From Synergistales bacterium (GTDB taxonomy: Bacteria > Synergistota > Synergistia > Synergistales > JAFGMB01), in contig OY762654.1 of the NCBI GenBank assembly GCA_963666205.1, forward strand, positions 1,120,001 to 1,184,000: 64,000 nt of DNA, written 5' to 3'. Below the pieces are notes generated by a model, which had not been told where the DNA came from, ran no database searches, and saw only the letters and a list, made by a program, of their open reading frames with translations. The position numbers and the translations under genes are program-made. Below, piece after piece: positions 1 to 64,000 of the stretch; positions within the stretch are counted from its first letter, which is position 1, and every line of letters starts with the position of its first letter.

Positions 1-102
1 CCATGACCATCGCCATGCTCCTACTCAATACCCTCGAGGCTTTTAAAAAATAGATCCATATATACTTTTTCATTTCTACCATGTTTCATATTCAGGGACT
101 AA

Positions 103-138
103 AATAACAAGGGACCGGAAAACCGGTCCCTTGTTATT
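103..138. terminator. Intrinsic terminator-like hairpin after the APC operon
   Basis: Perfect 16-bp inverted repeat aataacaagggaccgg-aaaa-ccggtcccttgttatt just past the stop at 148. Confidence 0.8.
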
Positions 139-147
139 ACTATAAGA

Positions 148-411
148 TCAGGACTTCCTGGTGATACTTTTATAAACCTCTACCACGGAAAGAAACCATA
201 CGGCCATCCCTCCCGAGATCCTTCCCACAAAGGATATGTCAGGGGATGAATAGTGGAAGGTCAGATAACCGAAGATGATCATCCAGAACAGCATCACCAG
301 TCCCCTCATGGGCCTCCCGATAAACACGTATCCTGATCCTGGAATGAATATGGTTGAGAGAAGGGGAAGGAATCTCAGGTATCTTCCCTTTTCCGTATTG
401 CCGTCTTTCAT
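148..411 (-). CDS. Small membrane protein, hypothetical
   Basis: 87 aa, several hydrophobic segments, IPGSGY motif, 8 bp after the permease stop. Confidence 0.7.
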   Translation of the reverse strand: MKDGNTEKGRYLRFLPLLSTIFIPGSGYVFIGRPMRGLVMLFWMIIFGYLTFHYSSPDISFVGRISGGMAVWFLSVVEVYKSITRKS

Positions 412-419
412 GGTTCTCT

Positions 420-1790
420 CTAGTATCCCTTCGGTCTTGGCCAGCTCTCTACCCCGGCACTTAGCAGCTTCTCCGTGTCAACTTTCCTGTAGCGGTGAAG
501 GACAAACCAGAGGGAGGCTATTAGATAGAAACAGAATCCGGATATCATGTTAACCCAGTAGCCGAAATACATGCCCACCAGCGTTGCCAGGGTCAGTATT
601 ATCAGTACCACTGCAGGAAGGGGATGCCAGGGGGCAATATATCCACGATCAATGCTGCCCAGAGGATACATCCTGCGGAATTTGAACATCATATACGCGC
701 TCAATGCATAGACCAGAAGTGCTGAAAGTATGGAGAAGGTTATAACCTGGTCAAGGAGTCCCGTGAAACCGAAGGCGATGGCTATGGGAAGCAGGAATAT
801 TATCGCCCGGTAGGGTGTATTGTACCTGGGATGGACCGCAGCAAAGGCTTCTGATATGAGGGTGTCCCTGGACATGGCGAACCAGGCTCTGCTTGCATCA
901 GTTATACAACCGTTGGCACTGGCCATGCAGGAGAGAATGGTACCTATGAATAACATGACCACCACAAAGGGCATTCCGGTAGCCCGGGCTGCATCGAAAA
1001 GTGGATATACGGACGAACCGAGCTCTCTGGAGTGAACCAGACCGGAACATACGAACCAGGTAACTGTGGCTCCTATAAGCAGGGTCACCATTCCGGTGAG
1101 GGCTCCTACCGGCAGGGACCTGCTGGTAGATCTGCACTCCTCCGCTGCCAGGGCGGTCCCCTCCACTCCGAGGTAGAACCAGATGCCGAACTGGAAAGCT
1201 CCCACTATGCCTATCCATCCGTAGGGAAGTCCGTTGGTCAGTTCCGGCAGCTTAAGAAGACTTTCTGATGGACTATAGAACTTGGTCGCAAAGAGAAGGA
1301 CGAAGATTGATATGTAGGCTATTGCTGTTATAACAAAGTTAAAGGTGAGAGTGGCATAAACTCCCCGGTAATTCAGGTAGGTCAGTCCTACCAGGGTAAG
1401 TATTATGTAGGGCAGGCTATGGATGTGAGGACTCAGCGTCTTCAGTATCTCCCCAACCACCAGGGCATCCGCTGCTTCCAGCATGACATATTCAAAAACA
1501 AGCATGAGACCTACGTTGAAAGCTGCAAGGGGGCCAAGGAGATACTTGGCCATGGTGTACTGTCCTCCTGCTTCAGGCATGACAGAACCTATTTCTGTAT
1601 TTATCATAACCAGGGATACATAGAGAAGACCCATGATCCAGCAGGCGATTATGGCTCCTATGGACCCTCCCTTGGCTATTGTGAAATTCCACCCCATGAA
1701 CTCTCCCACGAGCACTATTCCCACTCCAAGAGCCCAGATATGCATGGGCCCCAGGACCTTGGAGAGTCTTTCCATCTTTTCTCCGCTCAT
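420..1790 (-). CDS. APC family amino acid/amine permease
   Basis: 456 aa polytopic membrane protein; MPEAGGQY, GVEGTALAAEE and HPRYNTPYRA motifs typical of APC permeases. Confidence 0.9.
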   Translation of the reverse strand: MSGEKMERLSKVLGPMHIWALGVGIVLVGEFMGWNFTIAKGGSIGAIIACWIMGLLYVSLVMINTEIGSVMPEAGGQYTMAKYLLGPLAAFNVGLMLVFEYVMLEAADALVVGEILKTLSPHIHSLPYIILTLVGLTYLNYRGVYATLTFNFVITAIAYISIFVLLFATKFYSPSESLLKLPELTNGLPYGWIGIVGAFQFGIWFYLGVEGTALAAEECRSTSRSLPVGALTGMVTLLIGATVTWFVCSGLVHSRELGSSVYPLFDAARATGMPFVVVMLFIGTILSCMASANGCITDASRAWFAMSRDTLISEAFAAVHPRYNTPYRAIIFLLPIAIAFGFTGLLDQVITFSILSALLVYALSAYMMFKFRRMYPLGSIDRGYIAPWHPLPAVVLIILTLATLVGMYFGYWVNMISGFCFYLIASLWFVLHRYRKVDTEKLLSAGVESWPRPKGY

Positions 1791-1978
1791 CTCAATTCAC
1801 CGGACCCTTCTGTTTTTCCGCTGGTTGCTGAATTTTTCATTCCGGAAGGGTTCTGGCTATTCCCTGCCCTGTTTATCTTTCTTTCTTTTTCTACAATGAA
1901 AAAATCCCTGAACATTACTGCCAGCATTAATATGGAAAGTCCCCAGGCAACGAGGTTCATCATCTTCCAGAAATTCAT
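1787..1978 (-). CDS. Small single-TM protein
   Basis: 63 aa; ATGA overlaps with both neighbours indicate translational coupling. Confidence 0.65.
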   Translation of the reverse strand: MNFWKMMNLVAWGLSILMLAVMFRDFFIVEKERKINRAGNSQNPSGMKNSATSGKTEGSGELR

Positions 1979-2307
1979 CCTTCATTCCTCCCCGCCCGCT
2001 TCTCCACAACTCTTTCCAAGTCTCTCTTTTCTTTCCTGTCATAGTGTGCAGCATAAAAACTCTTAAGCTCTCCCTCGGAATGGTGGATTATGTAGACCAG
2101 GTATATGACGAGAAAGGAGGCTGTGAATGAGAAACTGGCCATGTTGAAGGTGTAGGTAAGACCTCCACCGCTTCCCGACCCTACTATAACCTTCCCTCTC
2201 ATGAGCATGGTGGTGAGAAGGGTCACGAAACAGAGGACCATTACGAAGAGAATGTCAAAGGCCTCGACAAGGAATGTCCGGACCTTTCCTTTATTATCTG
2301 AAGACAT
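1975..2307 (-). CDS. Small two-TM membrane protein, hypothetical
   Basis: 110 aa, GGAGG RBS, two hydrophobic helices joined by a Gly-rich loop. Confidence 0.75.
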   Translation of the reverse strand: MSSDNKGKVRTFLVEAFDILFVMVLCFVTLLTTMLMRGKVIVGSGSGGGLTYTFNMASFSFTASFLVIYLVYIIHHSEGELKSFYAAHYDRKEKRDLERVVEKRAGRNEG

Positions 2308-2310
2308 TAT

Positions 2311-2661
2311 CTATGCCTCCCCTTCCAGAAGAACTTCTGTTTTACCAGGGTCGGCTACAGTTTCTTCTGCTATTCCCATTCCTTTCAGAAGGAGAAGGTT
2401 ATCAACATCCTCTCCATAGAGGACCCTTCTTTTCTGTTTGAGGTGAACCAGAACAGCCACAAGCGATGCGGTACAGAATATTCCCACCGTGAGAGCCGAT
2501 GCCATGGCTATGGTCCTGACCATGCTTCCATCCAGGAGGTTAACCACCTGGGAGAGAACCAGGGCCAGTATGGCCCACATTAAGAGTATGAATCCGGTTA
2601 TCACCATGGTGTCACAGACATAGAGTCGCTTCATCATGGCTTCCCTGCTGATGGATGACAA
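2311..2661 (-). CDS. Small two-TM membrane protein, hypothetical
   Basis: 116 aa, two hydrophobic helices, first gene of a tightly packed operon; exact start uncertain. Confidence 0.75.
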   Translation of the reverse strand: MSSISREAMMKRLYVCDTMVITGFILLMWAILALVLSQVVNLLDGSMVRTIAMASALTVGIFCTASLVAVLVHLKQKRRVLYGEDVDNLLLLKGMGIAEETVADPGKTEVLLEGEA

Positions 2662-3030
2662 TTACAACACTACCTTTCTGAAATTAGATGAGTCTGAAAA
2701 CCACATTAATATCTCCCGAAGCAATTGTTTCCCCTATCTGCTCCAGATTCCGCCCATGACCAATTTATGGAATTGGTAAATTTTTGAATCTGATCATCAA
2801 TATCAGTCCCCCCAGAAACCTGTTTCTGCCGAAGAGGAACTCTGACTTACTTTATTCGTTATTTGGAAAGAGCCTTCAAAGGGAAACAATCCTGAAGGAA
2901 TTCACCCTCCAGAGAAAGGGAGGATTTTTCATTACAGGGTACAATATACCACATTGAAAATGATGTTACCCCTTTCATTTCTTATGTGAGCAGTAATTAT
3001 TACAGAAACCTTAATCTTTATTCATAACCA

Positions 3031-3069
3031 TATAGCAAGCGGGCGACTGAAAGCCGCCCGCTTGCTATA
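3031..3069. terminator. Intrinsic terminator-like hairpin after USP/TRAP operon
   Basis: tatagcaagcgggcg ... cgcccgcttgctata inverted repeat. Confidence 0.8.
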
Positions 3070-3085
3070 AACAATATATTATCCG

Positions 3086-3535
3086 TCAGTCTTTTGGTCT
3101 GTAAACATGGACTGAGCAGGGAGCATGGCGCACAACTTTTGCAGCCACACTTCCGATAAAGAATCTCTCAATATCACTCAAACCCTTATGACCTATCATT
3201 ATAAGATCATAATTGCCTGCCTCACTTGTCTCTATTATGGTCGAGGAGGGTTCTCCGATCCTGAGGATCAATTCACAGGCAAGTTTATCCAGTGCAAATT
3301 TTTTTCTCCAGGTTTCTATCATGACATGGAACTTCTCCCTGAGCTCATCCTCTTCTGAAGGTTCTATTTCCTTGAAATTTATGTTCCAGCCGGCCCGGGT
3401 AGGGATCCTTCCCTCTACCACATGGATGAAGTCTATCCTTTCCACATCTTCCCGAGAAGCATATGACAGGGCATAAGCTGCAAGATCTTCACTGAAAGGA
3501 CTCTCATCAATTGCCACAAGTATTTTTTCCCCCAT
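3086..3535 (-). CDS. Universal stress protein (UspA family)
   Basis: KILVAIDES N-terminus and DLIMIGHKG...FFIGSVAAKVVRHAPCSV; start moved to ATG 3535 behind a GAAAGGGG RBS. Confidence 0.9.
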   Translation of the reverse strand: MGEKILVAIDESPFSEDLAAYALSYASREDVERIDFIHVVEGRIPTRAGWNINFKEIEPSEEDELREKFHVMIETWRKKFALDKLACELILRIGEPSSTIIETSEAGNYDLIMIGHKGLSDIERFFIGSVAAKVVRHAPCSVHVYRPKD

Positions 3536-3557
3536 CTTTACAAACCCCCTTTCGTAC

Positions 3558-4874
3558 CTAGAACAGAACCCTTCCCAGGAACCAGCTGGGCAATGCAAGT
3601 GATACAGCAGGAACATAAGTGGTTATTATAAGGGTGGGCATCCATGCAAAGATGATCATAAGCATGGTTGGCCTAAGCATTTCCTTTATACTGGCCTTAC
3701 CCAGACGTCCTCCAAGATAAAGAAGGGGTGCCGTCGGGGGCGTAATATTACCCATTCCAAGGTTCACACCGAGAATAGCAGCGAACTGGATTGGGCTTAC
3801 CCCTATCTTGACCATAAGCGGAAGAAGAAGGGGGGTACAGAGAAGGGTCCCGCTGACATCATCCATAAGCATCCCGATCATTACCATGAAGATATTCACC
3901 ATTATAAGGATGATCCTTGGATCTTCAGATACGCTCATGAAAATACCTATTACTTTGTTGGGGAGATTCTCCATAACAAAGAGTCTGCTAAGTATCATTA
4001 CTATAAGGAACATTACCATTAACACACCTGTAGTGGTCCCTGTATCGACAAGGGCTTCCTTGAAAGAAGTGAAGGTAAGACCCTTATATACGAAAAATCC
4101 TACAGGTATGGCATAGAGGACAGATACAGCGGCAGCTTCAGTGGGAGTCATTATTCCAGCGTAAATACCACCAAGAATGATCACCGGCATTAACAGAGCA
4201 GGAATGGCTTTTTTAGTCCTGGTCCAGTTGCTATCAACTATTTCGATCTTCTCTTCCTGCTTCCTTATGTGAGTCTCGTTCATCTCAGGTGATGTCCTGC
4301 ATATGTACCAGTTGACACAACAGAGGAGAAAGGCCAGAAGAAGACCAGGTCCTACTGTCGCAAGGAAACATGTGAGAACGGACTGGTTGGCGCTCCATGC
4401 ATATATGATCTGGATGGAACTTGGCGGAATGAGCAATCCCAGAGGGGATGCATTAACTATGATCGAGGCAGCGTGCCCCTTACTGTAACCGGCCTCTCTC
4501 AGCTTCGGGAACATGATGCTCCCTATACATGAAAGGGTCGCTGCTGCACTGCCCGAGATAGCTCCGAAAAGAGCGGAAGCGATGATGGCAACTGCACCCA
4601 GCCCTCCCCGTATTTTGCCCACAAAAATATTGATAAAGCCGACCAGCGCGTCACCGATGTTACCCCTTTCCATGATCCCTCCAGCAAGTATAAAGAGAGG
4701 AATGGCAAGAAGTACTATGGTGTTGAGCTTACTGTATCCGCTTGAAAGAAGAGCTCCTGACTGATATCCCATGGCCACCACCATGTAGATAAGCGAGGTG
4801 CCGAAAGCAAATACTACGGGTACACCGATAACTATAGTAAAGATCAGCAGAAAGATCGTAATTATCAAGCCCAT
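3558..4874 (-). CDS. dctM: TRAP transporter large permease DctM
   Basis: AIPLFILAG, GAISGS, LIPPS, TPTEAA and ITPP motifs. Confidence 0.95.
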   Translation of the reverse strand: MGLIITIFLLIFTIVIGVPVVFAFGTSLIYMVVAMGYQSGALLSSGYSKLNTIVLLAIPLFILAGGIMERGNIGDALVGFINIFVGKIRGGLGAVAIIASALFGAISGSAAATLSCIGSIMFPKLREAGYSKGHAASIIVNASPLGLLIPPSSIQIIYAWSANQSVLTCFLATVGPGLLLAFLLCCVNWYICRTSPEMNETHIRKQEEKIEIVDSNWTRTKKAIPALLMPVIILGGIYAGIMTPTEAAAVSVLYAIPVGFFVYKGLTFTSFKEALVDTGTTTGVLMVMFLIVMILSRLFVMENLPNKVIGIFMSVSEDPRIILIMVNIFMVMIGMLMDDVSGTLLCTPLLLPLMVKIGVSPIQFAAILGVNLGMGNITPPTAPLLYLGGRLGKASIKEMLRPTMLMIIFAWMPTLIITTYVPAVSLALPSWFLGRVLF

Positions 4875-5444
4875 TTAAGATACCTCCCCCTGTCGGGATG
4901 GCTTCAGGCCATCTCCGTCTTTGCCAGCCTGACTCTTTCCGGGAAAGGCCTCTCGAAATACCTGGTAAAACCTGACCAGGGAATAGATGCTCATTATGGA
5001 AAAACCAAGGAGTATTGAACTCTGGGGGATAACCATGGGGATCCTCCAGGCTATGGATCTGGCATGTTTAACGATACCCCATACAAAATAGTTATAAGCC
5101 CAGTAGTTTATTACAAGGCATACAGTTGTGGAAATGAAGGAAACCAGAAGTTTCATCCTGAGCTTAATCTTTTCGTTCTTTACATATTCGTTCACTATAT
5201 CTGCCTGAATATGGCTGTCTTCGAAGGAACCATAGGCTGCTCCCATCATATAGAGCCAGAATGCGAAGATGAGTATGAATTCCTCAGCTCCGTAAAGGTC
5301 CTTGTGAAGGATGTATCTGAAAAAGACCTGGGCTCCTATTCCAAGGGTGAGCAGAGTCTGGGCCAGTATAACCATGAATGACAGAAATTTCGGAATTATA
5401 ACTTTCAGAAAGAGTTCACCTGAATTACGTTGCTGTTGCGGCAT
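4875..5444 (-). CDS. dctQ: TRAP transporter small permease DctQ
   Basis: QVFFRY...EE and SHIQAD motifs, four TM segments; ATG 5444 with GGAGG RBS. Confidence 0.9.
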   Translation of the reverse strand: MPQQQRNSGELFLKVIIPKFLSFMVILAQTLLTLGIGAQVFFRYILHKDLYGAEEFILIFAFWLYMMGAAYGSFEDSHIQADIVNEYVKNEKIKLRMKLLVSFISTTVCLVINYWAYNYFVWGIVKHARSIAWRIPMVIPQSSILLGFSIMSIYSLVRFYQVFREAFPGKSQAGKDGDGLKPSRQGEVS

Positions 5445-5510
5445 TTTCTTTAGCCTCCATCTCTTTGGAAGTCCTTTTACCTGTTTGTTCGAAAGATGGA
5501 AAAGGAAAGA

Positions 5511-5545
5511 GGAGAGGGTCATCCCCTACTGGGAGGACCCTCTCC
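5511..5545. other. Intra-operon hairpin between dctP and dctQ
   Basis: ggagagggtc ... gaccctctcc inverted repeat. Confidence 0.65.
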
Positions 5546-5562
5546 ATTATCGTGGCAGATAT

Positions 5563-6576
5563 TTACTCGAAATCGGCCATAAGCCCCTTGATCACATCTT
5601 CACCGAACATCTTGGAGAACTTGGGCCAGGAAACCTTTCTCACCTGGGCAGCAAGAGCTTCTATGTCTTCCTGTGAAATATCGTGGATCCTGACACCGTT
5701 TTCTTCAGCAAGTTTTTTCTGATAGTCAGCTTCGGTCTTCTGGGCATTCTCAACGCTCAATTTAGCCTGTTTCTGACAAGCATCAAAAATAACCTTTCTG
5801 TACTCTTCCGGAAGTCTTTCAAAAGCATCAACGTTCATTATGTAGGATACATTTTCAACAAACATCCGAACCGGGTAGAAATCCTTGATCAGATCTCTGA
5901 ACTGGAAGTAGTTCAGAGTAGCAGTTCCGCCTATCCATCCATCACAGACACCAGTCTGCATTGAGGTATAAAGGTCTGACCAGTTTATGGTTACGGTATC
6001 GTAATTGAGGTCCTTCATGGTAACCTTGTAAAGTTCTGCCGGTGGGATCCTGATAAGGATATTATGGTTGGCTTCAACATTGAAGGGCTCTGTGGGTTCT
6101 TTCATTGTGGCAAGAGAAATAAAGCTGTCCACATAGACACCAAGAAGTTTCACATTGACCTCGGCATGAGCTGCCTCATAGGTCTTGTACCAGAAGGAAG
6201 ATGGGGAGAACACCTTGGCGAGGCCTTCCCATGTCGTTGCCAGATAAGGCATGGAAGAGATCTCGAGCATGGGGTTGTACTGACCTGTGATGTAAAAGAA
6301 TCCCATGTCCACATTGCCGCGCATTATATCCTCGTAAACCTGGCTGTAATCCCCCAGCTGTCCTCCGGGATAAACCATGATCTCGACTTCTCCGTTTGTC
6401 GCCTGTTTTACTTCCTCTGCAATATCATACTGGGATTTTGTTCCGGGATGATCCGGAGCATAGTTACCGGCAAAACGGAGCTTATACTTCACCTTTGCAT
6501 CTGCAGCAAGAGCAAAAACCGTTACCATCATTGCCACCAGAAGGAACAACACCATGAATCTTGAATACTTTTTCAT
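5563..6576 (-). CDS. dctP: TRAP transporter substrate-binding protein DctP
   Basis: Signal peptide, YPGGQLG, LIRIP and SDLYTSMQTGVCDG motifs. Confidence 0.95.
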   Translation of the reverse strand: MKKYSRFMVLFLLVAMMVTVFALAADAKVKYKLRFAGNYAPDHPGTKSQYDIAEEVKQATNGEVEIMVYPGGQLGDYSQVYEDIMRGNVDMGFFYITGQYNPMLEISSMPYLATTWEGLAKVFSPSSFWYKTYEAAHAEVNVKLLGVYVDSFISLATMKEPTEPFNVEANHNILIRIPPAELYKVTMKDLNYDTVTINWSDLYTSMQTGVCDGWIGGTATLNYFQFRDLIKDFYPVRMFVENVSYIMNVDAFERLPEEYRKVIFDACQKQAKLSVENAQKTEADYQKKLAEENGVRIHDISQEDIEALAAQVRKVSWPKFSKMFGEDVIKGLMADFE

Positions 6577-6642
6577 TTTGATTTCTCCTCCTCTTATTGA
6601 TCTTCTTATCTTTTTGTTTCTTTTAAAACACTAACACCATCG

Positions 6643-7443
6643 TTAAACAAAACCGTAATAGGGTTTCTGAGCTACTACACTGTGAGCGTATCTGATAAGT
6701 GTAATGAAATCGAATACAGGAAGATCGGTCGCTCTCTGCACATCAGCTGCATATGGAGGCATATCACTGCATTCAAGGAGAATAGCACCTACCTCCGGAT
6801 GGGTTTCCTTTATCCTTAATGCTGTTGAAACCACCTCATCCCGGACCTTCCTGTTGTCGAAGTACCCCCTGTCACTGTGAAGGATGGATTCAAACTCTCC
6901 TCCCCTCGGGATCTCCTCGCAGACACATACATCGGGATCAGCTCCACAGCTTTCCCAGATATCCGGGGTCAGAGAAGGCTTGTCAGCGCAGATAAGGCCT
7001 ACCTTCTGATCTGACCTTATCACTGATTTTATCCAGGGTATCTGGACGAGACTTGAAAGAAAGGTGGGAACATTCAGGGCATCCCTTACCTGGCTCTGAA
7101 AATGCCCGAAGTAACCGCAGGCACCGCATATGGCCCTGCATCCTTCCATTTCCAGCTCTCTAGCTGTAGCGATCAGATCATCAAGGAGTGATGGATCTCC
7201 CCCGTGCATCCTCTCCTGGTTGGAACCAGGCACTACACGATGTCTGACAGGGAAATCATAGGTATATGCATTGACTACATTTCCCGGAATAAGGGGATAC
7301 CATACATTCAGGAGCATGATCCCGACGGGATAACCAGAAATGACCTGGCCCTTTTTGATATAAAAGGTCCGATCCTTATCCTCTTCTCTTCCGATAAAAC
7401 CATAATCTCTGTGATCCCTGAACTCTTCTGTCACTTGCTTCAC
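6643..7443 (-). CDS. Asp/Glu/hydantoin racemase superfamily protein
   Basis: Two-Cys motifs ICGACGYF and LLECSDMPPY; C-terminal LPVFD. Confidence 0.85.
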   Translation of the reverse strand: MKQVTEEFRDHRDYGFIGREEDKDRTFYIKKGQVISGYPVGIMLLNVWYPLIPGNVVNAYTYDFPVRHRVVPGSNQERMHGGDPSLLDDLIATARELEMEGCRAICGACGYFGHFQSQVRDALNVPTFLSSLVQIPWIKSVIRSDQKVGLICADKPSLTPDIWESCGADPDVCVCEEIPRGGEFESILHSDRGYFDNRKVRDEVVSTALRIKETHPEVGAILLECSDMPPYAADVQRATDLPVFDFITLIRYAHSVVAQKPYYGFV

Positions 7444-7537
7444 CTCTCATTCCTGCATGCAGATACTTCTGCAAGTTTATGAAAAAATCCAGCTTCAAGG
7501 GTTGGGGACCGGTGATATCGCGCCAGTCCCCCGATAC

Positions 7538-8761
7538 CTACTTTTTCTCTGTATATACTCCGTTGTGAAGATAATCCAGCATTTCTTCCTTCGTCATATG
7601 GCCTATCCCGATATAATCGAGAGTATAGCCCTTTTCCCAGAAATTCTTCCCTGTCATGGCACATGCAAGATGGATCATGGATTCCACTATGGGGATATCT
7701 ACTCCAAACTTTTTTGCCAATTCATGGTATACATGGCAGCCTACGGGGATATCTTCTGTTATATACCTGTTATTGAGGTCAAAGGGACCTGTACCGTACT
7801 GGATATAATCCTGCTCTTCAAAGGGTATTACATAATCCAGGCCCATATATTCCTGTCCCAGGACATTTTCCCTTGAAAAGAAATGTTCCTTTTCATAGGG
7901 CTGAATACCTACACCCATAGCCTCAGCCAGGGCACATTCCTCTTTATAGAAAGAATACTGAACTTCTGAGACAGCCGGGCAGTATGCATGGGAATAGATG
8001 GAGTAGTCATACTTGTTCTCGCCGTAGATAACTCCCCAGTTCTGCATGACTGCTGCGCCAAGAAGAGTACCCGGGCAATGAAGTACGGGGTTGACGTTAC
8101 TGAAACCAGTATCCATTACAGTGTTGCCGCCAACTGCCCCATCGCCATTGGTAACAGCATCCATGGAGCCCATATATTTTGAGCTCTCAAGAAAAGCTTC
8201 CTGATCGACTGAGGGAAGTGCTGCACCCCTGAGGGTAATAGCCCTGTAATAGACACGGATCTGGGGAAGAATAACTCCGCCCTTGTTCTCCACCCGGCAT
8301 CCGTAAGGTGCACTTGACCAGCCTCCAATGATAACTTTCTTGGTACATCCGGCTTCACGCATCATCTTTCTCAGAAGAAGGGTCCCGTAGTTGTCCGGGA
8401 AAATATGAATTACCATCCCATCCTCAAGAGCAGGGATAAGTTTTTCAAAGAAAGGTCTGTGACCAACGGACGGGGTGGCTACAATAACAATACCTGCACC
8501 TTTAACGGCTTCAGCTATATCAGTAGTCACCATATCCATTTTTGCTAGTCCTTCACGTTCAAAACCGTAAAGGTTAAGCTGCTGGCCAAAGAATTTAATA
8601 CCTTTATCCACGCCGAAAAGGGTCTTTGTGGCAAAAGGTTCAATGTCACATATCCTTACCTTTGCACCTGCCAGAGCACAGTCCGCTGCCTGAGCTTTGG
8701 CAACAGCACCTGCTCCAAGTACTGCTATTGGTTTGTCCTTAAGATATTCCATATTACTCAT
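7538..8761 (-). CDS. NAD/NADP octopine/nopaline (opine) dehydrogenase family protein
   Basis: GAGAVA Rossmann motif, NVNPVLH and RYITEDIPVG. Confidence 0.9.
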   Translation of the reverse strand: MSNMEYLKDKPIAVLGAGAVAKAQAADCALAGAKVRICDIEPFATKTLFGVDKGIKFFGQQLNLYGFEREGLAKMDMVTTDIAEAVKGAGIVIVATPSVGHRPFFEKLIPALEDGMVIHIFPDNYGTLLLRKMMREAGCTKKVIIGGWSSAPYGCRVENKGGVILPQIRVYYRAITLRGAALPSVDQEAFLESSKYMGSMDAVTNGDGAVGGNTVMDTGFSNVNPVLHCPGTLLGAAVMQNWGVIYGENKYDYSIYSHAYCPAVSEVQYSFYKEECALAEAMGVGIQPYEKEHFFSRENVLGQEYMGLDYVIPFEEQDYIQYGTGPFDLNNRYITEDIPVGCHVYHELAKKFGVDIPIVESMIHLACAMTGKNFWEKGYTLDYIGIGHMTKEEMLDYLHNGVYTEKK

Positions 8762-8859
8762 ACCTGATACTGCCTCCTTGTTTGTTCTGTAATAATGCCT
8801 ATATGATCAATATTGACTCCATTGCCGGCTTTCTGAAGTCAACATATTACATCCGTAAT

Positions 8860-9285
8860 CTAGTGGTCCTTTTTTCGGGACAGTATTTCTATGATCCCTC
8901 TATCCCCATCGACCCTGACCAGATCTCCTGTTCTTATAATCTCAAAGGGGTCTTCTTCAAGGTCCGTCACTGCAGGAACTCCTGTAACCACTGCTGCCAC
9001 TCCGGTGCGGGAATCCATCCTGGGAAATATCAGGGCCGCAGGGCCTATGCCCCCTACCCGGGCTGCATGGAAATGACAGGACCATCCGTTGGATCCCTTG
9101 CCTCCCGAGAGGACAAGGACCCCTCCCTTTATGCTCATTCCTTCAAAGGGATGCCCCTTCTCTATGACGATGCCTGTTCTGTCGTCCACTCCGCTCCAGC
9201 CCTGGATGGTCTCCCTGCTCACCATGGCTATGCCCTCCGCTACTCCTCCTATGGCTCCTCTACCGTGAAGTACTATCCTTTCCAT
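8860..9285 (-). CDS. Aconitase X small (swivel) subunit, DUF126
   Basis: GVDDRTGIVIEKGHP, GGKGSNGWS, C-terminal TGDLVRVDG. Confidence 0.9.
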   Translation of the reverse strand: MERIVLHGRGAIGGVAEGIAMVSRETIQGWSGVDDRTGIVIEKGHPFEGMSIKGGVLVLSGGKGSNGWSCHFHAARVGGIGPAALIFPRMDSRTGVAAVVTGVPAVTDLEEDPFEIIRTGDLVRVDGDRGIIEILSRKKDH

Positions 9286-9287
9286 AT

Positions 9288-10556
9288 CTATCTGCCCTCC
9301 CAGTAGCCGCTGACCGCTGACTTAAGACAGTCTTCCATGGATCCGTACCATACCCTGGCTCCGCTTCCCGGTTTTATATAATGGGCCTGTTTACCGGAAT
9401 CGAAGGCCATGGTAACCGCCCCTTCAGGCTTCTTTTCGCTTGTCAGGGGACAGCTGCTGGTCAGTACTATTCCTCCCGCATTTTCTATTGCCTGGGTATA
9501 TCCGCACCGGTCCGACGTTTCCTTTATGGGGGCTGCTGTCCATACATGGAGGATGGTGTCAGGATCTACCTGCCTCCCCTTCAGGAAATCCGCTGCCATC
9601 ATCATCTGTTCTATGGTGTAATGGGGACAGCCCATGCTTATGTAGTCCAGTTTCTCCCGGCCGCCCTCGTTAAGCATTCCCAGGGATTCCTCTATGTCTT
9701 TCTTCGTTATGGTTATGATCTCCTGTGGTTCAGTTCCTCCCAGGGCTTCTTCAAGAGTCTTCGCTTCGGGGGTTATGCCCACGATATGGCACATCTCGGG
9801 TCCTCCCGTGGTAGCCATGGAAGCATATGCTGACTTAAGCTTCGTCACATCGGGCCTCTGGAATCCCTTTCTGAGTACGGGAATGGAATGGGTGGGGGTC
9901 TTGCGCCCTATGGTATATCCGAGAAGGTCCCAGTCATAAACGGTCTCCGTCGGACATTCCACGTCGAAGATATGGGTTCCCTTACGATTGTTCATCAGAT
10001 GGAGTCCCCACAGGGGTGTCCTGCCGCATACAGCGGACCAGAATCCCGCCTCCAGACCATCCGCCTGTCCGCAAGCTCCCCAGAGAGAGTTCATCATCAG
10101 GACAGCGTGAGATTCACTGGTCACGTAGTGTTCTCCCATGAGGGGAATGAATCCAAGAAGATAGGGTACGCATGACCCTACAAGCTGGACTCCTGCATCC
10201 AGATAGCGTTTGAGGTAATTTACGTTATTTTCATGCTCTTTTTCGGATACTCCCATTTCCTTCCAGTTGAAGGGACACATGGGAGCAACATCGGACTGGG
10301 CATAGCATTCGATCTTGTCAAGAACCACTTTCTCAGAAGAACAGAAGTGCATCTCAGACATGACTTCATCTATATCATCGGAGTCCAGGGCATTCATATA
10401 GGGATGGGATCCGCAGAAAAGGTGAGCCTTGGTCACTACGCAGAGTTCATCCGCTCCAAGGACATGGGCATAACTGACCACATTCTCCATGGCCTTCTGT
10501 TTCAACAGGCCTTCAGAACCATCCAGCATTCGCTTTTCTCTATCAGTCAGGTTCAC
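9288..10556 (-). CDS. Aconitase X large (catalytic) subunit, DUF521
   Basis: LTDREKRMLDG start, SCVPY, SESHA, GRTPLWGLH, HIVGITPEA, GCPH, DSGK. Confidence 0.9.
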   Translation of the reverse strand: MNLTDREKRMLDGSEGLLKQKAMENVVSYAHVLGADELCVVTKAHLFCGSHPYMNALDSDDIDEVMSEMHFCSSEKVVLDKIECYAQSDVAPMCPFNWKEMGVSEKEHENNVNYLKRYLDAGVQLVGSCVPYLLGFIPLMGEHYVTSESHAVLMMNSLWGACGQADGLEAGFWSAVCGRTPLWGLHLMNNRKGTHIFDVECPTETVYDWDLLGYTIGRKTPTHSIPVLRKGFQRPDVTKLKSAYASMATTGGPEMCHIVGITPEAKTLEEALGGTEPQEIITITKKDIEESLGMLNEGGREKLDYISMGCPHYTIEQMMMAADFLKGRQVDPDTILHVWTAAPIKETSDRCGYTQAIENAGGIVLTSSCPLTSEKKPEGAVTMAFDSGKQAHYIKPGSGARVWYGSMEDCLKSAVSGYWEGR

Positions 10557-10648
10557 TTACCGTACCCTCCTTTAGTATTGGCTCCAGCTATCAAAAAAAG
10601 CCAACAGCAAATGTTTCATTTCGAAATACAGTTTTTATTCTGATTTAT

Positions 10649-11524
10649 TTAAAGCAGATCTGCCAATTCGATTTTTTCGAGGATATAGGCTCCATGCTCC
10701 TCAAGAAAATGATCATATTCTTTAAGCTTTGCCCGGGATTTGTTCTTATCCTTAAGGAATACCCCGATCAATAAAGAATGGATCAGCGCCATTACTGCCC
10801 CGTAAGGATCAATAAAGGACATGAATTTCTGCGGAACGAGAAATAGTATCGATGAAAATGCTGCTATTGGTGAAAGAACGGAATCGGTGATACCTATGAC
10901 CTTGATGTTTTTTTCTTTAAGGTAACTCATTACTTCCTGAGTCTGCTGAGGATATCTAGGGAAACTGAAGACCAGCGCCACCGAATTGGGAGAAAGTGCC
11001 TGGAGAGAATTGAAAGTCTCAGGATCAAAAGAAAGAATCCTTGTTACATTTTCCTTAAAAACATTGAGATAAATGCTGGCATATTCTGCAACGACCCTGT
11101 TGAACTGTGTACCTACAATAATGACATCTTCAGCGTTAAAGATGGAATCTACAGTATCGTTGAAAGAATCTTCACTGATACCTTCAAGCATCTCCTCCAT
11201 AATCGTCTTTTCAAGGGAAATGACTTTGCTGAAAAGGGAATGGCTGTTTTCAAGAGGATATTTCTCCATAGAATGTATTTCCTGGTATAAAAGTTCCTGG
11301 ATGGCAGACTGAAGCTCGGAATAGCCCGGATAACCAAGGGAATAGGCCAGACGGGTGACCGTAGCTTCACTGACACCGGCATTCATTGCCAGAGTAGTGG
11401 AAGATACAAAGGCAATATCTTTAGAATTCTCCGCAATATATTTAGCCAGGGTCCTCTGCTTGGGACTCAATGTAGGAGCGACTTCCCGTATTCTCTCTAA
11501 AACAGATACTTTCTTGTATCCCAT
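10649..11524 (-). CDS. RpiR/MurR family transcriptional regulator
   Basis: HTH VSEATVTRLAYSLGYPGY plus SIS domain (SFPRY, IGITDSVLSP); ATG 11524 behind GAAGGAG. Confidence 0.93.
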   Translation of the reverse strand: MGYKKVSVLERIREVAPTLSPKQRTLAKYIAENSKDIAFVSSTTLAMNAGVSEATVTRLAYSLGYPGYSELQSAIQELLYQEIHSMEKYPLENSHSLFSKVISLEKTIMEEMLEGISEDSFNDTVDSIFNAEDVIIVGTQFNRVVAEYASIYLNVFKENVTRILSFDPETFNSLQALSPNSVALVFSFPRYPQQTQEVMSYLKEKNIKVIGITDSVLSPIAAFSSILFLVPQKFMSFIDPYGAVMALIHSLLIGVFLKDKNKSRAKLKEYDHFLEEHGAYILEKIELADLL

Positions 11525-11553
11525 CTGAAAAATCTCCTTCATCCTAGATTTTT

Positions 11554-11601
11554 GATGAAGAACTTTCTACAAAGAGTAGATGACCTTCATCTTTTTGTCA
11601 A
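11554..11601 (-). promoter_or_regulatory. Sigma70-type promoter of rpiR with overlapping imperfect palindrome
   Basis: TTGACA (11601-11596)-17 bp-TACTCT (11578-11573); inverted repeat gatgaag..tctac-aaaga-gtaga..cttcatc at 11554-11591. Confidence 0.6.
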
Positions 11602-11660
11602 GTCTGTATACTTCATACCTGAAACCCTTTTGCCTCAATCTGCCTCCTCACAATTTAACA

Positions 11661-11694
11661 AGAATGAGGCAGGACTCAAGTCCTGCCTCATTCT
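11661..11694. terminator. Terminator-like hairpin
   Basis: agaatgaggcaggact-ca-agtcctgcctcattct. Confidence 0.75.
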
Positions 11695-11720
11695 GTAACC
11701 AAATGTTTTTCACGATCTTT

Positions 11721-12521
11721 TTATTTGACTAATCTGTCACCAAGCCGGACAAAAGTGAATCCCCTTTCTATCAATAAGGGTACTGCATCAATTATTCCTT
11801 CTGCCGTATCTCCTTCGGGATGGTTCATATGACATAGTATGATATCTCCAGCCTGGGAACTGAGAAGAGCTTCCTTAACCTTCTCCCGGCTGAAAGTCGC
11901 TCCGGCATCTCCAAGAACTGAATATCCGGCAATGATGTAACCAAGATCCACGGCTATCTGGACGGCAACTTCGTCATAGTATGCTGTACCGGAACGGAAA
12001 AAGGAAGGCTTGATCCCTGTAAGATCCTGTATCTTTAACCCGTTCAGCTCTATCTCGCCGACCAGCTCGGCTATGTCGGCAGTCCCTGCTATGCCATAGA
12101 CGGACCTGCCGTTAACCGAACATGGTTTATGAAGTAATCCGTGGTTGCCTATCTCAAAAAGGGGATCACTCGCTAGGTCCATAAACAGGTCGGGATTGGC
12201 ATCTATCCATCTTGCATTTATAAAAAGGGTGGCCGGTATATTCTCCTGCCTCAGGAACCTGACAAGCTCTTTGTCGCAACCACTCCCCCGCTTCGAGCCA
12301 CAGGCATCCAGGGTGAGGGCTATCTCTTTACTATCTGTTTCAAAACGGGATACTATGCCGTCCAGCTCCTCTCCCCACTGGGCTGGAACGCATTTCCCGT
12401 ACCTGACTTCCATTTCCGTTATCATGGATCCCAGGTCAGCTGCTGCAGAAAAAGGTGTTGAACATAGCATATAGAATAAGGTAATCGAAATGACGGTAAA
12501 TATATTTTTCAAGTAAACCAT
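11721..12521 (-). CDS. Secreted polysaccharide deacetylase family protein (CE4/NodB fold)
   Basis: Signal peptide; IALTLDAC, ATLF, IGNHGLLH, FFRSG and IILCHM motifs. Confidence 0.85.
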   Translation of the reverse strand: MVYLKNIFTVISITLFYMLCSTPFSAAADLGSMITEMEVRYGKCVPAQWGEELDGIVSRFETDSKEIALTLDACGSKRGSGCDKELVRFLRQENIPATLFINARWIDANPDLFMDLASDPLFEIGNHGLLHKPCSVNGRSVYGIAGTADIAELVGEIELNGLKIQDLTGIKPSFFRSGTAYYDEVAVQIAVDLGYIIAGYSVLGDAGATFSREKVKEALLSSQAGDIILCHMNHPEGDTAEGIIDAVPLLIERGFTFVRLGDRLVK

Positions 12522-12541
12522 CCTTTACCTGGAATTTGTTA

Positions 12542-13915
12542 TCAGATAAACAGACGCAGAACGCTCCTCCATAGAACAGATATCCTGCCATAAGGGGGAT
12601 AAAGGAACCTGTTGTCAAAGGAAAAGGGTTTCCTTAATACGCTTTTGAAATGCGAGAAAGAATCAAAGCTGGCCTTGCCATGGTATGAACCCATACCCGA
12701 ATCTCCAACTCCCCCAAAGGGTAAACCTCCGGGAGCAAGGTGGATCAGAGTATGATTAACACAGACCCCTCCGGAAGAAGTATGTCTCAGGATCTTTTCT
12801 TTTACGTACTCGTAACCGGAAAATACGTAAAGGGCAAGGGGTTTGGGTCTATCATTTATCTGTTTTATAACCTCATCCAGGGTTTCAAATCCCAGGACCG
12901 GAAGGATGGGGCCAAATATCTCTTCCTCCATAATTTTCGAATCCCAGGTTACATTGTCGATTATTGTGGGTGCAATATACAGTTCTTCCTTTATGTACTC
13001 CCCGCCGGCAACGATATCCCCCTTTATCAGGGAAACAAGCCTTCTGAAGTGCTTTTCGCTTATGATCCTGCTGTAATCAATGGAAAGCCTGGGTTCCTTT
13101 CCGTAAAAATCTTCCAGCTGTTTTTTCATCATTTTTATAAACTCGGCCTTTATGCTCTCATGAACAAGCACATAGTCAGGAGCGACACATGTCTGGCCTG
13201 CATTCATGAATTTTCCCCAGACTATCCTCCTGGCGGATATTTCCAGATCTGCTGAAGCATCCACAATACATGGGCTTTTTCCCCCAAGTTCAAGGATAAC
13301 AGGGGTCAGGTGTCTGGCGGCAGATCTCATAACTATCCTGCCAACTCTTGTACTTCCAGTATAAAAGATAAGATCGAATTTCTGCTCCAGAATAGAACTC
13401 ATATCCTTTGAGGATATCCGCAGAAGGGAAACGTGCTCTGGCGGAAACACTTCTCCGATAATCTCCTCCAGCAGGATGGCCGTATTCTGCGAAAGGCTGG
13501 AGGGCTTTATGAATGCACAGTTTCCGGCTGCTATTGCCCCGACAAGCGGCGATATTACAAGCTGGAAGGGGTAATTCCAGGGGGAAACTATAAGTACAAC
13601 TCCAAGGGGTTCAGGATATATCTTTGCAGATGCCGGAAGATATACGGGGGGCACATTGACCCTTCTGGGCTTAGCCCACCTTTCAAGGTTCCGGAGGGTA
13701 TGATCTATTTCATTGAGGCAAAAGGCTACCTCACTGGAAAAAGCTTCCATGGTTCCCTTGCCAAGATCCATGGAGAGAGCTTCATAAATCTCATTCTCCC
13801 GGCTGAGAATGACTTCTTTCAATTTCTTTAAGCGGGATTTACGTAAGGAGACAGATCCAGTCTCTCCAGAATTGAAATATGCCCTCTGCATCTCCAGGAT
13901 ATTGGCGATATCCAT
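12542..13915 (-). CDS. Aldehyde dehydrogenase (ALDH3-like)
   Basis: PWNYP, YTGS, LELGGKSP, GQTCVAPD, EEIFGP, PFGGVGDSG. Confidence 0.95.
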   Translation of the reverse strand: MDIANILEMQRAYFNSGETGSVSLRKSRLKKLKEVILSRENEIYEALSMDLGKGTMEAFSSEVAFCLNEIDHTLRNLERWAKPRRVNVPPVYLPASAKIYPEPLGVVLIVSPWNYPFQLVISPLVGAIAAGNCAFIKPSSLSQNTAILLEEIIGEVFPPEHVSLLRISSKDMSSILEQKFDLIFYTGSTRVGRIVMRSAARHLTPVILELGGKSPCIVDASADLEISARRIVWGKFMNAGQTCVAPDYVLVHESIKAEFIKMMKKQLEDFYGKEPRLSIDYSRIISEKHFRRLVSLIKGDIVAGGEYIKEELYIAPTIIDNVTWDSKIMEEEIFGPILPVLGFETLDEVIKQINDRPKPLALYVFSGYEYVKEKILRHTSSGGVCVNHTLIHLAPGGLPFGGVGDSGMGSYHGKASFDSFSHFKSVLRKPFSFDNRFLYPPYGRISVLWRSVLRLFI

Positions 13916-14033
13916 GAATTCTCCCTCCAGAATTATCAAGATATACCAGTCTTTTCATCACACTAAGACGGTACATACATTGTACATCATAACCTGTGTT
14001 GGTTCTCCATAAAATCTCTACTATTTCTTTGCT

Positions 14034-14978
14034 TTAAAAAAGAAAGCCCTGGGTACCAATATAATGCCGGCCTTCCAATCTCTGACTGCCTGGGGGTGGA
14101 AGAAGAAATTCTCCGTCGGGATCATGGGAACGAAAATTCTTCAGTGCAGTCACCCCGCTCTTCACTGCATAGCAGTAAAGACAGCCATGGATACATGTTT
14201 CATATTCTCCCACATCCCTTGCAGCATAACAGCCGCAGGAAGAACCTGGCCGATGAGATCTTTCCGGAGGAAGTGGAAGAATTTTTCCAGCAACATCAGA
14301 CAGACGAAAAGGATCTATACAGCAGGCATCTGCCACTCCCTCTGAGAGAAGATCCCTCTGCCCGCACAGAGAAAGGGACATACCACAGGAACGGGCAATA
14401 TCAGCCAGACGGGAAGCAAAGGATATTTTCATGGCGTCAGGAGGATCATAAAACCTTATCCCTTCTTCACCTGAGAGTCTGTTCATCTTCTCAATGGTTT
14501 TCCTGTAAAAACTGGTGAAAGATACTATAACTTCCGATGTAAGTCCTTCAAGGGAACGGGAAATTCGGGAAAAGTTTCTGATATGAAAATCTTCATCCGA
14601 AAGAGAAGAAAAGAGTATGGGGTCGTAGCGCCATACAACTGAATGAGGGCCATATTTTCGTGATATCTTCTCAAAAACAACCACACTATCCTCCCAGCGG
14701 GGAACGTGTTTATCCAGGATTTCAGGATAGCCGGTGATGGTAAATTGCAGATAAAAGGGATAACCCATGTTTCTAACAGAATCAAAACCCTCAAGAAAAG
14801 ACAGGGGGTTCCTTGTCCAGAATACGATACCTTCAACCCTCTCTTTTGACAGGTTGATCAGGGAAACCCTCCGGTTATACGGATTAACCCTTTTACAGTA
14901 GCCCTCCCGAAGCCTGTTAAGAAACCATTTTCCGTAAAAGGCAGGTATATCAGTCCGATAGCTGGCAGAAATGATCAA
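14034..14978 (-). CDS. DUF1848 family protein
   Basis: MIISASYRTDIPAFY start, WRYDPI, C-terminal CIHGCLYCYA. Confidence 0.9.
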   Translation of the reverse strand: MIISASYRTDIPAFYGKWFLNRLREGYCKRVNPYNRRVSLINLSKERVEGIVFWTRNPLSFLEGFDSVRNMGYPFYLQFTITGYPEILDKHVPRWEDSVVVFEKISRKYGPHSVVWRYDPILFSSLSDEDFHIRNFSRISRSLEGLTSEVIVSFTSFYRKTIEKMNRLSGEEGIRFYDPPDAMKISFASRLADIARSCGMSLSLCGQRDLLSEGVADACCIDPFRLSDVAGKILPLPPERSHRPGSSCGCYAARDVGEYETCIHGCLYCYAVKSGVTALKNFRSHDPDGEFLLPPPGSQRLEGRHYIGTQGFLF

Positions 14979-15006
14979 AAGGATCCTTCCCCTTTCTGCA
15001 AAGAAC

Positions 15007-16656
15007 CTACTCTACTGTTCTTGCCGCAATGGGAATACGCCTCCCCATACCGAAGGCCTTGGAGGTGACCTTGAGCCCTGGCGCTGCCTGTTTACGTTTA
15101 TATTCAGATCTCGAAATTGCCCTTATCACCCATAATACTGTTTCTTTTTCGAAACCTTTTTCAACAATCTGCGACAGGGAACAGTTCTCCTCTATATAAA
15201 GGTGGATTATTTCATCCAGTACAGGATAGGGAGGAAGGGTGTCACTATCCTTCTGATCCGGTCTTAATTCTGCTGAAGGAACCTTCTCGATTATTTCAAC
15301 GGGGATGATCCCGGAAGAGGTGTTGATGAACCGGGCCAGGTCATAGACCATGGTCTTCGGTACATCAGCAAGAACGGAAAGACCTCCGCTCATATCTCCG
15401 TAGAGGGTGCAATAACCGACGGACATCTCGCTCTTGTTACCTGTTGAAAGGACAAGGGATCCTGTAGCATTGGATATAGCCATAAGGATATTACCCCTTA
15501 TCCGCGCCTGTATATTCTCCTGAGCAAGGGCTCTGCCTCGTCCCTCCAGATCCCTGTCAAGGGTTGCAAGCGTTGAGTTGAATATGTCCGTGATCGGTAT
15601 CACTTTGAAGTCCATACCAAGATTCTTCGAAAGGGTGCGGGAATCTTCCACACTCCCCAATGAAGAATAGGGAGACGGCATGGAGATACCGAGAACATTG
15701 TCCGCCCCCAGGGCCTGGACCGCCAGAGCGCAGGTAAGGGCAGAATCGATCCCGCCGGAAAGTCCCACTACGACCTTTGAAAACCCGCATTTAGAGAGAT
15801 AATCCTTTATTCCCAGAACAAGCGCATGATAAACGTTCCGGATTTCGTTGATGACGGGGAATACTTCTGTACTGCCTGATGAACGGGTGTCAACAGTGAC
15901 CAGTCCTTCCTCAAAGGAAGGGAGTACTGCCAGGGGATCTCCCTTGCCATCGAGCACCATGCTGGTACCGTCAAATACCAGTTCATCATTTCCTCCGACC
16001 TGGTTCACATATATAAAGGGAAGGCCGTTTCTCCTTACATGTCCCCTGAGGAGGTCATACCTGGCCCGGATCTTTCCCACAGAAAATGGAGATGCCGATA
16101 TATTCACCATGAGTGTAGCTCCCTTATCGGCGAGTTCCTGTACGGGATCCCTTTCATACATCTCTCCGTCGGGCCAGAAAAGGGGGTCATTCCATGCATC
16201 TTCACATATGGATATTCCAAGGATCTCACCCCTGAAAGAGAGTGTAGTTACTTCCGGGAAGGGACTGAAATAACGGGCTTCGTCAAAAACATCATAGGTG
16301 GGGAGAAGGCTTTTACCTGCATGAACAAGAATATTGCCCTTTTCAAAAAGAACAGCAGAATTGAACAGCTTCTTTCCCACCATACTCCCTGTGGGAAAGG
16401 GACATCCCAGGAGGATCCCCAGATCATCCCTGGAGCGAGAGATGGCCTTTATCTCCTCCATACCCCGGTTTACAGCAGCCATGAACCAATTTTTTTCAAG
16501 AAGGTCCATTGGCGGATATCCCGTCAGGAACAGTTCTGAGAATATAACCAGATCGGTACTCTGCCGTGGTAGTGTTTCGATAGTTCTGCGAAGTTTTTCC
16601 ACGTTTCCTTCAATATCCCCTACTTTGGGATCAGCCTGCACAATGGTTACACGCAT
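15007..16656 (-). CDS. nadE: Glutamine-dependent NAD+ synthetase
   Basis: N-terminal nitrilase-type domain (ICEDAW) fused to SGGIDS, ENIQARIRG, TGNKSE, PSAEL. Confidence 0.95.
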   Translation of the reverse strand: MRVTIVQADPKVGDIEGNVEKLRRTIETLPRQSTDLVIFSELFLTGYPPMDLLEKNWFMAAVNRGMEEIKAISRSRDDLGILLGCPFPTGSMVGKKLFNSAVLFEKGNILVHAGKSLLPTYDVFDEARYFSPFPEVTTLSFRGEILGISICEDAWNDPLFWPDGEMYERDPVQELADKGATLMVNISASPFSVGKIRARYDLLRGHVRRNGLPFIYVNQVGGNDELVFDGTSMVLDGKGDPLAVLPSFEEGLVTVDTRSSGSTEVFPVINEIRNVYHALVLGIKDYLSKCGFSKVVVGLSGGIDSALTCALAVQALGADNVLGISMPSPYSSLGSVEDSRTLSKNLGMDFKVIPITDIFNSTLATLDRDLEGRGRALAQENIQARIRGNILMAISNATGSLVLSTGNKSEMSVGYCTLYGDMSGGLSVLADVPKTMVYDLARFINTSSGIIPVEIIEKVPSAELRPDQKDSDTLPPYPVLDEIIHLYIEENCSLSQIVEKGFEKETVLWVIRAISRSEYKRKQAAPGLKVTSKAFGMGRRIPIAARTVE

Positions 16657-16926
16657 CTGGCCTCCCTCCTTTCCAACTATCTGAACTTGAATAAACCAAT
16701 ATTATGCCCTATTTCTCCTCACTTTAACAATATATAACAATATCTTGATTCTTTGTATTTTTTGAAATATAATGCATTAGACTAACACTACATTGTATTA
16801 GATAGTATTTATACTGAATTCCTTCCAGGTCTATGGTTGCCATGACTACCTAATATTTCCCCATTTACTGTTTCCCCGGATATGTTCCTCAATTTTTAAA
16901 TGGAGTCATATTGAAGGAAAGGAGAG

Positions 16927-17337
16927 TTGAAAATGGAAGATATTTCGCGCATCGAGGGTATTGGGGAAAACGACAGTTATAAACTCAGACAAATGGGAAT
17001 AAGAACCGTGGAAGCTTTGCTCGAAAAAACAGCTACTGTTAAAGACCGCAGATCTTTAGCCAAAGAAATGGGCATCCCCGAAACTACTGTCCTGAAATGG
17101 GCCAATCAGGCTGACCTTCACAGGATCAAGGGCATAGGCAAAGAATATGGTGAACTGCTCGAAGCAGCGGGAGTAGATACAGTTGTTGAACTTTCCAGAA
17201 GAAAACCGGATAATCTGTATTTCAAGATCCTGGAAGTCAATGCAAGGAAAAGACTCGTCCGAAGAACTCCGCCTCAGAACGCAGTCCGCAGATGGGTCGA
17301 AAGCGCCCGGGAAATGTCCCGTACCATCTATCATTAA
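16927..17337 (+). CDS. DUF4332 family helix-hairpin-helix protein
   Basis: IEGIG and ADLHRIKGIG...LLEAAGVDTVVEL. Confidence 0.85.
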   Translation: MKMEDISRIEGIGENDSYKLRQMGIRTVEALLEKTATVKDRRSLAKEMGIPETTVLKWANQADLHRIKGIGKEYGELLEAAGVDTVVELSRRKPDNLYFKILEVNARKRLVRRTPPQNAVRRWVESAREMSRTIYH

Positions 17338-17366
17338 TGGACTCGGGAGAAGAATAGATCGAAGGG

Positions 17367-17402
17367 AAGAGGTCCGTCTCTTATGAGGCGGTCCTCTTTT
17401 GT
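17367..17402 (+). terminator. Intrinsic terminator
   Basis: aagaggtccgtctc-ttat-gaggcggtcctctt stem followed by T run. Confidence 0.7.
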
Positions 17403-17510
17403 TTATGGATCTTCGGCAGACTCCACATGGCTATCAGGGAAGGATCCATCCTATTTATCATATACAGGAATTGATAGTAAAATGCTTTCCATGGAAGGAA
17501 TGATGACTAT

Positions 17511-18098
17511 ATGATACTTAACATTCACGGAATTCTGGATCAGGGAAATAACCGTACAGCAAGATTTCTTGAACACCTTTTTCCCTGTGAAGATATCCTG
17601 TCCCCTGATCTGCCTCTTGAGCCGGTAAAAGTAGTGGAGGAACTGGACGAACAGATCCATCGATACGGGAAAACGCCTTTAATGATAGTGGGTGAAAGCC
17701 TTGGAGGGTTCTATGCCTACATCATGTGCGCCATACTCAATGTTCCTGCCGTATTTCTCAATCCTGCTATAGTCCCATTCATCACCAGTACAGACCTTAT
17801 AGGTCCGGTCAGGAACAAGTTTACAGGAGAAAAGGGAGAATGGAAGTTCCAGTATGTTCTGCAATTGAAGAAACTTTTCTGTGAACATGCATGGAAGGCC
17901 GACCCACGTAATCTGAATGTTTTTGTCTGTCTTGACGACAGGAGACTTGACCATAACCTTCTTACACGAAAGTTCTTTGTTGATTTCAGTAAATTCATTT
18001 CCTTTGAAGAGGGAGGGCATCGTTTTGATAACCTCGAAAGGATCTCAGACACCCTCTCAGTGATAATGTCAGAAACAGAAAAGGGAAGAAATCGCTGA
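17511..18098 (+). CDS. YqiA/YcfP family alpha/beta hydrolase
   Basis: IHG, GESLGG nucleophile elbow, NPA, GGHRF. Confidence 0.85.
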   Translation: MILNIHGILDQGNNRTARFLEHLFPCEDILSPDLPLEPVKVVEELDEQIHRYGKTPLMIVGESLGGFYAYIMCAILNVPAVFLNPAIVPFITSTDLIGPVRNKFTGEKGEWKFQYVLQLKKLFCEHAWKADPRNLNVFVCLDDRRLDHNLLTRKFFVDFSKFISFEEGGHRFDNLERISDTLSVIMSETEKGRNR

Positions 18099-19478
18099 TC
18101 ACCACTTTTTCCTGTCTATATACTTGCGTATTTCATCCATGGTGACCCGGGTAAGTTCGGCCCTCGGGAGCATACCCAGAAGCTGCCAGGCAATATCCAG
18201 GGATTCTCCTATCTCCCGGTCTTCTTCTTTTCCCTGCATAAGGAACTTCTTTTCAAAGGCTTCACCAAAGGCAAGATAGGCCTTGTCCGTTTTGCTCAAC
18301 TCATCTTCACCCACAACACTTGCCAGGGATCGAACTTCCTGGACACGGCTGTAGGATGCAAAGATCTGACTGGAAAGATCTGGATGGTCCTCCCGGGTAT
18401 AACCTTTCCCTATCCCGTCCTTCATCAGCCTGGAAAGGCTTGTTAGAGACTCTACGGGAGGATAGACCCCCTTGTTGTAAAGTTCCCTTGAGAGAACTAC
18501 CTGTCCTTCTGTTATGAAACCGGTCAGATCAGGTATGGGATGGGTTATATCATCGTTCGGCATGGTCAGAATGGGGAGCTGAGTAAGGCTCCCCTTAACA
18601 CCCTTTATCACTCCTGCCCTTTCGTAGAGAGATGCAAGATCACTGTAGAGATAGGCCGGATATCCCTTTCTGCTGGGCACTTCTCCCCTGGCCACACTCA
18701 GCTCTCTCAAAGCTTCGCAGTAACTTGTCATATCTGTCATTATCACAAGAACATGCATCCCCAGATCAAAGGCAAGATATTCAGCTGCAGTAAGGGCAAA
18801 GCGGGGAGTGGCAAGCCGTTCTATAACCGGATCATCGGCAAGGTTCAGGAACATTACTATATTTCCCGTCTGGCCTTTTCGGGTCAGCTCATTGGAAAAA
18901 AATGCAGCATCGTCATGTTTTATCCCTATTCCTGCAAAGACAACCGCAAAATTCTCTTCTCCTACAAGTCGGGATTGGGTGGCTATCTGTACCGCAAGCT
19001 GATTATGAGGCAGCCCGTTCCCGGAGAAAATAGGAAGCTTCTGTCCCCTTATAAGGGTAGTCAGGACATCAGTCACGGAAATACCTGTATGGATGAAGTC
19101 CCTGGGATAAAGCCTTGCCATGGGATTGATGGCTGAACCGTTCACATTCTTTTTTATACCGCCGAATATCCTTCCGCATCCATCCCTCGCTTCACCAAGT
19201 CCATTGAAGGATCTTCCAAGAATGGATGGAGAAAGGGCTATTTCCAGGCCCTTTCCAAGAAATCTTACTCTTGTCGAATTCGGGACCAGATCATTTGTAC
19301 CGGAAAAGACCTGAACAAGGGTGGACTTCTCATCCACAAGGACCACCCTGCCCTTACGGATCCTTCCTGTCTGATCCACCACATCTACTATCTCGTCATA
19401 ACCTACCTCTGCTATGCCTCCAAGGAGGATGAATGGCCCTGTTATCTCCTCAAGCCCGATATATTCAGTTAACGCCAC
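18099..19478 (-). CDS. V/A-type ATP synthase subunit B
   Basis: [36 protein letters not shown]. Confidence 0.97.
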
Positions 19479-21259
19479 TGCTCTTCACCCCCAGGTCTTG
19501 CAAGCCTTTCTCTGCCAACTTCTTCCAGTTTCTTTTCCAGGGTGGTTCTCACTCTGGCGAAGGATCCCATATCATCTGCCGGTATCTCCTTCAAATGGGT
19601 GATCTCTACAACCTCATTGAGATCCCTTATAAGGGACAGGGGACATCCACTGTTCACCAGTTCCCTGGTCTTCTGGTAAAAGAAGAGAATTATTTCCAGA
19701 ATTGCAAAACCCTTTTCAGGAGGACAGAAAGAATCAGGGCCAAATGCACCCTGCTGGAGATATCCGTTCTTCAGGAGAAATGCAGTGAAGGCAAGAAGAC
19801 GCTGTTCATCGGGGAGAACATCCTCACCCACAAGACGGACTATCTGCTGTATCCTTTCATCTTCTGAAAGGATGTCCCTCGCCTTATCCCTTAATTCTCC
19901 CCATCGGGGGTCCACATGTGAAAAATACCAGTCCTTAACCTCATCCGCATATTCACTGTATGATTCGACCCAGTTGATCGCAGGGAAATGTCTTGCATGG
20001 GCAAGCTGTTTATCCAATCCCCAGAAACAGCGGATGAATCTTTTTGTATGTCTCGTTACGGGTTCGGTAAAATCGCCACCTGGAGGAGATACCGCTCCTA
20101 TCACTGAAATGCTCCCCTTTTCCCCCCCCATGGTCACGACCTTTCCGGCTCTTTCGTAGAATTCGGCAAGACGGGTGGGAAGATAGGCAGGAAAGCCTTC
20201 TTCAGCAGGTATCTCTTCCAGCCTTCCCGATATCTCCCTCAGGGCTTCAGCCCATCGGGAAGTGGAATCGGCCATCATGGCAACGTCGTATCCCATATCA
20301 CGGTAATACTCAGCTATGGTTATTCCCGTATATATAGATGCCTCCCTTGCTGCAACGGGCATATTGGAGGTGTTGGCTATAAGGACGGTCCTCTCCATGA
20401 GAGGTTTGCCTGACCTGGGGTCATCAAGTACCGGAAACTCCTCCAGGACCTGGGTCATTTCATTACCTCTCTCACCGCAGCCTATGTAGACGATTATCCG
20501 GGCATCGCTCCACTTGGCAAGCTGATGCTGGGTTACCGTCTTTCCTGTCCCGAATCCACCAGGTATGGCGGCAACCCCCCCCTTCGAAAGGGGAAAAAGT
20601 CCGTCAATGACCCTCTGGCCCGTTATAAGGGGTTCATCAGGAAGCAGTCTTTCACGGTATGGCCTTGGAGTCCTTACAGGCCATCTTGAAATGATCGGGA
20701 TATCCCTCTCCTTTCCCTTCCCATCTCTTATCCTGGCAAGGATCTCCCCTGCCTTGTGAAAGCCTGCCGGTACTATTGAAAGGATCTCTCCTTCCACTCC
20801 GGGCGGGGCCACTATCCTGTGGGTGACCATTGAGCTTTCCTGCACGGTGGCAAGGACCATTCCGCTTGTTACGATCTCTCCCGCACTGACCTGGGGAGTA
20901 ATTTCCCAGACCTTGTCCAGGTCCAGCTGGTCAACTTTTACCCCCCTTGAGATAAACGATCCCTCCAGCTCTCTGAGTTTGCCCAGAGGACGGCCAATAC
21001 CGTCTATTATGGTCCCTATAAGCCCGGGACCCAGAGCCATTGAAAGGGGTTCTCCATTTCCGGATACATCCTCTCCCAGACGTAAACCCTGGGTATCCTC
21101 ATAAACCTGTATAAGGGCTTCATCACCTTCCATACGGATGATCTCGCCAATGATGGCAAGCTTACCCACCTCCACCATTTCCCTCATGGCGAAGTCTCTC
21201 ATTCCCTTTGCCCTGACAACCGGTCCATTAACTGTTACGATGCTGCCCTTTCGCTTCAC
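19469..21259 (-). CDS. V/A-type ATP synthase subunit A
   Basis: P-loop [31 protein letters not shown]. Confidence 0.97.
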
Positions 21260-21276
21260 TTATCTCCCACCTCCTG

Positions 21277-21894
21277 TCAGAGGACCTTGAGAAGTCGTTC
21301 AGCGATCTCATCAGCCATCTCACCGGCCTTTACATGCCAGTCTGCATTTACCTGCCATTTCCCGTCTTTCGAACGAAGCCACAGTCCTCCAAGTATGGGA
21401 GCCGGCTCTTTATCAAAGGAAATTTTCAGATCAGGTTTCTTTATCTTGAGGTTGTGAACCATTTCCTCTCCAAGAGAGCTATCCCTTTCAGAAAGTCTGA
21501 AAGATAGATCCTGACCCTCAGGAACTGATTCTGCAGCTTCCAGAAGTACACCTGCAAGAAGGGCAGGATAATTCTCCCGCTCCCGAAGTTTTACCAGTTC
21601 AGTTTCAAGGATCTCCACTGCCTCGGCTATCAGACTGTTCTGGAGCCTGAGCCGTTCCCGTTCCCGTTCCCTCTCGGCAGTTACAATTTCTCTTCTTCGA
21701 ATGTCTTCGGCTCTTTTTCCTGATTCCATAAGGATCCCTTCTATGATCTGCTCCAGCCGGGAATTTTCTGCTTTAAGCCATTCCCCTGAATCCTTTCGGG
21801 CATTCGAGAGAGCATATCCTCTTTCAGCTTCAGCCTTTGAAAGAACAAGATCCTTTAGATCAGAAAGTTTCTGGTTATTTTCCTCTTTGTTCAT
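21277..21894 (-). CDS. V/A-type ATP synthase subunit E
   Basis: Coiled-coil N-terminus, ILGG motif, operon position. Confidence 0.85.
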   Translation of the reverse strand: MNKEENNQKLSDLKDLVLSKAEAERGYALSNARKDSGEWLKAENSRLEQIIEGILMESGKRAEDIRRREIVTAERERERERLRLQNSLIAEAVEILETELVKLRERENYPALLAGVLLEAAESVPEGQDLSFRLSERDSSLGEEMVHNLKIKKPDLKISFDKEPAPILGGLWLRSKDGKWQVNADWHVKAGEMADEIAERLLKVL

Positions 21895-22202
21895 TCGATT
21901 TTCACCCCAATGGCATTTCTTACGTAACTTGTAAGAAAATCCTTTCCCCGTTCACTTCCATGCCGGTCAGGAACTTCCACAAGGAGGGGAAGAGTTCCGC
22001 TCTCCCTTATCTCTCTTACAAGATCAGGAATAACTGCTGCTGCCTTTTCCGTCAGCACAAGGATACCGATATCTCCGGCAATAAGGGCTTCCCTTACTGC
22101 ACTCCCTGTTTCGTGAGAACCATGAGCCACTACTCCCTTTATTCCCGCCAGACGGAGGGCTACCAGGGTGTCATGATTATCACTTACCAGAAAAGCCCTC
22201 AT
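21891..22202 (-). CDS. V/A-type ATP synthase subunit F
   Basis: DTLVALRLAGI, VEVPD, AIGVKI. Confidence 0.9.
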   Translation of the reverse strand: MRAFLVSDNHDTLVALRLAGIKGVVAHGSHETGSAVREALIAGDIGILVLTEKAAAVIPDLVREIRESGTLPLLVEVPDRHGSERGKDFLTSYVRNAIGVKIE

Positions 22203-22208
22203 GTCTTG

Positions 22209-22616
22209 TTACAGTTTGGCCAGAATAAGGAGAGAGACGATAACTCCATAAATAGCTATCCCCTCCGCAAGGCCAAGGTATATAAGGGTCATTCCGAGGG
22301 TTTCAGGCTTCTCTCCGATAACTCCAAGGGCTGCAGCACCAACCACTGCCACGGCAATTCCTGCTCCAAGACATGCCAGTCCGGTAGAGATGCTGGCTCC
22401 AAGGAAACCCAATCCCGATGACTGGGAGAGACCCTCTGCCGCAAGGGACGGCCCTGTAAAGAATGGAGCCGCACCAACTAAAACCAGGGACATTATGGAA
22501 ACTGCAACACCCATAAAGAGTATCCTGCCGGGTTTCCTTATCTTACGCCCCCTTAAAACAAAGCCGTAAGAAACGAGAAAGGCCATGGTGGAACAAAGTA
22601 TTCCAAGGTATTTCAT
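22209..22616 (-). CDS. V/A-type ATP synthase proteolipid subunit K/c
   Basis: One c-hairpin (GAGIAVA...EKPE...LAEGIAIYG) with hydrophobic N-terminal extension; start may be 22616, 22625 or 22628. Confidence 0.9.
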   Translation of the reverse strand: MKYLGILCSTMAFLVSYGFVLRGRKIRKPGRILFMGVAVSIMSLVLVGAAPFFTGPSLAAEGLSQSSGLGFLGASISTGLACLGAGIAVAVVGAAALGVIGEKPETLGMTLIYLGLAEGIAIYGVIVSLLILAKL

Positions 22617-22663
22617 CTGCAGCATCATCTCCTCTTTCAGATCTGTTATGGAAACCTCTAAAT

Positions 22664-24586
22664 TTATTTTTTTCCCCATTTCATGGGAACAAATGCTTTT
22701 CCGCCACCAGAATAGAATTTACTGAAAAACTCGTAATACTCAAGCCTCAGGGTCTGAATAAACACTATAAGGCCTTCGAGGGCAACAATTACAAGGTGTC
22801 CGACGATCAGGATCACCCACTTGATGATCCCTCCTCCAGGCAATCCTTCCACCATCTGTCCCAGCATCATAACTGCCAGGCAGAGCCCGACGTGATTAAG
22901 GGCAAATGCGGCCAGTCTGACAAAGGAAGCAGTATTACTGAGAAAGGAAAGTAAGGTATGAAAAACCTCAAAAACATGAACAACATTACTGGTTTTCCCA
23001 TGTTCTTCATGGAGGAACCGCACAGAAAGGAACTCGGCAAGAAGAATAACGGCAAAAAGGATAAGGAGGGCTGAAAGAAGGATCCCTGAGGGTACTGGAA
23101 GTTTCCTGTTCGACAGAGCCGACCAGGCGAAAATGACGGCTATCCAGTAAAATACAAGTCCGGCGAGACCCTGTCCGTCAAAGAGGAGCTTTCCGTATTC
23201 TCTTTTTCTGTATCTAAGGAGGATGTTCATTATCATTCCAATACTTATGAAAACTATGCCTGCAGCCAGGGAAGTCTGAATAAGTTCTCCCATATCCTCC
23301 ATTGGTGATATCCAGACACGGTGCAGAATGTGCTCGTTCCCGAATATGCTGCCGTAAAGAAAGCCGAAGATAGAGGCTGATAGCCCTGAAAGCTTGATCA
23401 CTGAAGCAAAAGCCCTTTGAACGAGGTTCTTTTTTTCCAGGATCATTGCACCGGCTATCAGCATGATCCCGTGTCCGACATCTCCGAACATAAAACCGAA
23501 GAAAAGACAGAAACTCAGGGCTACGAGAAGAGATGGATCGCTTTCTCCGTAGGATGGAAGGCTGTAAAGGGCGACAATATCCTGAAAGTTTCTTACAAAG
23601 GGAAGATTTTTCAGCCTGACAGGGATCTTTCTCCCTTCCCTTTCCGTGCTGCTTTCCACTATGATCATGGTTCCGGGAGCCTCTTCTGTCATTATCTTTT
23701 TTACACCTTCGATCTCCTCGGAAGGCAGCCAGCCGGACAATATGAACATCTCCCCTATCTGCCCCCTGGCCATGCACAGTGCATATATCCTCTGCATTCC
23801 ATAAACCTGGTAATACAGATCCTCAAGCTGTTCCCTGGAGCGGTTGAGGTAATTTCTTGCAGCTTCCTCAAGTCTGGATCGGGCTCTTTTATGATTCTCT
23901 ATTCTTCTCCTGAGGCCACCAACCCAGTCCGGGCCAAGACCCTTCAGTGTTTCTGCAATGGGGAATTCCCTGAAATAAACTGATTCCAGAAGTTTTAATG
24001 CCCCCTCAAGATAGCCGGACACGGTTATGACAACCGCCCAGACATCCTCTCCACTCTGCCTGACGGGTATGACCATCATGGGAACTTCTTTGACAGAATC
24101 CTCGAGTCTGGCAAAATTTTCTTTCGTAAACCTTCCGAGAAAAAATTTGACTATCCTGGAATCCAAAGCCTGGCGCCCCTTATCTCCGAGAGAAAGAATC
24201 ACTTCAGCAAAAAGGACAGCCGCTTCCAGTTCTTCTTCTTCCACGGCAAGCTGTCTGGCTCTTTTTTCCCATATTCTCAAGCGTTTTGATGCCCGGCTGA
24301 CCCGAGCGCTTAATTCCTCAAAGGGTGAAAATTTCAGGTCTTTACTTACTGAGGGGACAGGTGGTTCTTCTCCGGCCGTTCGCCAGATGGATTCAAGGTC
24401 TTCCAGGATAGGATCGTAGGGATTGACACGGAAAGTTTTTATTCTTGATCTGATAGACATATCATCCAGAGAATAGTCTATTGACAATGGCTGAAAATCT
24501 CCTCTTACAAGAAGTCTGGTGGCTAGGATCTCAATTTCCGTCCTGGGACCTACGAATGTAAGTCCGGACATTTTTACGATACTCAT
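22664..24586 (-). CDS. V/A-type ATP synthase subunit I/a
   Basis: FGFMFGDVGHG, SNTASFVRLAAFALNH, RLEYYEFFSKFY. Confidence 0.95.
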   Translation of the reverse strand: MSIVKMSGLTFVGPRTEIEILATRLLVRGDFQPLSIDYSLDDMSIRSRIKTFRVNPYDPILEDLESIWRTAGEEPPVPSVSKDLKFSPFEELSARVSRASKRLRIWEKRARQLAVEEEELEAAVLFAEVILSLGDKGRQALDSRIVKFFLGRFTKENFARLEDSVKEVPMMVIPVRQSGEDVWAVVITVSGYLEGALKLLESVYFREFPIAETLKGLGPDWVGGLRRRIENHKRARSRLEEAARNYLNRSREQLEDLYYQVYGMQRIYALCMARGQIGEMFILSGWLPSEEIEGVKKIMTEEAPGTMIIVESSTEREGRKIPVRLKNLPFVRNFQDIVALYSLPSYGESDPSLLVALSFCLFFGFMFGDVGHGIMLIAGAMILEKKNLVQRAFASVIKLSGLSASIFGFLYGSIFGNEHILHRVWISPMEDMGELIQTSLAAGIVFISIGMIMNILLRYRKREYGKLLFDGQGLAGLVFYWIAVIFAWSALSNRKLPVPSGILLSALLILFAVILLAEFLSVRFLHEEHGKTSNVVHVFEVFHTLLSFLSNTASFVRLAAFALNHVGLCLAVMMLGQMVEGLPGGGIIKWVILIVGHLVIVALEGLIVFIQTLRLEYYEFFSKFYSGGGKAFVPMKWGKK

Positions 24587-25683
24587 TAAATCCCACCCTC
24601 CGACTTCATGGGCCTGACCAGAAAGAGCACTGCCATTCTACGGCTGAGGTCATACCTGACATCTTCTATGATGGTGATGAGGTCTGCAACTTCCATCTCT
24701 CTCAGATAGAGGTAGGCCATTACGGTATGGATACCCGGAACACCCATCCTGAAAGTCCGTATACACTCATCCCACTGGAAACGTTTCAGATTCCTTTCTA
24801 TGATCAATTCTGTCTCTCCTTTACCTGCCTCTCCCGGATACTGGAAGATTGAAAGGTAAGGGGTCTGTTCAAGGATCTTCATGAATTCATCGGGAAAGGA
24901 AGAGAAAGCAAGTCTGCTGATGGTCCGCCTGTTCAACCGATAGTTGAAGGGGATAAGCCTTGTAAGGATCTCTTCGGGCTTCAGGTTAAAGAAAACCCTT
25001 GATCTGTAAAGCCAGTAGATATTCATAAGGTCCGCTCTTGCACCAAAGAGCTTGAGAAGCTGTTTCTTTTCAGTCCGTCCGACCCGGTACAGGAGAGTTA
25101 AAAAACTGTTCATGACAAACCCGTCCAATGCCATTTCGACCGGGAAGAGTGTGCTCCCAGTCTTTATCATGGTATTGATGGGCTCTGAAAGGACACTGAA
25201 GTAGGGAGTATCCTTAAGGGCCAACAGAAGGTCCTCGAAATTCCGTGCTTCCAGTATTTCCTCAGATGGAAAAGAAAGATCCGGAATAGCACGTATTTTC
25301 TCCCATATGGAATCACGCGACTGTATATTTCCAAGGACCAGCCTGAAGATCCTCTTCAGGATATCCACATCGTATCTGAGTTTCCAGGCTTCGACCAGAT
25401 CCCATCTTCTTGGGCCAAGGTAATTCCTGAAGCGAAAAGCCTCGTAAAGGGGAACCATCGAAAGTATAGCTTCAAGCTCGTAACGATGTATATCCGAGGA
25501 ACTTATATGCTTCAGGTAGTCACCATAGGATTCTGAGTAACTAAGCTGTCTGGCGATCTCACTCATACTGTGACAGTTGAAAAGGAGATGCCAGAAAAAA
25601 TCATCAGGAAGCATCCTCCCCTTCATTGTCCTTGCCTTGGCAGATACGGAGGCTCTTCTTCCCATGGAAAGGACGGACAGCAT
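24586..25683 (-). CDS. V/A-type ATP synthase subunit C/d
   Basis: AKARTMKGRML, LKDTPY, ADLMNIYW, AYLYLREME...IEDVRY. Confidence 0.85.
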   Translation of the reverse strand: MLSVLSMGRRASVSAKARTMKGRMLPDDFFWHLLFNCHSMSEIARQLSYSESYGDYLKHISSSDIHRYELEAILSMVPLYEAFRFRNYLGPRRWDLVEAWKLRYDVDILKRIFRLVLGNIQSRDSIWEKIRAIPDLSFPSEEILEARNFEDLLLALKDTPYFSVLSEPINTMIKTGSTLFPVEMALDGFVMNSFLTLLYRVGRTEKKQLLKLFGARADLMNIYWLYRSRVFFNLKPEEILTRLIPFNYRLNRRTISRLAFSSFPDEFMKILEQTPYLSIFQYPGEAGKGETELIIERNLKRFQWDECIRTFRMGVPGIHTVMAYLYLREMEVADLITIIEDVRYDLSRRMAVLFLVRPMKSEGGI

Positions 25684-25685
25684 TG

Positions 25686-26024
25686 CTAGATCTCCCCTTT
25701 TCGGCTGTAATCCAGGGCTATCTCATTCACAAGGTCTTCAACCACCACTCGGACCTTTTCATTGAACCTGGCCTTCATCCTGTTTCTCTCGACTTCTCCC
25801 ATGACAAGTATCTGTGATGCCTCGGCCTCTCCCCCGCTTCGCGCCGTTTCCACAGTGGCTTTGGCCTGTTCATGGGCTGCACGCATCCTGTCTTCCCTTT
25901 CCCTGGCAAACTCATCCCTTGTGGACTGAAGAATAGCGGAGGCTTCATTTTTTGCTTCTTCTATGACCCGGTTAGCTTCATGCTCTGCTCCCAGCAGCTG
26001 GGTAAGGATATCTTTAAGCTCCAT
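25686..26024 (-). CDS. V/A-type ATP synthase subunit G/H (peripheral stalk)
   Basis: Charged coiled coil AEHEANRVIEEAKNEA; ATG 26024. Confidence 0.8.
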   Translation of the reverse strand: MELKDILTQLLGAEHEANRVIEEAKNEASAILQSTRDEFAREREDRMRAAHEQAKATVETARSGGEAEASQILVMGEVERNRMKARFNEKVRVVVEDLVNEIALDYSRKGEI

Positions 26025-26658
26025 TGTCCCCTGGTGCCTCCCTTCGGGAAGATCCACCCTTTGCGATCTTCATCCTTATAAAATCTTCCCTTTCTCCCTC
26101 TTCAAGGACATTCGAGATCATGGCAATACCTCTTCTGTAAGAGGGGATGACCACCTTCTCGAGGGCATTAACCCTCCTGAAGGTCTTTCTTATCTGAACG
26201 GCAAGCCTGTAAACACTCGTTTCGAGTTCCGCCAGTCTGGCCAGAAGACTCAATACTTTTCTTGCATGAAGATAGGCATTGTCCATGGCTCCGGAGGTTC
26301 CGAAAAATGAATAGCATGGGATGGGATCTGGAGGGACTGGATCCACACTTGGGATCTCCACCCCCATTACGGAGCGCAGGCGTATGGTAAAGGAAGTCTC
26401 CTCCGGGACAGAGTGGGCTATCTCCTCCACGCTATCGATACCAAGGGAAAGATTGGCCATCTGAAGGCTTGTATATGAATCAGAGAATATCTTCTGTATA
26501 TCTTCCTGGATCTGCCGGCTCTCCTGGATACGTTCCACCAGTTCCATCATGAGAACCTGCCTTTTCTGTTCCAGAAGGTCGTGACCCTTTCGGGCAAGGG
26601 AAAGAGATCCCTTCAGTTTGACCATGTTGCCCCGGGTAGGTGCCAGGTTTCTATTCAA
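26014..26658 (-). CDS. V/A-type ATP synthase subunit D
   Basis: PTRGN, GHDLLEQKR, KTFRRVNALE. Confidence 0.95.
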   Translation of the reverse strand: MNRNLAPTRGNMVKLKGSLSLARKGHDLLEQKRQVLMMELVERIQESRQIQEDIQKIFSDSYTSLQMANLSLGIDSVEEIAHSVPEETSFTIRLRSVMGVEIPSVDPVPPDPIPCYSFFGTSGAMDNAYLHARKVLSLLARLAELETSVYRLAVQIRKTFRRVNALEKVVIPSYRRGIAMISNVLEEGEREDFIRMKIAKGGSSRREAPGDNGA

Positions 26659-27021
26659 ATTGAGATCTCACCCCTGAGTATGTAAATGTGAAACAGGCCT
26701 ATGGTGAATGCTGTTCTTTCTTTCTGAACTTTGATACATTCTGAATTTAGAGCTTTCACAAAACTATGTCAATGACTATTTCCCGGTCATCCAAAAAAGA
26801 AATGTTTCACAGGATAAACCGGGGCGATTTCGGCGAAAAACACCTCAAAACTCCTTAAAGAAAGTATATTCCCCTCCTGGCATACTTCCAGGTAGATTCT
26901 CAGGTATTTATTGTTGGATAAACCTTAACCCTATACAATAGATAAGGAAGTAAATTGATCTTCATAGATAGATTAAGGAAAGACATCCAATGTTCCTGAG
27001 AATGCCAGCCCTTCAATATAA

Positions 27022-28743
27022 ATGAAAAAAGTTTTCCCCGAAAGGGAAGCCTTTCATTCTGGAGTGATGAGTAAAATGGACAATATATCCTGTTACAAAC
27101 AACCTTCCCCGGGAACCTTTCCGGATGGTGAGTATCCTTTAAAGACAAGACTCAATATCTCCCGCCTGCTGTTATTAATTCTGACAGCGGCCCTTATGCT
27201 GACATTGACACAGACCCTTCAGGCTTCTGATAACACATCAGCCGCCCTCGAAGAGATCCGCATGGAAAGACAGGGGATCAATTCCAACTGGATCCGGGTC
27301 AGGGAATCCCTTCTGAAGGAAGATGCAGGGGACCCCTTCAATCTACCCAGGGCATGGAGCTTTACAGGCCATATCGTCCTGGATGGAGAACAAACTGCCC
27401 TGACCGCAGAGGGAAAGGGCAGATTAACCTACAGCCTCAAAGAATATTTTGCAGGCAACCTGGTGATCATATACCTTTACGATCCTTCTTCAGGGGAATT
27501 CAGACCGACGGATCAGGCCATAATGAACACCGTATCTACAGGGATAGAGTTACAGAATGCAGAACTGTTTTTACCCTTTGCCCGTACCGAGGGTCCTGAG
27601 AATGAAAGACCCCTGACAATTAAAGAATTCTCTCCCGACAGGGATGAGTTTTTCCCCGGTTTCCACTCAGAGGTCATAAGGGGATCCGCACAGGGTCAGA
27701 ATATGGAACTTGACATATACTCCCCAGAGCTGAACCTGCCCATGGAAGGGGAAATGATCACCCTTGACCGTTTTAACATGAGTCTCCGAATTCCTCTGAA
27801 TGATCTGACAGGGGCTGTAAAGGGAAGAGATCTTTTCTTCAATAGAAAATTAAAAACAGGTAACAACATTGCAGTACTGTCAGCTGAGATAAGATTTGAA
27901 GACCCGGAAGTCGCCATAGCCTTACCGTATGATGAAATACTTGTCAACAGAACTACAGGCAATGATACTGATAACATATTGCCTCTACGGGCAAAAAATC
28001 CAGATAAAAATAAACACTGCAGTTACCGGTTCATTATTCTTAAAGGGATGGACAATGTCACCTTTCCAGGAGGTAACAGAGAGATGATCACATCATCAGG
28101 AGAAGCAGACCTGAAGCTTCTCACACCAAATACTGAGATCGATGATGTGATCCTTGAAGTACTTAGGGACTGTCCTGACGGACAGAGACATTCAGACCTG
28201 GTTTCACTCACCTTGAGAAAACCAGCTAACCTCAGGAGTATGGAAGATCTTCAACTCAGAGAAAGGGGATATTCCCCCTTTATCAGTTACAGGGAAATGC
28301 TTTTGGAAGGAAGACCCTATGAATTGAATCTCCCTGGAAAAAGCAGAGAAAAAATAACGGATGGATATTCGCGGATGTTCCTTTACCAGGTCATTGACCA
28401 GTTCGGCGTTCCCATCCGAAAAGAAGGACTTAAGGGAGAATCCAGGATAACCCTTACGGAAGAAAAAGCTGATTACAGGGTTGGAGGAACACCTCTTCCC
28501 CTGCTTATGGGTTATGAACAGGTTCCGGAAGGGGGAAACACTTTCAGAAAAGACTTGTTTACCGGAAAGGAAGGGTTGTTACCTGACAGGATAAACCTTC
28601 CTGTTTCTGGAGGATCATACGGGATACCCTCTGATATGGAAGTAACCATTGAACAGAAGATATACCTTATGGGATGGCTTTTAGGGTCACGGCAACTTCA
28701 CCTGACCGAAAGGGAAGTGAACGCCGGACCATGGAAAAGATAA
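27022..28743 (+). CDS. Large hypothetical exported protein
   Basis: 573-codon ORF with signal-peptide-like LLLLILTAALMLTLTQTLQA; true start probably downstream of 27022; no family recognised. Confidence 0.7.
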   Translation: MKKVFPEREAFHSGVMSKMDNISCYKQPSPGTFPDGEYPLKTRLNISRLLLLILTAALMLTLTQTLQASDNTSAALEEIRMERQGINSNWIRVRESLLKEDAGDPFNLPRAWSFTGHIVLDGEQTALTAEGKGRLTYSLKEYFAGNLVIIYLYDPSSGEFRPTDQAIMNTVSTGIELQNAELFLPFARTEGPENERPLTIKEFSPDRDEFFPGFHSEVIRGSAQGQNMELDIYSPELNLPMEGEMITLDRFNMSLRIPLNDLTGAVKGRDLFFNRKLKTGNNIAVLSAEIRFEDPEVAIALPYDEILVNRTTGNDTDNILPLRAKNPDKNKHCSYRFIILKGMDNVTFPGGNREMITSSGEADLKLLTPNTEIDDVILEVLRDCPDGQRHSDLVSLTLRKPANLRSMEDLQLRERGYSPFISYREMLLEGRPYELNLPGKSREKITDGYSRMFLYQVIDQFGVPIRKEGLKGESRITLTEEKADYRVGGTPLPLLMGYEQVPEGGNTFRKDLFTGKEGLLPDRINLPVSGGSYGIPSDMEVTIEQKIYLMGWLLGSRQLHLTEREVNAGPWKR

Positions 28744-28830
28744 TAAAATTAACAAGATTAAATTCAGACATTTAACAGGGTGTATAATATTAAGACAGTT
28801 TATTTTCAACCCCAGTCAGGAGGGACAAAT

Positions 28831-29280
28831 ATGAGAAGATTTTCCTGTGTTCTTATGGCAACCATTATATTGTTAATTACCTGCAGCTGTGTTTTTGCAT
28901 ACCCGAGTTATGTAGCATCACCGAGGCAGGTCTTCGATGACGGTGCAGCCCCTCAGGATCTGCGTCTTATCCAGGAGTTCAGGAACAGCTATCTGGATGG
29001 TTTTCCCAATCCCTCGTACCAGAGCATAGCCAGGGAATTTGAAGATTATTTTGGTGGCAGCAGATGGTGGAACTACGATGAATACAATGTTGTAATGGCA
29101 GGCCTTACCTATGCCAACGGAAGAAAATCCAGGGTCAGGGTATCCTTCTACAGGGAAGGTTACGAACCCGTCTGGATAAGCTACGTTCAGATCGACGGTA
29201 AAGTAGTTTACCGCTGGGATGATGAATATAACCCACTGAACCTTAATGATCTGCTCAGGGAAATATACAGCCTGCACTGA
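28831..29280 (+). CDS. Hypothetical secreted protein
   Basis: AGGAGG RBS, signal peptide MRRFSCVLMATIILLITCSCVFA, Tyr-rich. Confidence 0.75.
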   Translation: MRRFSCVLMATIILLITCSCVFAYPSYVASPRQVFDDGAAPQDLRLIQEFRNSYLDGFPNPSYQSIAREFEDYFGGSRWWNYDEYNVVMAGLTYANGRKSRVRVSFYREGYEPVWISYVQIDGKVVYRWDDEYNPLNLNDLLREIYSLH

Positions 29281-29373
29281 AGGGAATAAACTTTCAGTGC
29301 GACCATTCTGAAACAAAGGGAAACTCCCCAGTTATAAATACAGGTACTGAACTTTAAATCCCCTCTTTCCTTT

Positions 29374-30555
29374 CTACTGGAAAGAGGGGATTTCCTTTTT
29401 CCCGGAAGAGATGACAGGTTTCCAGAAATATATGTACACCAGGGGAGAGATCAGAAACACAGCCCCTGCAACAATCTGAAATGCCCTCGTGTAATCGAGA
29501 AGTGCTGACAGGTAGCCTATGATCAGAGGGCAGATAAAGAAGGACAAAGCCATGAGGAACCACACCATGGATGTCACCTTCGGTCTCAATCTCGGAGGCG
29601 CAACATCACCAGCAAGAGCAAGGTGCATGGGGAAACCATAACCCATACCAAGCCCGAAAAGAATTCCGCATATCATGAACAGCAAGTTATTCCAGGCAAA
29701 GGTAGAAAGGAAAAGTCCTGCTGAAGTCAGGGCAAACATGGGAGCTGCAAGCTTCATCCGGGGAAACCTGTCAAGGTGCCTGAAGAGGAAAAGCCTTATG
29801 AAAACAGAAAGGGCAGCATTCGCCGAGATGAAAAATGAAGGGACCAGACCTTTTTCCATAGCCAACCCAGCCACGGAGAGGATACATGCGTCTGTGAATG
29901 AAAAAAAGATTATTGAGACGAAAAGCGCCCGTACTGAAGGAAGTCGGAAAAGATCTGAATAAGTGCCCCAATCCTGTTTTTGTCTCTTTTCATATCCAAC
30001 CTCCTCTATTTTAAAAGACATAACCAGAATAAGTGAAAGAAAGGATACCAAAGGTCCAAGCCATATGTAAAAAAGAGGATGTCCATGATGTAAAAGCCAG
30101 TCCGCCAGGGGAACCGCTGTGACTAAAGGAGCGATACATCCGGCGGACACAAGGGCAAAGGAGGACCCCCTTATCTCATCCGGCACTGAAATAACCTGGT
30201 AGGTTGTAAGGCTTACAAGAAAAAGGCTAGAGGAAACTCCTGTAAGGATCCTCCAGAAAAGGATCTGGGTAATTGAAGAACCCGCCAGGGCAACTCCTGC
30301 ACTGCTGACAAGGTTTACCGATGCGGCTATAACAAGGGTCAGGTAAAATCCGTACTTCTCCACCAGCCTCACTACGAGAGGTCTTGAAAAAGTTGAGGCA
30401 GCATAATAAGAACCAAGAACCCAGCCAATTACACCAGGATCAACAATACCATAGGTGTTGAGATAAGGAGCAAGAAGATAATAGACGTTGCTCAGGCTCA
30501 TCAGGGCAAAATTGGCAGCAAAAAATTTAAATATAAGAAATCTGTAGTTTTTCAT
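29374..30555 (-). CDS. MFS transporter
   Basis: About 12 TM segments; RLVEKYG and PDEIRGSSF motifs. Confidence 0.9.
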   Translation of the reverse strand: MKNYRFLIFKFFAANFALMSLSNVYYLLAPYLNTYGIVDPGVIGWVLGSYYAASTFSRPLVVRLVEKYGFYLTLVIAASVNLVSSAGVALAGSSITQILFWRILTGVSSSLFLVSLTTYQVISVPDEIRGSSFALVSAGCIAPLVTAVPLADWLLHHGHPLFYIWLGPLVSFLSLILVMSFKIEEVGYEKRQKQDWGTYSDLFRLPSVRALFVSIIFFSFTDACILSVAGLAMEKGLVPSFFISANAALSVFIRLFLFRHLDRFPRMKLAAPMFALTSAGLFLSTFAWNNLLFMICGILFGLGMGYGFPMHLALAGDVAPPRLRPKVTSMVWFLMALSFFICPLIIGYLSALLDYTRAFQIVAGAVFLISPLVYIYFWKPVISSGKKEIPSFQ

Positions 30556-30719
30556 TGAAAACCTTTAACTATTTTAATTTTCATTCCACATAGATAACAT
30601 TCTTGACCATTTGCTTGTAAATGAAATTACAAAGCACAAGATATAAAATATACAAAGTCAAGAAGAAACTAATCCACTATATATTCTTTATTTTGTCATG
30701 ACCAGGTTTTAATAGTTTT

Positions 30720-31916
30720 TTAAAGTACTTTTTCTTCATGATCCTTAAAAAAATCTATTACGGTCTGCGCAAAAACCGCTGGACCTATCCAAAGAACATC
30801 TTCATTGATATCAAATTTTGGATGATGATGTGGATATTGTGTATCCCTATCTGATCTAAAAGACCCCAGGCTGAAAAAGGTCCCTTTGGTTTCCAGGAGA
30901 TAATAAGCCATATCTTCTGCACCCATGCCCGGTCTTTTAATCTCGACAATATTCCTTTTACCCACGATTTTTGCCGCTGATTTCGCAAAGAAGCGAGTGA
31001 AGTCTTCATCGTTTAATACCGCAGGATAAAATTTTCCGTATGTTATTTCTGCCTCTGCCCTGTTTGCTTGAGCAATTGAGGCACATATCTCCCTGAACCT
31101 TTTTTCTATGAATAGCCTGTCGTCCTGATCTAATGTTCGGATAGTTCCTTTAAATTCCACTGTTTCGGGTATAACGTTAGTGGTGGTACCTCCCTGAATC
31201 ATACAAATGCTTAAAACCGCTTCATGGGTGGGATCGATCTCCCTGCTGACTATGCGTTGAAGAGAAGTTATCATTTCTGAGGAAGTTATGATAGGGTCTA
31301 TACACTGATGCGGTCTTGCTCCATGACCTCCATGGCCTCTCACCTTAACGCTGAATGAGTCTACAGCTGCCATCATTGACCCATAACGAATGCCGATCTG
31401 TCCATCCCCAACTTCTTTGAACAGTTGGCCTATATGCAATCCAATTACCGCATCGACGTGAGGGCCTTTCATACACCCCTCATCGATCATGATTTTAGCG
31501 CCCCCGGTAGTTTCTTCTGCAGGCTGAAAGATCATTTTTACAGTCCCCTTAAGGAGATCCTTATTCTCTGCAAGAATTTTTGCGGTGCCCAAAAGCATTG
31601 CCGTATGGGCATCATGTCCACAGGCATGCATATTGCCATTTACGGATGCATAATCAAGACCAGTCTCTTCTTTTATCGGAAGGCCATCCATATCTGCTCT
31701 AAGAGCAATTGTAGGACCAGTCTCATCACCACTGATCAAGGCCAATACCCCGGTCCTGGCCATAGTTTCATAGCTGATACCCATTTCGTTCAACCTGTCT
31801 TTGACAAATTGAGAAGTCTGAAAAAGATCAAATCCTATTTCTGGTATCTGGTGTAATCGGCGTCTCCATTCAATAATATCCGAATGGATATCCTTAGCAG
31901 ATTGCTTCGCATTCAT
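30720..31916 (-). CDS. M20D family amidohydrolase
   Basis: RRRLHQIPE, RADMDGLP, MHACGHDAH, FQPAEE, AEDM, HHPKF. Confidence 0.95.
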   Translation of the reverse strand: MNAKQSAKDIHSDIIEWRRRLHQIPEIGFDLFQTSQFVKDRLNEMGISYETMARTGVLALISGDETGPTIALRADMDGLPIKEETGLDYASVNGNMHACGHDAHTAMLLGTAKILAENKDLLKGTVKMIFQPAEETTGGAKIMIDEGCMKGPHVDAVIGLHIGQLFKEVGDGQIGIRYGSMMAAVDSFSVKVRGHGGHGARPHQCIDPIITSSEMITSLQRIVSREIDPTHEAVLSICMIQGGTTTNVIPETVEFKGTIRTLDQDDRLFIEKRFREICASIAQANRAEAEITYGKFYPAVLNDEDFTRFFAKSAAKIVGKRNIVEIKRPGMGAEDMAYYLLETKGTFFSLGSFRSDRDTQYPHHHPKFDINEDVLWIGPAVFAQTVIDFFKDHEEKVL

Positions 31917-32024
31917 AGCCTCATCCTCCGATCGTTTATTTGATCACAATTTGGATGGATAGTAAAAACAGAACGATACTACCCCACTGGCCGATATAAT
32001 CTTAAATCTGCATAATGACGGATA

Positions 32025-33116
32025 TTATCCAGTGATGTCTTTCAGGAATGAATTAAGACTCTTGTTCTTTAATTCAATTTCGTCCAGCCTTGCATCAGTA
32101 CTGTCGAACAGATTTTTCATCAGAATAAGAGAAGTTATGGTAATAATAGAATTTATCACTGGGGTCTCTACTTCCAGTTTTTTGGCTAACCCGTGGATTA
32201 AAACCAGACTACGCGCGACATCTTCGGTTAAGTATCGATGATTTAACGTCGGTGGAGATCCTATCCCTTTAAAACCTATCCCTTTATTGTAGAGAACATC
32301 GTAATCACAATTTTCCTTCTCCTGATAACCTTGCAGATACCCGATTCTGGTGTTCGGGATAATCTCGAGCCCCAGAGCCTTTCCTATAGCAATTCGCTCT
32401 TCATCAACAGCTTTTATGAGTCTACCCACAGCCGATGTCACGCCCTCTTCATAGAACAAGAAATCGCCCCTGGTCCGTTCAATTAATGCAGCGTTCATTA
32501 AAACTATTGCAGGATGGATAACAGGATTAGCATTTTGGAGAAAGGTCTGCAGGATGTTTTTGGCCAAAGACATGCCGGGATAAACTGACTTCACTTTCTG
32601 TAGAATTTCTGCACCTGAAGAACTCGGAAGCCCGGCCAGGAATATTCCTCCCTTAAGTTTATTGAAAATATGAATTTTTCCTGGTTCTATTAGACGGACT
32701 GCGTAAGGGAGAGTATGTGTTTCAGCCATAAGAAACTTGTGAGACCCAAGATCTTCTTCTAACGCCTTCTTGAACACTATCGAACCTCCACATGATCCTG
32801 GACAGATTATGACCGTCTGTCCCCTTTTCAAGAAAGGCGCACATGCCTTTGCAAAAGGCTCGATTGAATAGGAAGGGCCTACAACAAAAGCAATATCTGC
32901 TCCATCAAGCACCTTCTCAAGCTCGCATCCCGCATATCTAACGGGAGCGAAACCCTGAAGCGCTCCTTCCGATTCAATCCATCCAACTTTGCTAATCGCC
33001 GAAATATTTTCAATAAATTCCGGAAAATCATAAAGGAATACGTCGTGTCCGTTATAAGCAAAATCAAAAGCAACTGCAGTCCCACCATTTCCAGATCCCA
33101 GAACAGCGATTTTCAT
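32025..33116 (-). CDS. NAD/NADP octopine/nopaline (opine) dehydrogenase family protein
   Basis: GSGNGG, ETHTLPYAVR, NANPVIHP, FYEEG, HRYLTED. Confidence 0.92.
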   Translation of the reverse strand: MKIAVLGSGNGGTAVAFDFAYNGHDVFLYDFPEFIENISAISKVGWIESEGALQGFAPVRYAGCELEKVLDGADIAFVVGPSYSIEPFAKACAPFLKRGQTVIICPGSCGGSIVFKKALEEDLGSHKFLMAETHTLPYAVRLIEPGKIHIFNKLKGGIFLAGLPSSSGAEILQKVKSVYPGMSLAKNILQTFLQNANPVIHPAIVLMNAALIERTRGDFLFYEEGVTSAVGRLIKAVDEERIAIGKALGLEIIPNTRIGYLQGYQEKENCDYDVLYNKGIGFKGIGSPPTLNHRYLTEDVARSLVLIHGLAKKLEVETPVINSIITITSLILMKNLFDSTDARLDEIELKNKSLNSFLKDITG

Positions 33117-33160
33117 GAAAGAATCCCCCTCTCACATAGATAGGTATTTTTCACTTACAG

Positions 33161-33459
33161 CAGTTTCTTCTGCGGAGGATCAAAGATCAATTTTACGACT
33201 ACCACAGGAAAAACGTGATTCTCTTTAAGAATATGGTTGGAACACAGAAATATTGCCATATGGGTATCATTCTCAAAGACGTCCATTTTTCGGTCATTGA
33301 ATGCATCTTATCCTGGATGGCGTCTTCTTGTATTTAAAAGCCGTTCAGCCCCACCATTCGGTGATCAAAACCATCACTGCAGTTCAACTTTTGATGTAAT
33401 CGGCATCTCAATTCCATAATATTCGAATGGAGATCATTTGCGGATTACTTAACATTCAA
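33161..33459 (-). pseudogene. Decayed 5' fragment of an M20 amidohydrolase (copy of 31916 gene)
   Basis: Aligns by eye with 31508-31916; reads LNVK*SANDLHSNIMELRCRLHQ versus MNAKQSAKDIHSDIIEWRRRLHQ; has a stop, indels and internal deletions. Confidence 0.85.
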
Positions 33460-33679
33460 AGTCTCCTCCTTAGATCATTTCTTTGATCACGTTTAGATCT
33501 TTATTTAGGACGGACAAAGTTCTCTCACTGACCGAATGGTTGTATAAAGCAAGGTAGATCGGCGAATATTAATCGCCAAATTTTATCAACTTCATATTCC
33601 CAATAAATTAAAGTAAGAAAAGTGGATTAGATCAGGATTGTCTAACTTATGTTAATACTGTGCTGTCTTACCAACCTTA

Positions 33680-33720
33680 AAATCAGGCCCGAATAATCAT
33701 CTTCTATACGGGCCTGATTT
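33680..33720. terminator. Hairpin downstream of yfcC-like gene
   Basis: aaatcaggcccg ... cgggcctgattt. Confidence 0.6.
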
Positions 33721-33748
33721 GAGTTCGTACAACCCTTTCAGCTATCCT

Positions 33749-35177
33749 TTAAAAGGGTCCGTAATTAATTAATACCGCTATCACCATGATAGCCGCTGCA
33801 AATAAATGCAAATAGATCATCAGGGGAATAATAAATTTAAACCATTTTTCATAAGGGATTTTCGCGATACTGAGCCCCGCCATCAGAACCCCAGAAGTCG
33901 GGAATAGGGAATTCGACAGACCATCACCCATTTGATATGCCAGGACTGCGGTCTGCCTTGTCAAATTAGCCACATCAGCAAGAGGTGCCATTATGGGCAT
34001 GGTCGCGGCCGCCTGCCCGCTGCCAGAGTTAATGAAGAAGTTGATGAATGTCTGAACCGATAACATTGCTACTGCAGCGATGGATCGTGGCAATAATGTT
34101 ATTACCTGGGCTCCTCCATGAATGATGCTATCAATGATCTGTCCATCTGTCATTATTACGACAATTCCTCTAGTGAGGCCGATCACCAGTGCACCGAATG
34201 TTAATGATCGAGCACCTTCAATAAAATCAGTAGCGATTTTTCCGGGGTTGCTCCCTCCCACCAGTCCCGAAATGATTCCCATGGTCAGGAAAACAGCGGT
34301 AAGGTCCGAACTGGTGCTCCAACCATGACTCACACCATAGACTATAAAACAAAAACCAACAACAACTACTGCAAGACCAGCTTATGCCTCGTGGTTAAGA
34401 CCGCAAAGTGTTTCTGTTTGAGATCTTCTTCCTTTTGTAACTGCTCCAGATCGCAAACCAGGCTTTTTGAAGGATCGGACTTTATCTTCAAGGCATAGGA
34501 GAGAAGGAAGAAAGATCCAATAGCCCAGAATCCCAGAAGGGTAATCACCCTTAACCCCATTCCGGAAAAAAGGGGAAGACCTGCTATCCCCTGAGCGACC
34601 CCTACTGTAAAAGGATTTAGAACCCCTCCCGCGAAACCGGCAAGAGCCCCTAAGGTGATCATACCCATGCCCACCAGGGCATCAAATCCAAGGCCTCTTG
34701 CCAGGACAACTCCCATAGGTATAAATATAAGGGTTGACTCAGCCATGCCAAATGTTGCTCCTCCAGCAGAAAAAATCAGCATCGTGACAGGAATGAGGAT
34801 TTTCTCTTTTCCTGCCAGTTTTTTTACTAATGTTGCTATTCCTGTCTCTATTGCCCCGGTGCCGTTTATCATGCCAAAAGAACCACCGATAATAAAAACC
34901 AGGAAGATTATCCAGCCGGCCTGGTTCATACCCTTGGGTATAGCCTTCATAATTGCGAAAGGTTTGATAGGATTCTGCGGCACATTTTTGAAGGAGGCTG
35001 CATCTACGATGGTTCTTCCGGTATTCGGATCAGTAACCCTCTCGTATACACCGGCCGAACAAGATAAGTTGCAGCAGCGGCAATCAGGATTATGCAAAAG
35101 ATCAAAACGTAAGTATGAGGAACCCAGCTCTTTTTCTTCCTGGTGTCAAGATTAGCGTCTGTCTGCTGAAGTTTCAT
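33749..35177 (-). pseudogene. YfcC/DcuC-like (C4-dicarboxylate anaerobic carrier family) transporter with two -1 frameshifts
   Basis: GAGGAGGG RBS + ATG 35177 gives MKLQQ...VPHTYVLIFCIILIAAAATYLV; shifts near 35057 and 34374; NPFTVGVAQ and SGSGQAA motifs; restoring 2 nt gives 476 aa. Confidence 0.85.
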
Positions 35178-35369
35178 AATAACCCTCCTCTATGGTTAAA
35201 TATTTTTAAAAAAGATCATGACTCTTTTCAAGCTCTCCTCCTTCCCTCATTAGTTTTGCGCCACTGAAAGAAAATTCAGACCACTTCCGTATCAGAGTTC
35301 ATCTCCCATTGCCGATCCCGCTGAACCTGAAGATACAGGTTATCCGTGCATCCAGGATGGTAGCTGAAA

Positions 35370-36599
35370 TTACCAGGCTGTTTCTTCCCTGACGATAGTC
35401 ATACCAAGGGCTTCTATCTCTTTTTTTACAAGTTCAAAAGGTACCTCGATGGGTAAGGCAACTCCAGGTTTACTGAATTTGCCCTCAAGTATGAGCCGAG
35501 ATCCTATGCCAGCCGTAAAACCTACGGTTCTCTGCATCGCGGTAAAACCGGTCTCGAGATCTCGCCTGTCGATGAGCTGATAGATAACTCTTTTTTTCTT
35601 TCCCTCAGCTTTCCCTCTTACATCCATTCTTACCAGAGCCATATCCTGCTCGTTCTTTTTGTAATAGAACTGGTCCTGAGAAGCTAACAGGGATGCACAG
35701 AATTCTGCCGGGACTACAGATGTATTCCCGACCCTGACAGGTTTCTGGTCAAGGAAACCGCTCTTGGCCATTACTTCCCAGAATGCACCATGGCCCTCCC
35801 AGCGGCAGATGTAGCGCCCCATTTCGGAGATAGACCCCTTCAGACCGAATAACTCCGCATAATGTTCGGTATTTCCATTGGGAAAGCATTCAAGTCTTCT
35901 ACCCATCCCGGAAATATCCAGATAATGCATGTTTTCCCTGGAAAACATATCTCTGGCTGCTACTTCCAGAGTTTTTCCTCCTGATATTATTTTTGCTGGA
36001 CGAAGGTAGGAAAGCATGACCCCGATGATCGACCATGTAAATTTGTACTTCAGAGGGTTATCCTCAACCTCCGGAGCAGGGAATCCGGCGCCGTAGGAAT
36101 AGAATTCCGAAACCTCATCGAACTCTGACAAAGCCTTTGATCCAAGGACAAGATCAAGACCGGGGTCCATCCCAAATTCTGTAAGGATCGTTATGCCTTT
36201 TTCTTTTGCTTTTTCGTCAAGCTTCGCAAGAGCTTCTCTCTGTTCCGCTACTTTGGTTTTATCTTCCTCTCCCGGGTTAACGTAATACATGCTGCTGACC
36301 AGGTTTACAGCCAGTTCAGCAGCAAGCTGCCCAGTAGAAAATGCAAATTTCCCGGGAAGAAATTCGAGGACAACATCTGCACCCTCCATCAAATTCGATA
36401 GCTGGTCTTTATCAGTGGCATCAAGCCTGGAGGGCTTCACACGATCCGACGGGTATTTTCCCAATAGAACATCAAGATCTGATCTGTTATCTGCCACAAT
36501 AATTTCCGAGACATTACTCCTGTTGACAAGATCGTACAAAGCCGCCTGTCCCTGCATACCGTAACCGAGAATAACCGCCTTTTTCCCCTTCAAAACCAC
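35370..36599 (-). CDS. Saccharopine dehydrogenase / lysine 6-dehydrogenase family protein
   Basis: GYGMQG, GMDPGLD, NPLKYKFTWS, TAMQRTVG. Confidence 0.9.
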   Translation of the reverse strand: MVLKGKKAVILGYGMQGQAALYDLVNRSNVSEIIVADNRSDLDVLLGKYPSDRVKPSRLDATDKDQLSNLMEGADVVLEFLPGKFAFSTGQLAAELAVNLVSSMYYVNPGEEDKTKVAEQREALAKLDEKAKEKGITILTEFGMDPGLDLVLGSKALSEFDEVSEFYSYGAGFPAPEVEDNPLKYKFTWSIIGVMLSYLRPAKIISGGKTLEVAARDMFSRENMHYLDISGMGRRLECFPNGNTEHYAELFGLKGSISEMGRYICRWEGHGAFWEVMAKSGFLDQKPVRVGNTSVVPAEFCASLLASQDQFYYKKNEQDMALVRMDVRGKAEGKKKRVIYQLIDRRDLETGFTAMQRTVGFTAGIGSRLILEGKFSKPGVALPIEVPFELVKKEIEALGMTIVREETAW

Positions 36600-36610
36600 A
36601 TACCCCCTTT

Positions 36611-36644
36611 ATGGATTCTTTTATGAATTTTTTAATGTATTCAT
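36611..36644. promoter_or_regulatory. Candidate GntR operator array (three 10-mers, 12-bp period)
   Basis: atggattctt-tt-atgaattttt-ta-atgtattcat. Confidence 0.5.
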
Positions 36645-36674
36645 TTCTAATGGCCAAAAAAAATGCAGCAGGAT

Positions 36675-37325
36675 CTACCGCATTTTTATAAGCATCTCGT
36701 ATGTTCTACGAATATGCTTACACATCAATTCTGAAGCCAGTTCGGAATCCTTCGCTTCTATAGCGTCGAGGATCTCGTTATGCTGAAGGGGGGTCAACTG
36801 GGGTATCTCTGTATCCCTGTAGAAGCTGTCAAAATAAAATATATATACATTTGACCGCCAGAAAAGGTTTCTACAGCATTTCTGAAGATATTGATTTCCA
36901 GATAGCTGAGCCAGGCCCAGATGAAAATCCTCATTAAGTTTCGCTTCCAACTTTTTATTTTTAGAAAGAAATGCTTCCCTTTCTTTTTCCACTACATTTC
37001 TCAATTTCGCAATGTCTTCTTTTGTGGAATTAAGAGCCGCCGCTGAAGCAACATAGCTCGCTATAGCTTCCCTTGCAAAAAAAACCTGTTTTGCATCTTC
37101 AGGGGTAGGTAACGGAATAAAGCAGCCCTTTTTTTTCATCCGTTCAAGAAAGCCCTCCGTCACAAGCCTTGCCAGGGCACGGCTCACAGGAGTTCGACTC
37201 ATATTCAGTTTTGAAGCAAGTTCAACTTCGAGTAGAAAGTCCCCAGGCTTGTACTCGTTGGTCAATATCAGTTCCACGATGGACCTGTAGGCTCGTTCTT
37301 CAGAGTTTTCCATATTTTTGTTCAT
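36675..37325 (-). CDS. GntR family regulator (FadR/FCD type)
   Basis: HTH MSRTPVSRAL; FCD domain NEDFH...QHNEILDAI; ATG 37325. Confidence 0.93.
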   Translation of the reverse strand: MNKNMENSEERAYRSIVELILTNEYKPGDFLLEVELASKLNMSRTPVSRALARLVTEGFLERMKKKGCFIPLPTPEDAKQVFFAREAIASYVASAAALNSTKEDIAKLRNVVEKEREAFLSKNKKLEAKLNEDFHLGLAQLSGNQYLQKCCRNLFWRSNVYIFYFDSFYRDTEIPQLTPLQHNEILDAIEAKDSELASELMCKHIRRTYEMLIKMR

Positions 37326-37338
37326 TTTCCGCCTTTCA

Positions 37339-37405
37339 ATGTATTCATAGATGTATTCCCATATTGAATTTCCTAAATTATCTGTCAGTTGAACTGCTTT
37401 GTCAA
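37339..37405 (-). promoter_or_regulatory. gntR promoter and tandem operator
   Basis: TTGACA (37405-37400)-17-GATAAT (37382-37377), then 16 bp, then the 10-mer pair (plus strand atgtattcat-ag-atgtattccc, 37339-37360). Confidence 0.7.
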
Positions 37406-37461
37406 TCTTACATGGTCGGAAAATCAATTAGTAGCACGGGACACTTATCTCCCGGTACCCC

Positions 37462-38793
37462 CTAATTACAGATCAGCTCTTCCTTTTCCCTGAAAAGGAT
37501 GTTTTCTGTCTCCAGCTCTTCAAGGGCTGCTTCATATATCTCGGGGGAAAAGGGACCTATGACACCAGGATTTGAGAATCTTCCCTCAAGAATGAGTTTT
37601 GCGCCTATTGCCGGAGGAATACCTGTAGTTCTTGCAACAGAAGTATCTTCTCCTGGAATACCATAATCCACCATGGTTGACTTATGCAATATTCTTTTTC
37701 CTGAAACCGGGTAATAAGAAAGGAACCTGTGCTCCATTATTACAAGATCCTTTTCGGATTCCTGGTAGTATAATTTATCAAAATATAACATGGAGATAAC
37801 ATCTCTGGGACTGCCATAATCCAGTGGGATCAATTGATCTGAAAATAGTCCAAGCCATTTCAATCTCTGGTATATTGCCATATAGGGTTCGATGTTTAAT
37901 TTCCTGCATAGAATTTCCTCGAAATTATCACCTGGGGAAGCTTCAAGAAGTTTTGCAGAAAGATCCCTGTAGGTCAGACCGGAAAGTTCCATCATTGTTT
38001 CTTCAAAAAGACCCATCTCGAGCATCTTGCAAATGGTCTCGCTCCACCCGAGATAACGGACAGTTCCTCTGTAAATGTTTTTTGCTTCTTTGATACTGTA
38101 CATATCAAGATAGGGAAGAGAATTGCCGTTTGCGTAAACCTCGAAACAGCCAAGGTCTTCCACTTCGATAAGATCTGAATACTTAAAGGTTTCTCCTCCG
38201 GGAAGGAATACTTCCTTACCATCCCTGAGGAATCTGGCATCCCTCTTACTTGCCCCGATAAGACCAGCTGGAGCCCAGGATAGTTTGTATCCCATGGGAT
38301 TCGTATTATCCTTTGCTGAAGGAATGGCTCCGCAAACTGACCAGAAGGACTCTATCTTTCCACCTTCATCATGGATCTTTCTTATAGTTTTTACAGCTGA
38401 CATATGATCTATTCCAGGATCGAGTCCAAGTTCACAAAGGATGGTCACTCCTGCCTGTCTGGCTTTTGGATCAAGAAGTTTAGTTTCCTCATCAATATAA
38501 GAAGGATTTACCGTAGGGATAGCTCTTTCTATACATTGTTCGGCAATCTGCTTCATAAATGATGCGGGGAGGAGATTAACTACAAGATCAGGGTTAAGCT
38601 TATCCATAAGCAGTTCAGATTCACTAACTGCGTTTCCCACAATACCCTGCCCTCGCGGGTGACCGCCAATGACATGAAGGAGATTTTCTTCCTTCAGATC
38701 AACCACTGTCACATGGTATCCCGGCTCTTTCAAAAGGTACTGAACACATGGGCGCGCTACCCTTCCTGCACCAAGAACAAGAATCTCTTTCAA
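37462..38793 (-). CDS. Saccharopine dehydrogenase family protein (Lys9-like)
   Basis: GAGRVA, ELGLDPGIDHM, NPMGYKLSW, RGTVRY. Confidence 0.92.
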   Translation of the reverse strand: MKEILVLGAGRVARPCVQYLLKEPGYHVTVVDLKEENLLHVIGGHPRGQGIVGNAVSESELLMDKLNPDLVVNLLPASFMKQIAEQCIERAIPTVNPSYIDEETKLLDPKARQAGVTILCELGLDPGIDHMSAVKTIRKIHDEGGKIESFWSVCGAIPSAKDNTNPMGYKLSWAPAGLIGASKRDARFLRDGKEVFLPGGETFKYSDLIEVEDLGCFEVYANGNSLPYLDMYSIKEAKNIYRGTVRYLGWSETICKMLEMGLFEETMMELSGLTYRDLSAKLLEASPGDNFEEILCRKLNIEPYMAIYQRLKWLGLFSDQLIPLDYGSPRDVISMLYFDKLYYQESEKDLVIMEHRFLSYYPVSGKRILHKSTMVDYGIPGEDTSVARTTGIPPAIGAKLILEGRFSNPGVIGPFSPEIYEAALEELETENILFREKEELICN

Positions 38794-38874
38794 AAAAATA
38801 CCTCCTCCTGTATTTAACAGTCTGCCATAAAGAAATTCGTTCTTTAACCAGGATAATCCTTTGAAGGTCCTATA

Positions 38875-39585
38875 TCAGACCGCCTGGTTCACATAGTTAA
38901 CAAGAGTAATAAAATCGAATACAGGGAGCCCTGTCCCATTCCGTATAGCCTGGGAAAAGGGCGGCATGTCCGTGCATTCCAGGACAAAAGCCCCTACATC
39001 CGGATACTGTTTTTTCGCCATTAAACCTGCCTCGATTATTTCCTTCTCAATAAGTCCCATATCCACTTCCGGGACATTGGAATCCAGCACTTTCCTCCAT
39101 TCTTCCCATTCTTCCATTCCTACAATATGAACCGGGGCAGAATCAGCAACACCGCAGTTCCGGAAATGAAGTGGAGTAAGGCTTGCTTTTCTCGCCGTAA
39201 TAACAACCACGGACTGTCCTTCCTTCAAGGTCATCAACACAAAGGGTATCTGCATCAGACTCGAAGTAAAAACAGGAACACTGACAGAATCAGCCAGTCT
39301 TTTCTGGTGGATAGCATTAAAACCGCAACTGGTTGTGATAGCTTTTACACCTTCTGCTATCATTTCCTCCATTACAGAAACCATCCTCTGCAATACTGTT
39401 TCATCAGGGTTGATAACGATGCTTTCTGCACTGGCACCCTCTACTCGTCTTATCTGGACGGGATAATCGTAAGATTCAAGGTTGGTACTGTTCCCTTTCA
39501 ACTTTTCCAGCTGCATAAGACCTGGAGGAACAAGTCCACCTTCCCATGCCAGAATTCCTATCCTGGGTAAACTCTGGTTTCCCAT
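38875..39585 (-). CDS. Asp/Glu/hydantoin racemase superfamily protein
   Basis: ITTSCGF and VLECTDMPPF; paralog of 6643..7443. Confidence 0.87.
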   Translation of the reverse strand: MGNQSLPRIGILAWEGGLVPPGLMQLEKLKGNSTNLESYDYPVQIRRVEGASAESIVINPDETVLQRMVSVMEEMIAEGVKAITTSCGFNAIHQKRLADSVSVPVFTSSLMQIPFVLMTLKEGQSVVVITARKASLTPLHFRNCGVADSAPVHIVGMEEWEEWRKVLDSNVPEVDMGLIEKEIIEAGLMAKKQYPDVGAFVLECTDMPPFSQAIRNGTGLPVFDFITLVNYVNQAV

Positions 39586-39710
39586 TGATCAGTCCTCCTT
39601 GTTATAAGGAAAATATATCCTGTCAAAGATCCATCCACTTTATATAAATATTTTCCCTTGAGAAGTCAGTTCCACTACACTATGGTGAAAATAGATCTCA
39701 GTATCGGATT

Positions 39711-39777
39711 ATGAATACATGGATGTATGCATTGTTATCTTAACAGAGATTATCCTTCTCTTTAAAGAGATTGTCAA
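39711..39777 (-). promoter_or_regulatory. Promoter and tandem operator of racemase-like gene
   Basis: TTGACA (39777-39772)-17-GATAAT (39754-39749), then 16 bp, then the 10-mer pair (plus strand atgaatacat-gg-atgtatgcat, 39711-39732). Confidence 0.7.
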
Positions 39778-39986
39778 TTGTTAAGCATAACTTAACTTCT
39801 ATAGATCTTTCTGATCGCATTTGATAATGATTATCTTTAATGATAAGCTTTGTTGAATACAGATTTCTTTATATTCCTGAAAACCAGGGTAAACTGATCC
39901 GATCTGACCTTGCAACTCCGGAGATAAGACCGGTCTATAACTGGAAAACAAGTATTTCTTCTCCTCATTTACCATTCCTCAATACA

Positions 39987-40019
39987 GGAAAAAGCCGGGC
40001 TTCAGGCCCGGCTTTTTCC
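39987..40019. terminator. Bidirectional terminator-like hairpin
   Basis: ggaaaaagccgggc-ttcag-gcccggctttttcc. Confidence 0.8.
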
Positions 40020-40136
40020 ACTCAAGCTTCCCCAATTCAGGTTATTCTTCAGTTTTGAATTTTTCCCTGCTTACCCGTGCAGGATCCCATATTTTTCACA
40101 ATCGAATAAAGATGGGTATTTTCATTCCTGAACATC

Positions 40137-40706
40137 TCAGCCCATCTTTATCTGCTCGAGGATTTCAATCAAGACTATCATCAGGAGAAAACAGCTTGCA
40201 TCCATAATAGATCTCTCCATAGTTCTGATGTTGATCGTGACTTCTGATGGTGAACGATAGAGAGAGAACCTGGGAATGACCCTCGGGGTCCTTCGAGAGT
40301 ATTCAATATAGTCATCACCAAATAACTCCTGAAGTCTTTTTTCTTCTCCCTTTATCACAAAATGATAGTAACCCCAGAATAAGGGTATCATCAATCCTGC
40401 AAGGATCAGATTCTGACCTGCAAGCATCAAGCCAACCCCACCGATAAAGGAAAAAAGATAGAGGGGGTTCCTGCAGATGGAAAAAGGACCGTCCTTCACC
40501 AGTTCGGTGTCCTTGCGTCCGCAGATGAAAAGGGAGGTCCATATCCGTCCTATGGATGCCACCATAAGGAAGAAGAATCCCAGGTATTCGATATAGGGAT
40601 CATAAAACGATTTATCGCTAATTGGTGAAATGATCAATACCAGTAAAACGGGAAGGATAATGACCCAGGTGAGTCTGCTTCGGTTTCTTTCAAAGAAATT
40701 TTTCAA
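40137..40706 (-). CDS. Isoprenylcysteine carboxylmethyltransferase/PEMT family membrane methyltransferase
   Basis: GPFSICRNPLY and EEKRLQELFGDDYIEY...PRVIP. Confidence 0.88.
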   Translation of the reverse strand: MKNFFERNRSRLTWVIILPVLLVLIISPISDKSFYDPYIEYLGFFFLMVASIGRIWTSLFICGRKDTELVKDGPFSICRNPLYLFSFIGGVGLMLAGQNLILAGLMIPLFWGYYHFVIKGEEKRLQELFGDDYIEYSRRTPRVIPRFSLYRSPSEVTINIRTMERSIMDASCFLLMIVLIEILEQIKMG

Positions 40707-40945
40707 ACTTTACATCTCCAGTCTCATATTTCTTCAGAAAAATATCCCCTCGGGGATCGGATCAAACATAAGGGTTACGTTACTTTTCTGAAGTCCTGAA
40801 AGTATTTATAATCAGCCTGTATGATCCTGCGCGGAACGGAAGCGAAAATGAAGAGAAATCAGAAATGACGGAGAAAAGCTCGTGGGATTTAAGGGAATTC
40901 ACTCTCCATATCTTATCAGACAAAATATCATATCTTTTAAAGCCC

Positions 40946-40975
40946 GCCAAGCCGGACCCTGAAGCCCGGCTTGGC
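40946..40975. terminator. Hairpin after aldo/keto reductase
   Basis: gccaagccgg ... ccggcttggc. Confidence 0.6.
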
Positions 40976-40989
40976 CATATCGATTCAGA

Positions 40990-42132
40990 CTATTCATCTC
41001 TTTCGAAGAGAGTCACCGTTTCCTTGAGATGTTCCCTTATGCTTATGTGCTGGGGACAGAGGGATTCGCACTGTCCGCATTCAATACAGGCTGATGCCTT
41101 TCCTCCAGCTCTGAGAAAAATGTTATAGGTATTCTTTGCATTCTCGGGATCTTCGAACATATAAGCCATGTTGAGGCGATTAAAACATTCAGGGATATTC
41201 ACTCCTGCAGGACATGGCATACAGTAACGGCAGTTAGTGCAGGGTACTCTCATTCTGTCCCGGTATATATCCCTGACCCTGGAGATCATTTCCATTTCTT
41301 TTTCAGTAAGACCCTCCGCTACTCCTTTCTCAGAAGCCCTGATATTATCCTCCACCTGTTCCATGGTGGACATACCACTGAGCAGAAGAGTTACCTCCGG
41401 GTGATTCCATACCCATCTCAGACCCCAATTGGCGGGAGATGCCTTTTCATTACTCTCATCCCATATCTTCCGGACATCCTCTGGCTGGTTTCTGACAAGA
41501 TGGCCACCCCTGAGGGGCTCCATTACTATAACCCCCAGGTCCTTTGATGCCGCATATTTCAGGCCTTCAGTCCCGGCCTGATAGTTCTCGTCCATGTAGT
41601 TATACTGGATCTGGCAGAAATCCCAGGGAAAAGCATCAACGATCTCCCTGAAAACAGGAAGCTGGTCATGGAAGGAAAAGCCTATATGCCTTATCCTGCC
41701 GTCGGCCTTTGCCTTTTCGATAAAATCGAAGACATCAAGATCGAGCATCCTTGACCATCTATCCTTTGTCAGTCCATGGATCATATAGTAATCAATATGA
41801 TGGGTCTTAAGTTTTTTCAACTGCTCATTGAGGTAAAAATCCATATCTTCCCTGGATCTGATCATCCATGTGGGCAGCTTGGTGGCAAGAAAGATCCTTT
41901 CCCGATATCCATCCTGCAAAGCGAGGCCGACAAGGGGTTCACTTCTTTCATTGTGGTAAGGCCAGGCAGTATCGATATAATTCACACCCTGATCTATGGC
42001 ATAACGGATCATTCTGATAGCTTCAGCTTCGTCAATATTTTCCGGATCATTTCCTAGAAGGGGGAATCGCATGCATCCGAAACCAAGTATGGATAGTTTA
42101 TCCCCGGATCTTTTCATGGTTCTGAAAAGCAT
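40990..42132 (-). CDS. Aldo/keto reductase with C-terminal 4Fe-4S dicluster
   Basis: LGFGCMRFP, DTAWPYH, MEPLRGG; CTNCRYCMPCP and CIECGQCESLCP; alternative start 42156. Confidence 0.93.
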   Translation of the reverse strand: MLFRTMKRSGDKLSILGFGCMRFPLLGNDPENIDEAEAIRMIRYAIDQGVNYIDTAWPYHNERSEPLVGLALQDGYRERIFLATKLPTWMIRSREDMDFYLNEQLKKLKTHHIDYYMIHGLTKDRWSRMLDLDVFDFIEKAKADGRIRHIGFSFHDQLPVFREIVDAFPWDFCQIQYNYMDENYQAGTEGLKYAASKDLGVIVMEPLRGGHLVRNQPEDVRKIWDESNEKASPANWGLRWVWNHPEVTLLLSGMSTMEQVEDNIRASEKGVAEGLTEKEMEMISRVRDIYRDRMRVPCTNCRYCMPCPAGVNIPECFNRLNMAYMFEDPENAKNTYNIFLRAGGKASACIECGQCESLCPQHISIREHLKETVTLFERDE

Positions 42133-42152
42133 ATTTTCAACACTCCTTCTGT

Positions 42153-42404
42153 TCAATATTTAAGTAACAGGGCTATTCTGTTACCTGGATTTTTCCTGGC
42201 ATCCCTGATATATGCCTCCACAACACCTGAAGGCATATTATAAAGACGCGTTTTTGCAGATACCACCCTTTTCACTTCTTCCCAGAAATCCGTCCCTCCA
42301 TGGATTAAATTTCTTTCCTCTTCCATGGGGATCATACTGAAAAGGACCATGGTATCCGGATCCAGTTTACGATCTGATATCACCTCAATGCTCCACTGAG
42401 GCAT
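42153..42404 (-). CDS. Hypothetical protein
   Basis: 83 aa, packed between the hydrolase and AKR genes. Confidence 0.6.
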   Translation of the reverse strand: MPQWSIEVISDRKLDPDTMVLFSMIPMEEERNLIHGGTDFWEEVKRVVSAKTRLYNMPSGVVEAYIRDARKNPGNRIALLLKY

Positions 42405-42406
42405 TT

Positions 42407-43648
42407 TCAGGTCCTCTCCGAATCAGGAACCTGCCCTGCCAGTTCGAGCATTGACTTGAGAAGAACATCTGCGCCCCGGTCAACATCTTTCCAGTCAGTT
42501 CTTTCCTCTGGACAGTGACTTCGCCCCCCGATCGAAGGAACAAAGATCATGGCTGTCGGGCACAGGCGATGCATAAACTGGGCATCATGTCCTGCACCGC
42601 TGGGAAGATTCATGTAACTGTACCCGCTTTTTCTGGCAACTCTCTCCACAAGATGGACCATAGAGAGGGGAAACCGTATGGGGAAGGCATCTACTCTCTT
42701 TTCCAGATGTAAATCAAGACCATGTTTTTCTGCTATTTTCGTCACCAGGTTCGCTACCCTTTCCTTACCACTTTCGAAGAGCTTTTTATCATACTGGCGA
42801 AAATCAATGGTGAACCAGGTTTCTGCAGGGATAACGTTAACTACATCAGGAAGGGGATGAAGCCTTCCAACGGTGGACCTGGTATCATTACCCAGTTCTT
42901 CGGCAAGCTTTCTCAGTTCACAGCACAATTCAGCAGCAGCAAGCAGGCTGTCCTTCCGATATTCAAGAGGTGTTGTTCCAGCGTGATTGGCCTCTCCTGT
43001 GTAGGCCCCATACCACCAGGCTATTCCCTGGATCCCCTGGACAATCCCTATATCCATACCCTCACGATGAAGGACAGGCCCCTGTTCTACATGAAGTTCA
43101 AGGTATGCAGAAGCTTCCAGCCTGTCATTACCCGAATAGCCCATATCTTCAAGAGCCATCCCTACTGTGACATGGTCATCATCCATGGAACCCAGTGCTC
43201 TTTCAAGGTCCAGCAATCCTGCAGCGAACATACTGCCCATCATGTCGGGTTGAAAGCGGGCGCCTTCCTCGTTGGTAAAAGCAGCTACAGCAAGGGGTTT
43301 TTCAGTACATATATTGTGGTCATTGAGGGTCCTTATAACCTCAAGGGCTGCCAGCACTCCCAGGGCTCCATCAAACATTCCGGCATTTTTGACGGTATCC
43401 AGATGGGACCCCGCCATGACCGGTTTAGCCTTCATGTCCCTTCCCTTTCTTATTCCCCAGATATTACCCACCGGGTCAATGCATACCCGCAGTCCTGACT
43501 CTTCAAGCCAACGAACAAAAAGGTTACGTCCCTCCCGGTCCTCCTGACTCAGAGTCAGACGGGTCCTGCCCGCACCGGGATCATTTAGTCCTATCTCCCC
43601 CATCTCTTCGAGGGATCTTTTCAATCTTTCTGAATTTATACTGATCAT
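42407..43648 (-). CDS. Zn-dependent hydrolase (M20; N-carbamoyl-amino acid/allantoate amidohydrolase-like)
   Basis: GSHLDTV, FDGALG, NEEGARF, ELHVEQGP, HAGTTP, SGAGHDA. Confidence 0.93.
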   Translation of the reverse strand: MISINSERLKRSLEEMGEIGLNDPGAGRTRLTLSQEDREGRNLFVRWLEESGLRVCIDPVGNIWGIRKGRDMKAKPVMAGSHLDTVKNAGMFDGALGVLAALEVIRTLNDHNICTEKPLAVAAFTNEEGARFQPDMMGSMFAAGLLDLERALGSMDDDHVTVGMALEDMGYSGNDRLEASAYLELHVEQGPVLHREGMDIGIVQGIQGIAWWYGAYTGEANHAGTTPLEYRKDSLLAAAELCCELRKLAEELGNDTRSTVGRLHPLPDVVNVIPAETWFTIDFRQYDKKLFESGKERVANLVTKIAEKHGLDLHLEKRVDAFPIRFPLSMVHLVERVARKSGYSYMNLPSGAGHDAQFMHRLCPTAMIFVPSIGGRSHCPEERTDWKDVDRGADVLLKSMLELAGQVPDSERT

Positions 43649-43802
43649 CCTGATAACTGAACCTCCTCTGAAACGAACCTGATCATCGGGATATTTTACA
43701 CCAAAACAGTATTACACCCTAGGGTATACATCGTAATTATGTTAACATAGCGAGAAGATAATATCTATTTAACCTGATAATATTATGAAAGGAGAATAAG
43801 GC

Positions 43803-44396
43803 ATGAAATATCTTGTAATATACACACATCCAAATCCCAAAAGCTTCAATCACGCAATCCTGGAAACGGTAATTGAAGAGCTCGATCATGCTGGAGCAGA
43901 ATATGAAATAAGAGACCTTTGCGCTGAATCCTTTGATCCGTTACTTGTAAATTCCGACCTCGAAGCCCTTCAGACAGGTATAACTTCTGAAGATATCGCC
44001 CTTGAGCAGAAAATGATTTCCGAAGCGGATATGCTTATCCTCATTTTTCCTGTGTGGTGGTTCAACATGCCTGCAATTCTGAAGGGATATATGGACAGGG
44101 TTTTTTCTGAAGGTTTTGCATTCGAAATCACAGAAAAAGGGGTATCAGGCCTTCTTGGAGGCAGAAGGGCAGCCATTTTCAATACTACGGGAGGCACCAG
44201 GGACACCTATCAAAATTACGGCTACGGTGATGCCTTCCGAAAATGCGTCTGTGAAGGGATCTTCAGATTTTGCGGAATGGAAGTCATACTTCAGCATTTT
44301 CTATATGCCGTTCCAGCAGTTAGCACGGAAGAAAGAGAAAAAATGCTTGAAGAGGTAAGGGGCCTTATGAGAAAGACTGTGATAATTAACAGTTAA
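43803..44396 (+). CDS. NAD(P)H-dependent oxidoreductase, flavodoxin-like fold (quinone reductase type)
   Basis: HPNPKSFN, FPVWWFNMPAILKGYMDRVF, TTGG. Confidence 0.92.
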   Translation: MKYLVIYTHPNPKSFNHAILETVIEELDHAGAEYEIRDLCAESFDPLLVNSDLEALQTGITSEDIALEQKMISEADMLILIFPVWWFNMPAILKGYMDRVFSEGFAFEITEKGVSGLLGGRRAAIFNTTGGTRDTYQNYGYGDAFRKCVCEGIFRFCGMEVILQHFLYAVPAVSTEEREKMLEEVRGLMRKTVIINS

Positions 44397-45771
44397 AAGA
44401 CGGGATCCTTTTATCTAAACCATTTGTGGTGACAGCTTTATCGATAAACATAACTCCAGCTTTTTCCGGGTTTTTCTTTTTGGACTCCTTGTGGCGATAC
44501 ATTTCAAGGTCCGCTTCCATGATCAGCCTGTCTATGGATACTTCGGGAAAGGAAACCTGTTCTTTCAGAACAGAACCAATACTTATGTCGAGGATCCCGG
44601 CAAAGCTTGTTTCGCTGAACCAGTTATGAAACTCCATAGAGATCCTCTTCTCCAGAGATTGAAGACCTTGCCTGTCAATAGAAGTGAAAATGAGAAATTC
44701 GTCACCTCCTATCCTAGCTGTTATATCGCTCTTTCTGCATATCCTCAGGAGAAGAAGACCCATCTGCTGGATAACGTGGTCGCCAATACTATGGCCAAAC
44801 CGGTCGTTGATGGACTTGAAATTATCCATATCGATCATCAGACAGCCGATGGGACGGCCCTCCCTCGAAACCCTGGCCAGCATTCCTTCGGACAATTCCA
44901 TAAGACCTATTCTGTTATAAAGACCTGTAAGGGGATCCCTCATGCTTGCTGTTTTCAATTGTTTGAATATCCGTTCAAAGGGATTATCCAGACCGGATAT
45001 GATGATCCCTTCATATATCAGATAAAATGAAACCAGTTTAAATATATGACCCATAATATTCAGTAATCCGTGAGAATCACTGTAGAGGGTAAAAGAAAGC
45101 TCCGAGACAATGGTAAAAACAATTGAAAGAAGAAGGGCTTTCCTGACCGTTTCACTGGTTGTAAGATCTTTTTTCTGCCTGATAACAACAAAGGCGGCGA
45201 TCAGTATAAGAGAGATAAGGTATTCGTTCAGTATCTTGAAAAGGGTAAGGCCTTCGGAAGCTGTATAACATGTGGGGAATATATTCCATTTGAAAATCGA
45301 GGCAAGAACTGTAATTATTATGACACCAAAAATACAGGTTAATGTGAGTCTGCTGATCCTTTTTTTAGCAATAAAAGGCACGATCAGGAGAGATAGTCCT
45401 TCAATGTAACGGGCACTTATCCATAGCTGGGCCGCCATATCTGTCCCCGAAAGGTGTAGAACACCCATGCCTTCGTAGACAAGGGTATGGATAAGATCTA
45501 TAAAACCAATCGCACAATAAGCATGCCCCAGAAAGAAGAGTATATTATCCCTGGAATATCTGTAGGTTCTTACAGAAAGGATATAAATAAGCATGGCCAC
45601 CATTATTGACCAGCCCTCTACAATAATATGAGAGAAAAGGAAGTTGATCCTTGCAAGAAGAAAGATCCCTATCGAAGAAAACATAAGGGCTCCTGTAAAT
45701 TCAGGACTCATAAGAGATCGTTCATCCTCATGGCTTAAAGAGTTATGAATTTCCATTTTCCACTCCTGCAT
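44386..45771 (-). CDS. Membrane diguanylate cyclase (MASE3-like sensor + GGDEF)
   Basis: Multi-TM N-terminus (DLIHTLVYEGM, QLWISARY); DPLTGL, DMDNFKSIND, RKSD I-site, GGDEF; start 45771 or 45756. Confidence 0.92.
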   Translation of the reverse strand: MQEWKMEIHNSLSHEDERSLMSPEFTGALMFSSIGIFLLARINFLFSHIIVEGWSIMVAMLIYILSVRTYRYSRDNILFFLGHAYCAIGFIDLIHTLVYEGMGVLHLSGTDMAAQLWISARYIEGLSLLIVPFIAKKRISRLTLTCIFGVIIITVLASIFKWNIFPTCYTASEGLTLFKILNEYLISLILIAAFVVIRQKKDLTTSETVRKALLLSIVFTIVSELSFTLYSDSHGLLNIMGHIFKLVSFYLIYEGIIISGLDNPFERIFKQLKTASMRDPLTGLYNRIGLMELSEGMLARVSREGRPIGCLMIDMDNFKSINDRFGHSIGDHVIQQMGLLLLRICRKSDITARIGGDEFLIFTSIDRQGLQSLEKRISMEFHNWFSETSFAGILDISIGSVLKEQVSFPEVSIDRLIMEADLEMYRHKESKKKNPEKAGVMFIDKAVTTNGLDKRIPSFNC

Positions 45772-45784
45772 AAATATCCCCCCA

Positions 45785-45818
45785 TAAAAAACGCCTTCAG
45801 CCAGTGGGCCAAAGGCGC
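45785..45818 (-). terminator. Riboswitch expression-platform terminator
   Basis: Minus strand gcgcctttggc-ccactg-gctgaaggcgt followed by a T run. Confidence 0.8.
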
Positions 45819-45840
45819 ATAAATTTCCTGTATATGCACT

Positions 45841-45925
45841 TTTCGGCAACCCGGCTATCTATTCCTCTGGATTTAGACCCGTGGCTTTGCGTCGCCGCCT
45901 CTCGACGGTTTTGCCTTTTCGAAGT
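45841..45925 (-). ncRNA. c-di-GMP-I (GEMM) riboswitch
   Basis: Minus strand AAAGGCAAAACCGTCGAGAGGCGGCGACGCAAAGCCACGGGTCTAAA...AGATAGCCGGGTTGCCGAAA shows the GGCAAA, GNRA loop, GACGCAAAG, CTAA and GTTGCCG hallmarks. Confidence 0.9.
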
Positions 45926-46057
45926 ATTCGAAACTAACGTTGACATAGAAAGGTTACTACATAAATTTCAAGATAGTTATTACTCCATGATCATATATCC
46001 CGGGACTTTCAGACCATGTTCAAGGGGACTTTCAGACTGAAATTAAGTATAGCTGAT

Positions 46058-46570
46058 CTACTCAGGACATTCCTGGAGGTAGTTATTTACTATTTCAACT
46101 ACCCGTGCGATAACTTCCTCCTTTTCATGCCTTCGAAGGACAATACATTCCCGTGCCGGTGCATTACAGAGGAGACACTTCCTCGGAGGAAGGCTGAGCT
46201 GCTCACGTGAAATACATGACCTGTCAATATCCATCACATCAAGATCCATTAAACGTCCTGCTGGATGGACCTCTTCAAAGGCCAATGTCAGTTTTTTTGC
46301 ATTGACTGCCTCTGAATCCACAACAAGAAATGCTTCAGGACCATCCGCATCAACTCGCGATTCAATTTTAAGGATAGGAAGTTCATTATCCTTAAAATAC
46401 TGGATCAGCTCAGATAACAGTTTTTCATGAGCCTTGAGAAAGATGCTGCTGGTTTTATCCGAACCGGGAAGATTCATGCAAAAAGTAACAAGGGGTTTCC
46501 CTGTCTTGTTGACCAGGTCTAACCGGTGTTCCCATCTGGCTTCCCTGGCTTCCAGAACCTTTTTTAACAT
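46058..46570 (-). CDS. citX: Citrate lyase holo-ACP synthase CitX
   Basis: LEARE, NLPG, GPEA, GRLMDLDV, RKCLLC...C...RRH. Confidence 0.92.
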   Translation of the reverse strand: MLKKVLEAREARWEHRLDLVNKTGKPLVTFCMNLPGSDKTSSIFLKAHEKLLSELIQYFKDNELPILKIESRVDADGPEAFLVVDSEAVNAKKLTLAFEEVHPAGRLMDLDVMDIDRSCISREQLSLPPRKCLLCNAPARECIVLRRHEKEEVIARVVEIVNNYLQECPE

Positions 46571-47814
46571 GCTCTCACAACTGACCTGTCATTAACAAGA
46601 GACATTTTTTCAGGACTGGACACACACTGATCAATCGCGTTTTTTACAATATCAGGAGAAATAGAGTGGACACACCATCTATCTCCCTTACACGCAAGTT
46701 TGCCTTTTACAACACAGGGCGAACATGGGATATTACAGAAAAGGCTCCAGACATTTGGACCTAAGGGGGCAAACTTGTCCAGCCTTTCAAAAGGAGCAAA
46801 AACAAGAGTCCTGACCCCCAGTGCTGCCGCAAGGTGACCTCCCCCGCTCATGCAGGAGAAACTGAGTACACACTTCTTCAGGCAGGCCATGGATAAAAAT
46901 ATGGAATCCTTTTCAGACAACTCAAATTGAGTCCAATCAATGAGAAAAGAACGGCCTCCAATTTTATCCCGCATTTTTTTCAATTCTTCGATTTCTGAAG
47001 TGGCTCCCATGAGAATAATGGAATATCCATTGTTAACAAGCACTTCACCCAGTTTAATGAAATGTTCCCTGGGCCAACTTCTACAATCGTTCATTTCAGC
47101 AGTAAAGGGGAAAAGGGCTATGGTCCTATCCATTTCATTCTTCTGAAAGAATGCATTGACTCTATCTTGTATGGCTATAGGAACGGACAGGATATGAAGT
47201 GGATAAACAAGGGGAATGCCAAGTCTTTTTAGAATAACTGCGATCTGAAAAGTTGCATGAACCTTATTTCTACCTGATTCATCGATCTTCCAGTCACTAA
47301 AAATGGAACCACTCGAATAACCTATGTTTTTTTCGGGTGAGAGGACCGTCTTAAGGGCCACCGAAGGAAGAAATTGCCTTTGAGTGTCTATGAGGAGATC
47401 TATCTTACCCATCTTTCTTTTCAATTTGCCCCATCTGATATATTCAGGTAAAGACCAGGGTCTGTGTTTCATTCTCTTGACGTCAAAAATGGAATCCACA
47501 AGCTTATCCCCGGTTATCAGTGCTCTTGCAGGTGGGACAGGATTTCCCATAAGTTCTATATGGGAGGAAGGGAAAGCTTTTCTAAGGGAATTGAGGAATG
47601 GATTAAGCATCACATAATCACCCAATTTAAGATTGCCAACATACAAGACCACATTTGTTACCTCTTTGAGGTTTTCAATAGCAGGATCCATATTCCACTT
47701 TTGATAAATATCTTCCGGATAATCATTGAAAGAATGGTGCCTGTTAAGCTGCACCTGACCTTCGATGTTAAGATACGAAGGTACAGGCCATTGATCTATG
47801 GTTTCAAAGGACAT
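46564..47814 (-). CDS. Glycosyltransferase family 9 (heptosyltransferase-like)
   Basis: LGDYVM, RSWPREHF, SGGGHLAAALG, CSPC...C motifs. Confidence 0.85.
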   Translation of the reverse strand: MSFETIDQWPVPSYLNIEGQVQLNRHHSFNDYPEDIYQKWNMDPAIENLKEVTNVVLYVGNLKLGDYVMLNPFLNSLRKAFPSSHIELMGNPVPPARALITGDKLVDSIFDVKRMKHRPWSLPEYIRWGKLKRKMGKIDLLIDTQRQFLPSVALKTVLSPEKNIGYSSGSIFSDWKIDESGRNKVHATFQIAVILKRLGIPLVYPLHILSVPIAIQDRVNAFFQKNEMDRTIALFPFTAEMNDCRSWPREHFIKLGEVLVNNGYSIILMGATSEIEELKKMRDKIGGRSFLIDWTQFELSEKDSIFLSMACLKKCVLSFSCMSGGGHLAAALGVRTLVFAPFERLDKFAPLGPNVWSLFCNIPCSPCVVKGKLACKGDRWCVHSISPDIVKNAIDQCVSSPEKMSLVNDRSVVRAC

Positions 47815-47949
47815 AAGTAAATCCTCCTAATCATGGAAATACAGTTTTATTCTATACTTAATAAAGATAATAATATCCCCAATCAGCAAAAAAGGAAGCC
47901 CTCTCCATGGAAAATCCATCAACCAAAGGGAAAGAAGTGAAAAGAAAAA

Positions 47950-48216
47950 CTATTCAAGGGACCGGGAAATAGCCGTTTCGAGTCTTGCCCGCAGTGTACA
48001 TTCAAGGGCTCCCCTGTCCTGGACATTTACGAGTCCTGAATCTATTCCGCTGCTTTTCAGCAATTCTTCCGCAATTCTGCGAATCCTCCGGCCAAACTGT
48101 TTTTCCACAATACTACTGAACACTATATGGAATCCCCCACTCCGAACCGGTCCAGGAGTGACCAGAACGTAACTTGACTCGAGAGAACCAGCTGAAGCAC
48201 TTTTGATTATTTCCAA
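47950..48216 (-). CDS. citD: Citrate lyase acyl carrier protein CitD (possibly degenerate)
   Basis: AGSLESS with Ser14, VEKQFG, DRGALECTLRARLETA. Confidence 0.85.
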   Translation of the reverse strand: MEIIKSASAGSLESSYVLVTPGPVRSGGFHIVFSSIVEKQFGRRIRRIAEELLKSSGIDSGLVNVQDRGALECTLRARLETAISRSLE

Positions 48217-48239
48217 AACTACCGCCTCCGTGAGGAATA

Positions 48240-49286
48240 TTAATGTCTGGATGTACTGGTACGTATTTTATCTATTATTCCCGAGGCATCCCGGGAAACA
48301 AGATATTCATATGTGGTGGGTGGAACAAGTTCTCCAAGTCCTTCCATATTTCCATCCCTTATATACTGTCTTACAGTAGATGCACTGATGGCTACGTCTC
48401 CCAGAGCTTTCCTGGGGATCACCACAAGTTCCATGCCAAATTGAGGAAGGATCTTTTTCATATGTTCGTTATAGGTAGAAGTTACCGGACAATAGGGTTC
48501 CTCCCCGACATACCTTTTCACTGCCTTGAGAGAAGGAGCTATATGTCTGCCGAAGATAGTAAGGTCAAGGGTAGCATGAGAAGATGTAAATCTGTCATCC
48601 CTCGTAAAGTAGGAGGGAAAGGTAAGGTTGGATATAACATAATCGCCCCCTGTGAGGACTGAAACGTTATCCAGATCCCGGACACCTTTCTTTACCAGGT
48701 CCAGTCTTACATTGAACGGGAAAAGAGACCTGTCTTCCTGGACCAGTATCACGTAAAGCCAGGGACTCTCAACGGCAGCTTTCTCAATGAGATAACGATG
48801 CCCCTTCGTGAAGGGATTACAGTTCACTACCACACAGGAAGCATTCTCGGGCTTATCTCTGGAAATTCCCCGAAGGGTCTCTTTGAATTCCTCAATACCA
48901 TGCCGGCCCCATTCAAGGAGCGAAGCATAACCCTCGACAGAAGCTACAAGATGGAAACCCAGACCTTCAAAGAGCCTGGCCTCACTGGACTTGGTAAAGA
49001 TGAAGAGTTTTTCCTTTCCCAGTGAAATCGCCTTCTTCATAAGGGAAGTAATGATCTTTGCAGACAGCCCTTCGCCATGCAACGAAGGATCAATACCGAC
49101 TCCCTGGATAATATTACCCACCAGGGAGCCGGTTCCGATCAGATTATCTTCGCTGTCATAGAGACCCGTTGTATATTCAATATTCTCCGGGACACCCAGT
49201 GCAAGAGAAGAAAGAAGTTTTTCCACATCTCTGAATTCAAAGGCGTTATCCCGCTTGATCTCCCTTTCAGTTAACACGACAGACAA
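48240..49286 (-). CDS. citC: [Citrate (pro-3S)-lyase] ligase CitC
   Basis: GNAT-like N-terminus, NCNPFTKGHRYL, TFPSYF, RYVGEEP, ISASTVR. Confidence 0.95.
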   Translation of the reverse strand: MSVVLTEREIKRDNAFEFRDVEKLLSSLALGVPENIEYTTGLYDSEDNLIGTGSLVGNIIQGVGIDPSLHGEGLSAKIITSLMKKAISLGKEKLFIFTKSSEARLFEGLGFHLVASVEGYASLLEWGRHGIEEFKETLRGISRDKPENASCVVVNCNPFTKGHRYLIEKAAVESPWLYVILVQEDRSLFPFNVRLDLVKKGVRDLDNVSVLTGGDYVISNLTFPSYFTRDDRFTSSHATLDLTIFGRHIAPSLKAVKRYVGEEPYCPVTSTYNEHMKKILPQFGMELVVIPRKALGDVAISASTVRQYIRDGNMEGLGELVPPTTYEYLVSRDASGIIDKIRTSTSRH

Positions 49287-49310
49287 CTCCTTTTAAAAAT
49301 TATCTAAAGT

Positions 49311-50612
49311 CTACCTCACCATCATTCTAGGTAAGAATAATACAATATCCGGGAAAAATGTTAAAAGAGCCGTGACTGCGAGGAGCATAACAAAAAAAGG
49401 AAGGGCCGCGACTGCTATCTTCCCGATATCGTCATCTATAAGTCCATTGATAACAAAAAGGTTAAAACCTACCGGAGGAGTTATCTGGGCGAGCTGGATC
49501 ATTATTACAAGGTAGATGCCGAACCAGATGGGATCAAAACCTGCCTGGTTTATAAGGGGAAGAGCTATGGGAAGGCTCATTACTATCATTGAAAATCCAT
49601 CCAGAAGACAACCCATGACGAGATACATTATGGAAAGAATGAGGATAAGAGTATACCTTGATAGTCCCAGACCGCTTACAAAAGCGGTAAGGCTGGTGGC
49701 TATTCCCAGGTAGCCCACCGCAACGGATAGAAAGGCTGCTCCGCATACTATCCACATTATCATGCAGCTGGTCTTTACAGATCCCATAAGGGCATCCTTA
49801 AAGATCTGCCAGGTAAGACTTTTCGTAAGGAGGGCAAAGAACAGAGCCCCTGCCACCCCAACTGCTGCCGCTTCCGTAGGAGTGGCCCATCCGGCATAAA
49901 TGCTTCCAAGGACTATGGTTACAAGTATTATTACCGGGGCAAGAAGGGGTATGGACCTCAGCCGATCCCCCCAGGTATAGGAAAGATCCCCCGCAGGTGC
50001 CAGTTCGGGGTCCTTTACACATCTGTACATAACATAACCGCTGAAAGTAAGGGCTATTATGATACCCGGGATAAAACCGGCTACAAAAAGCTTCCCGATA
50101 CTTACATCGGCCATGATTCCGTATACAAGCATCATCATACTGGGGGGTATGAGGAAGCCAAGAGTACCTGCCCCGGCCAGGGATCCCACACAAAGGGTCC
50201 TGTCATATCCCCGTTTCCTGAATTCCGGCAGAGTTATTTTACCGACAGTAGCCGTTGTTGCGGCAGAGGAACCGCTGACAGCCGCAAAAAGGGTACTGGC
50301 AAAAACATTCACGTGGATAAGCCTGCCGGGGATCCTGTCCATCCATGGCGATAACCCGTTGAACAGGTTTTCGGATATCTTGCTGCGAAACAGGATCTCC
50401 CCCATGAACACGAAAAGAGGAAGGGCCATCATGGTAGAACCGCTGGTGTTATTCCATACGATATTTGACATTATGGTAAGAGCAGGAAGGTCAGTAAAGA
50501 TTATCAATCCAAGAAGTCCCACCATGAAAAGAGATATACCTATCCAGACCGTACCACCCAGGAAAAGGAAAAGGAAGGCCAGTAAAGCAGCTGACTTAAC
50601 GAAAAGATCCAT
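49311..50612 (-). CDS. dctM: TRAP transporter large permease DctM
   Basis: AAVSGSSAAT, LIPPS, TPTEAA, ITPPVG. Confidence 0.95.
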   Translation of the reverse strand: MDLFVKSAALLAFLFLFLGGTVWIGISLFMVGLLGLIIFTDLPALTIMSNIVWNNTSGSTMMALPLFVFMGEILFRSKISENLFNGLSPWMDRIPGRLIHVNVFASTLFAAVSGSSAATTATVGKITLPEFRKRGYDRTLCVGSLAGAGTLGFLIPPSMMMLVYGIMADVSIGKLFVAGFIPGIIIALTFSGYVMYRCVKDPELAPAGDLSYTWGDRLRSIPLLAPVIILVTIVLGSIYAGWATPTEAAAVGVAGALFFALLTKSLTWQIFKDALMGSVKTSCMIMWIVCGAAFLSVAVGYLGIATSLTAFVSGLGLSRYTLILILSIMYLVMGCLLDGFSMIVMSLPIALPLINQAGFDPIWFGIYLVIMIQLAQITPPVGFNLFVINGLIDDDIGKIAVAALPFFVMLLAVTALLTFFPDIVLFLPRMMVR

Positions 50613-50623
50613 CCCTATCCCCC

Positions 50624-51157
50624 CTAGTGCCCCAGATCCCTGGACTCTTCAGTTATATCCTGCCAGGAACCTGATCTGAACCGTATAAAGTCCTTGAAAA
50701 ATTCCGCCAGGAACTGGAGTGCAAGCATAAATGCTCCCATAGGCATAAAACTCTGTGGTATGGCCAGCCAGGTTTCAGAGATCTGCATGGACCTGGTACC
50801 GCTAACTACGGAATCCCAGAAAAAAAGAAAGGTAACCCAGGTAAGAACGGTACAGAAAATAAAACCGGCCATGTAGCATATCATGTCCAGGACTAACCTG
50901 GATCTTCCATGCAGTATGTTATGAAGGAAGGTCATCCTTATATGACCCTTCTCCCGCAATGTGTAACCAAGGGCAAGAAAGGTAAGGGCGGACATAAGGT
51001 AACCGGAATATTCCTCTGTGATATAGAGTGTCCCGTTGAAAAGGGACCGGACAAGGATCTCCGCTATGACAAGAAGAGTACCTGCGGCTATCATGATACC
51101 CGAGAGGGCTCCTCCCATACCGGAAAGAATGTCACTGAATCTGGTGATCTTTTCCAT
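50624..51157 (-). CDS. dctQ: TRAP transporter small permease DctQ
   Basis: Four TM segments, EEYSGY, GHIRM. Confidence 0.92.
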   Translation of the reverse strand: MEKITRFSDILSGMGGALSGIMIAAGTLLVIAEILVRSLFNGTLYITEEYSGYLMSALTFLALGYTLREKGHIRMTFLHNILHGRSRLVLDMICYMAGFIFCTVLTWVTFLFFWDSVVSGTRSMQISETWLAIPQSFMPMGAFMLALQFLAEFFKDFIRFRSGSWQDITEESRDLGH

Positions 51158-51199
51158 GTAATTTTCATCCTTCCAGAATAAAAAAGAGAACGATCAAAG

Positions 51200-51229
51200 G
51201 AGGGAAGGACCCTGAAGAGTCCTTCCCTC
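51200..51229. other. Intra-operon hairpin between dctP and dctQ
   Basis: gagggaaggac ... gtccttccctc. Confidence 0.65.
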
Positions 51230-51242
51230 TGCTGAAAAAGTA

Positions 51243-52247
51243 TTATCCCTGCCGTCCAACCTGTTTCAGAAATTCGTCATAGATCTTCTTTCCATTATCC
51301 GGTGCTGAATCATACCATTCCTTACGGATCTCTCTGGTTATCTCCGTAAGCTCATCAAGAAGTTCCGATGAAACGGGAACACTGATGATCCCGTTATCAT
51401 TGCACATTTTCTCCTTCTGGAGATCAAGCTCTTCCACCCTGGCCCACATGATCTTCTCCATCTCTTTCCCGGCTTCCAGTACCTTTTCCTGCATCTGGGG
51501 ATCGAGTTTGTTGAAAGCCTTGAGATTTACAGTGACAAGGTCGGTTGCAAGGGTAATATCGATCCTCTGGAAATATTTGAGGACTTCCCAGAATTTGCCG
51601 TCAACACCGGTGGGAGTAGATGTAAGGACCGAGTCTATCAGACCGGTTGCCAGAGAAGAATAGACTTCACTGAAGGGGAGAGGATAGGGTGTTGCCTCAA
51701 CTGCTTTCATGACCAGTGCACCGTTCTTGTCATAGGTCCGGGTTTTAAGACCCTTCATGTCGGTAACTGTCCTGATCTCCTTCTGGGTCCATATACCAGC
51801 AGCCGGCCAGGGAGCAATGTAAAGGATCTTCTGCTTCCATTTTTTCTCGGCCGCCTCATCAAAGTAGGGTCTACAGATATCCGCAAGCAGTTTCCCTTCT
51901 TTGAATCCTCTGACAAGGAAAGGAAGGGTGGGCATGGTGTAGAGGGGTTCATCTCCTGCCACTCCACTTGTAAGCATATCCGATACCGGCACAAGGCCAT
52001 CACGGACTGCCTTGAGAAGTTCAGGTCCCTTGTAGCCCAGGGCCCCCCCTGAATGGACCACTATCTCCAGTTGTCCATCAGTCTTTTCGGCGACCATCTT
52101 TGCAAATTCTTCCAACCCTATGGAGTGATGGTTGTTTGGAGGCCATACGGAATTAGCATCCCACTTGACAGCCTTGGCAAGAACGGGTGCTGCAAAGAGG
52201 CTTAGACACAACAATACTGCCATTACCAGAACTACTGCTTTTCTCAT
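51243..52247 (-). CDS. dctP: TRAP transporter substrate-binding protein DctP
   Basis: Signal peptide from ATG 52247, HSGGALG, GLKTRT, SEVYSSLATGLID. Confidence 0.93.
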   Translation of the reverse strand: MRKAVVLVMAVLLCLSLFAAPVLAKAVKWDANSVWPPNNHHSIGLEEFAKMVAEKTDGQLEIVVHSGGALGYKGPELLKAVRDGLVPVSDMLTSGVAGDEPLYTMPTLPFLVRGFKEGKLLADICRPYFDEAAEKKWKQKILYIAPWPAAGIWTQKEIRTVTDMKGLKTRTYDKNGALVMKAVEATPYPLPFSEVYSSLATGLIDSVLTSTPTGVDGKFWEVLKYFQRIDITLATDLVTVNLKAFNKLDPQMQEKVLEAGKEMEKIMWARVEELDLQKEKMCNDNGIISVPVSSELLDELTEITREIRKEWYDSAPDNGKKIYDEFLKQVGRQG

Positions 52248-52605
52248 AAAACGGTTCCCCCTTCTGATTTGGAATATGTTCCATTTATTCTTTGAAGAAA
52301 CAATCAGTAACTGGTAAGAATACAGAACAAACCCACAGGATAATCCATCTTTCAACTCCGGATGGATTTTTATATCTGTCATATGAAAGGGTATTTCTGA
52401 GAGGTAAAAGATATTATTCGGGAAAAAACATAATTTTCCGACCCTTGTGCAATCATAATATCTTCATATTTAATTAAGTGCAAACGGGATTTGAATATTC
52501 TACAGATCTGATAAGTGGACTTTTCAATACAAGGTCTCTATCAGGAAGAGATCTGCCGTGTAACAGAACAGCGGAAGGAGGTCTTCTCTGTTCTTTTTTT
52601 ACGGA

Positions 52606-53199
52606 CTACATTTTTCTCAGCCGAAGTACCAGCTCTTTAATCTTTTTCAACAGGATCAGACCTGTTTCTTTCCAGTTCAAAGGTGCTTCCGGTTCCACCA
52701 GTTCATCCACCATATCTGAAAGAATCGAAAAATCCCCTGTACCCCTGATCTTTTTCCTGAAAATATCGACTTCCACGGACTCGATCCGTATCCGCTTCAC
52801 GAGCATATCCGCAGCTTCTTCCACTATCATGAGTATGCCGGGTTTATGAAAAAGGGCCGAGGCTTCTTCAAGGACCGGTTTAAGAGAATCATAGGCAGGC
52901 ATGCGGTTATAATGACGAAGGAACCTTCGAAGATGGGCCAGGGCATCCTTCCTGTCCTTCAGGCCTCCCCTGTCATCAGAATAAAAATGGTTTTCAGCCA
53001 TTATCCCGGCCATTGCAACCAGGAACTTTCTTATACCAACAGGATCAGGGTCGAAGACAAGACAGCGTCCCAGCTCGCCTTCAGAGGATGCCCTTTTCCT
53101 GGAGACATCACATCCTAGAACATCAAGACCCAGCATAAGGGCCATAACAAGATGACCTGCCTCATGAATGGCTATCCGCTTCTGATCGATCCTCTCCAC
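52606..53199 (-). CDS. Stand-alone M41 (FtsH-like) zinc peptidase domain protein
   Basis: AIHEAGH, AGIMAE and GGLKD; no AAA domain. Confidence 0.75.
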   Translation of the reverse strand: MERIDQKRIAIHEAGHLVMALMLGLDVLGCDVSRKRASSEGELGRCLVFDPDPVGIRKFLVAMAGIMAENHFYSDDRGGLKDRKDALAHLRRFLRHYNRMPAYDSLKPVLEEASALFHKPGILMIVEEAADMLVKRIRIESVEVDIFRKKIRGTGDFSILSDMVDELVEPEAPLNWKETGLILLKKIKELVLRLRKM

Positions 53200-53250
53200 C
53201 CGCTTTTTTAAAAATGTTTACATTATTTTTATCTTACACCTCCAGTGGAT

Positions 53251-53284
53251 AAAAAATAAGAAGGCGGAACAGATCCGCCTTCTT
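53251..53284 (-). terminator. Intrinsic terminator after small-ORF cluster
   Basis: aagaaggcgga-acaga-tccgccttctt with a U-tract on the minus strand. Confidence 0.75.
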
Positions 53285-53322
53285 CCTTAAGCACTATTGT
53301 TTATTAAAGAAGGTCTTTCAAT

Positions 53323-53520
53323 TCAAGACCATTCATCCTTTTTAGCCCTTCTCCTTCCAGGTCGCTCAGGCCTGGACCTGAAACCGGACATTCTATTCAA
53401 CGGATAATGTGGATCAATTGTTTCCCCTTCCATCCCCTCTAACCCGGCAAAGAAATCTTCAGGAAAAACATATTTATTCCCTTCGCTGTTCAGGGAATTA
53501 TTCTGTTTATATGCTTTCAT
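53323..53520 (-). CDS. Small hypothetical protein (65 aa)
   Basis: AAGGAGAG RBS; acidic middle, basic tail. Confidence 0.6.
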   Translation of the reverse strand: MKAYKQNNSLNSEGNKYVFPEDFFAGLEGMEGETIDPHYPLNRMSGFRSRPERPGRRRAKKDEWS

Positions 53521-53559
53521 CTCTCCACTCTCCTTAAAAGGTAATTGTTCTTCAGGATC

Positions 53560-53733
53560 TTATCTATCTTTAACATTCCCTATTCTTTTAAGCTCTCCAT
53601 TCCTGGTCCTGGTGTAAATGGGTCTCTCTGGAAAACCTTTCCGGGAAACCTCTATCTTCTCAAATCCCCCTTCAGGATGCTTCCAGTAAGGCTGGCCTTC
53701 AAGATATACCAGTCTGGATCTTGCAGCAGACAT
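53560..53733 (-). CDS. Small hypothetical protein (57 aa; below ORF-track cutoff)
   Basis: AGGGGGGA RBS; MSAARSRLVYLEGQPYWKHPEGGFEKIEVSRKGFPERPIYTRTRNGELKRIGNVKDR. Confidence 0.6.
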   Translation of the reverse strand: MSAARSRLVYLEGQPYWKHPEGGFEKIEVSRKGFPERPIYTRTRNGELKRIGNVKDR

Positions 53734-53766
53734 CAAATCCCCCCTGACTTATTCAACTGACCGACT

Positions 53767-53937
53767 TCAGTTACCTTCAAAGACAGTCAAGAACCCCCTG
53801 TTACCGGTTTTCTCCCTGTAAATTTCAAGAAGGACCCTTGTATAACAATTTTCCCATATGTCTCCCCTTATTTCTTTCAGGGCCCTTGAGGATTCAAGAT
53901 ATTGTTTCTGACTCAATAGCCTGGATAACCTGTTCAT
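53767..53937 (-). CDS. Small hypothetical protein (56 aa), paralog of next ORF
   Basis: MNRLSRLLSQKQYLES...W. Confidence 0.6.
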   Translation of the reverse strand: MNRLSRLLSQKQYLESSRALKEIRGDIWENCYTRVLLEIYREKTGNRGFLTVFEGN

Positions 53938-53966
53938 ATAGCAGGACTTTTCCACTTAAGGTATTT

Positions 53967-54125
53967 TCATATCTTTGAAAAAGACTTCTCTTTGCTTACT
54001 TCTTTTTCCAGGTCTTCAACAATCTGGTGAAATCTGAGGGTCCATTCGACCTCCTTCATCATTGTACGGCTCTCATCCGATTCAAGAAATGCTTTCTGCC
54101 TTTTCAGAACTTCCAATCTGTTCAT
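53967..54125 (-). CDS. Small hypothetical protein (52 aa)
   Basis: GGGGAGG RBS; MNRLEVLKRQKAFLES...W. Confidence 0.65.
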   Translation of the reverse strand: MNRLEVLKRQKAFLESDESRTMMKEVEWTLRFHQIVEDLEKEVSKEKSFSKI

Positions 54126-54353
54126 ATGATCTGCCTCCCCTGTTATTTTTGTCAAAGTCCCTTCTGTCTACATTTTTCTCGGAAATCAAGATCCTGGAAA
54201 CAAAGAATAACTGCATACATAGAGGTCTTCAATAGGGGATTCCCTTAACAGGGGATAGGGATAATCTTATTTGAAGGGTTAATAAAACAGCAAAAGCATC
54301 TTTGACTGCAAAGCTGCTTTCCTTTCAGAACAAATTCTATAGCAGGTGCTGTA

Positions 54354-55010
54354 CTAGGTATCGAGGTAGGTAATTCCCTCTCGCAGGGCATATTTTGTCA
54401 ATTCGGCGACGGTCTTCAAGTTCAATTTTTTCATTATGTTCTGACGGTGGGCCTCAACTGTTTTGATGCTGAGATGAAGCATTTCTGCCATTTCCTTGGT
54501 TCCCCTGCCTTCTGCTATAAGCTGAAGGACTTCCCTTTCCCTCGTTGTCAGTGGAGAGGCCACTGCATATTTATCTTCCTTATCTACAAAAGTCAGGTAA
54601 CCATCAACTATTTTCTCTGAAATGCTCGGGCTAAGACACACCTCTCCCTTCATTATGCACCGTATGGCTTTCGCGAGATCACTGAAAGCACAATCTTTGA
54701 GTATGTACCCTGAAGCACCTGCCTTGAGCATTTCAACAACATACCTGATATCCGAGTGGACAGAAAGGGCAAGGACTTTTGCCTTCCCATTCTCTTTCAG
54801 AATTTTCTGAGTAGACTCTATACCATTAAAACCAGGCATTATGACATCCATAACCACTACATCCGGGGAGAATTTTCTTAACAGGTTAAAGGCATCTCTT
54901 CCATTATCCGCTTCTGCTATGACCTTCATATCGGGCTGCTGGTCAAGAAGTGTTTTGAGCCCCTCCCTCAAAAGGTTATGATTATCCACAAGAATTATCT
55001 TTATGGTCAC
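54354..55010 (-). CDS. NarL/FixJ family response regulator
   Basis: Receiver VVMDVIMP; LuxR HTH LTTREREVLQLIAEG. Confidence 0.95.
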   Translation of the reverse strand: MTIKIILVDNHNLLREGLKTLLDQQPDMKVIAEADNGRDAFNLLRKFSPDVVVMDVIMPGFNGIESTQKILKENGKAKVLALSVHSDIRYVVEMLKAGASGYILKDCAFSDLAKAIRCIMKGEVCLSPSISEKIVDGYLTFVDKEDKYAVASPLTTREREVLQLIAEGRGTKEMAEMLHLSIKTVEAHRQNIMKKLNLKTVAELTKYALREGITYLDT

Positions 55011-56867
55011 TTATTCTCCCCCCCAGACCTGATCATCGACAGGCAAAGATATGGTGACCATGGTACCCCGGCCTTTTCTGGAGGATATCTCCAGATTTCC
55101 TCCGATAAAATGAACCCTCTCCCTTATACTGAATAACCCGAAGGAGGGAGAATAACCAACATTTCTGATCATCTCTTCCATATCAAAACCTTTGCCTCGA
55201 TCTTCAACTTCCAGGATGACCTGGTCTCCGTCAAGATAACTCCTTATGAACACCTCCCCTACCCCCGCATGTTTAATGACATTCATGAGAAGTTCTTTCA
55301 AGGATCTGAAGAGGAAAGCTTTTTTATCTTCACTCATGGGTTTTACCTGACCATCATCCTCATATTTCACTCTCAAGGAATGATCTGAGAACATTTTATC
55401 GCCCAGCCACCTGACAGCAGGCTCAAAACCCAGCTCATAAAGAATGGGGGGGCTTACCTCGAAAAGGAAATCCCTGGTGAAGGAGATAACCTGATCCAGA
55501 TCTCTGACAATTTCCGCAACCCTTTCTTCCAGTACGGGATCCGAAATCAGTTCTCCCAGGATTGAACTCTTGATCTTGAGAAGGGCAAGGTTCTGCCCGA
55601 TGCTATCATGGATCTTTTCGGCAATACTCTTTCTCTCCCTTTCTTCCGCTATATCGAGCTCCGAAGCCATATCCCGCAGTTTTTTCTGATAGATCTCAAG
55701 CTGCTTTTGGGATCCCTTTCTAAGAGTTATATCAACCAGATTTGAAATAACGAACTGCAGCTTATGATTTTCATAAACAGGGTATGCGTGAATCTCTGCC
55801 CATATCTGGTCGCCATTCCTGTTCTGAAACCTGCATTCAACCTTCTCTATTCCGGAATCGAAGGCCTGAAGAAAATATTCCCTGGTATCTTCAATGTAAT
55901 CTCTATGCCACCATGGATAGGGCTCTTTTTTACCCAGCAGCTCTTCGGAAGAAAAACCTGTAAAGATTTCCATGGCCCGGTTTACATATCTTATGGATCT
56001 GTCAGGATCTATCACCAGGATAGGATAAGGGGCATTGTCCAGAAGGGAGGATCTGAACTTCTCACTTTTAATAAGATCTGCCTCCGCTTTTTTCCTTTCG
56101 GATATATCCCTGCATATTGCAAGGACACCAGGCTGACCCTCAAGTTCAAAAAAATGGGCACTTATCTCGGCAGGAAAGAAAGAACCGTCTTTTCTGATTA
56201 AACAGCTTTCATAAAAGGAGTGCCGGGTACTGTAAAAACTTTCAAGCAATTCCGGTATGGTAACCAACCAGTCCTCTGGTTTCACAAGCTTCCGGGCTGT
56301 TATGGAAAGGATCTCTTCCCTGGTATATCCGAACATCCTGCAAGCACATTCATTGACCTCGATAAAGTTACCCGGCATACCTGAAGGATCTATGTCATAA
56401 ATGAAGACTCCGTCCATATTACTTTCGAAAAGGGTCCTGAATTTGACCTGACTGTCATTAATGGCTTTTTGTGCCTTATTTCTCTCGGTAATGTCTCTTG
56501 CAACTGACAACACAACATTCCTGCTTCTCCAGGTAAAGACATGTGCACTTATTTCACACGGAACAAGGATACCTTTGCTGCCTACAAGATCTGTTTCAAA
56601 GGTATGATGTTTTTTGCGGAAAAGGTCCTCCATCAGAAGGGGCATTATGTCCCACTGTTCACGGGTCGAGATATTCAACACCGATAGATTCAACAGTTCA
56701 TCCCTTGAATATGAGAGCATCCGGCATGCCACATCATTGATCTCTATGAAGTTGCCCGGAAGACCATCCTTTGTCACTTCATGGAAAAATATGGCATCAC
56801 TGATGTTGTTGAAAAGTTCCCGATATATCTGGCCAGCTATTCCTCTGGAACCTTTCCCTTCGGACAC
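55011..56867 (-). CDS. Cytoplasmic triple-PAS sensor histidine kinase (HisKA_3)
   Basis: Three PAS repeats (RDITERNK, RDISERKK, DITLRK); ERKSIAEKIHDSIGQ, NVIKHA, DRGKGF. Confidence 0.93.
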   Translation of the reverse strand: MSEGKGSRGIAGQIYRELFNNISDAIFFHEVTKDGLPGNFIEINDVACRMLSYSRDELLNLSVLNISTREQWDIMPLLMEDLFRKKHHTFETDLVGSKGILVPCEISAHVFTWRSRNVVLSVARDITERNKAQKAINDSQVKFRTLFESNMDGVFIYDIDPSGMPGNFIEVNECACRMFGYTREEILSITARKLVKPEDWLVTIPELLESFYSTRHSFYESCLIRKDGSFFPAEISAHFFELEGQPGVLAICRDISERKKAEADLIKSEKFRSSLLDNAPYPILVIDPDRSIRYVNRAMEIFTGFSSEELLGKKEPYPWWHRDYIEDTREYFLQAFDSGIEKVECRFQNRNGDQIWAEIHAYPVYENHKLQFVISNLVDITLRKGSQKQLEIYQKKLRDMASELDIAEERERKSIAEKIHDSIGQNLALLKIKSSILGELISDPVLEERVAEIVRDLDQVISFTRDFLFEVSPPILYELGFEPAVRWLGDKMFSDHSLRVKYEDDGQVKPMSEDKKAFLFRSLKELLMNVIKHAGVGEVFIRSYLDGDQVILEVEDRGKGFDMEEMIRNVGYSPSFGLFSIRERVHFIGGNLEISSRKGRGTMVTISLPVDDQVWGGE

Positions 56868-57058
56868 GGAGAAGCTCCTTCCCAGGGTTTAACCCGTTTT
56901 TTATATAAATTAAGAGGCACCAAAGAGAAGATCCATGTTACTCCAGCCGAACCGATCAACCCTGAAGATGAAAGTTAATGAAAAATGTATGAAATGAAAT
57001 ACAATCATTAAAATTATCATACTTTTTAGACAATTTGTCCAGTTATATGGTATATCCA

Positions 57059-57108
57059 TTAGAACGACAAAGGGGACAGCCATTGGGCTGTCCCCTTTGT
57101 CGTTCTAA
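57059..57108. terminator. Long perfect hairpin, probable terminator
   Basis: 23-bp stem ttagaacgacaaaggggacagcc-attg-ggctgtcccctttgtcgttctaa. Confidence 0.75.
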
Positions 57109-57322
57109 ACTTCTAAATCCAGGATCTGGATATTTTCATTTCCTCAGTGAAACGTATCCCCACTTCACCTGTCTGTCAAAGGATACCTTTAAGATATTTC
57201 CAGCCCTTACTCGATGGTAAGGTAAGGATGGTTTTCTGTTATGTGTTTCAGATAACTTCCATATTTCAATGCATTATGCATATCCGAGGCTAGATCGAGC
57301 CTGACATTCTCGTCCATTTTCT

Positions 57323-58087
57323 TTACCTTGCCCTGGCCACCTCAAGTTCCTTTTTACATGCATTTCCAAGGAGAGATGTTTCAGCATTGATAGTAATATA
57401 CTGGAAACCCTGCTCTGCTCTTCTCCTGGCCTGTTCGCCATCCAGGACAAAGATACCTGCAGCCTTTCCGGCTTTCCTGGCAATGGAGACCACCCTCGCC
57501 GCTGCTTCTTCGACCTTCGGATGATAAACCTCTCCTGGAACTCCCAGAGACTGGGACATGTCAAAGGGACCAAGAAATACCACATCTACCGAAGGGACTT
57601 TCACTATCTCATCCAGAGCCTCCAGGCCTTTGATGTTTTCACACTGTGCCACCACAAGTGTTTCTTCATTCGCCTGACTGAAATAATCAAGGGCCTTAAT
57701 ATTTCCGTAATCTGCAACACGGGTGAGGGCTACTCCCCTTGTGCCCAGGGGAAAATATTTTACTGCATCGACCACTGCCTCAGCCTCTTCCCTGCTGTTG
57801 ACCTGGGGAACCTGGATCCCGTGGGCACCAACATCCAGAAGACGAAGTATCTTCGTTCTGGAATTTTCTGTGGCCCTTACGACGGGAGTCATCCCCCTGT
57901 ACTCGGCTGCACGTATAAGGGTCTGTGCAGATTCAACGGAATTAGGTCCATGCTCGGTATCAATGACAAGGAAATCAAACCCGGAAATTCCGAGGATCTC
58001 CACCAGCTCCGGTGAATTGATCATGTTAAAGATACCTAAGGCTGTTTCGCCTTCCTTCATCATTTTTTTTAGTCTGTTTTTGAACAA
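57323..58087 (-). CDS. HpcH/HpaI aldolase family protein
   Basis: IDTEHG, VVR, QCE, FLGPFDMSQSLG. Confidence 0.9.
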   Translation of the reverse strand: MFKNRLKKMMKEGETALGIFNMINSPELVEILGISGFDFLVIDTEHGPNSVESAQTLIRAAEYRGMTPVVRATENSRTKILRLLDVGAHGIQVPQVNSREEAEAVVDAVKYFPLGTRGVALTRVADYGNIKALDYFSQANEETLVVAQCENIKGLEALDEIVKVPSVDVVFLGPFDMSQSLGVPGEVYHPKVEEAAARVVSIARKAGKAAGIFVLDGEQARRRAEQGFQYITINAETSLLGNACKKELEVARAR

Positions 58088-58116
58088 CGTTATGCCTCCC
58101 GGGATTAAAAGATATT

Positions 58117-58692
58117 TTATGAATTGATCTTCTTTAAAAGCCAGGCCATGTTTCGACCAAGGTTCTTCATGGTTTCAATACCCTCTTCATCCTTTTCAAA
58201 ATCCCCGAGATCCCTGGAAAGACTCATGTTCCAGTAACTTGATCCCGGAACGATCATATTGCTGATAAAGAAAAAGTGGTTTATGGAATTAAAAACATGC
58301 ATAGCCCCGGCTCTTCTGACTGGAACAACTGAGGCACCAACCTTACGTCTGAACATCTCTCCGTTGGCCTTGGCCACGTAACCTGCCCTGTCGATGAGTG
58401 CCTTTAATTCCGGAGTAAGGTTGGAAAAATAGGTTGGAGATCCCAGAATGATTCCGTCGGCTTCAACCATTTTTTCTATACAGGAATTAATAATATCATC
58501 TTCCATGACACACCTGCCATTTTTCATGCTGAAGCAGGCGCGACATCCTGTACAACCATGGAGGAGTTCTCCTCCGACCTGAATCAATTCCGTTTCTATA
58601 CCTTCAGTTCTGAGCTCCCTGAATACCGCATGGATCATAGCAGCGGTGTTTCCATCTTTCCTGGGACTCCCGTTTATTCCTATGACTTTCAT
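58117..58692 (-). CDS. Iron-sulfur flavoprotein (NADPH-dependent FMN reductase family)
   Basis: [16 protein letters not shown]...C, GSPTYF. Confidence 0.9.
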
Positions 58693-58718
58693 TACAATTC
58701 CTCCTTTAAATAAACTTG

Positions 58719-59222
58719 CTACCAGCTATTTTCCCAGTGCACTCTGCTCTCGTCATATCTATCAGGAGTTATTTTTTCTTCAGCAGGATATCCCAGGGAA
58801 ATGAGGCTGAAGACTTCAACATTTTCAGGAACATTCATAATGAACCCGAGTTCCTGTTTTCTCTCCTGATTCGGATGAACTCCCAGCCAGACACTGCCAA
58901 TCCCCTTATCCCGGGCTTCAAGAAGGATGTTCTCTGTTGCCGCAGAACAATCCTGAGACCAGTAACCCGGAGCTCTCTCAAGGGAAAGATCCGAACACAC
59001 TGCTATAACAAGGGGAGCTTCCCTCACCATCTGGGCATATGGATGCACATCAGCGATCCGGTTCAGGACATCCCGGTTTCTCATGACAATAAAATGCCAG
59101 GGTCTTTCGTTGACAGCTGAAGGGGCGCACATTCCTGCCCGGAGAAGATCCTCTATGATCTCCCGAGGAATTTCCCTGTCCTGGTACTTTCTTATACTCC
59201 GTCTTTCAAAGATGGCTTTCAT
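58719..59222 (-). CDS. Nitroreductase family protein
   Basis: [29 protein letters not shown]. Confidence 0.93.
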
Positions 59223-59303
59223 ATTACTGTTCCTCCCTTTATGGTCCATAATACAGCTCGTTGCTACTTAAGAAGCTTCATTCCCGGTTGACATAAATTT
59301 CTC

Positions 59304-59347
59304 CTAAGGTATATTTTATATACTTAAGTATATAAAATATACCTTAG
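59304..59347. promoter_or_regulatory. Perfect 44-bp palindrome, probable HxlR-family operator
   Basis: ctaaggtatattttatatactt|aagtatataaaatataccttag between divergent genes. Confidence 0.8.
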
Positions 59348-59430
59348 AAATGGTAGCATGGACCTGTTTTTTTACAAGAGGGAACAATTACACCATCAGG
59401 TATAGGATCAGATACCAGGAGGCGATCTGT

Positions 59431-59748
59431 TTGGCTATCACAAAAAAAGAAGATTATCCATGCCCTATTCAGGCTGTACTGGACGTTATAGGAGGTAAGT
59501 GGAAGGTCAACATTCTCTGGCATATCGGTAACGAAGTAAAACGTTTCAACCAGCTGAACCGTGAGATCCCCGCAATTACCAAAAAAATGCTTACCATGCA
59601 GTTGAGAGATCTTGAAGACAACGAAATGGTTAACCGAAAGGTGTACGCTGAGATTCCACCCAGAGTAGAATATTCTCTTACCGAAAAGGGAAGAAGCATC
59701 CTGCCCCTGCTTGAGACCATGTGTGAATGGGGGAAAACATATCTCTGA
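59431..59748 (+). CDS. HxlR/DUF24 winged-helix regulator
   Basis: CPIQAVLDVIGGKWK, PPRVEYSLT; TTG start after AGGAGG. Confidence 0.92.
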   Translation: MAITKKEDYPCPIQAVLDVIGGKWKVNILWHIGNEVKRFNQLNREIPAITKKMLTMQLRDLEDNEMVNRKVYAEIPPRVEYSLTEKGRSILPLLETMCEWGKTYL

Positions 59749-59964
59749 TCCTTTAGATGAGCATCTTTCTTCATATCCTTCTGATATCCTCCACTATTTC
59801 CGTACCAGGGAGGGAATAGCCTTCATTGCTGAAGAAAATATCCACGGCAGAAATAAATTAAAAGAGGAAAGCGTAGCCTGAGCATTAAGGGATATCTTTG
59901 ACTTTTTAATGAAAATAGCTAACAATTTATGATGCGGAGAATAAAGATCGAAGGAGGTTTTTTC

Positions 59965-61173
59965 ATGAACCATTTTATCAAAGTTACAGAAGATACATAC
60001 TGGCTTGGCGTCAACGATCACCAGACAGACCTGTTCGAATCCCTCTGGCCCCTGCCAAAGGGTGTAACCTATAATTCTTACCTGATCAAAGATGAAAAGT
60101 CCGTTCTGATAGATACCGTCAAGGCTCCCTATCTCACTGACCTGATCGACAAGATCAAGGCCATACTCGGGAAGGATGGTAAACTGGATTACCTGGTCGT
60201 AAACCATATGGAACCAGACCATTCCGGTGCTATAAAAATCCTCAGGTGTGTTTTTCCTGAACTGAAGATCGTAGGAAATTCACAGACAAAGGGCATGCTT
60301 GAAAGTTTCTACGGGATCTGTGATGACCTTGTAATAGTCAAGGATGGAGACAGCCTTGGCCTTGGTAAGCACAAACTCTCCTTCCATCTTGTACCTATGG
60401 TTCACTGGCCTGAAACCATGGTTACATATGACAGTACCACCCGGACCCTTTTCTCATGTGATGCCTTCGGCGGCTTCGGCAGCCTTGACGGAGGGATCTT
60501 CGACGATGAACTTGACATGACCTACTATGAGGATGAAGTGCTCCGTTACTTCTCCAACATCGTAGGCCGATACAGTGCCCAGGTCCAGAAGGCCATAAAC
60601 AAGCTCCAGGGCCTTGATATAGGGATAGTAGCTCCATCCCATGGGCCGATACACCGCAAGAACCCCGGAAGAATAATCGACCTCTACGATAGATGGAGCA
60701 GGCAGGAAACGGAATGCGGTGCCGTTGTGGTTTTTGGATCCATGTACGGCAACACCCAGAAAATGGCCGATGCTGTTGCCCGGGCCCTCGCCGAGGAAGG
60801 GATAGAAAAACTTGTCTATCATGATATCTCCAGAAGCCATGCATCCTACGTTGTCAAGGATATATGGAAAATGAGAGGGCTCGTTCTTGCAAGCTGTACA
60901 TATAACACAACACTGTTCCCGCCAATGGCGGAACTTCTGAACCACCTCAGGAACAAAATGATGAAGGGGCGAATGATAGGGATCCTTGGTTCATACAGCT
61001 GGAGTAAAGGAGCACTCCAGGCACTTGAGGAGTTTGCCTCTTCCGGGAATTGGGATCTGATCAAACCCATGGTGGAAGTAAAATCCTCTCCCTTCGACGA
61101 AGATATCTCAAAATGCATGGAACTTGGAAGAAATATGGCAGAAAAGATGAAACTCTGCTACGTGAAGGAATGA
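59965..61173 (+). CDS. fprA: Flavodiiron protein (FprA, A-type flavoprotein)
   Basis: HMEPDHSG, HWPET, CDAFG, PSHG; flavodoxin SMYGNT. Confidence 0.95.
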   Translation: MNHFIKVTEDTYWLGVNDHQTDLFESLWPLPKGVTYNSYLIKDEKSVLIDTVKAPYLTDLIDKIKAILGKDGKLDYLVVNHMEPDHSGAIKILRCVFPELKIVGNSQTKGMLESFYGICDDLVIVKDGDSLGLGKHKLSFHLVPMVHWPETMVTYDSTTRTLFSCDAFGGFGSLDGGIFDDELDMTYYEDEVLRYFSNIVGRYSAQVQKAINKLQGLDIGIVAPSHGPIHRKNPGRIIDLYDRWSRQETECGAVVVFGSMYGNTQKMADAVARALAEEGIEKLVYHDISRSHASYVVKDIWKMRGLVLASCTYNTTLFPPMAELLNHLRNKMMKGRMIGILGSYSWSKGALQALEEFASSGNWDLIKPMVEVKSSPFDEDISKCMELGRNMAEKMKLCYVKE

Positions 61174-61194
61174 ACTGACCGGGAAGAAAAGATA

Positions 61195-61246
61195 AGGCAG
61201 GGGTAGTGGGAAAATGTCAACCCGATCCCGGTCCCTGCCTTTTTTA
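61195..61246 (+). terminator. Possible terminator after fprA
   Basis: aggcaggg ... ccctgcct with large loop, followed by T run. Confidence 0.5.
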
Positions 61247-61265
61247 TTTCCCAGGGTCTATATTT

Positions 61266-61964
61266 TCATAAAAGTCCAGACATTGGTGCAATGACTTTCT
61301 CGGCAATTTCCCAATCCAGGGGAGTGGTAATTTTTATGTCGAAGGGTTCCGTATAGATCGCTTCTATTTTGTATTCAGCGTTTACTACCACCTGACCAAG
61401 GGACTGAAATTCTTTTCCCTCCTCAAGAGTTTTTTCCAGAGCTTTTTCCAGTATCTCACGTCTGAAAACCTGGGGAGTTCTTGAAAGCACAGATATTTCC
61501 TTCGGATGATATTGGCTTACTGTTTCATTTTCCAATAAACCCAAAGGCAGGTTGGAAGGACAGAAAGAACTGGCTGCTCCGCTTAAGATAGCCCTTTCAG
61601 TAACCTGTAAAAATGTTTCCCTCTTTGTAAAAGGACTTGCCACATCGTGGACAAGAACATATTCTTCGCGACAGTGTTTAAAGAGAAGACAAACTGTCTG
61701 CTGCCTCGTCTTTCCCCCTTCATAACACTCAGCTCTTCCATCAAGGATACTTTCAAAATAATCAACCATGCCTTCAGGTGCTCCCACTATTATCCTTGGA
61801 ACAATTTGTCCCAGTTTTTCTACTACTATCTCCAGAAGTGTTTTTTCTCCAAGCTTCAGTAAAGCCTTCGGACCATTACCCAATCTGATACCAATGCCTG
61901 CTGCAGGAACCATTGCCACCATATCCACATGAGAAATGTTCGCATCGATAACCATTAAATTCAC
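61266..61964 (-). CDS. IspD/TarI family cytidylyltransferase (divergent)
   Basis: AAGIGIRL...PK, GGKTRQ, VHD, TPQVF, KITTPLD. Confidence 0.85.
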   Translation of the reverse strand: MNLMVIDANISHVDMVAMVPAAGIGIRLGNGPKALLKLGEKTLLEIVVEKLGQIVPRIIVGAPEGMVDYFESILDGRAECYEGGKTRQQTVCLLFKHCREEYVLVHDVASPFTKRETFLQVTERAILSGAASSFCPSNLPLGLLENETVSQYHPKEISVLSRTPQVFRREILEKALEKTLEEGKEFQSLGQVVVNAEYKIEAIYTEPFDIKITTPLDWEIAEKVIAPMSGLL

Positions 61965-62020
61965 TCCGATTCTTTATTGACCTGAATTAAAAGATAGTAA
62001 ACCGTGGATCTCACAGGTTT

Positions 62021-63112
62021 CTATTCTTTTAAAATACTATAGCGGGGGTTGCACTTAAGGATCAGGCTGTGGAGGTAGCCCTGGATCTTCTTTTTCCGCC
62101 ATATTCTATTAACAGAAGTTCTTTGATCTGTTTCGGGTACCAAAAGGTTTTTTAAAAGAAAAGATATCCTTTCACAAACACGACCATCGAAGGAGTTACC
62201 CAGATATCTCTGTCGATATAGAAGCCTTTCCCTGTGCTTGAGTAATGGTTTTGAAATATTAAGTTTTAAAGCCATTATCAGCCCATCCAGATCTTCAACC
62301 TCACTCCCCATGCTCCGGCTTGTCCACTCCGGGGCCTGTGGATCATATTTAGGATCCTTAAAACGTCCAGGATTGTTTACCAGGATGAGAGGCCTGTCCA
62401 AAACCAGGAATGGGAACATTACTGAAGATGCATCCGTTATAAGGATATCTCCATCGATCATTATTTCGTAAAAATCCTCATCCGGCTCAAGGAAGCGAAT
62501 TCTCTGATCAGATTCTGCCTCTATTTTCCAGGAGTTTATCCATTCAGGATGAACAGATTTTATCAGGGGATGGGGCTTGATAAGAATGTTCAAGTCAGGA
62601 AAATGCGCCCGTACCTGTTTTATCCAGGAATCACCAAGTACCGGTTCTGCAGCCATGTTCTGATCAAAGGTAGGAGCATACAGGATAGCATTCTGCCTTT
62701 TATCAGGGCTGACTTTACGACTGTTTCTGAATACGGTATCCATTGGGGGAAATCCTGTAACCCAGAAGTCTATTCGGGGTGAATGTCCTCTCTGAATAAA
62801 AAAATCTTTAAACCACTCACTTGAAAGACAGGCAATATCACAGCGCTCAAGACATTCATGACTCCAGTTCTTGGTAGAAAAACCGTGTCTGGTCCATATG
62901 ATAAAGGTGAAAGGAAGATATCTTCTGAAAACTTTATTACATTTGTCTGCAATAAAGAGCACTGAGGGTTTAAAGGCAATTATCTCTCTCGGATCATCAG
63001 ATATCAGGGATAGAAATTCTTCTTTTACTTCATTGTATATGGGTAAAAGCATATATTCATGAAAAGGCTTCTCGACGTAAAAAGCTATGCTGATATCTTC
63101 TCTTTCTCTCAC
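62021..63112 (-). CDS. CDP-glycerol glycerophosphotransferase (TagB/TagF-like) family protein
   Basis: HG, TGFPPMD, LYAPTF, KPHP, LITDASSV motifs. Confidence 0.85.
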   Translation of the reverse strand: MREREDISIAFYVEKPFHEYMLLPIYNEVKEEFLSLISDDPREIIAFKPSVLFIADKCNKVFRRYLPFTFIIWTRHGFSTKNWSHECLERCDIACLSSEWFKDFFIQRGHSPRIDFWVTGFPPMDTVFRNSRKVSPDKRQNAILYAPTFDQNMAAEPVLGDSWIKQVRAHFPDLNILIKPHPLIKSVHPEWINSWKIEAESDQRIRFLEPDEDFYEIMIDGDILITDASSVMFPFLVLDRPLILVNNPGRFKDPKYDPQAPEWTSRSMGSEVEDLDGLIMALKLNISKPLLKHRERLLYRQRYLGNSFDGRVCERISFLLKNLLVPETDQRTSVNRIWRKKKIQGYLHSLILKCNPRYSILKE

Positions 63113-63371
63113 TTCCAGATCCCCTTACTTAAGTATCGGATAAAATCGCTCTGATAACCCGAGAAGCTGCTTTTATCTCAGGGAAATGCCAACAGCAGAT
63201 ACCAGGAAACAGCAATACCGGTTCCTGTCGACTATCTGACATGTTCCTTCAACTTTTATTTATAACATATGGATGGGGAAATAGTGTTTCTTTAATACGA
63301 TGAGATCAAGACCGTATCAAAGGGAATACAGTTAAATAACGGGTGGACAGAAAAAATAATCAGAAATTCCT

Positions 63372-64000
63372 TCAATCTGATTTTTTCCTTTTCTCTACTA
63401 ATATACCAACCAACATAGACAACTCAAAGAGCAGGTACATGGGCAGGGCCAGAAGTACCTGGGACAGAATATCAGGAGGAGATAAAAGTGCACCCAGGAA
63501 GGCTACAAGAATTATAACTGGAGCCCTGATCCTGGATAATGACCTTGCAGTGGTAATGCCGGTTGATATTATTATAAAAACTATAAAAGGTATCTGAAAT
63601 ATCATGCCCCCTGCAAGCAGCAAGCCAGCCAGGAAGGAGAAATAAGACCCGAAACTCCACATAGGGAGGACATTATCCTCCCTCGAAAAATCCAGGAAGA
63701 AGCGGAAAACTCCTGGCGAGAGGACATACCATGAAAAAATGACTCCAAGAAATAACATTAAAGGTACCATTACCCCTCCAAGGAGCAGATATCTCCATTC
63801 CTTATTTTTCAGGCCGGGGGAAATAAACAGTCCTGTCTGCATGAGAGCAAAGGGGAGGGTAATGACACTCCCCGTAAGAACTGCGATCTTGAAATATGTC
63901 AGGAGTTTTTCATGGGGTCTGAAATAGTAGAGTTGAATATCATATCCAGCCAGGGGAAACTTGAGCAGATCAATGAATTTCCCCAGATTATAAAAGATCG
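63372..64000 (-). CDS. tatC: Twin-arginine translocase subunit TatC (5' part outside window)
   Basis: Frame open to the window edge; FISPGL...E, FQIP, SPPDILSQ, PMYLLFE. Confidence 0.92.
   Translation of the reverse strand, partial: IFYNLGKFIDLLKFPLAGYDIQLYYFRPHEKLLTYFKIAVLTGSVITLPFALMQTGLFISPGLKNKEWRYLLLGGVMVPLMLFLGVIFSWYVLSPGVFRFFLDFSREDNVLPMWSFGSYFSFLAGLLLAGGMIFQIPFIVFIIISTGITTARSLSRIRAPVIILVAFLGALLSPPDILSQVLLALPMYLLFELSMLVGILVEKRKKSD

Follow-up and report, generated by a model that had tools for sequence, protein, structure and literature searches.

A nine-gene unit on the minus strand of the window (the whole 64,000-nucleotide stretch of DNA that was analysed) is a real operon in an amino-acid-fermenting anaerobe. 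Judged from sequence comparison, it is built of swappable partner cassettes around an aconitase X (AcnX) that belongs to a bacterial clade, A1, without a characterised member and has a predicted catalytic frame and archaeal-type three-Cys cluster site. The best explanation, put forward tentatively and at somewhat less than an even chance, is an RpiR-controlled catabolic operon through which a beta-hydroxy alpha-imino or alpha-amino acid would be taken up and its hydroxyl group removed reductively.

Operon organisation and RNA-library matches

The nine co-oriented genes named in the original prediction were all found on the minus strand where it had placed them, using the ORF list and family-profile matches, and are flanked by one hairpin at each end:

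11663..11692, minus strand: hairpin after the upstream polysaccharide-deacetylase-family gene (13-bp stem, 4-nt loop), the upstream boundary of the unit
10649..11542, minus strand: RpiR/MurR-family regulator (HTH_6, 52.8 bits; SIS, 45 bits)
9288..10556, minus strand: AcnX large subunit (AcnXL), clade A1 (PF04412, 376.5 bits)
8860..9285, minus strand: AcnX small (swivel) subunit (PF01989, 83.7 bits)
7538..8761, minus strand: octopine/opine-dehydrogenase-family NAD(P) oxidoreductase (ODH; PF02317, 104.6 bits versus a cut-off of 30)
6643..7443, minus strand: two-Cys protein of the Asp/Glu/hydantoin-racemase fold (Rac; NCBIfam PRK07475 "hypothetical protein", 287 bits versus 231)
5563..6576, minus strand: TRAP solute-binding protein DctP (family profile matches)
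4875..5522, minus strand: TRAP small membrane subunit DctQ (PF04290, 72 bits)
3558..4874, minus strand: TRAP large membrane subunit DctM (PF06808, 276 bits; TIGR00786, 335 bits versus a cut-off of 268)
3086..3616, minus strand: universal stress protein (USP; PF00582, 90 bits)
3034..3066, minus strand: hairpin 20 nt past the USP stop codon (perfect, GC-rich 12-bp stem, 9-nt loop)

Intergenic gaps from RpiR to DctM, taken from ORF coordinates, were 92, -4, 98, 94, 66, 40 and 0 nt, the negative value being a 4-nt overlap of the small-subunit gene start with the large-subunit stop. The USP frame runs into the end of dctM if the first USP ATG is used; translation probably begins downstream of 3616, since the domain does not start before residue 30. 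The hairpin at 3034..3066 is the probable transcript end. Neither hairpin was listed by a consensus terminator scan, on account of the 9-nt loop at 3034..3066 and the weak T tracts in both, so the terminator proposed originally stands as a hairpin past the USP stop codon but is a reading of the sequence and not a tool call. An Rfam search across the region gave no family matches at E ≤ 0.1.

RNA-library contigs from an environmental study of marine sediment matched the operon at 99% identity or more over parts of dctM, dctQ, dctP, the ODH-Rac junction (7309-7801), acnXL and rpiR. These contigs show that operon sequence is present in RNA libraries and do not by themselves prove a single transcript.

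Aconitase X of clade A1

AcnX residues were mapped on structures 7cnp/7cnq/7d2r and 7cnr, with the small subunit aligned to 7cnr_B, 2hi6 and 7cnp; residue roles were taken from PMC8184944, and the signature was then compared across loci. Both Pfam families are shared with AtAcnX, the cis-3-hydroxy-L-proline (C3LHyp) dehydratase, although similarity to it reached only ~150 bits and the archaeal enzyme was equally distant. The catalytic frame is kept: small-subunit S65 (the predicted base), E148, S149, K389 and Y393 correspond to AtAcnX Ser70, Glu292, Ser293, Lys530 and Tyr534, which serve carboxylate and 3-OH binding and H-2 abstraction (PMC8184944). Small-subunit W30 likewise corresponds to Trp35, which in AtAcnX stacks against the pyrrolidine ring (PMC8184944). 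In contrast, the binders of the C3LHyp ring nitrogen are gone (Asp203 is replaced by F47 and Thr72 by small-subunit G67), Ile206 is replaced by P52, and Cys510 is not conserved either. The C3LHyp-binding sites are wholly conserved in Type-IIa AcnX, whereas Types IIc-IIf are without the landmark residues (PMC8184944). Since AcnXL also scored 195.7 bits against the NCBIfam model NF051439, far under the cut-off of 700, it falls outside both characterised types, in line with the original prediction.

TkAcnX of Thermococcus kodakarensis (PDB 7cnr/7cns), an archaeal Type-IIb mevalonate-5-phosphate dehydratase, also has two separate subunits and the same Ser, Glu, Ser, Lys, Tyr frame. Its three cluster cysteines align with C129, C310 and C369 of the large subunit, the predicted cubane-type ligands here, whereas AtAcnX has a [2Fe-2S] set; a [4Fe-4S] cluster was shown for archaeal Type-IIb AcnX (PMC10040528). 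Unlike TkAcnX, the operon AcnX has Trp in place of Leu27(S) and altered phosphate-loop positions (Val49 to His51, Ser50 to Pro52), and it lies with an importer in a bacterial, apparently catabolic operon that has no mevalonate-pathway neighbours.

Partner proteins

Enzymes of the ODH family oxidise N-(1-carboxyalkyl) amines reversibly. The PF02317 domain, the Rossmann motif and the catalytic His/Arg/Asp are common to ODH, CENDH (1bg6) and octopine dehydrogenase (3c7a); H228, R332 and D337 align with CENDH His202, Arg292 and Asp297 and were invariant in seven aligned orthologues. However, ODH scored only 85 bits against CENDH and 45 bits against octopine dehydrogenase, is ~45 residues longer than CENDH, and forms a separate orthologue group that is divergent (56-86% identity) and spread through anaerobes. 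These orthologues occur in the company of catabolic importers and MttB-family methyltransferases and not in settings of opine synthesis. The genome has seven ODH-family genes in all; every one of the other six adjoins an importer, with an M20 amidohydrolase beside three of them as well. At a distance of 30 kb there is a Rac paralogue, together with a pair of saccharopine-dehydrogenase-like genes.

Rac matched nothing in NCBIfam besides PRK07475 at E ≤ 0.001, scored 27.5 bits against Pfam Asp_Glu_race, under the cut-off of 31, and gave no match at E ≤ 0.1 in a sequence search of the PDB. Foldseek placed its predicted-structure model (pLDDT 85) with arylmalonate decarboxylase and hydantoin/glutamate/aspartate racemases (probability 1.0, TM 0.55-0.60). 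C109 and C225 were invariant across 15 aligned family members, which bears out the earlier two-Cys label, and Rac is predicted to be a C2 epimerase.

The best relative of DctP among solved structures scored just 67 bits. Its closest in-genome paralogue (209 bits) lies in a HypD hydroxyproline operon comprising DctPQM, SDH-like, OCD, GntR, activase and HypD genes, the last reaching 1207 bits where the cut-off is 1100.

Gene neighbourhoods and cassette exchange

Neighbourhoods were counted in 80 AcnX-centred loci, in the 25 loci of clade A1 and in 80 ODH-centred loci. Of the 25 clade-A1 loci, 14 had Rac within 10 kb on either side of AcnXLS, in most cases directly adjoining it; 4 of the 25 had an ODH orthologue, 10 either OCD or ODH, 9 RpiR, 6 MttB-family genes and 4 BCCT carriers. 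AcnXL was near the ODH orthologue in only 4/80 ODH-centred loci, where the neighbours included MttB-family methyltransferases (30/80), TRAP genes (20-21/80), sigma-54 activators (17/80) and PrpD-like proteins (13/80).

A single cluster of AcnX, ODH orthologue and Rac was found in only three of the 80 AcnX-centred loci (L003, L010 and L011), all Bacillota, a phylum other than that of the window; the three genes share one orientation in L010 and L011, and in L003 ODH and AcnX have a reverse-strand gene between them. Three further loci (L019, L097 and L098), which hold the nearest ODH relatives (86% protein identity), split them over adjacent divergent operons, of which one consists of RpiR-ODH-Rac-DctPQM and the other contains AcnX. 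An AcnX-ODH pairing was also present in a second AcnX subclade (L016, L028, L163 and L171), together with a PrpD-like protein and a TAXI-TRAP system. The combination sought thus recurs, but loosely, and the nine genes did not prove to be a conserved unit.

Sister loci carry an OCD/mu-crystallin-family enzyme in the place of ODH, and RidA is common. Like ODH, OCD/mu-crystallin-family enzymes are reducers of imino acids, and RidA is an imine deaminase. The OCD neighbours scored 147-162 bits to the SbnB family and 91-98 bits to EutC (cut-off 472). Related loci also contain BCCT and OpuAC carriers of the compatible-solute type. A proline-racemase-family gene lies inside the AcnX cluster of four AcnX-Rac relatives (L003 and L005-L007); its best NCBIfam match was trans-3-hydroxy-L-proline (T3LHyp) dehydratase at 347-382 bits, under the 550 cut-off, and its scores against 4lb0 and 4k7g (the latter named "3-hydroxyproline dehydratase") were 344 and 299 bits, respectively. 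The usual hydroxyproline partner genes, originally noted as missing, are indeed absent from the window, but same-clade relatives have both this dehydratase-like gene and OCD reductases, so the pathway appears to resemble known hydroxyproline chemistry more than had been assumed.

In the closest relative, L001, AcnXLS occupies the same chromosomal site with 93% DNA identity (96% protein identity for AcnXL) and flanks 89-90% identical. Neither ODH nor Rac was found at this AcnX site. Where the window has ODH-Rac-TRAP-USP, L001 has a cassette, so that its AcnX is surrounded by a different RpiR, an OCD-family enzyme, a different TRAP system, SDH-alpha-like and RidA genes and a fused serine-dehydratase-like gene; the RpiR gene of the window has no counterpart there above 69% DNA identity. 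Recombination breakpoints were located at the acnXLS edges, 8884 and 10574. The exchange of OCD for ODH supports a reductase step, and the occurrence of AcnX without Rac indicates that Rac is not obligatory.

Proposed pathway and alternatives

In the preferred reading, the acid would be imported by DctPQM, perhaps modulated by USP, and inverted at C2 by Rac to set H-2 and OH-3 anti. The two-subunit AcnX, its cubane Fe-S cluster bound by C129/C310/C369 and S65 acting as base, would then eliminate water through the free iron, E148 and K389, giving an enamine that tautomerises to the 2-imino acid. ODH, drawing on NAD(P)H, would reduce the C=N bond and yield a deoxy amino acid. The substrate class is the weakest part of this reading; most likely it is a 3-hydroxyproline stereoisomer or a close cyclic, possibly N-alkylated analogue, and a 3-hydroxyproline-type substrate would pass via delta-1-pyrroline-2-carboxylate to proline.

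The apparent retention of the AcnX frame and three-Cys site, the predicted ODH triad, the proximity of Rac to AcnXLS and the second AcnX-ODH pairing argue for this reading, as do the hydroxyproline links (T3LHyp-dehydratase-like neighbours, the DctP paralogue beside HypD, and W30). The replacement of ODH by OCD and the frequency of RidA likewise fit the epimerise, dehydrate and process-C=N logic of the original prediction, if not as a fixed gene set. An imine reductase follows the dehydratase in the AtAcnX route too, where it is of the OCD or Ldh_2 family; the present unit differs in its opine-dehydrogenase-family reductase, additional racemase-fold partner, anaerobic host, TRAP importer and RpiR regulator. 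A literature search found no report pairing AcnX with an opine-dehydrogenase-family enzyme, in keeping with the claim that no such pathway had been described. Against the reading count the lost ring-nitrogen residues and low NF051439 score (196 bits), the scarcity of AcnX beside ODH orthologues and the dispensability of Rac. The MttB-family and BCCT genes point to betaines, which 3-hydroxyproline does not explain, and acyclic beta-hydroxy amino acids would account no less well for the RidA and serine-dehydratase-like neighbours. Cis-3-hydroxyprolines are also rare in nature, telomycin being their sole mention in PMC8184944.

A doubtful but substantial alternative is that AcnXLS and RpiR-ODH-Rac-DctPQM(-USP) are independent modules joined by recombination, co-transcribed but not acting in sequence: AcnXLS would serve one pathway, and the other module would suffice by itself for the uptake and catabolism of a different compound. 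Because the second module stands alone in L097, L098 and L019, its fusion with AcnXLS in the window may have happened recently and does not have to imply sequential steps; the breakpoints at both acnXLS edges and the few ODH-centred loci with AcnXL agree with this. However, the two operons are immediate neighbours even in those three loci, the single cluster occurs in three Bacillota loci (with the intervening gene in L003), the pairing reappears in the second subclade, and L001 has an analogous reductase family in the place of ODH. That the operon AcnX is simply a C3LHyp dehydratase like AtAcnX is improbable: the shared families and frame, Trp35 and the T3LHyp-dehydratase-like and OCD genes of related loci are outweighed by the sub-cut-off score, the four unconserved residues, the full conservation of C3LHyp-binding sites across Type-IIa enzymes, and the archaeal kind of cluster ligands.

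Least probable of all is dehydroxylation of 5-hydroxyectoine, or of another cyclic compatible solute like it, to the parent solute. According to the review PMC5924519, the EutABC conversion of 5-hydroxyectoine to ectoine (Ruegeria pomeroyi uehABC-usp-eutABCDE) is a proposal that had not been evaluated biochemically. As outlined there, it has the same succession of racemase-fold protein, dehydratase and NAD(P)H reductase, and a TRAP importer with usp in the operon, an analogy that also speaks for the preferred reading; its dehydratase, however, is a PLP threonine-dehydratase homologue, its reductase OCD-family and its regulator EnuR/GntR-MocR. The BCCT and OpuAC carriers and the marine-sediment origin of the matching RNA contigs would suit such a solute. 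Rac, however, lies outside the EutA model, the OCD neighbours are far under the EutC cut-off, DctP is only weakly similar to TeaA (2vpn, 43 bits), and the proline-racemase-family neighbours would be unexplained.

Opine breakdown is rather unlikely, though well short of negligible. Rac would set the diastereomer of an imported N-(carboxyalkyl) or N-alkyl amino acid, ODH would split the secondary amine oxidatively to an amino acid and a 2-oxo acid, and AcnX would (de)hydrate a hydroxylated side chain or product. This leaves AcnX without a clear role, the operon without an amidase or lyase for the products, and the proline-racemase-family and HypD links unexplained; we know of no natural hydroxylated opine. 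In its favour are the family chemistry with its conserved triad and the importers and M20 amidohydrolases beside the other ODH-family genes. The PrpD-like neighbours of ODH orthologues belong to the family of iminodisuccinate epimerase, and the OCD neighbours resemble SbnB, an opine-type oxidative hydrolase. The saccharopine-dehydrogenase-like genes and Rac paralogue nearby are also consistent with opine breakdown.

Organization and expression of the operon

The minus strand of positions 3086-11601 holds nine open reading frames, in agreement with the original prediction of nine co-oriented genes, and each gene family that it had named was confirmed in these frames by Pfam and NCBIfam:

10649-11542, minus: rpiR, RpiR regulator (HTH_6 and SIS domains by Pfam/NCBIfam)
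9288-10556, minus: acnXL, aconitase X (AcnX) large subunit (PF04412, 376.5 bits; gathering score 31.5)
8860-9285, minus: acnXS, AcnX small (swivel) subunit (PF01989, 83.7 bits; gathering score 27)
7538-8761, minus: octopine/opine-dehydrogenase-family gene (ODH; PF02317, 104.6 bits; cut-off 30)
6643-7443, minus: two-Cys racemase-fold protein (Rac; NCBIfam PRK07475 "hypothetical protein", 287 bits, cut-off 231; Pfam PF01177 (Asp_Glu_race), 27.5 bits, under its cut-off of 31)
5563-6576, minus: dctP, TRAP importer component (PF03480, 140.6 bits)
4875-5522, minus: dctQ, TRAP importer component (PF04290, 72.2 bits)
3558-4874, minus: dctM, TRAP importer component (PF06808, 276.2 bits)
3086-3616, minus: universal stress protein (USP), last of the nine frames

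All three TRAP components pass, and TIGR00786 was matched at 335 bits against a cut-off of 268. Intergenic gaps range from -4 to 98 nt, with acnXL and acnXS overlapping by 4 nt. The claimed terminator corresponds to a perfect 12-bp hairpin 3' of the USP stop codon, and a 13-bp hairpin lies 3' of the gene upstream of the operon; the consensus promoter/terminator scan listed neither of these boundary hairpins. That scan returned 14 promoter-like sites in the region against 15.4 expected, and the terminator-like sites that it listed all fell within coding regions. No family was matched when the operon region was scanned with Rfam for a leader or riboswitch.

Seven of the nine genes have matches of ≥99% among the RNA-library contigs of a single environmental study, and one contig crosses the ODH-Rac junction; these matches weakly suggest that the operon is expressed, no meaning being attached to stretches outside contig cover. 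The 92-nt rpiR-acnXL gap (10557-10648) contains an 8-bp palindrome, TTTCGAAA, and a 6-bp inverted repeat (TTGGCT...AGCCAA) before the ribosome-binding site, which may be operator sites. At acnXL (9001-10000), G+C content reaches 0.54 and AT skew is -0.23, compared to a G+C content of 0.42-0.48 in the flanking kilobases.

Exchange of cassettes around the acnX genes

The window was compared by blastn with L001, its closest relative among the related loci. Positions 1-2679 (amino-acid permease side) match at 89% and positions 11714-14352 (PDA, ALDH and DUF1848) at 90%. Between these conserved flanks, the sole conserved part of the operon is 8884-10574, which matches at 93% and consists of exactly acnXS, acnXL and the ribosome-binding site. 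Positions 2680-8883 (USP, DctMQP, Rac and ODH) and 10575-11713 (RpiR) had no L001 counterpart by blastn; L001 instead carries a fused serine-dehydratase-like gene downstream and, upstream, RpiR'-OCD-DctP'Q'M'-SDH-alpha-RidA, in which OCD is an OCD-family reductase and SDH-alpha a serine-dehydratase-alpha-like protein. The same AcnX is wrapped in different cassettes in two close relatives, and in each cassette an RpiR regulator and a TRAP importer accompany a gene from one of two imino-acid-reductase families, either ODH or OCD. Because ODH and OCD exchange around the same AcnX, the AcnX product would be an imine that is then reduced; this is the main argument for the pathway proposed below. 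The L001 cassette also shows that Rac is optional. Such a swap around identical AcnX genes is a clean natural case of non-orthologous replacement and a guide for function prediction.

Conservation of the gene combination

Neighbor counts were taken from 80 + 80 loci. The AcnX clade holding the window, A1, comprises 25 loci (24 assigned by signature and L014 by score and context only).

Genes within 10 kb of AcnX in clade A1 (lower bounds, because many loci are incomplete)
Rac: 14/25
DctM: 10/25
DctP: 9/25
RpiR: 9/25
OCD family: 7/25
431-aa SDH-alpha-only protein: 7/25
Amino-acid permease: 7/25
RidA: 6/25
MttB family: 6/25
Fused serine-dehydratase-like: 5/25
Proline-racemase family: 4/25
ODH orthologue (≥400 bits): 4/25
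BCCT: 4/25

AcnX, ODH and Rac occur in a single cluster in L003, L010 and L011, all from Bacillota. In L010 and L011 all genes of the run point the same way; in L003, a gene on the opposite strand lies between ODH and AcnX. In three Synergistota loci (L019, L097, L098), RpiR-ODH-Rac-DctPQM forms one operon and AcnXLS lies at the end of a divergent neighbor, RpiR'-DctP'Q'M'-RidA-SDH-alpha-OCD-AcnXLS. Reciprocally, 80 metagenome loci centered on ODH orthologues (55-86% identity, out of 508 confirmed matches) were surveyed, and AcnXL was present in only four. Their more frequent neighbors were MttB-family genes (30/80), DctM (21/80), sigma-54 activators (17/80), Rac (16/80), PrpD-like genes (13/80), BCCT carriers (12/80), the proline-racemase family (10/80), OCD (7/80) and TAXI (7/80). 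Since AcnXL is so rare near ODH and the other neighbors are so varied, the nine-gene unit is not conserved as a block, and the predicted combination of AcnX, opine dehydrogenase and racemase recurs only loosely. The parts of the operon belong to a recombined toolbox, and the block itself is a recent mosaic rather than a conserved pathway unit.

Among loci of the sister AcnX clade, group B (L030-L080), MttB-family methyltransferases occur in 26/52 and BCCT carriers in 15/52, which suggests an unstudied role of group B in quaternary-amine metabolism. The MttB-family gene adjoining AcnXLS at L018:8499-9530 reads as two fragments of 96 and 121 aa and could be a pseudogene or a frame with a read-through in-frame stop. 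In five loci (L010, L101, L114, L115, L122) the genes after the ODH orthologue encode a PanB-like protein of the ketopantoate-hydroxymethyltransferase family and a corrinoid (B12-binding) protein; L115 also has a pterin-binding methyltransferase nearby, and L010, L114, L115 and L122 an MttB-family gene.

Active-site residues and class of the aconitase X

To our knowledge, only two activities are known for aconitase X. The protein encoded here is about equally distant from two solved enzymes, AtAcnX, a cis-3-hydroxy-L-proline (C3LHyp) dehydratase, and the archaeal TkAcnX, a Type-IIb mevalonate-5-phosphate dehydratase (148 bits). Against NF051439, the NCBIfam equivalog for C3LHyp dehydratase, the large subunit scored 195.7 bits and the small subunit 46.1 bits, under the cut-off of 700 bits.

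The AtAcnX frame of Ser70, Glu292, Ser293, Lys530 and Tyr534 is kept as S65, E148, S149, K389 and Y393; in PMC8184944, Ser70 is the base and the other four residues hold the carboxylate and 3-hydroxyl groups. The residues that bind the ring nitrogen in AtAcnX are lost, with Asp203 replaced by F47 and Thr72 by G67, the F47/Asp203 match being less certain given a 2-residue insertion around F47 in the alignment. Of the ring contacts, Ile206 is P52 here, and only Trp35, packed against the ring in AtAcnX, persists, as W30. C129 and C369 align with AtAcnX [2Fe-2S] ligands (Cys273, Cys508, Cys510), C310 occupies the position of Ser449, and Cys510 has no equivalent. The TkAcnX cluster cysteines Cys110(L), Cys283(L) and Cys342(L) correspond to C129, C310 and C369, which are invariant among 20 relatives (ligands of both enzymes as given in PMC8184944). 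Because Cys510 lacks an equivalent, the predicted cluster ligands are the archaeal three-Cys set and not the AtAcnX [2Fe-2S] set. For the Type-IIb phosphate loop and Asn (Gly48, Val49, Ser50, Asn53), the aligned residues are G49, H51, P52 and N55, of which N55 falls outside the conserved columns of the clade, and two pairwise alignments differ on the position of TkAcnX Asn79. Among neighbors in the window and 32 closely inspected related loci, which encode transporters and amino-acid-type enzymes, no link to a modified mevalonate pathway was found.

As predicted, residue mapping and the NF051439 score place this AcnX outside both characterized types, class membership being read from the mapped residues and NCBIfam cut-offs and the tree being confined to uncharacterized AcnX sequences. 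The bacterial Types IIc-IIf are described as uncharacterized and devoid of the landmark residues of both known activities (Watanabe et al., PMC8184944), and on its mapped residues the present AcnX fits this description.

Signatures were compared at mapped AcnX positions in 75 related loci. Group A, including the window, is marked by H45, F47, H51, Q87, D89 and H150, with W30 and KGSNGWS in the small subunit, and group B by T45, C89 and S150. A quick IQ-TREE search split off group B (45 rows) on a branch with 99% SH-aLRT, and joined the window to L001 (100) and then to L002 and an Adiutricaceae/Deltaproteobacteria set (96). Within group A, A2 (L016, L021, L028) has a differing small-subunit signature.

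The ODH and Rac enzymes

ODH carries an N-terminal dinucleotide-binding motif, VLGAGAVAK, at residues 14-22. Its H228, R332 and D337, invariant in seven orthologues, align with His202, Arg292 and Asp297 of the opine dehydrogenase CENDH (1bg6), which we take to be the catalytic His/Arg/Asp, and ODH is probably an active dehydrogenase. Uncharacterized glycyl-radical enzymes are encoded directly beside ODH orthologues at L164:11246-13702 and L175:15075-17459. Their assignment as HypD (trans-4-hydroxy-L-proline dehydratase) was rejected at 598-609 bits against 1100; they are nearer CutC (715-716 bits, cut-off 1050), and a hydroxyproline link at these loci was dropped because of the HypD scores.

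Sequence search of the PDB with Rac gave no match at E ≤ 0.1, and an Atlas look-up returned only "aspartate/glutamate racemase family" clusters. The structure model of Rac (pLDDT 85) was matched by Foldseek with a probability of 1.0 to 3ixm, 2eq5, 5hj7 and 3s81 (TM 0.55-0.60; 13-20% identity), so that the predicted fold resembles arylmalonate decarboxylase and the hydantoin, glutamate, allantoin and aspartate racemases. In all 15 sequences compared, C109 and C225 are unchanged, as in a two-Cys fold of two pseudo-symmetric domains, and Rac is a separate family within the Asp/Glu/hydantoin racemase superfamily.

Links to hydroxyproline and substrate clues

In L003 and L005-L007, a proline-racemase-family gene adjoins Rac-AcnXLS. 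Its best NCBIfam model is trans-3-hydroxy-L-proline dehydratase (347-382 bits, under the cut-off of 550); the protein matches 4lb0 at 344 bits and 4k7g (named "3-hydroxyproline dehydratase") at 299 bits, and its first and second catalytic positions are Ser and Cys.

The nearest host paralogue of the operon DctP (209 bits) heads a co-oriented run at C1:1529937-1540052 on the host contig (L180, L181) of DctPQM, a fused serine-dehydratase-like gene, OCD, GntR, a glycyl-radical activase and HypD (1207 bits; equivalog cut-off 1100). Because both lie in this run, two families found alongside AcnX in relatives, the serine-dehydratase-like and the OCD family, are linked in this host to the use of hydroxyproline. 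The pair may form an undescribed partner route for another hydroxyproline isomer.

A ligand could not be assigned to DctP from solved homologues, as the best PDB match is 67 bits and sialic-acid, ectoine and sugar-acid binders score alike. Carnitine, prompted by the MttB and BCCT neighbors, was rejected as substrate of the Rac-containing clusters on stereochemistry, since a two-Cys racemase would act on an alpha-carbon and the carnitine stereocenter is C3.

Proposed pathway and alternatives

The substrate would be taken up by the TRAP importer, epimerized at C2, dehydrated by AcnX to an enamine/imine and reduced by ODH with NAD(P)H. On balance, an imino or amino acid would lose its beta-hydroxyl group reductively, and this would double as an electron sink for a fermenter. 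BhcB and BhcD of the beta-hydroxyaspartate cycle follow the same logic of a dehydratase and then an imine reductase. The data establish the family assignments, the retention of catalytic residues, the neighbor counts and the exchange of cassettes. This pathway, of which we infer each reaction step, the step order and the substrate, is the best-supported reading, and a 3-hydroxyproline isomer or close analogue is the leading candidate substrate. The operon is real and its enzymes come from unstudied branches; its chemistry probably varies a known route of the hydroxyproline type. The pathway logic of the original prediction is plausible, and the OCD/ODH replacement lends it support, but it is carried by a recent mosaic and not a conserved unit.

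The pathway is countered by the lost nitrogen-binding residues, by ODH orthologues that mostly lack AcnX and by the ODH-Rac-TRAP operon that stands alone in the nearest ODH relatives. That two unrelated modules were simply joined by recombination is somewhat unlikely; the separate ODH operons of the Synergistota relatives favor it, and the exchange of reductases around one AcnX counts against it. Opine-type catabolism, with ODH working oxidatively on its substrate, is unlikely; the CENDH residues kept in ODH favor it, but it leaves AcnX without an evident part. Also counting against the proposed pathway, the MttB/BCCT contexts (A1, 6/25 and 4/25; group B, 26/52 and 15/52) indicate betaines, and the RidA and serine-dehydratase-like neighbors mean that acyclic substrates fit.

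An ordinary C3LHyp dehydratase would share the retained catalytic frame, but with the substituted ring-nitrogen residues and the low NF051439 score this is very improbable. A hydroxyectoine-type substrate has the least claim and is likewise very improbable. The same three-step logic was proposed, without biochemical test, for the EutABC conversion of 5-hydroxyectoine to ectoine in Ruegeria pomeroyi, where the operon has a TRAP system and a usp gene (PMC5924519). Against such a substrate, Rac matches only PRK07475 at E ≤ 0.001, the present operon has no PLP dehydratase or OCD gene, and TIGR02992 (EutC; cut-off 472) is matched by OCD genes from sister loci at just 91-98 bits.

A broader form of the proposed pathway is possible, though less likely than not. 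In it, the AcnX clade would add a third function to the family: with a [4Fe-4S] cluster, its enzymes would dehydrate some beta-hydroxy imino or amino acid different from cis-3-hydroxy-L-proline (e.g., a D-configured or N-alkylated 3-hydroxyproline), and the ODH group would be unrecognized catabolic imino-acid reductases of anaerobes, interchangeable with OCD. Together with the PRK07475 epimerase, these would make up a cassette-swappable toolbox with which amino-acid fermenters obtain electron acceptors of the proline type from hydroxylated imino acids and from demethylated betaines. A literature search that left most subscription journals outside its scope found no paper joining AcnX with an opine-dehydrogenase-family enzyme or PRK07475. 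The locus provides a concrete context for one unassigned AcnX clade, in which the importer is defined and partners that would act as epimerase and imine reductase are encoded beside it. If the reading holds, a third AcnX function would be assigned, a widespread anaerobe-specific opine-dehydrogenase branch (the 508 confirmed metagenome matches) would gain its first catabolic role, the "hypothetical" PRK07475 family would get a name, and hydroxy-imino acids from collagen or plants would have one more way into the fermentations of digesters, sediments and guts.

Host genome inventory

The host genome is a single contig of 2.95 Mb, on which the window spans C1:1120001-1184000. Its nearest public AcnXL (96% identity) is in a MAG titled Acetomicrobium hydrogeniformans, and Aminobacterium proteins are 83% identical; both matches put the host in Synergistota. 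It holds one AcnX copy, seven ODH-family genes, of which the operon copy is the most divergent, three Rac paralogues and nine RpiR genes; a phmmer screen found nine OCD genes, 20 DctP and 11 TAXI binding proteins, and no MttB-family, BCCT or sigma-54-activator genes. All six other ODH paralogues adjoin importers, three being near M20 amidohydrolases and two near OCD genes. A Gly_reductase search found two 445-aa frames, tentatively taken from their length to be of the glycine-reductase type rather than the proline reductase PrdA.

Of the host ODH-family loci L090-L094, L094 carries in series OCD, RpiR, a TAXI binding protein, a fused TRAP permease, ODH, OCD and OCD. At C1:2941717-2948407 (L179), a sodium-dependent carrier and a proline-racemase/4-hydroxyproline-epimerase-like gene (379 bits to proline racemase, under the cut-off) are found with sarcosine-oxidase-like subunits in pieces, a set similar to heteromeric D-hydroxyproline or opine dehydrogenases. 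At 29374-39585, the window holds another cluster of "secondary-amine" genes:

29374-30555: MFS carrier
30720-31916: M20 amidohydrolase
32025-33116: ODH-family gene
35370-36599 and 37462-38793: two saccharopine-dehydrogenase-like genes
36675-37427: GntR regulator
38875-39585: Rac paralogue

At 33749-35097, a DcuC-type carrier appears as two adjacent frames covering profile positions 63-241 and 281-460, and may be a frameshifted or split gene.
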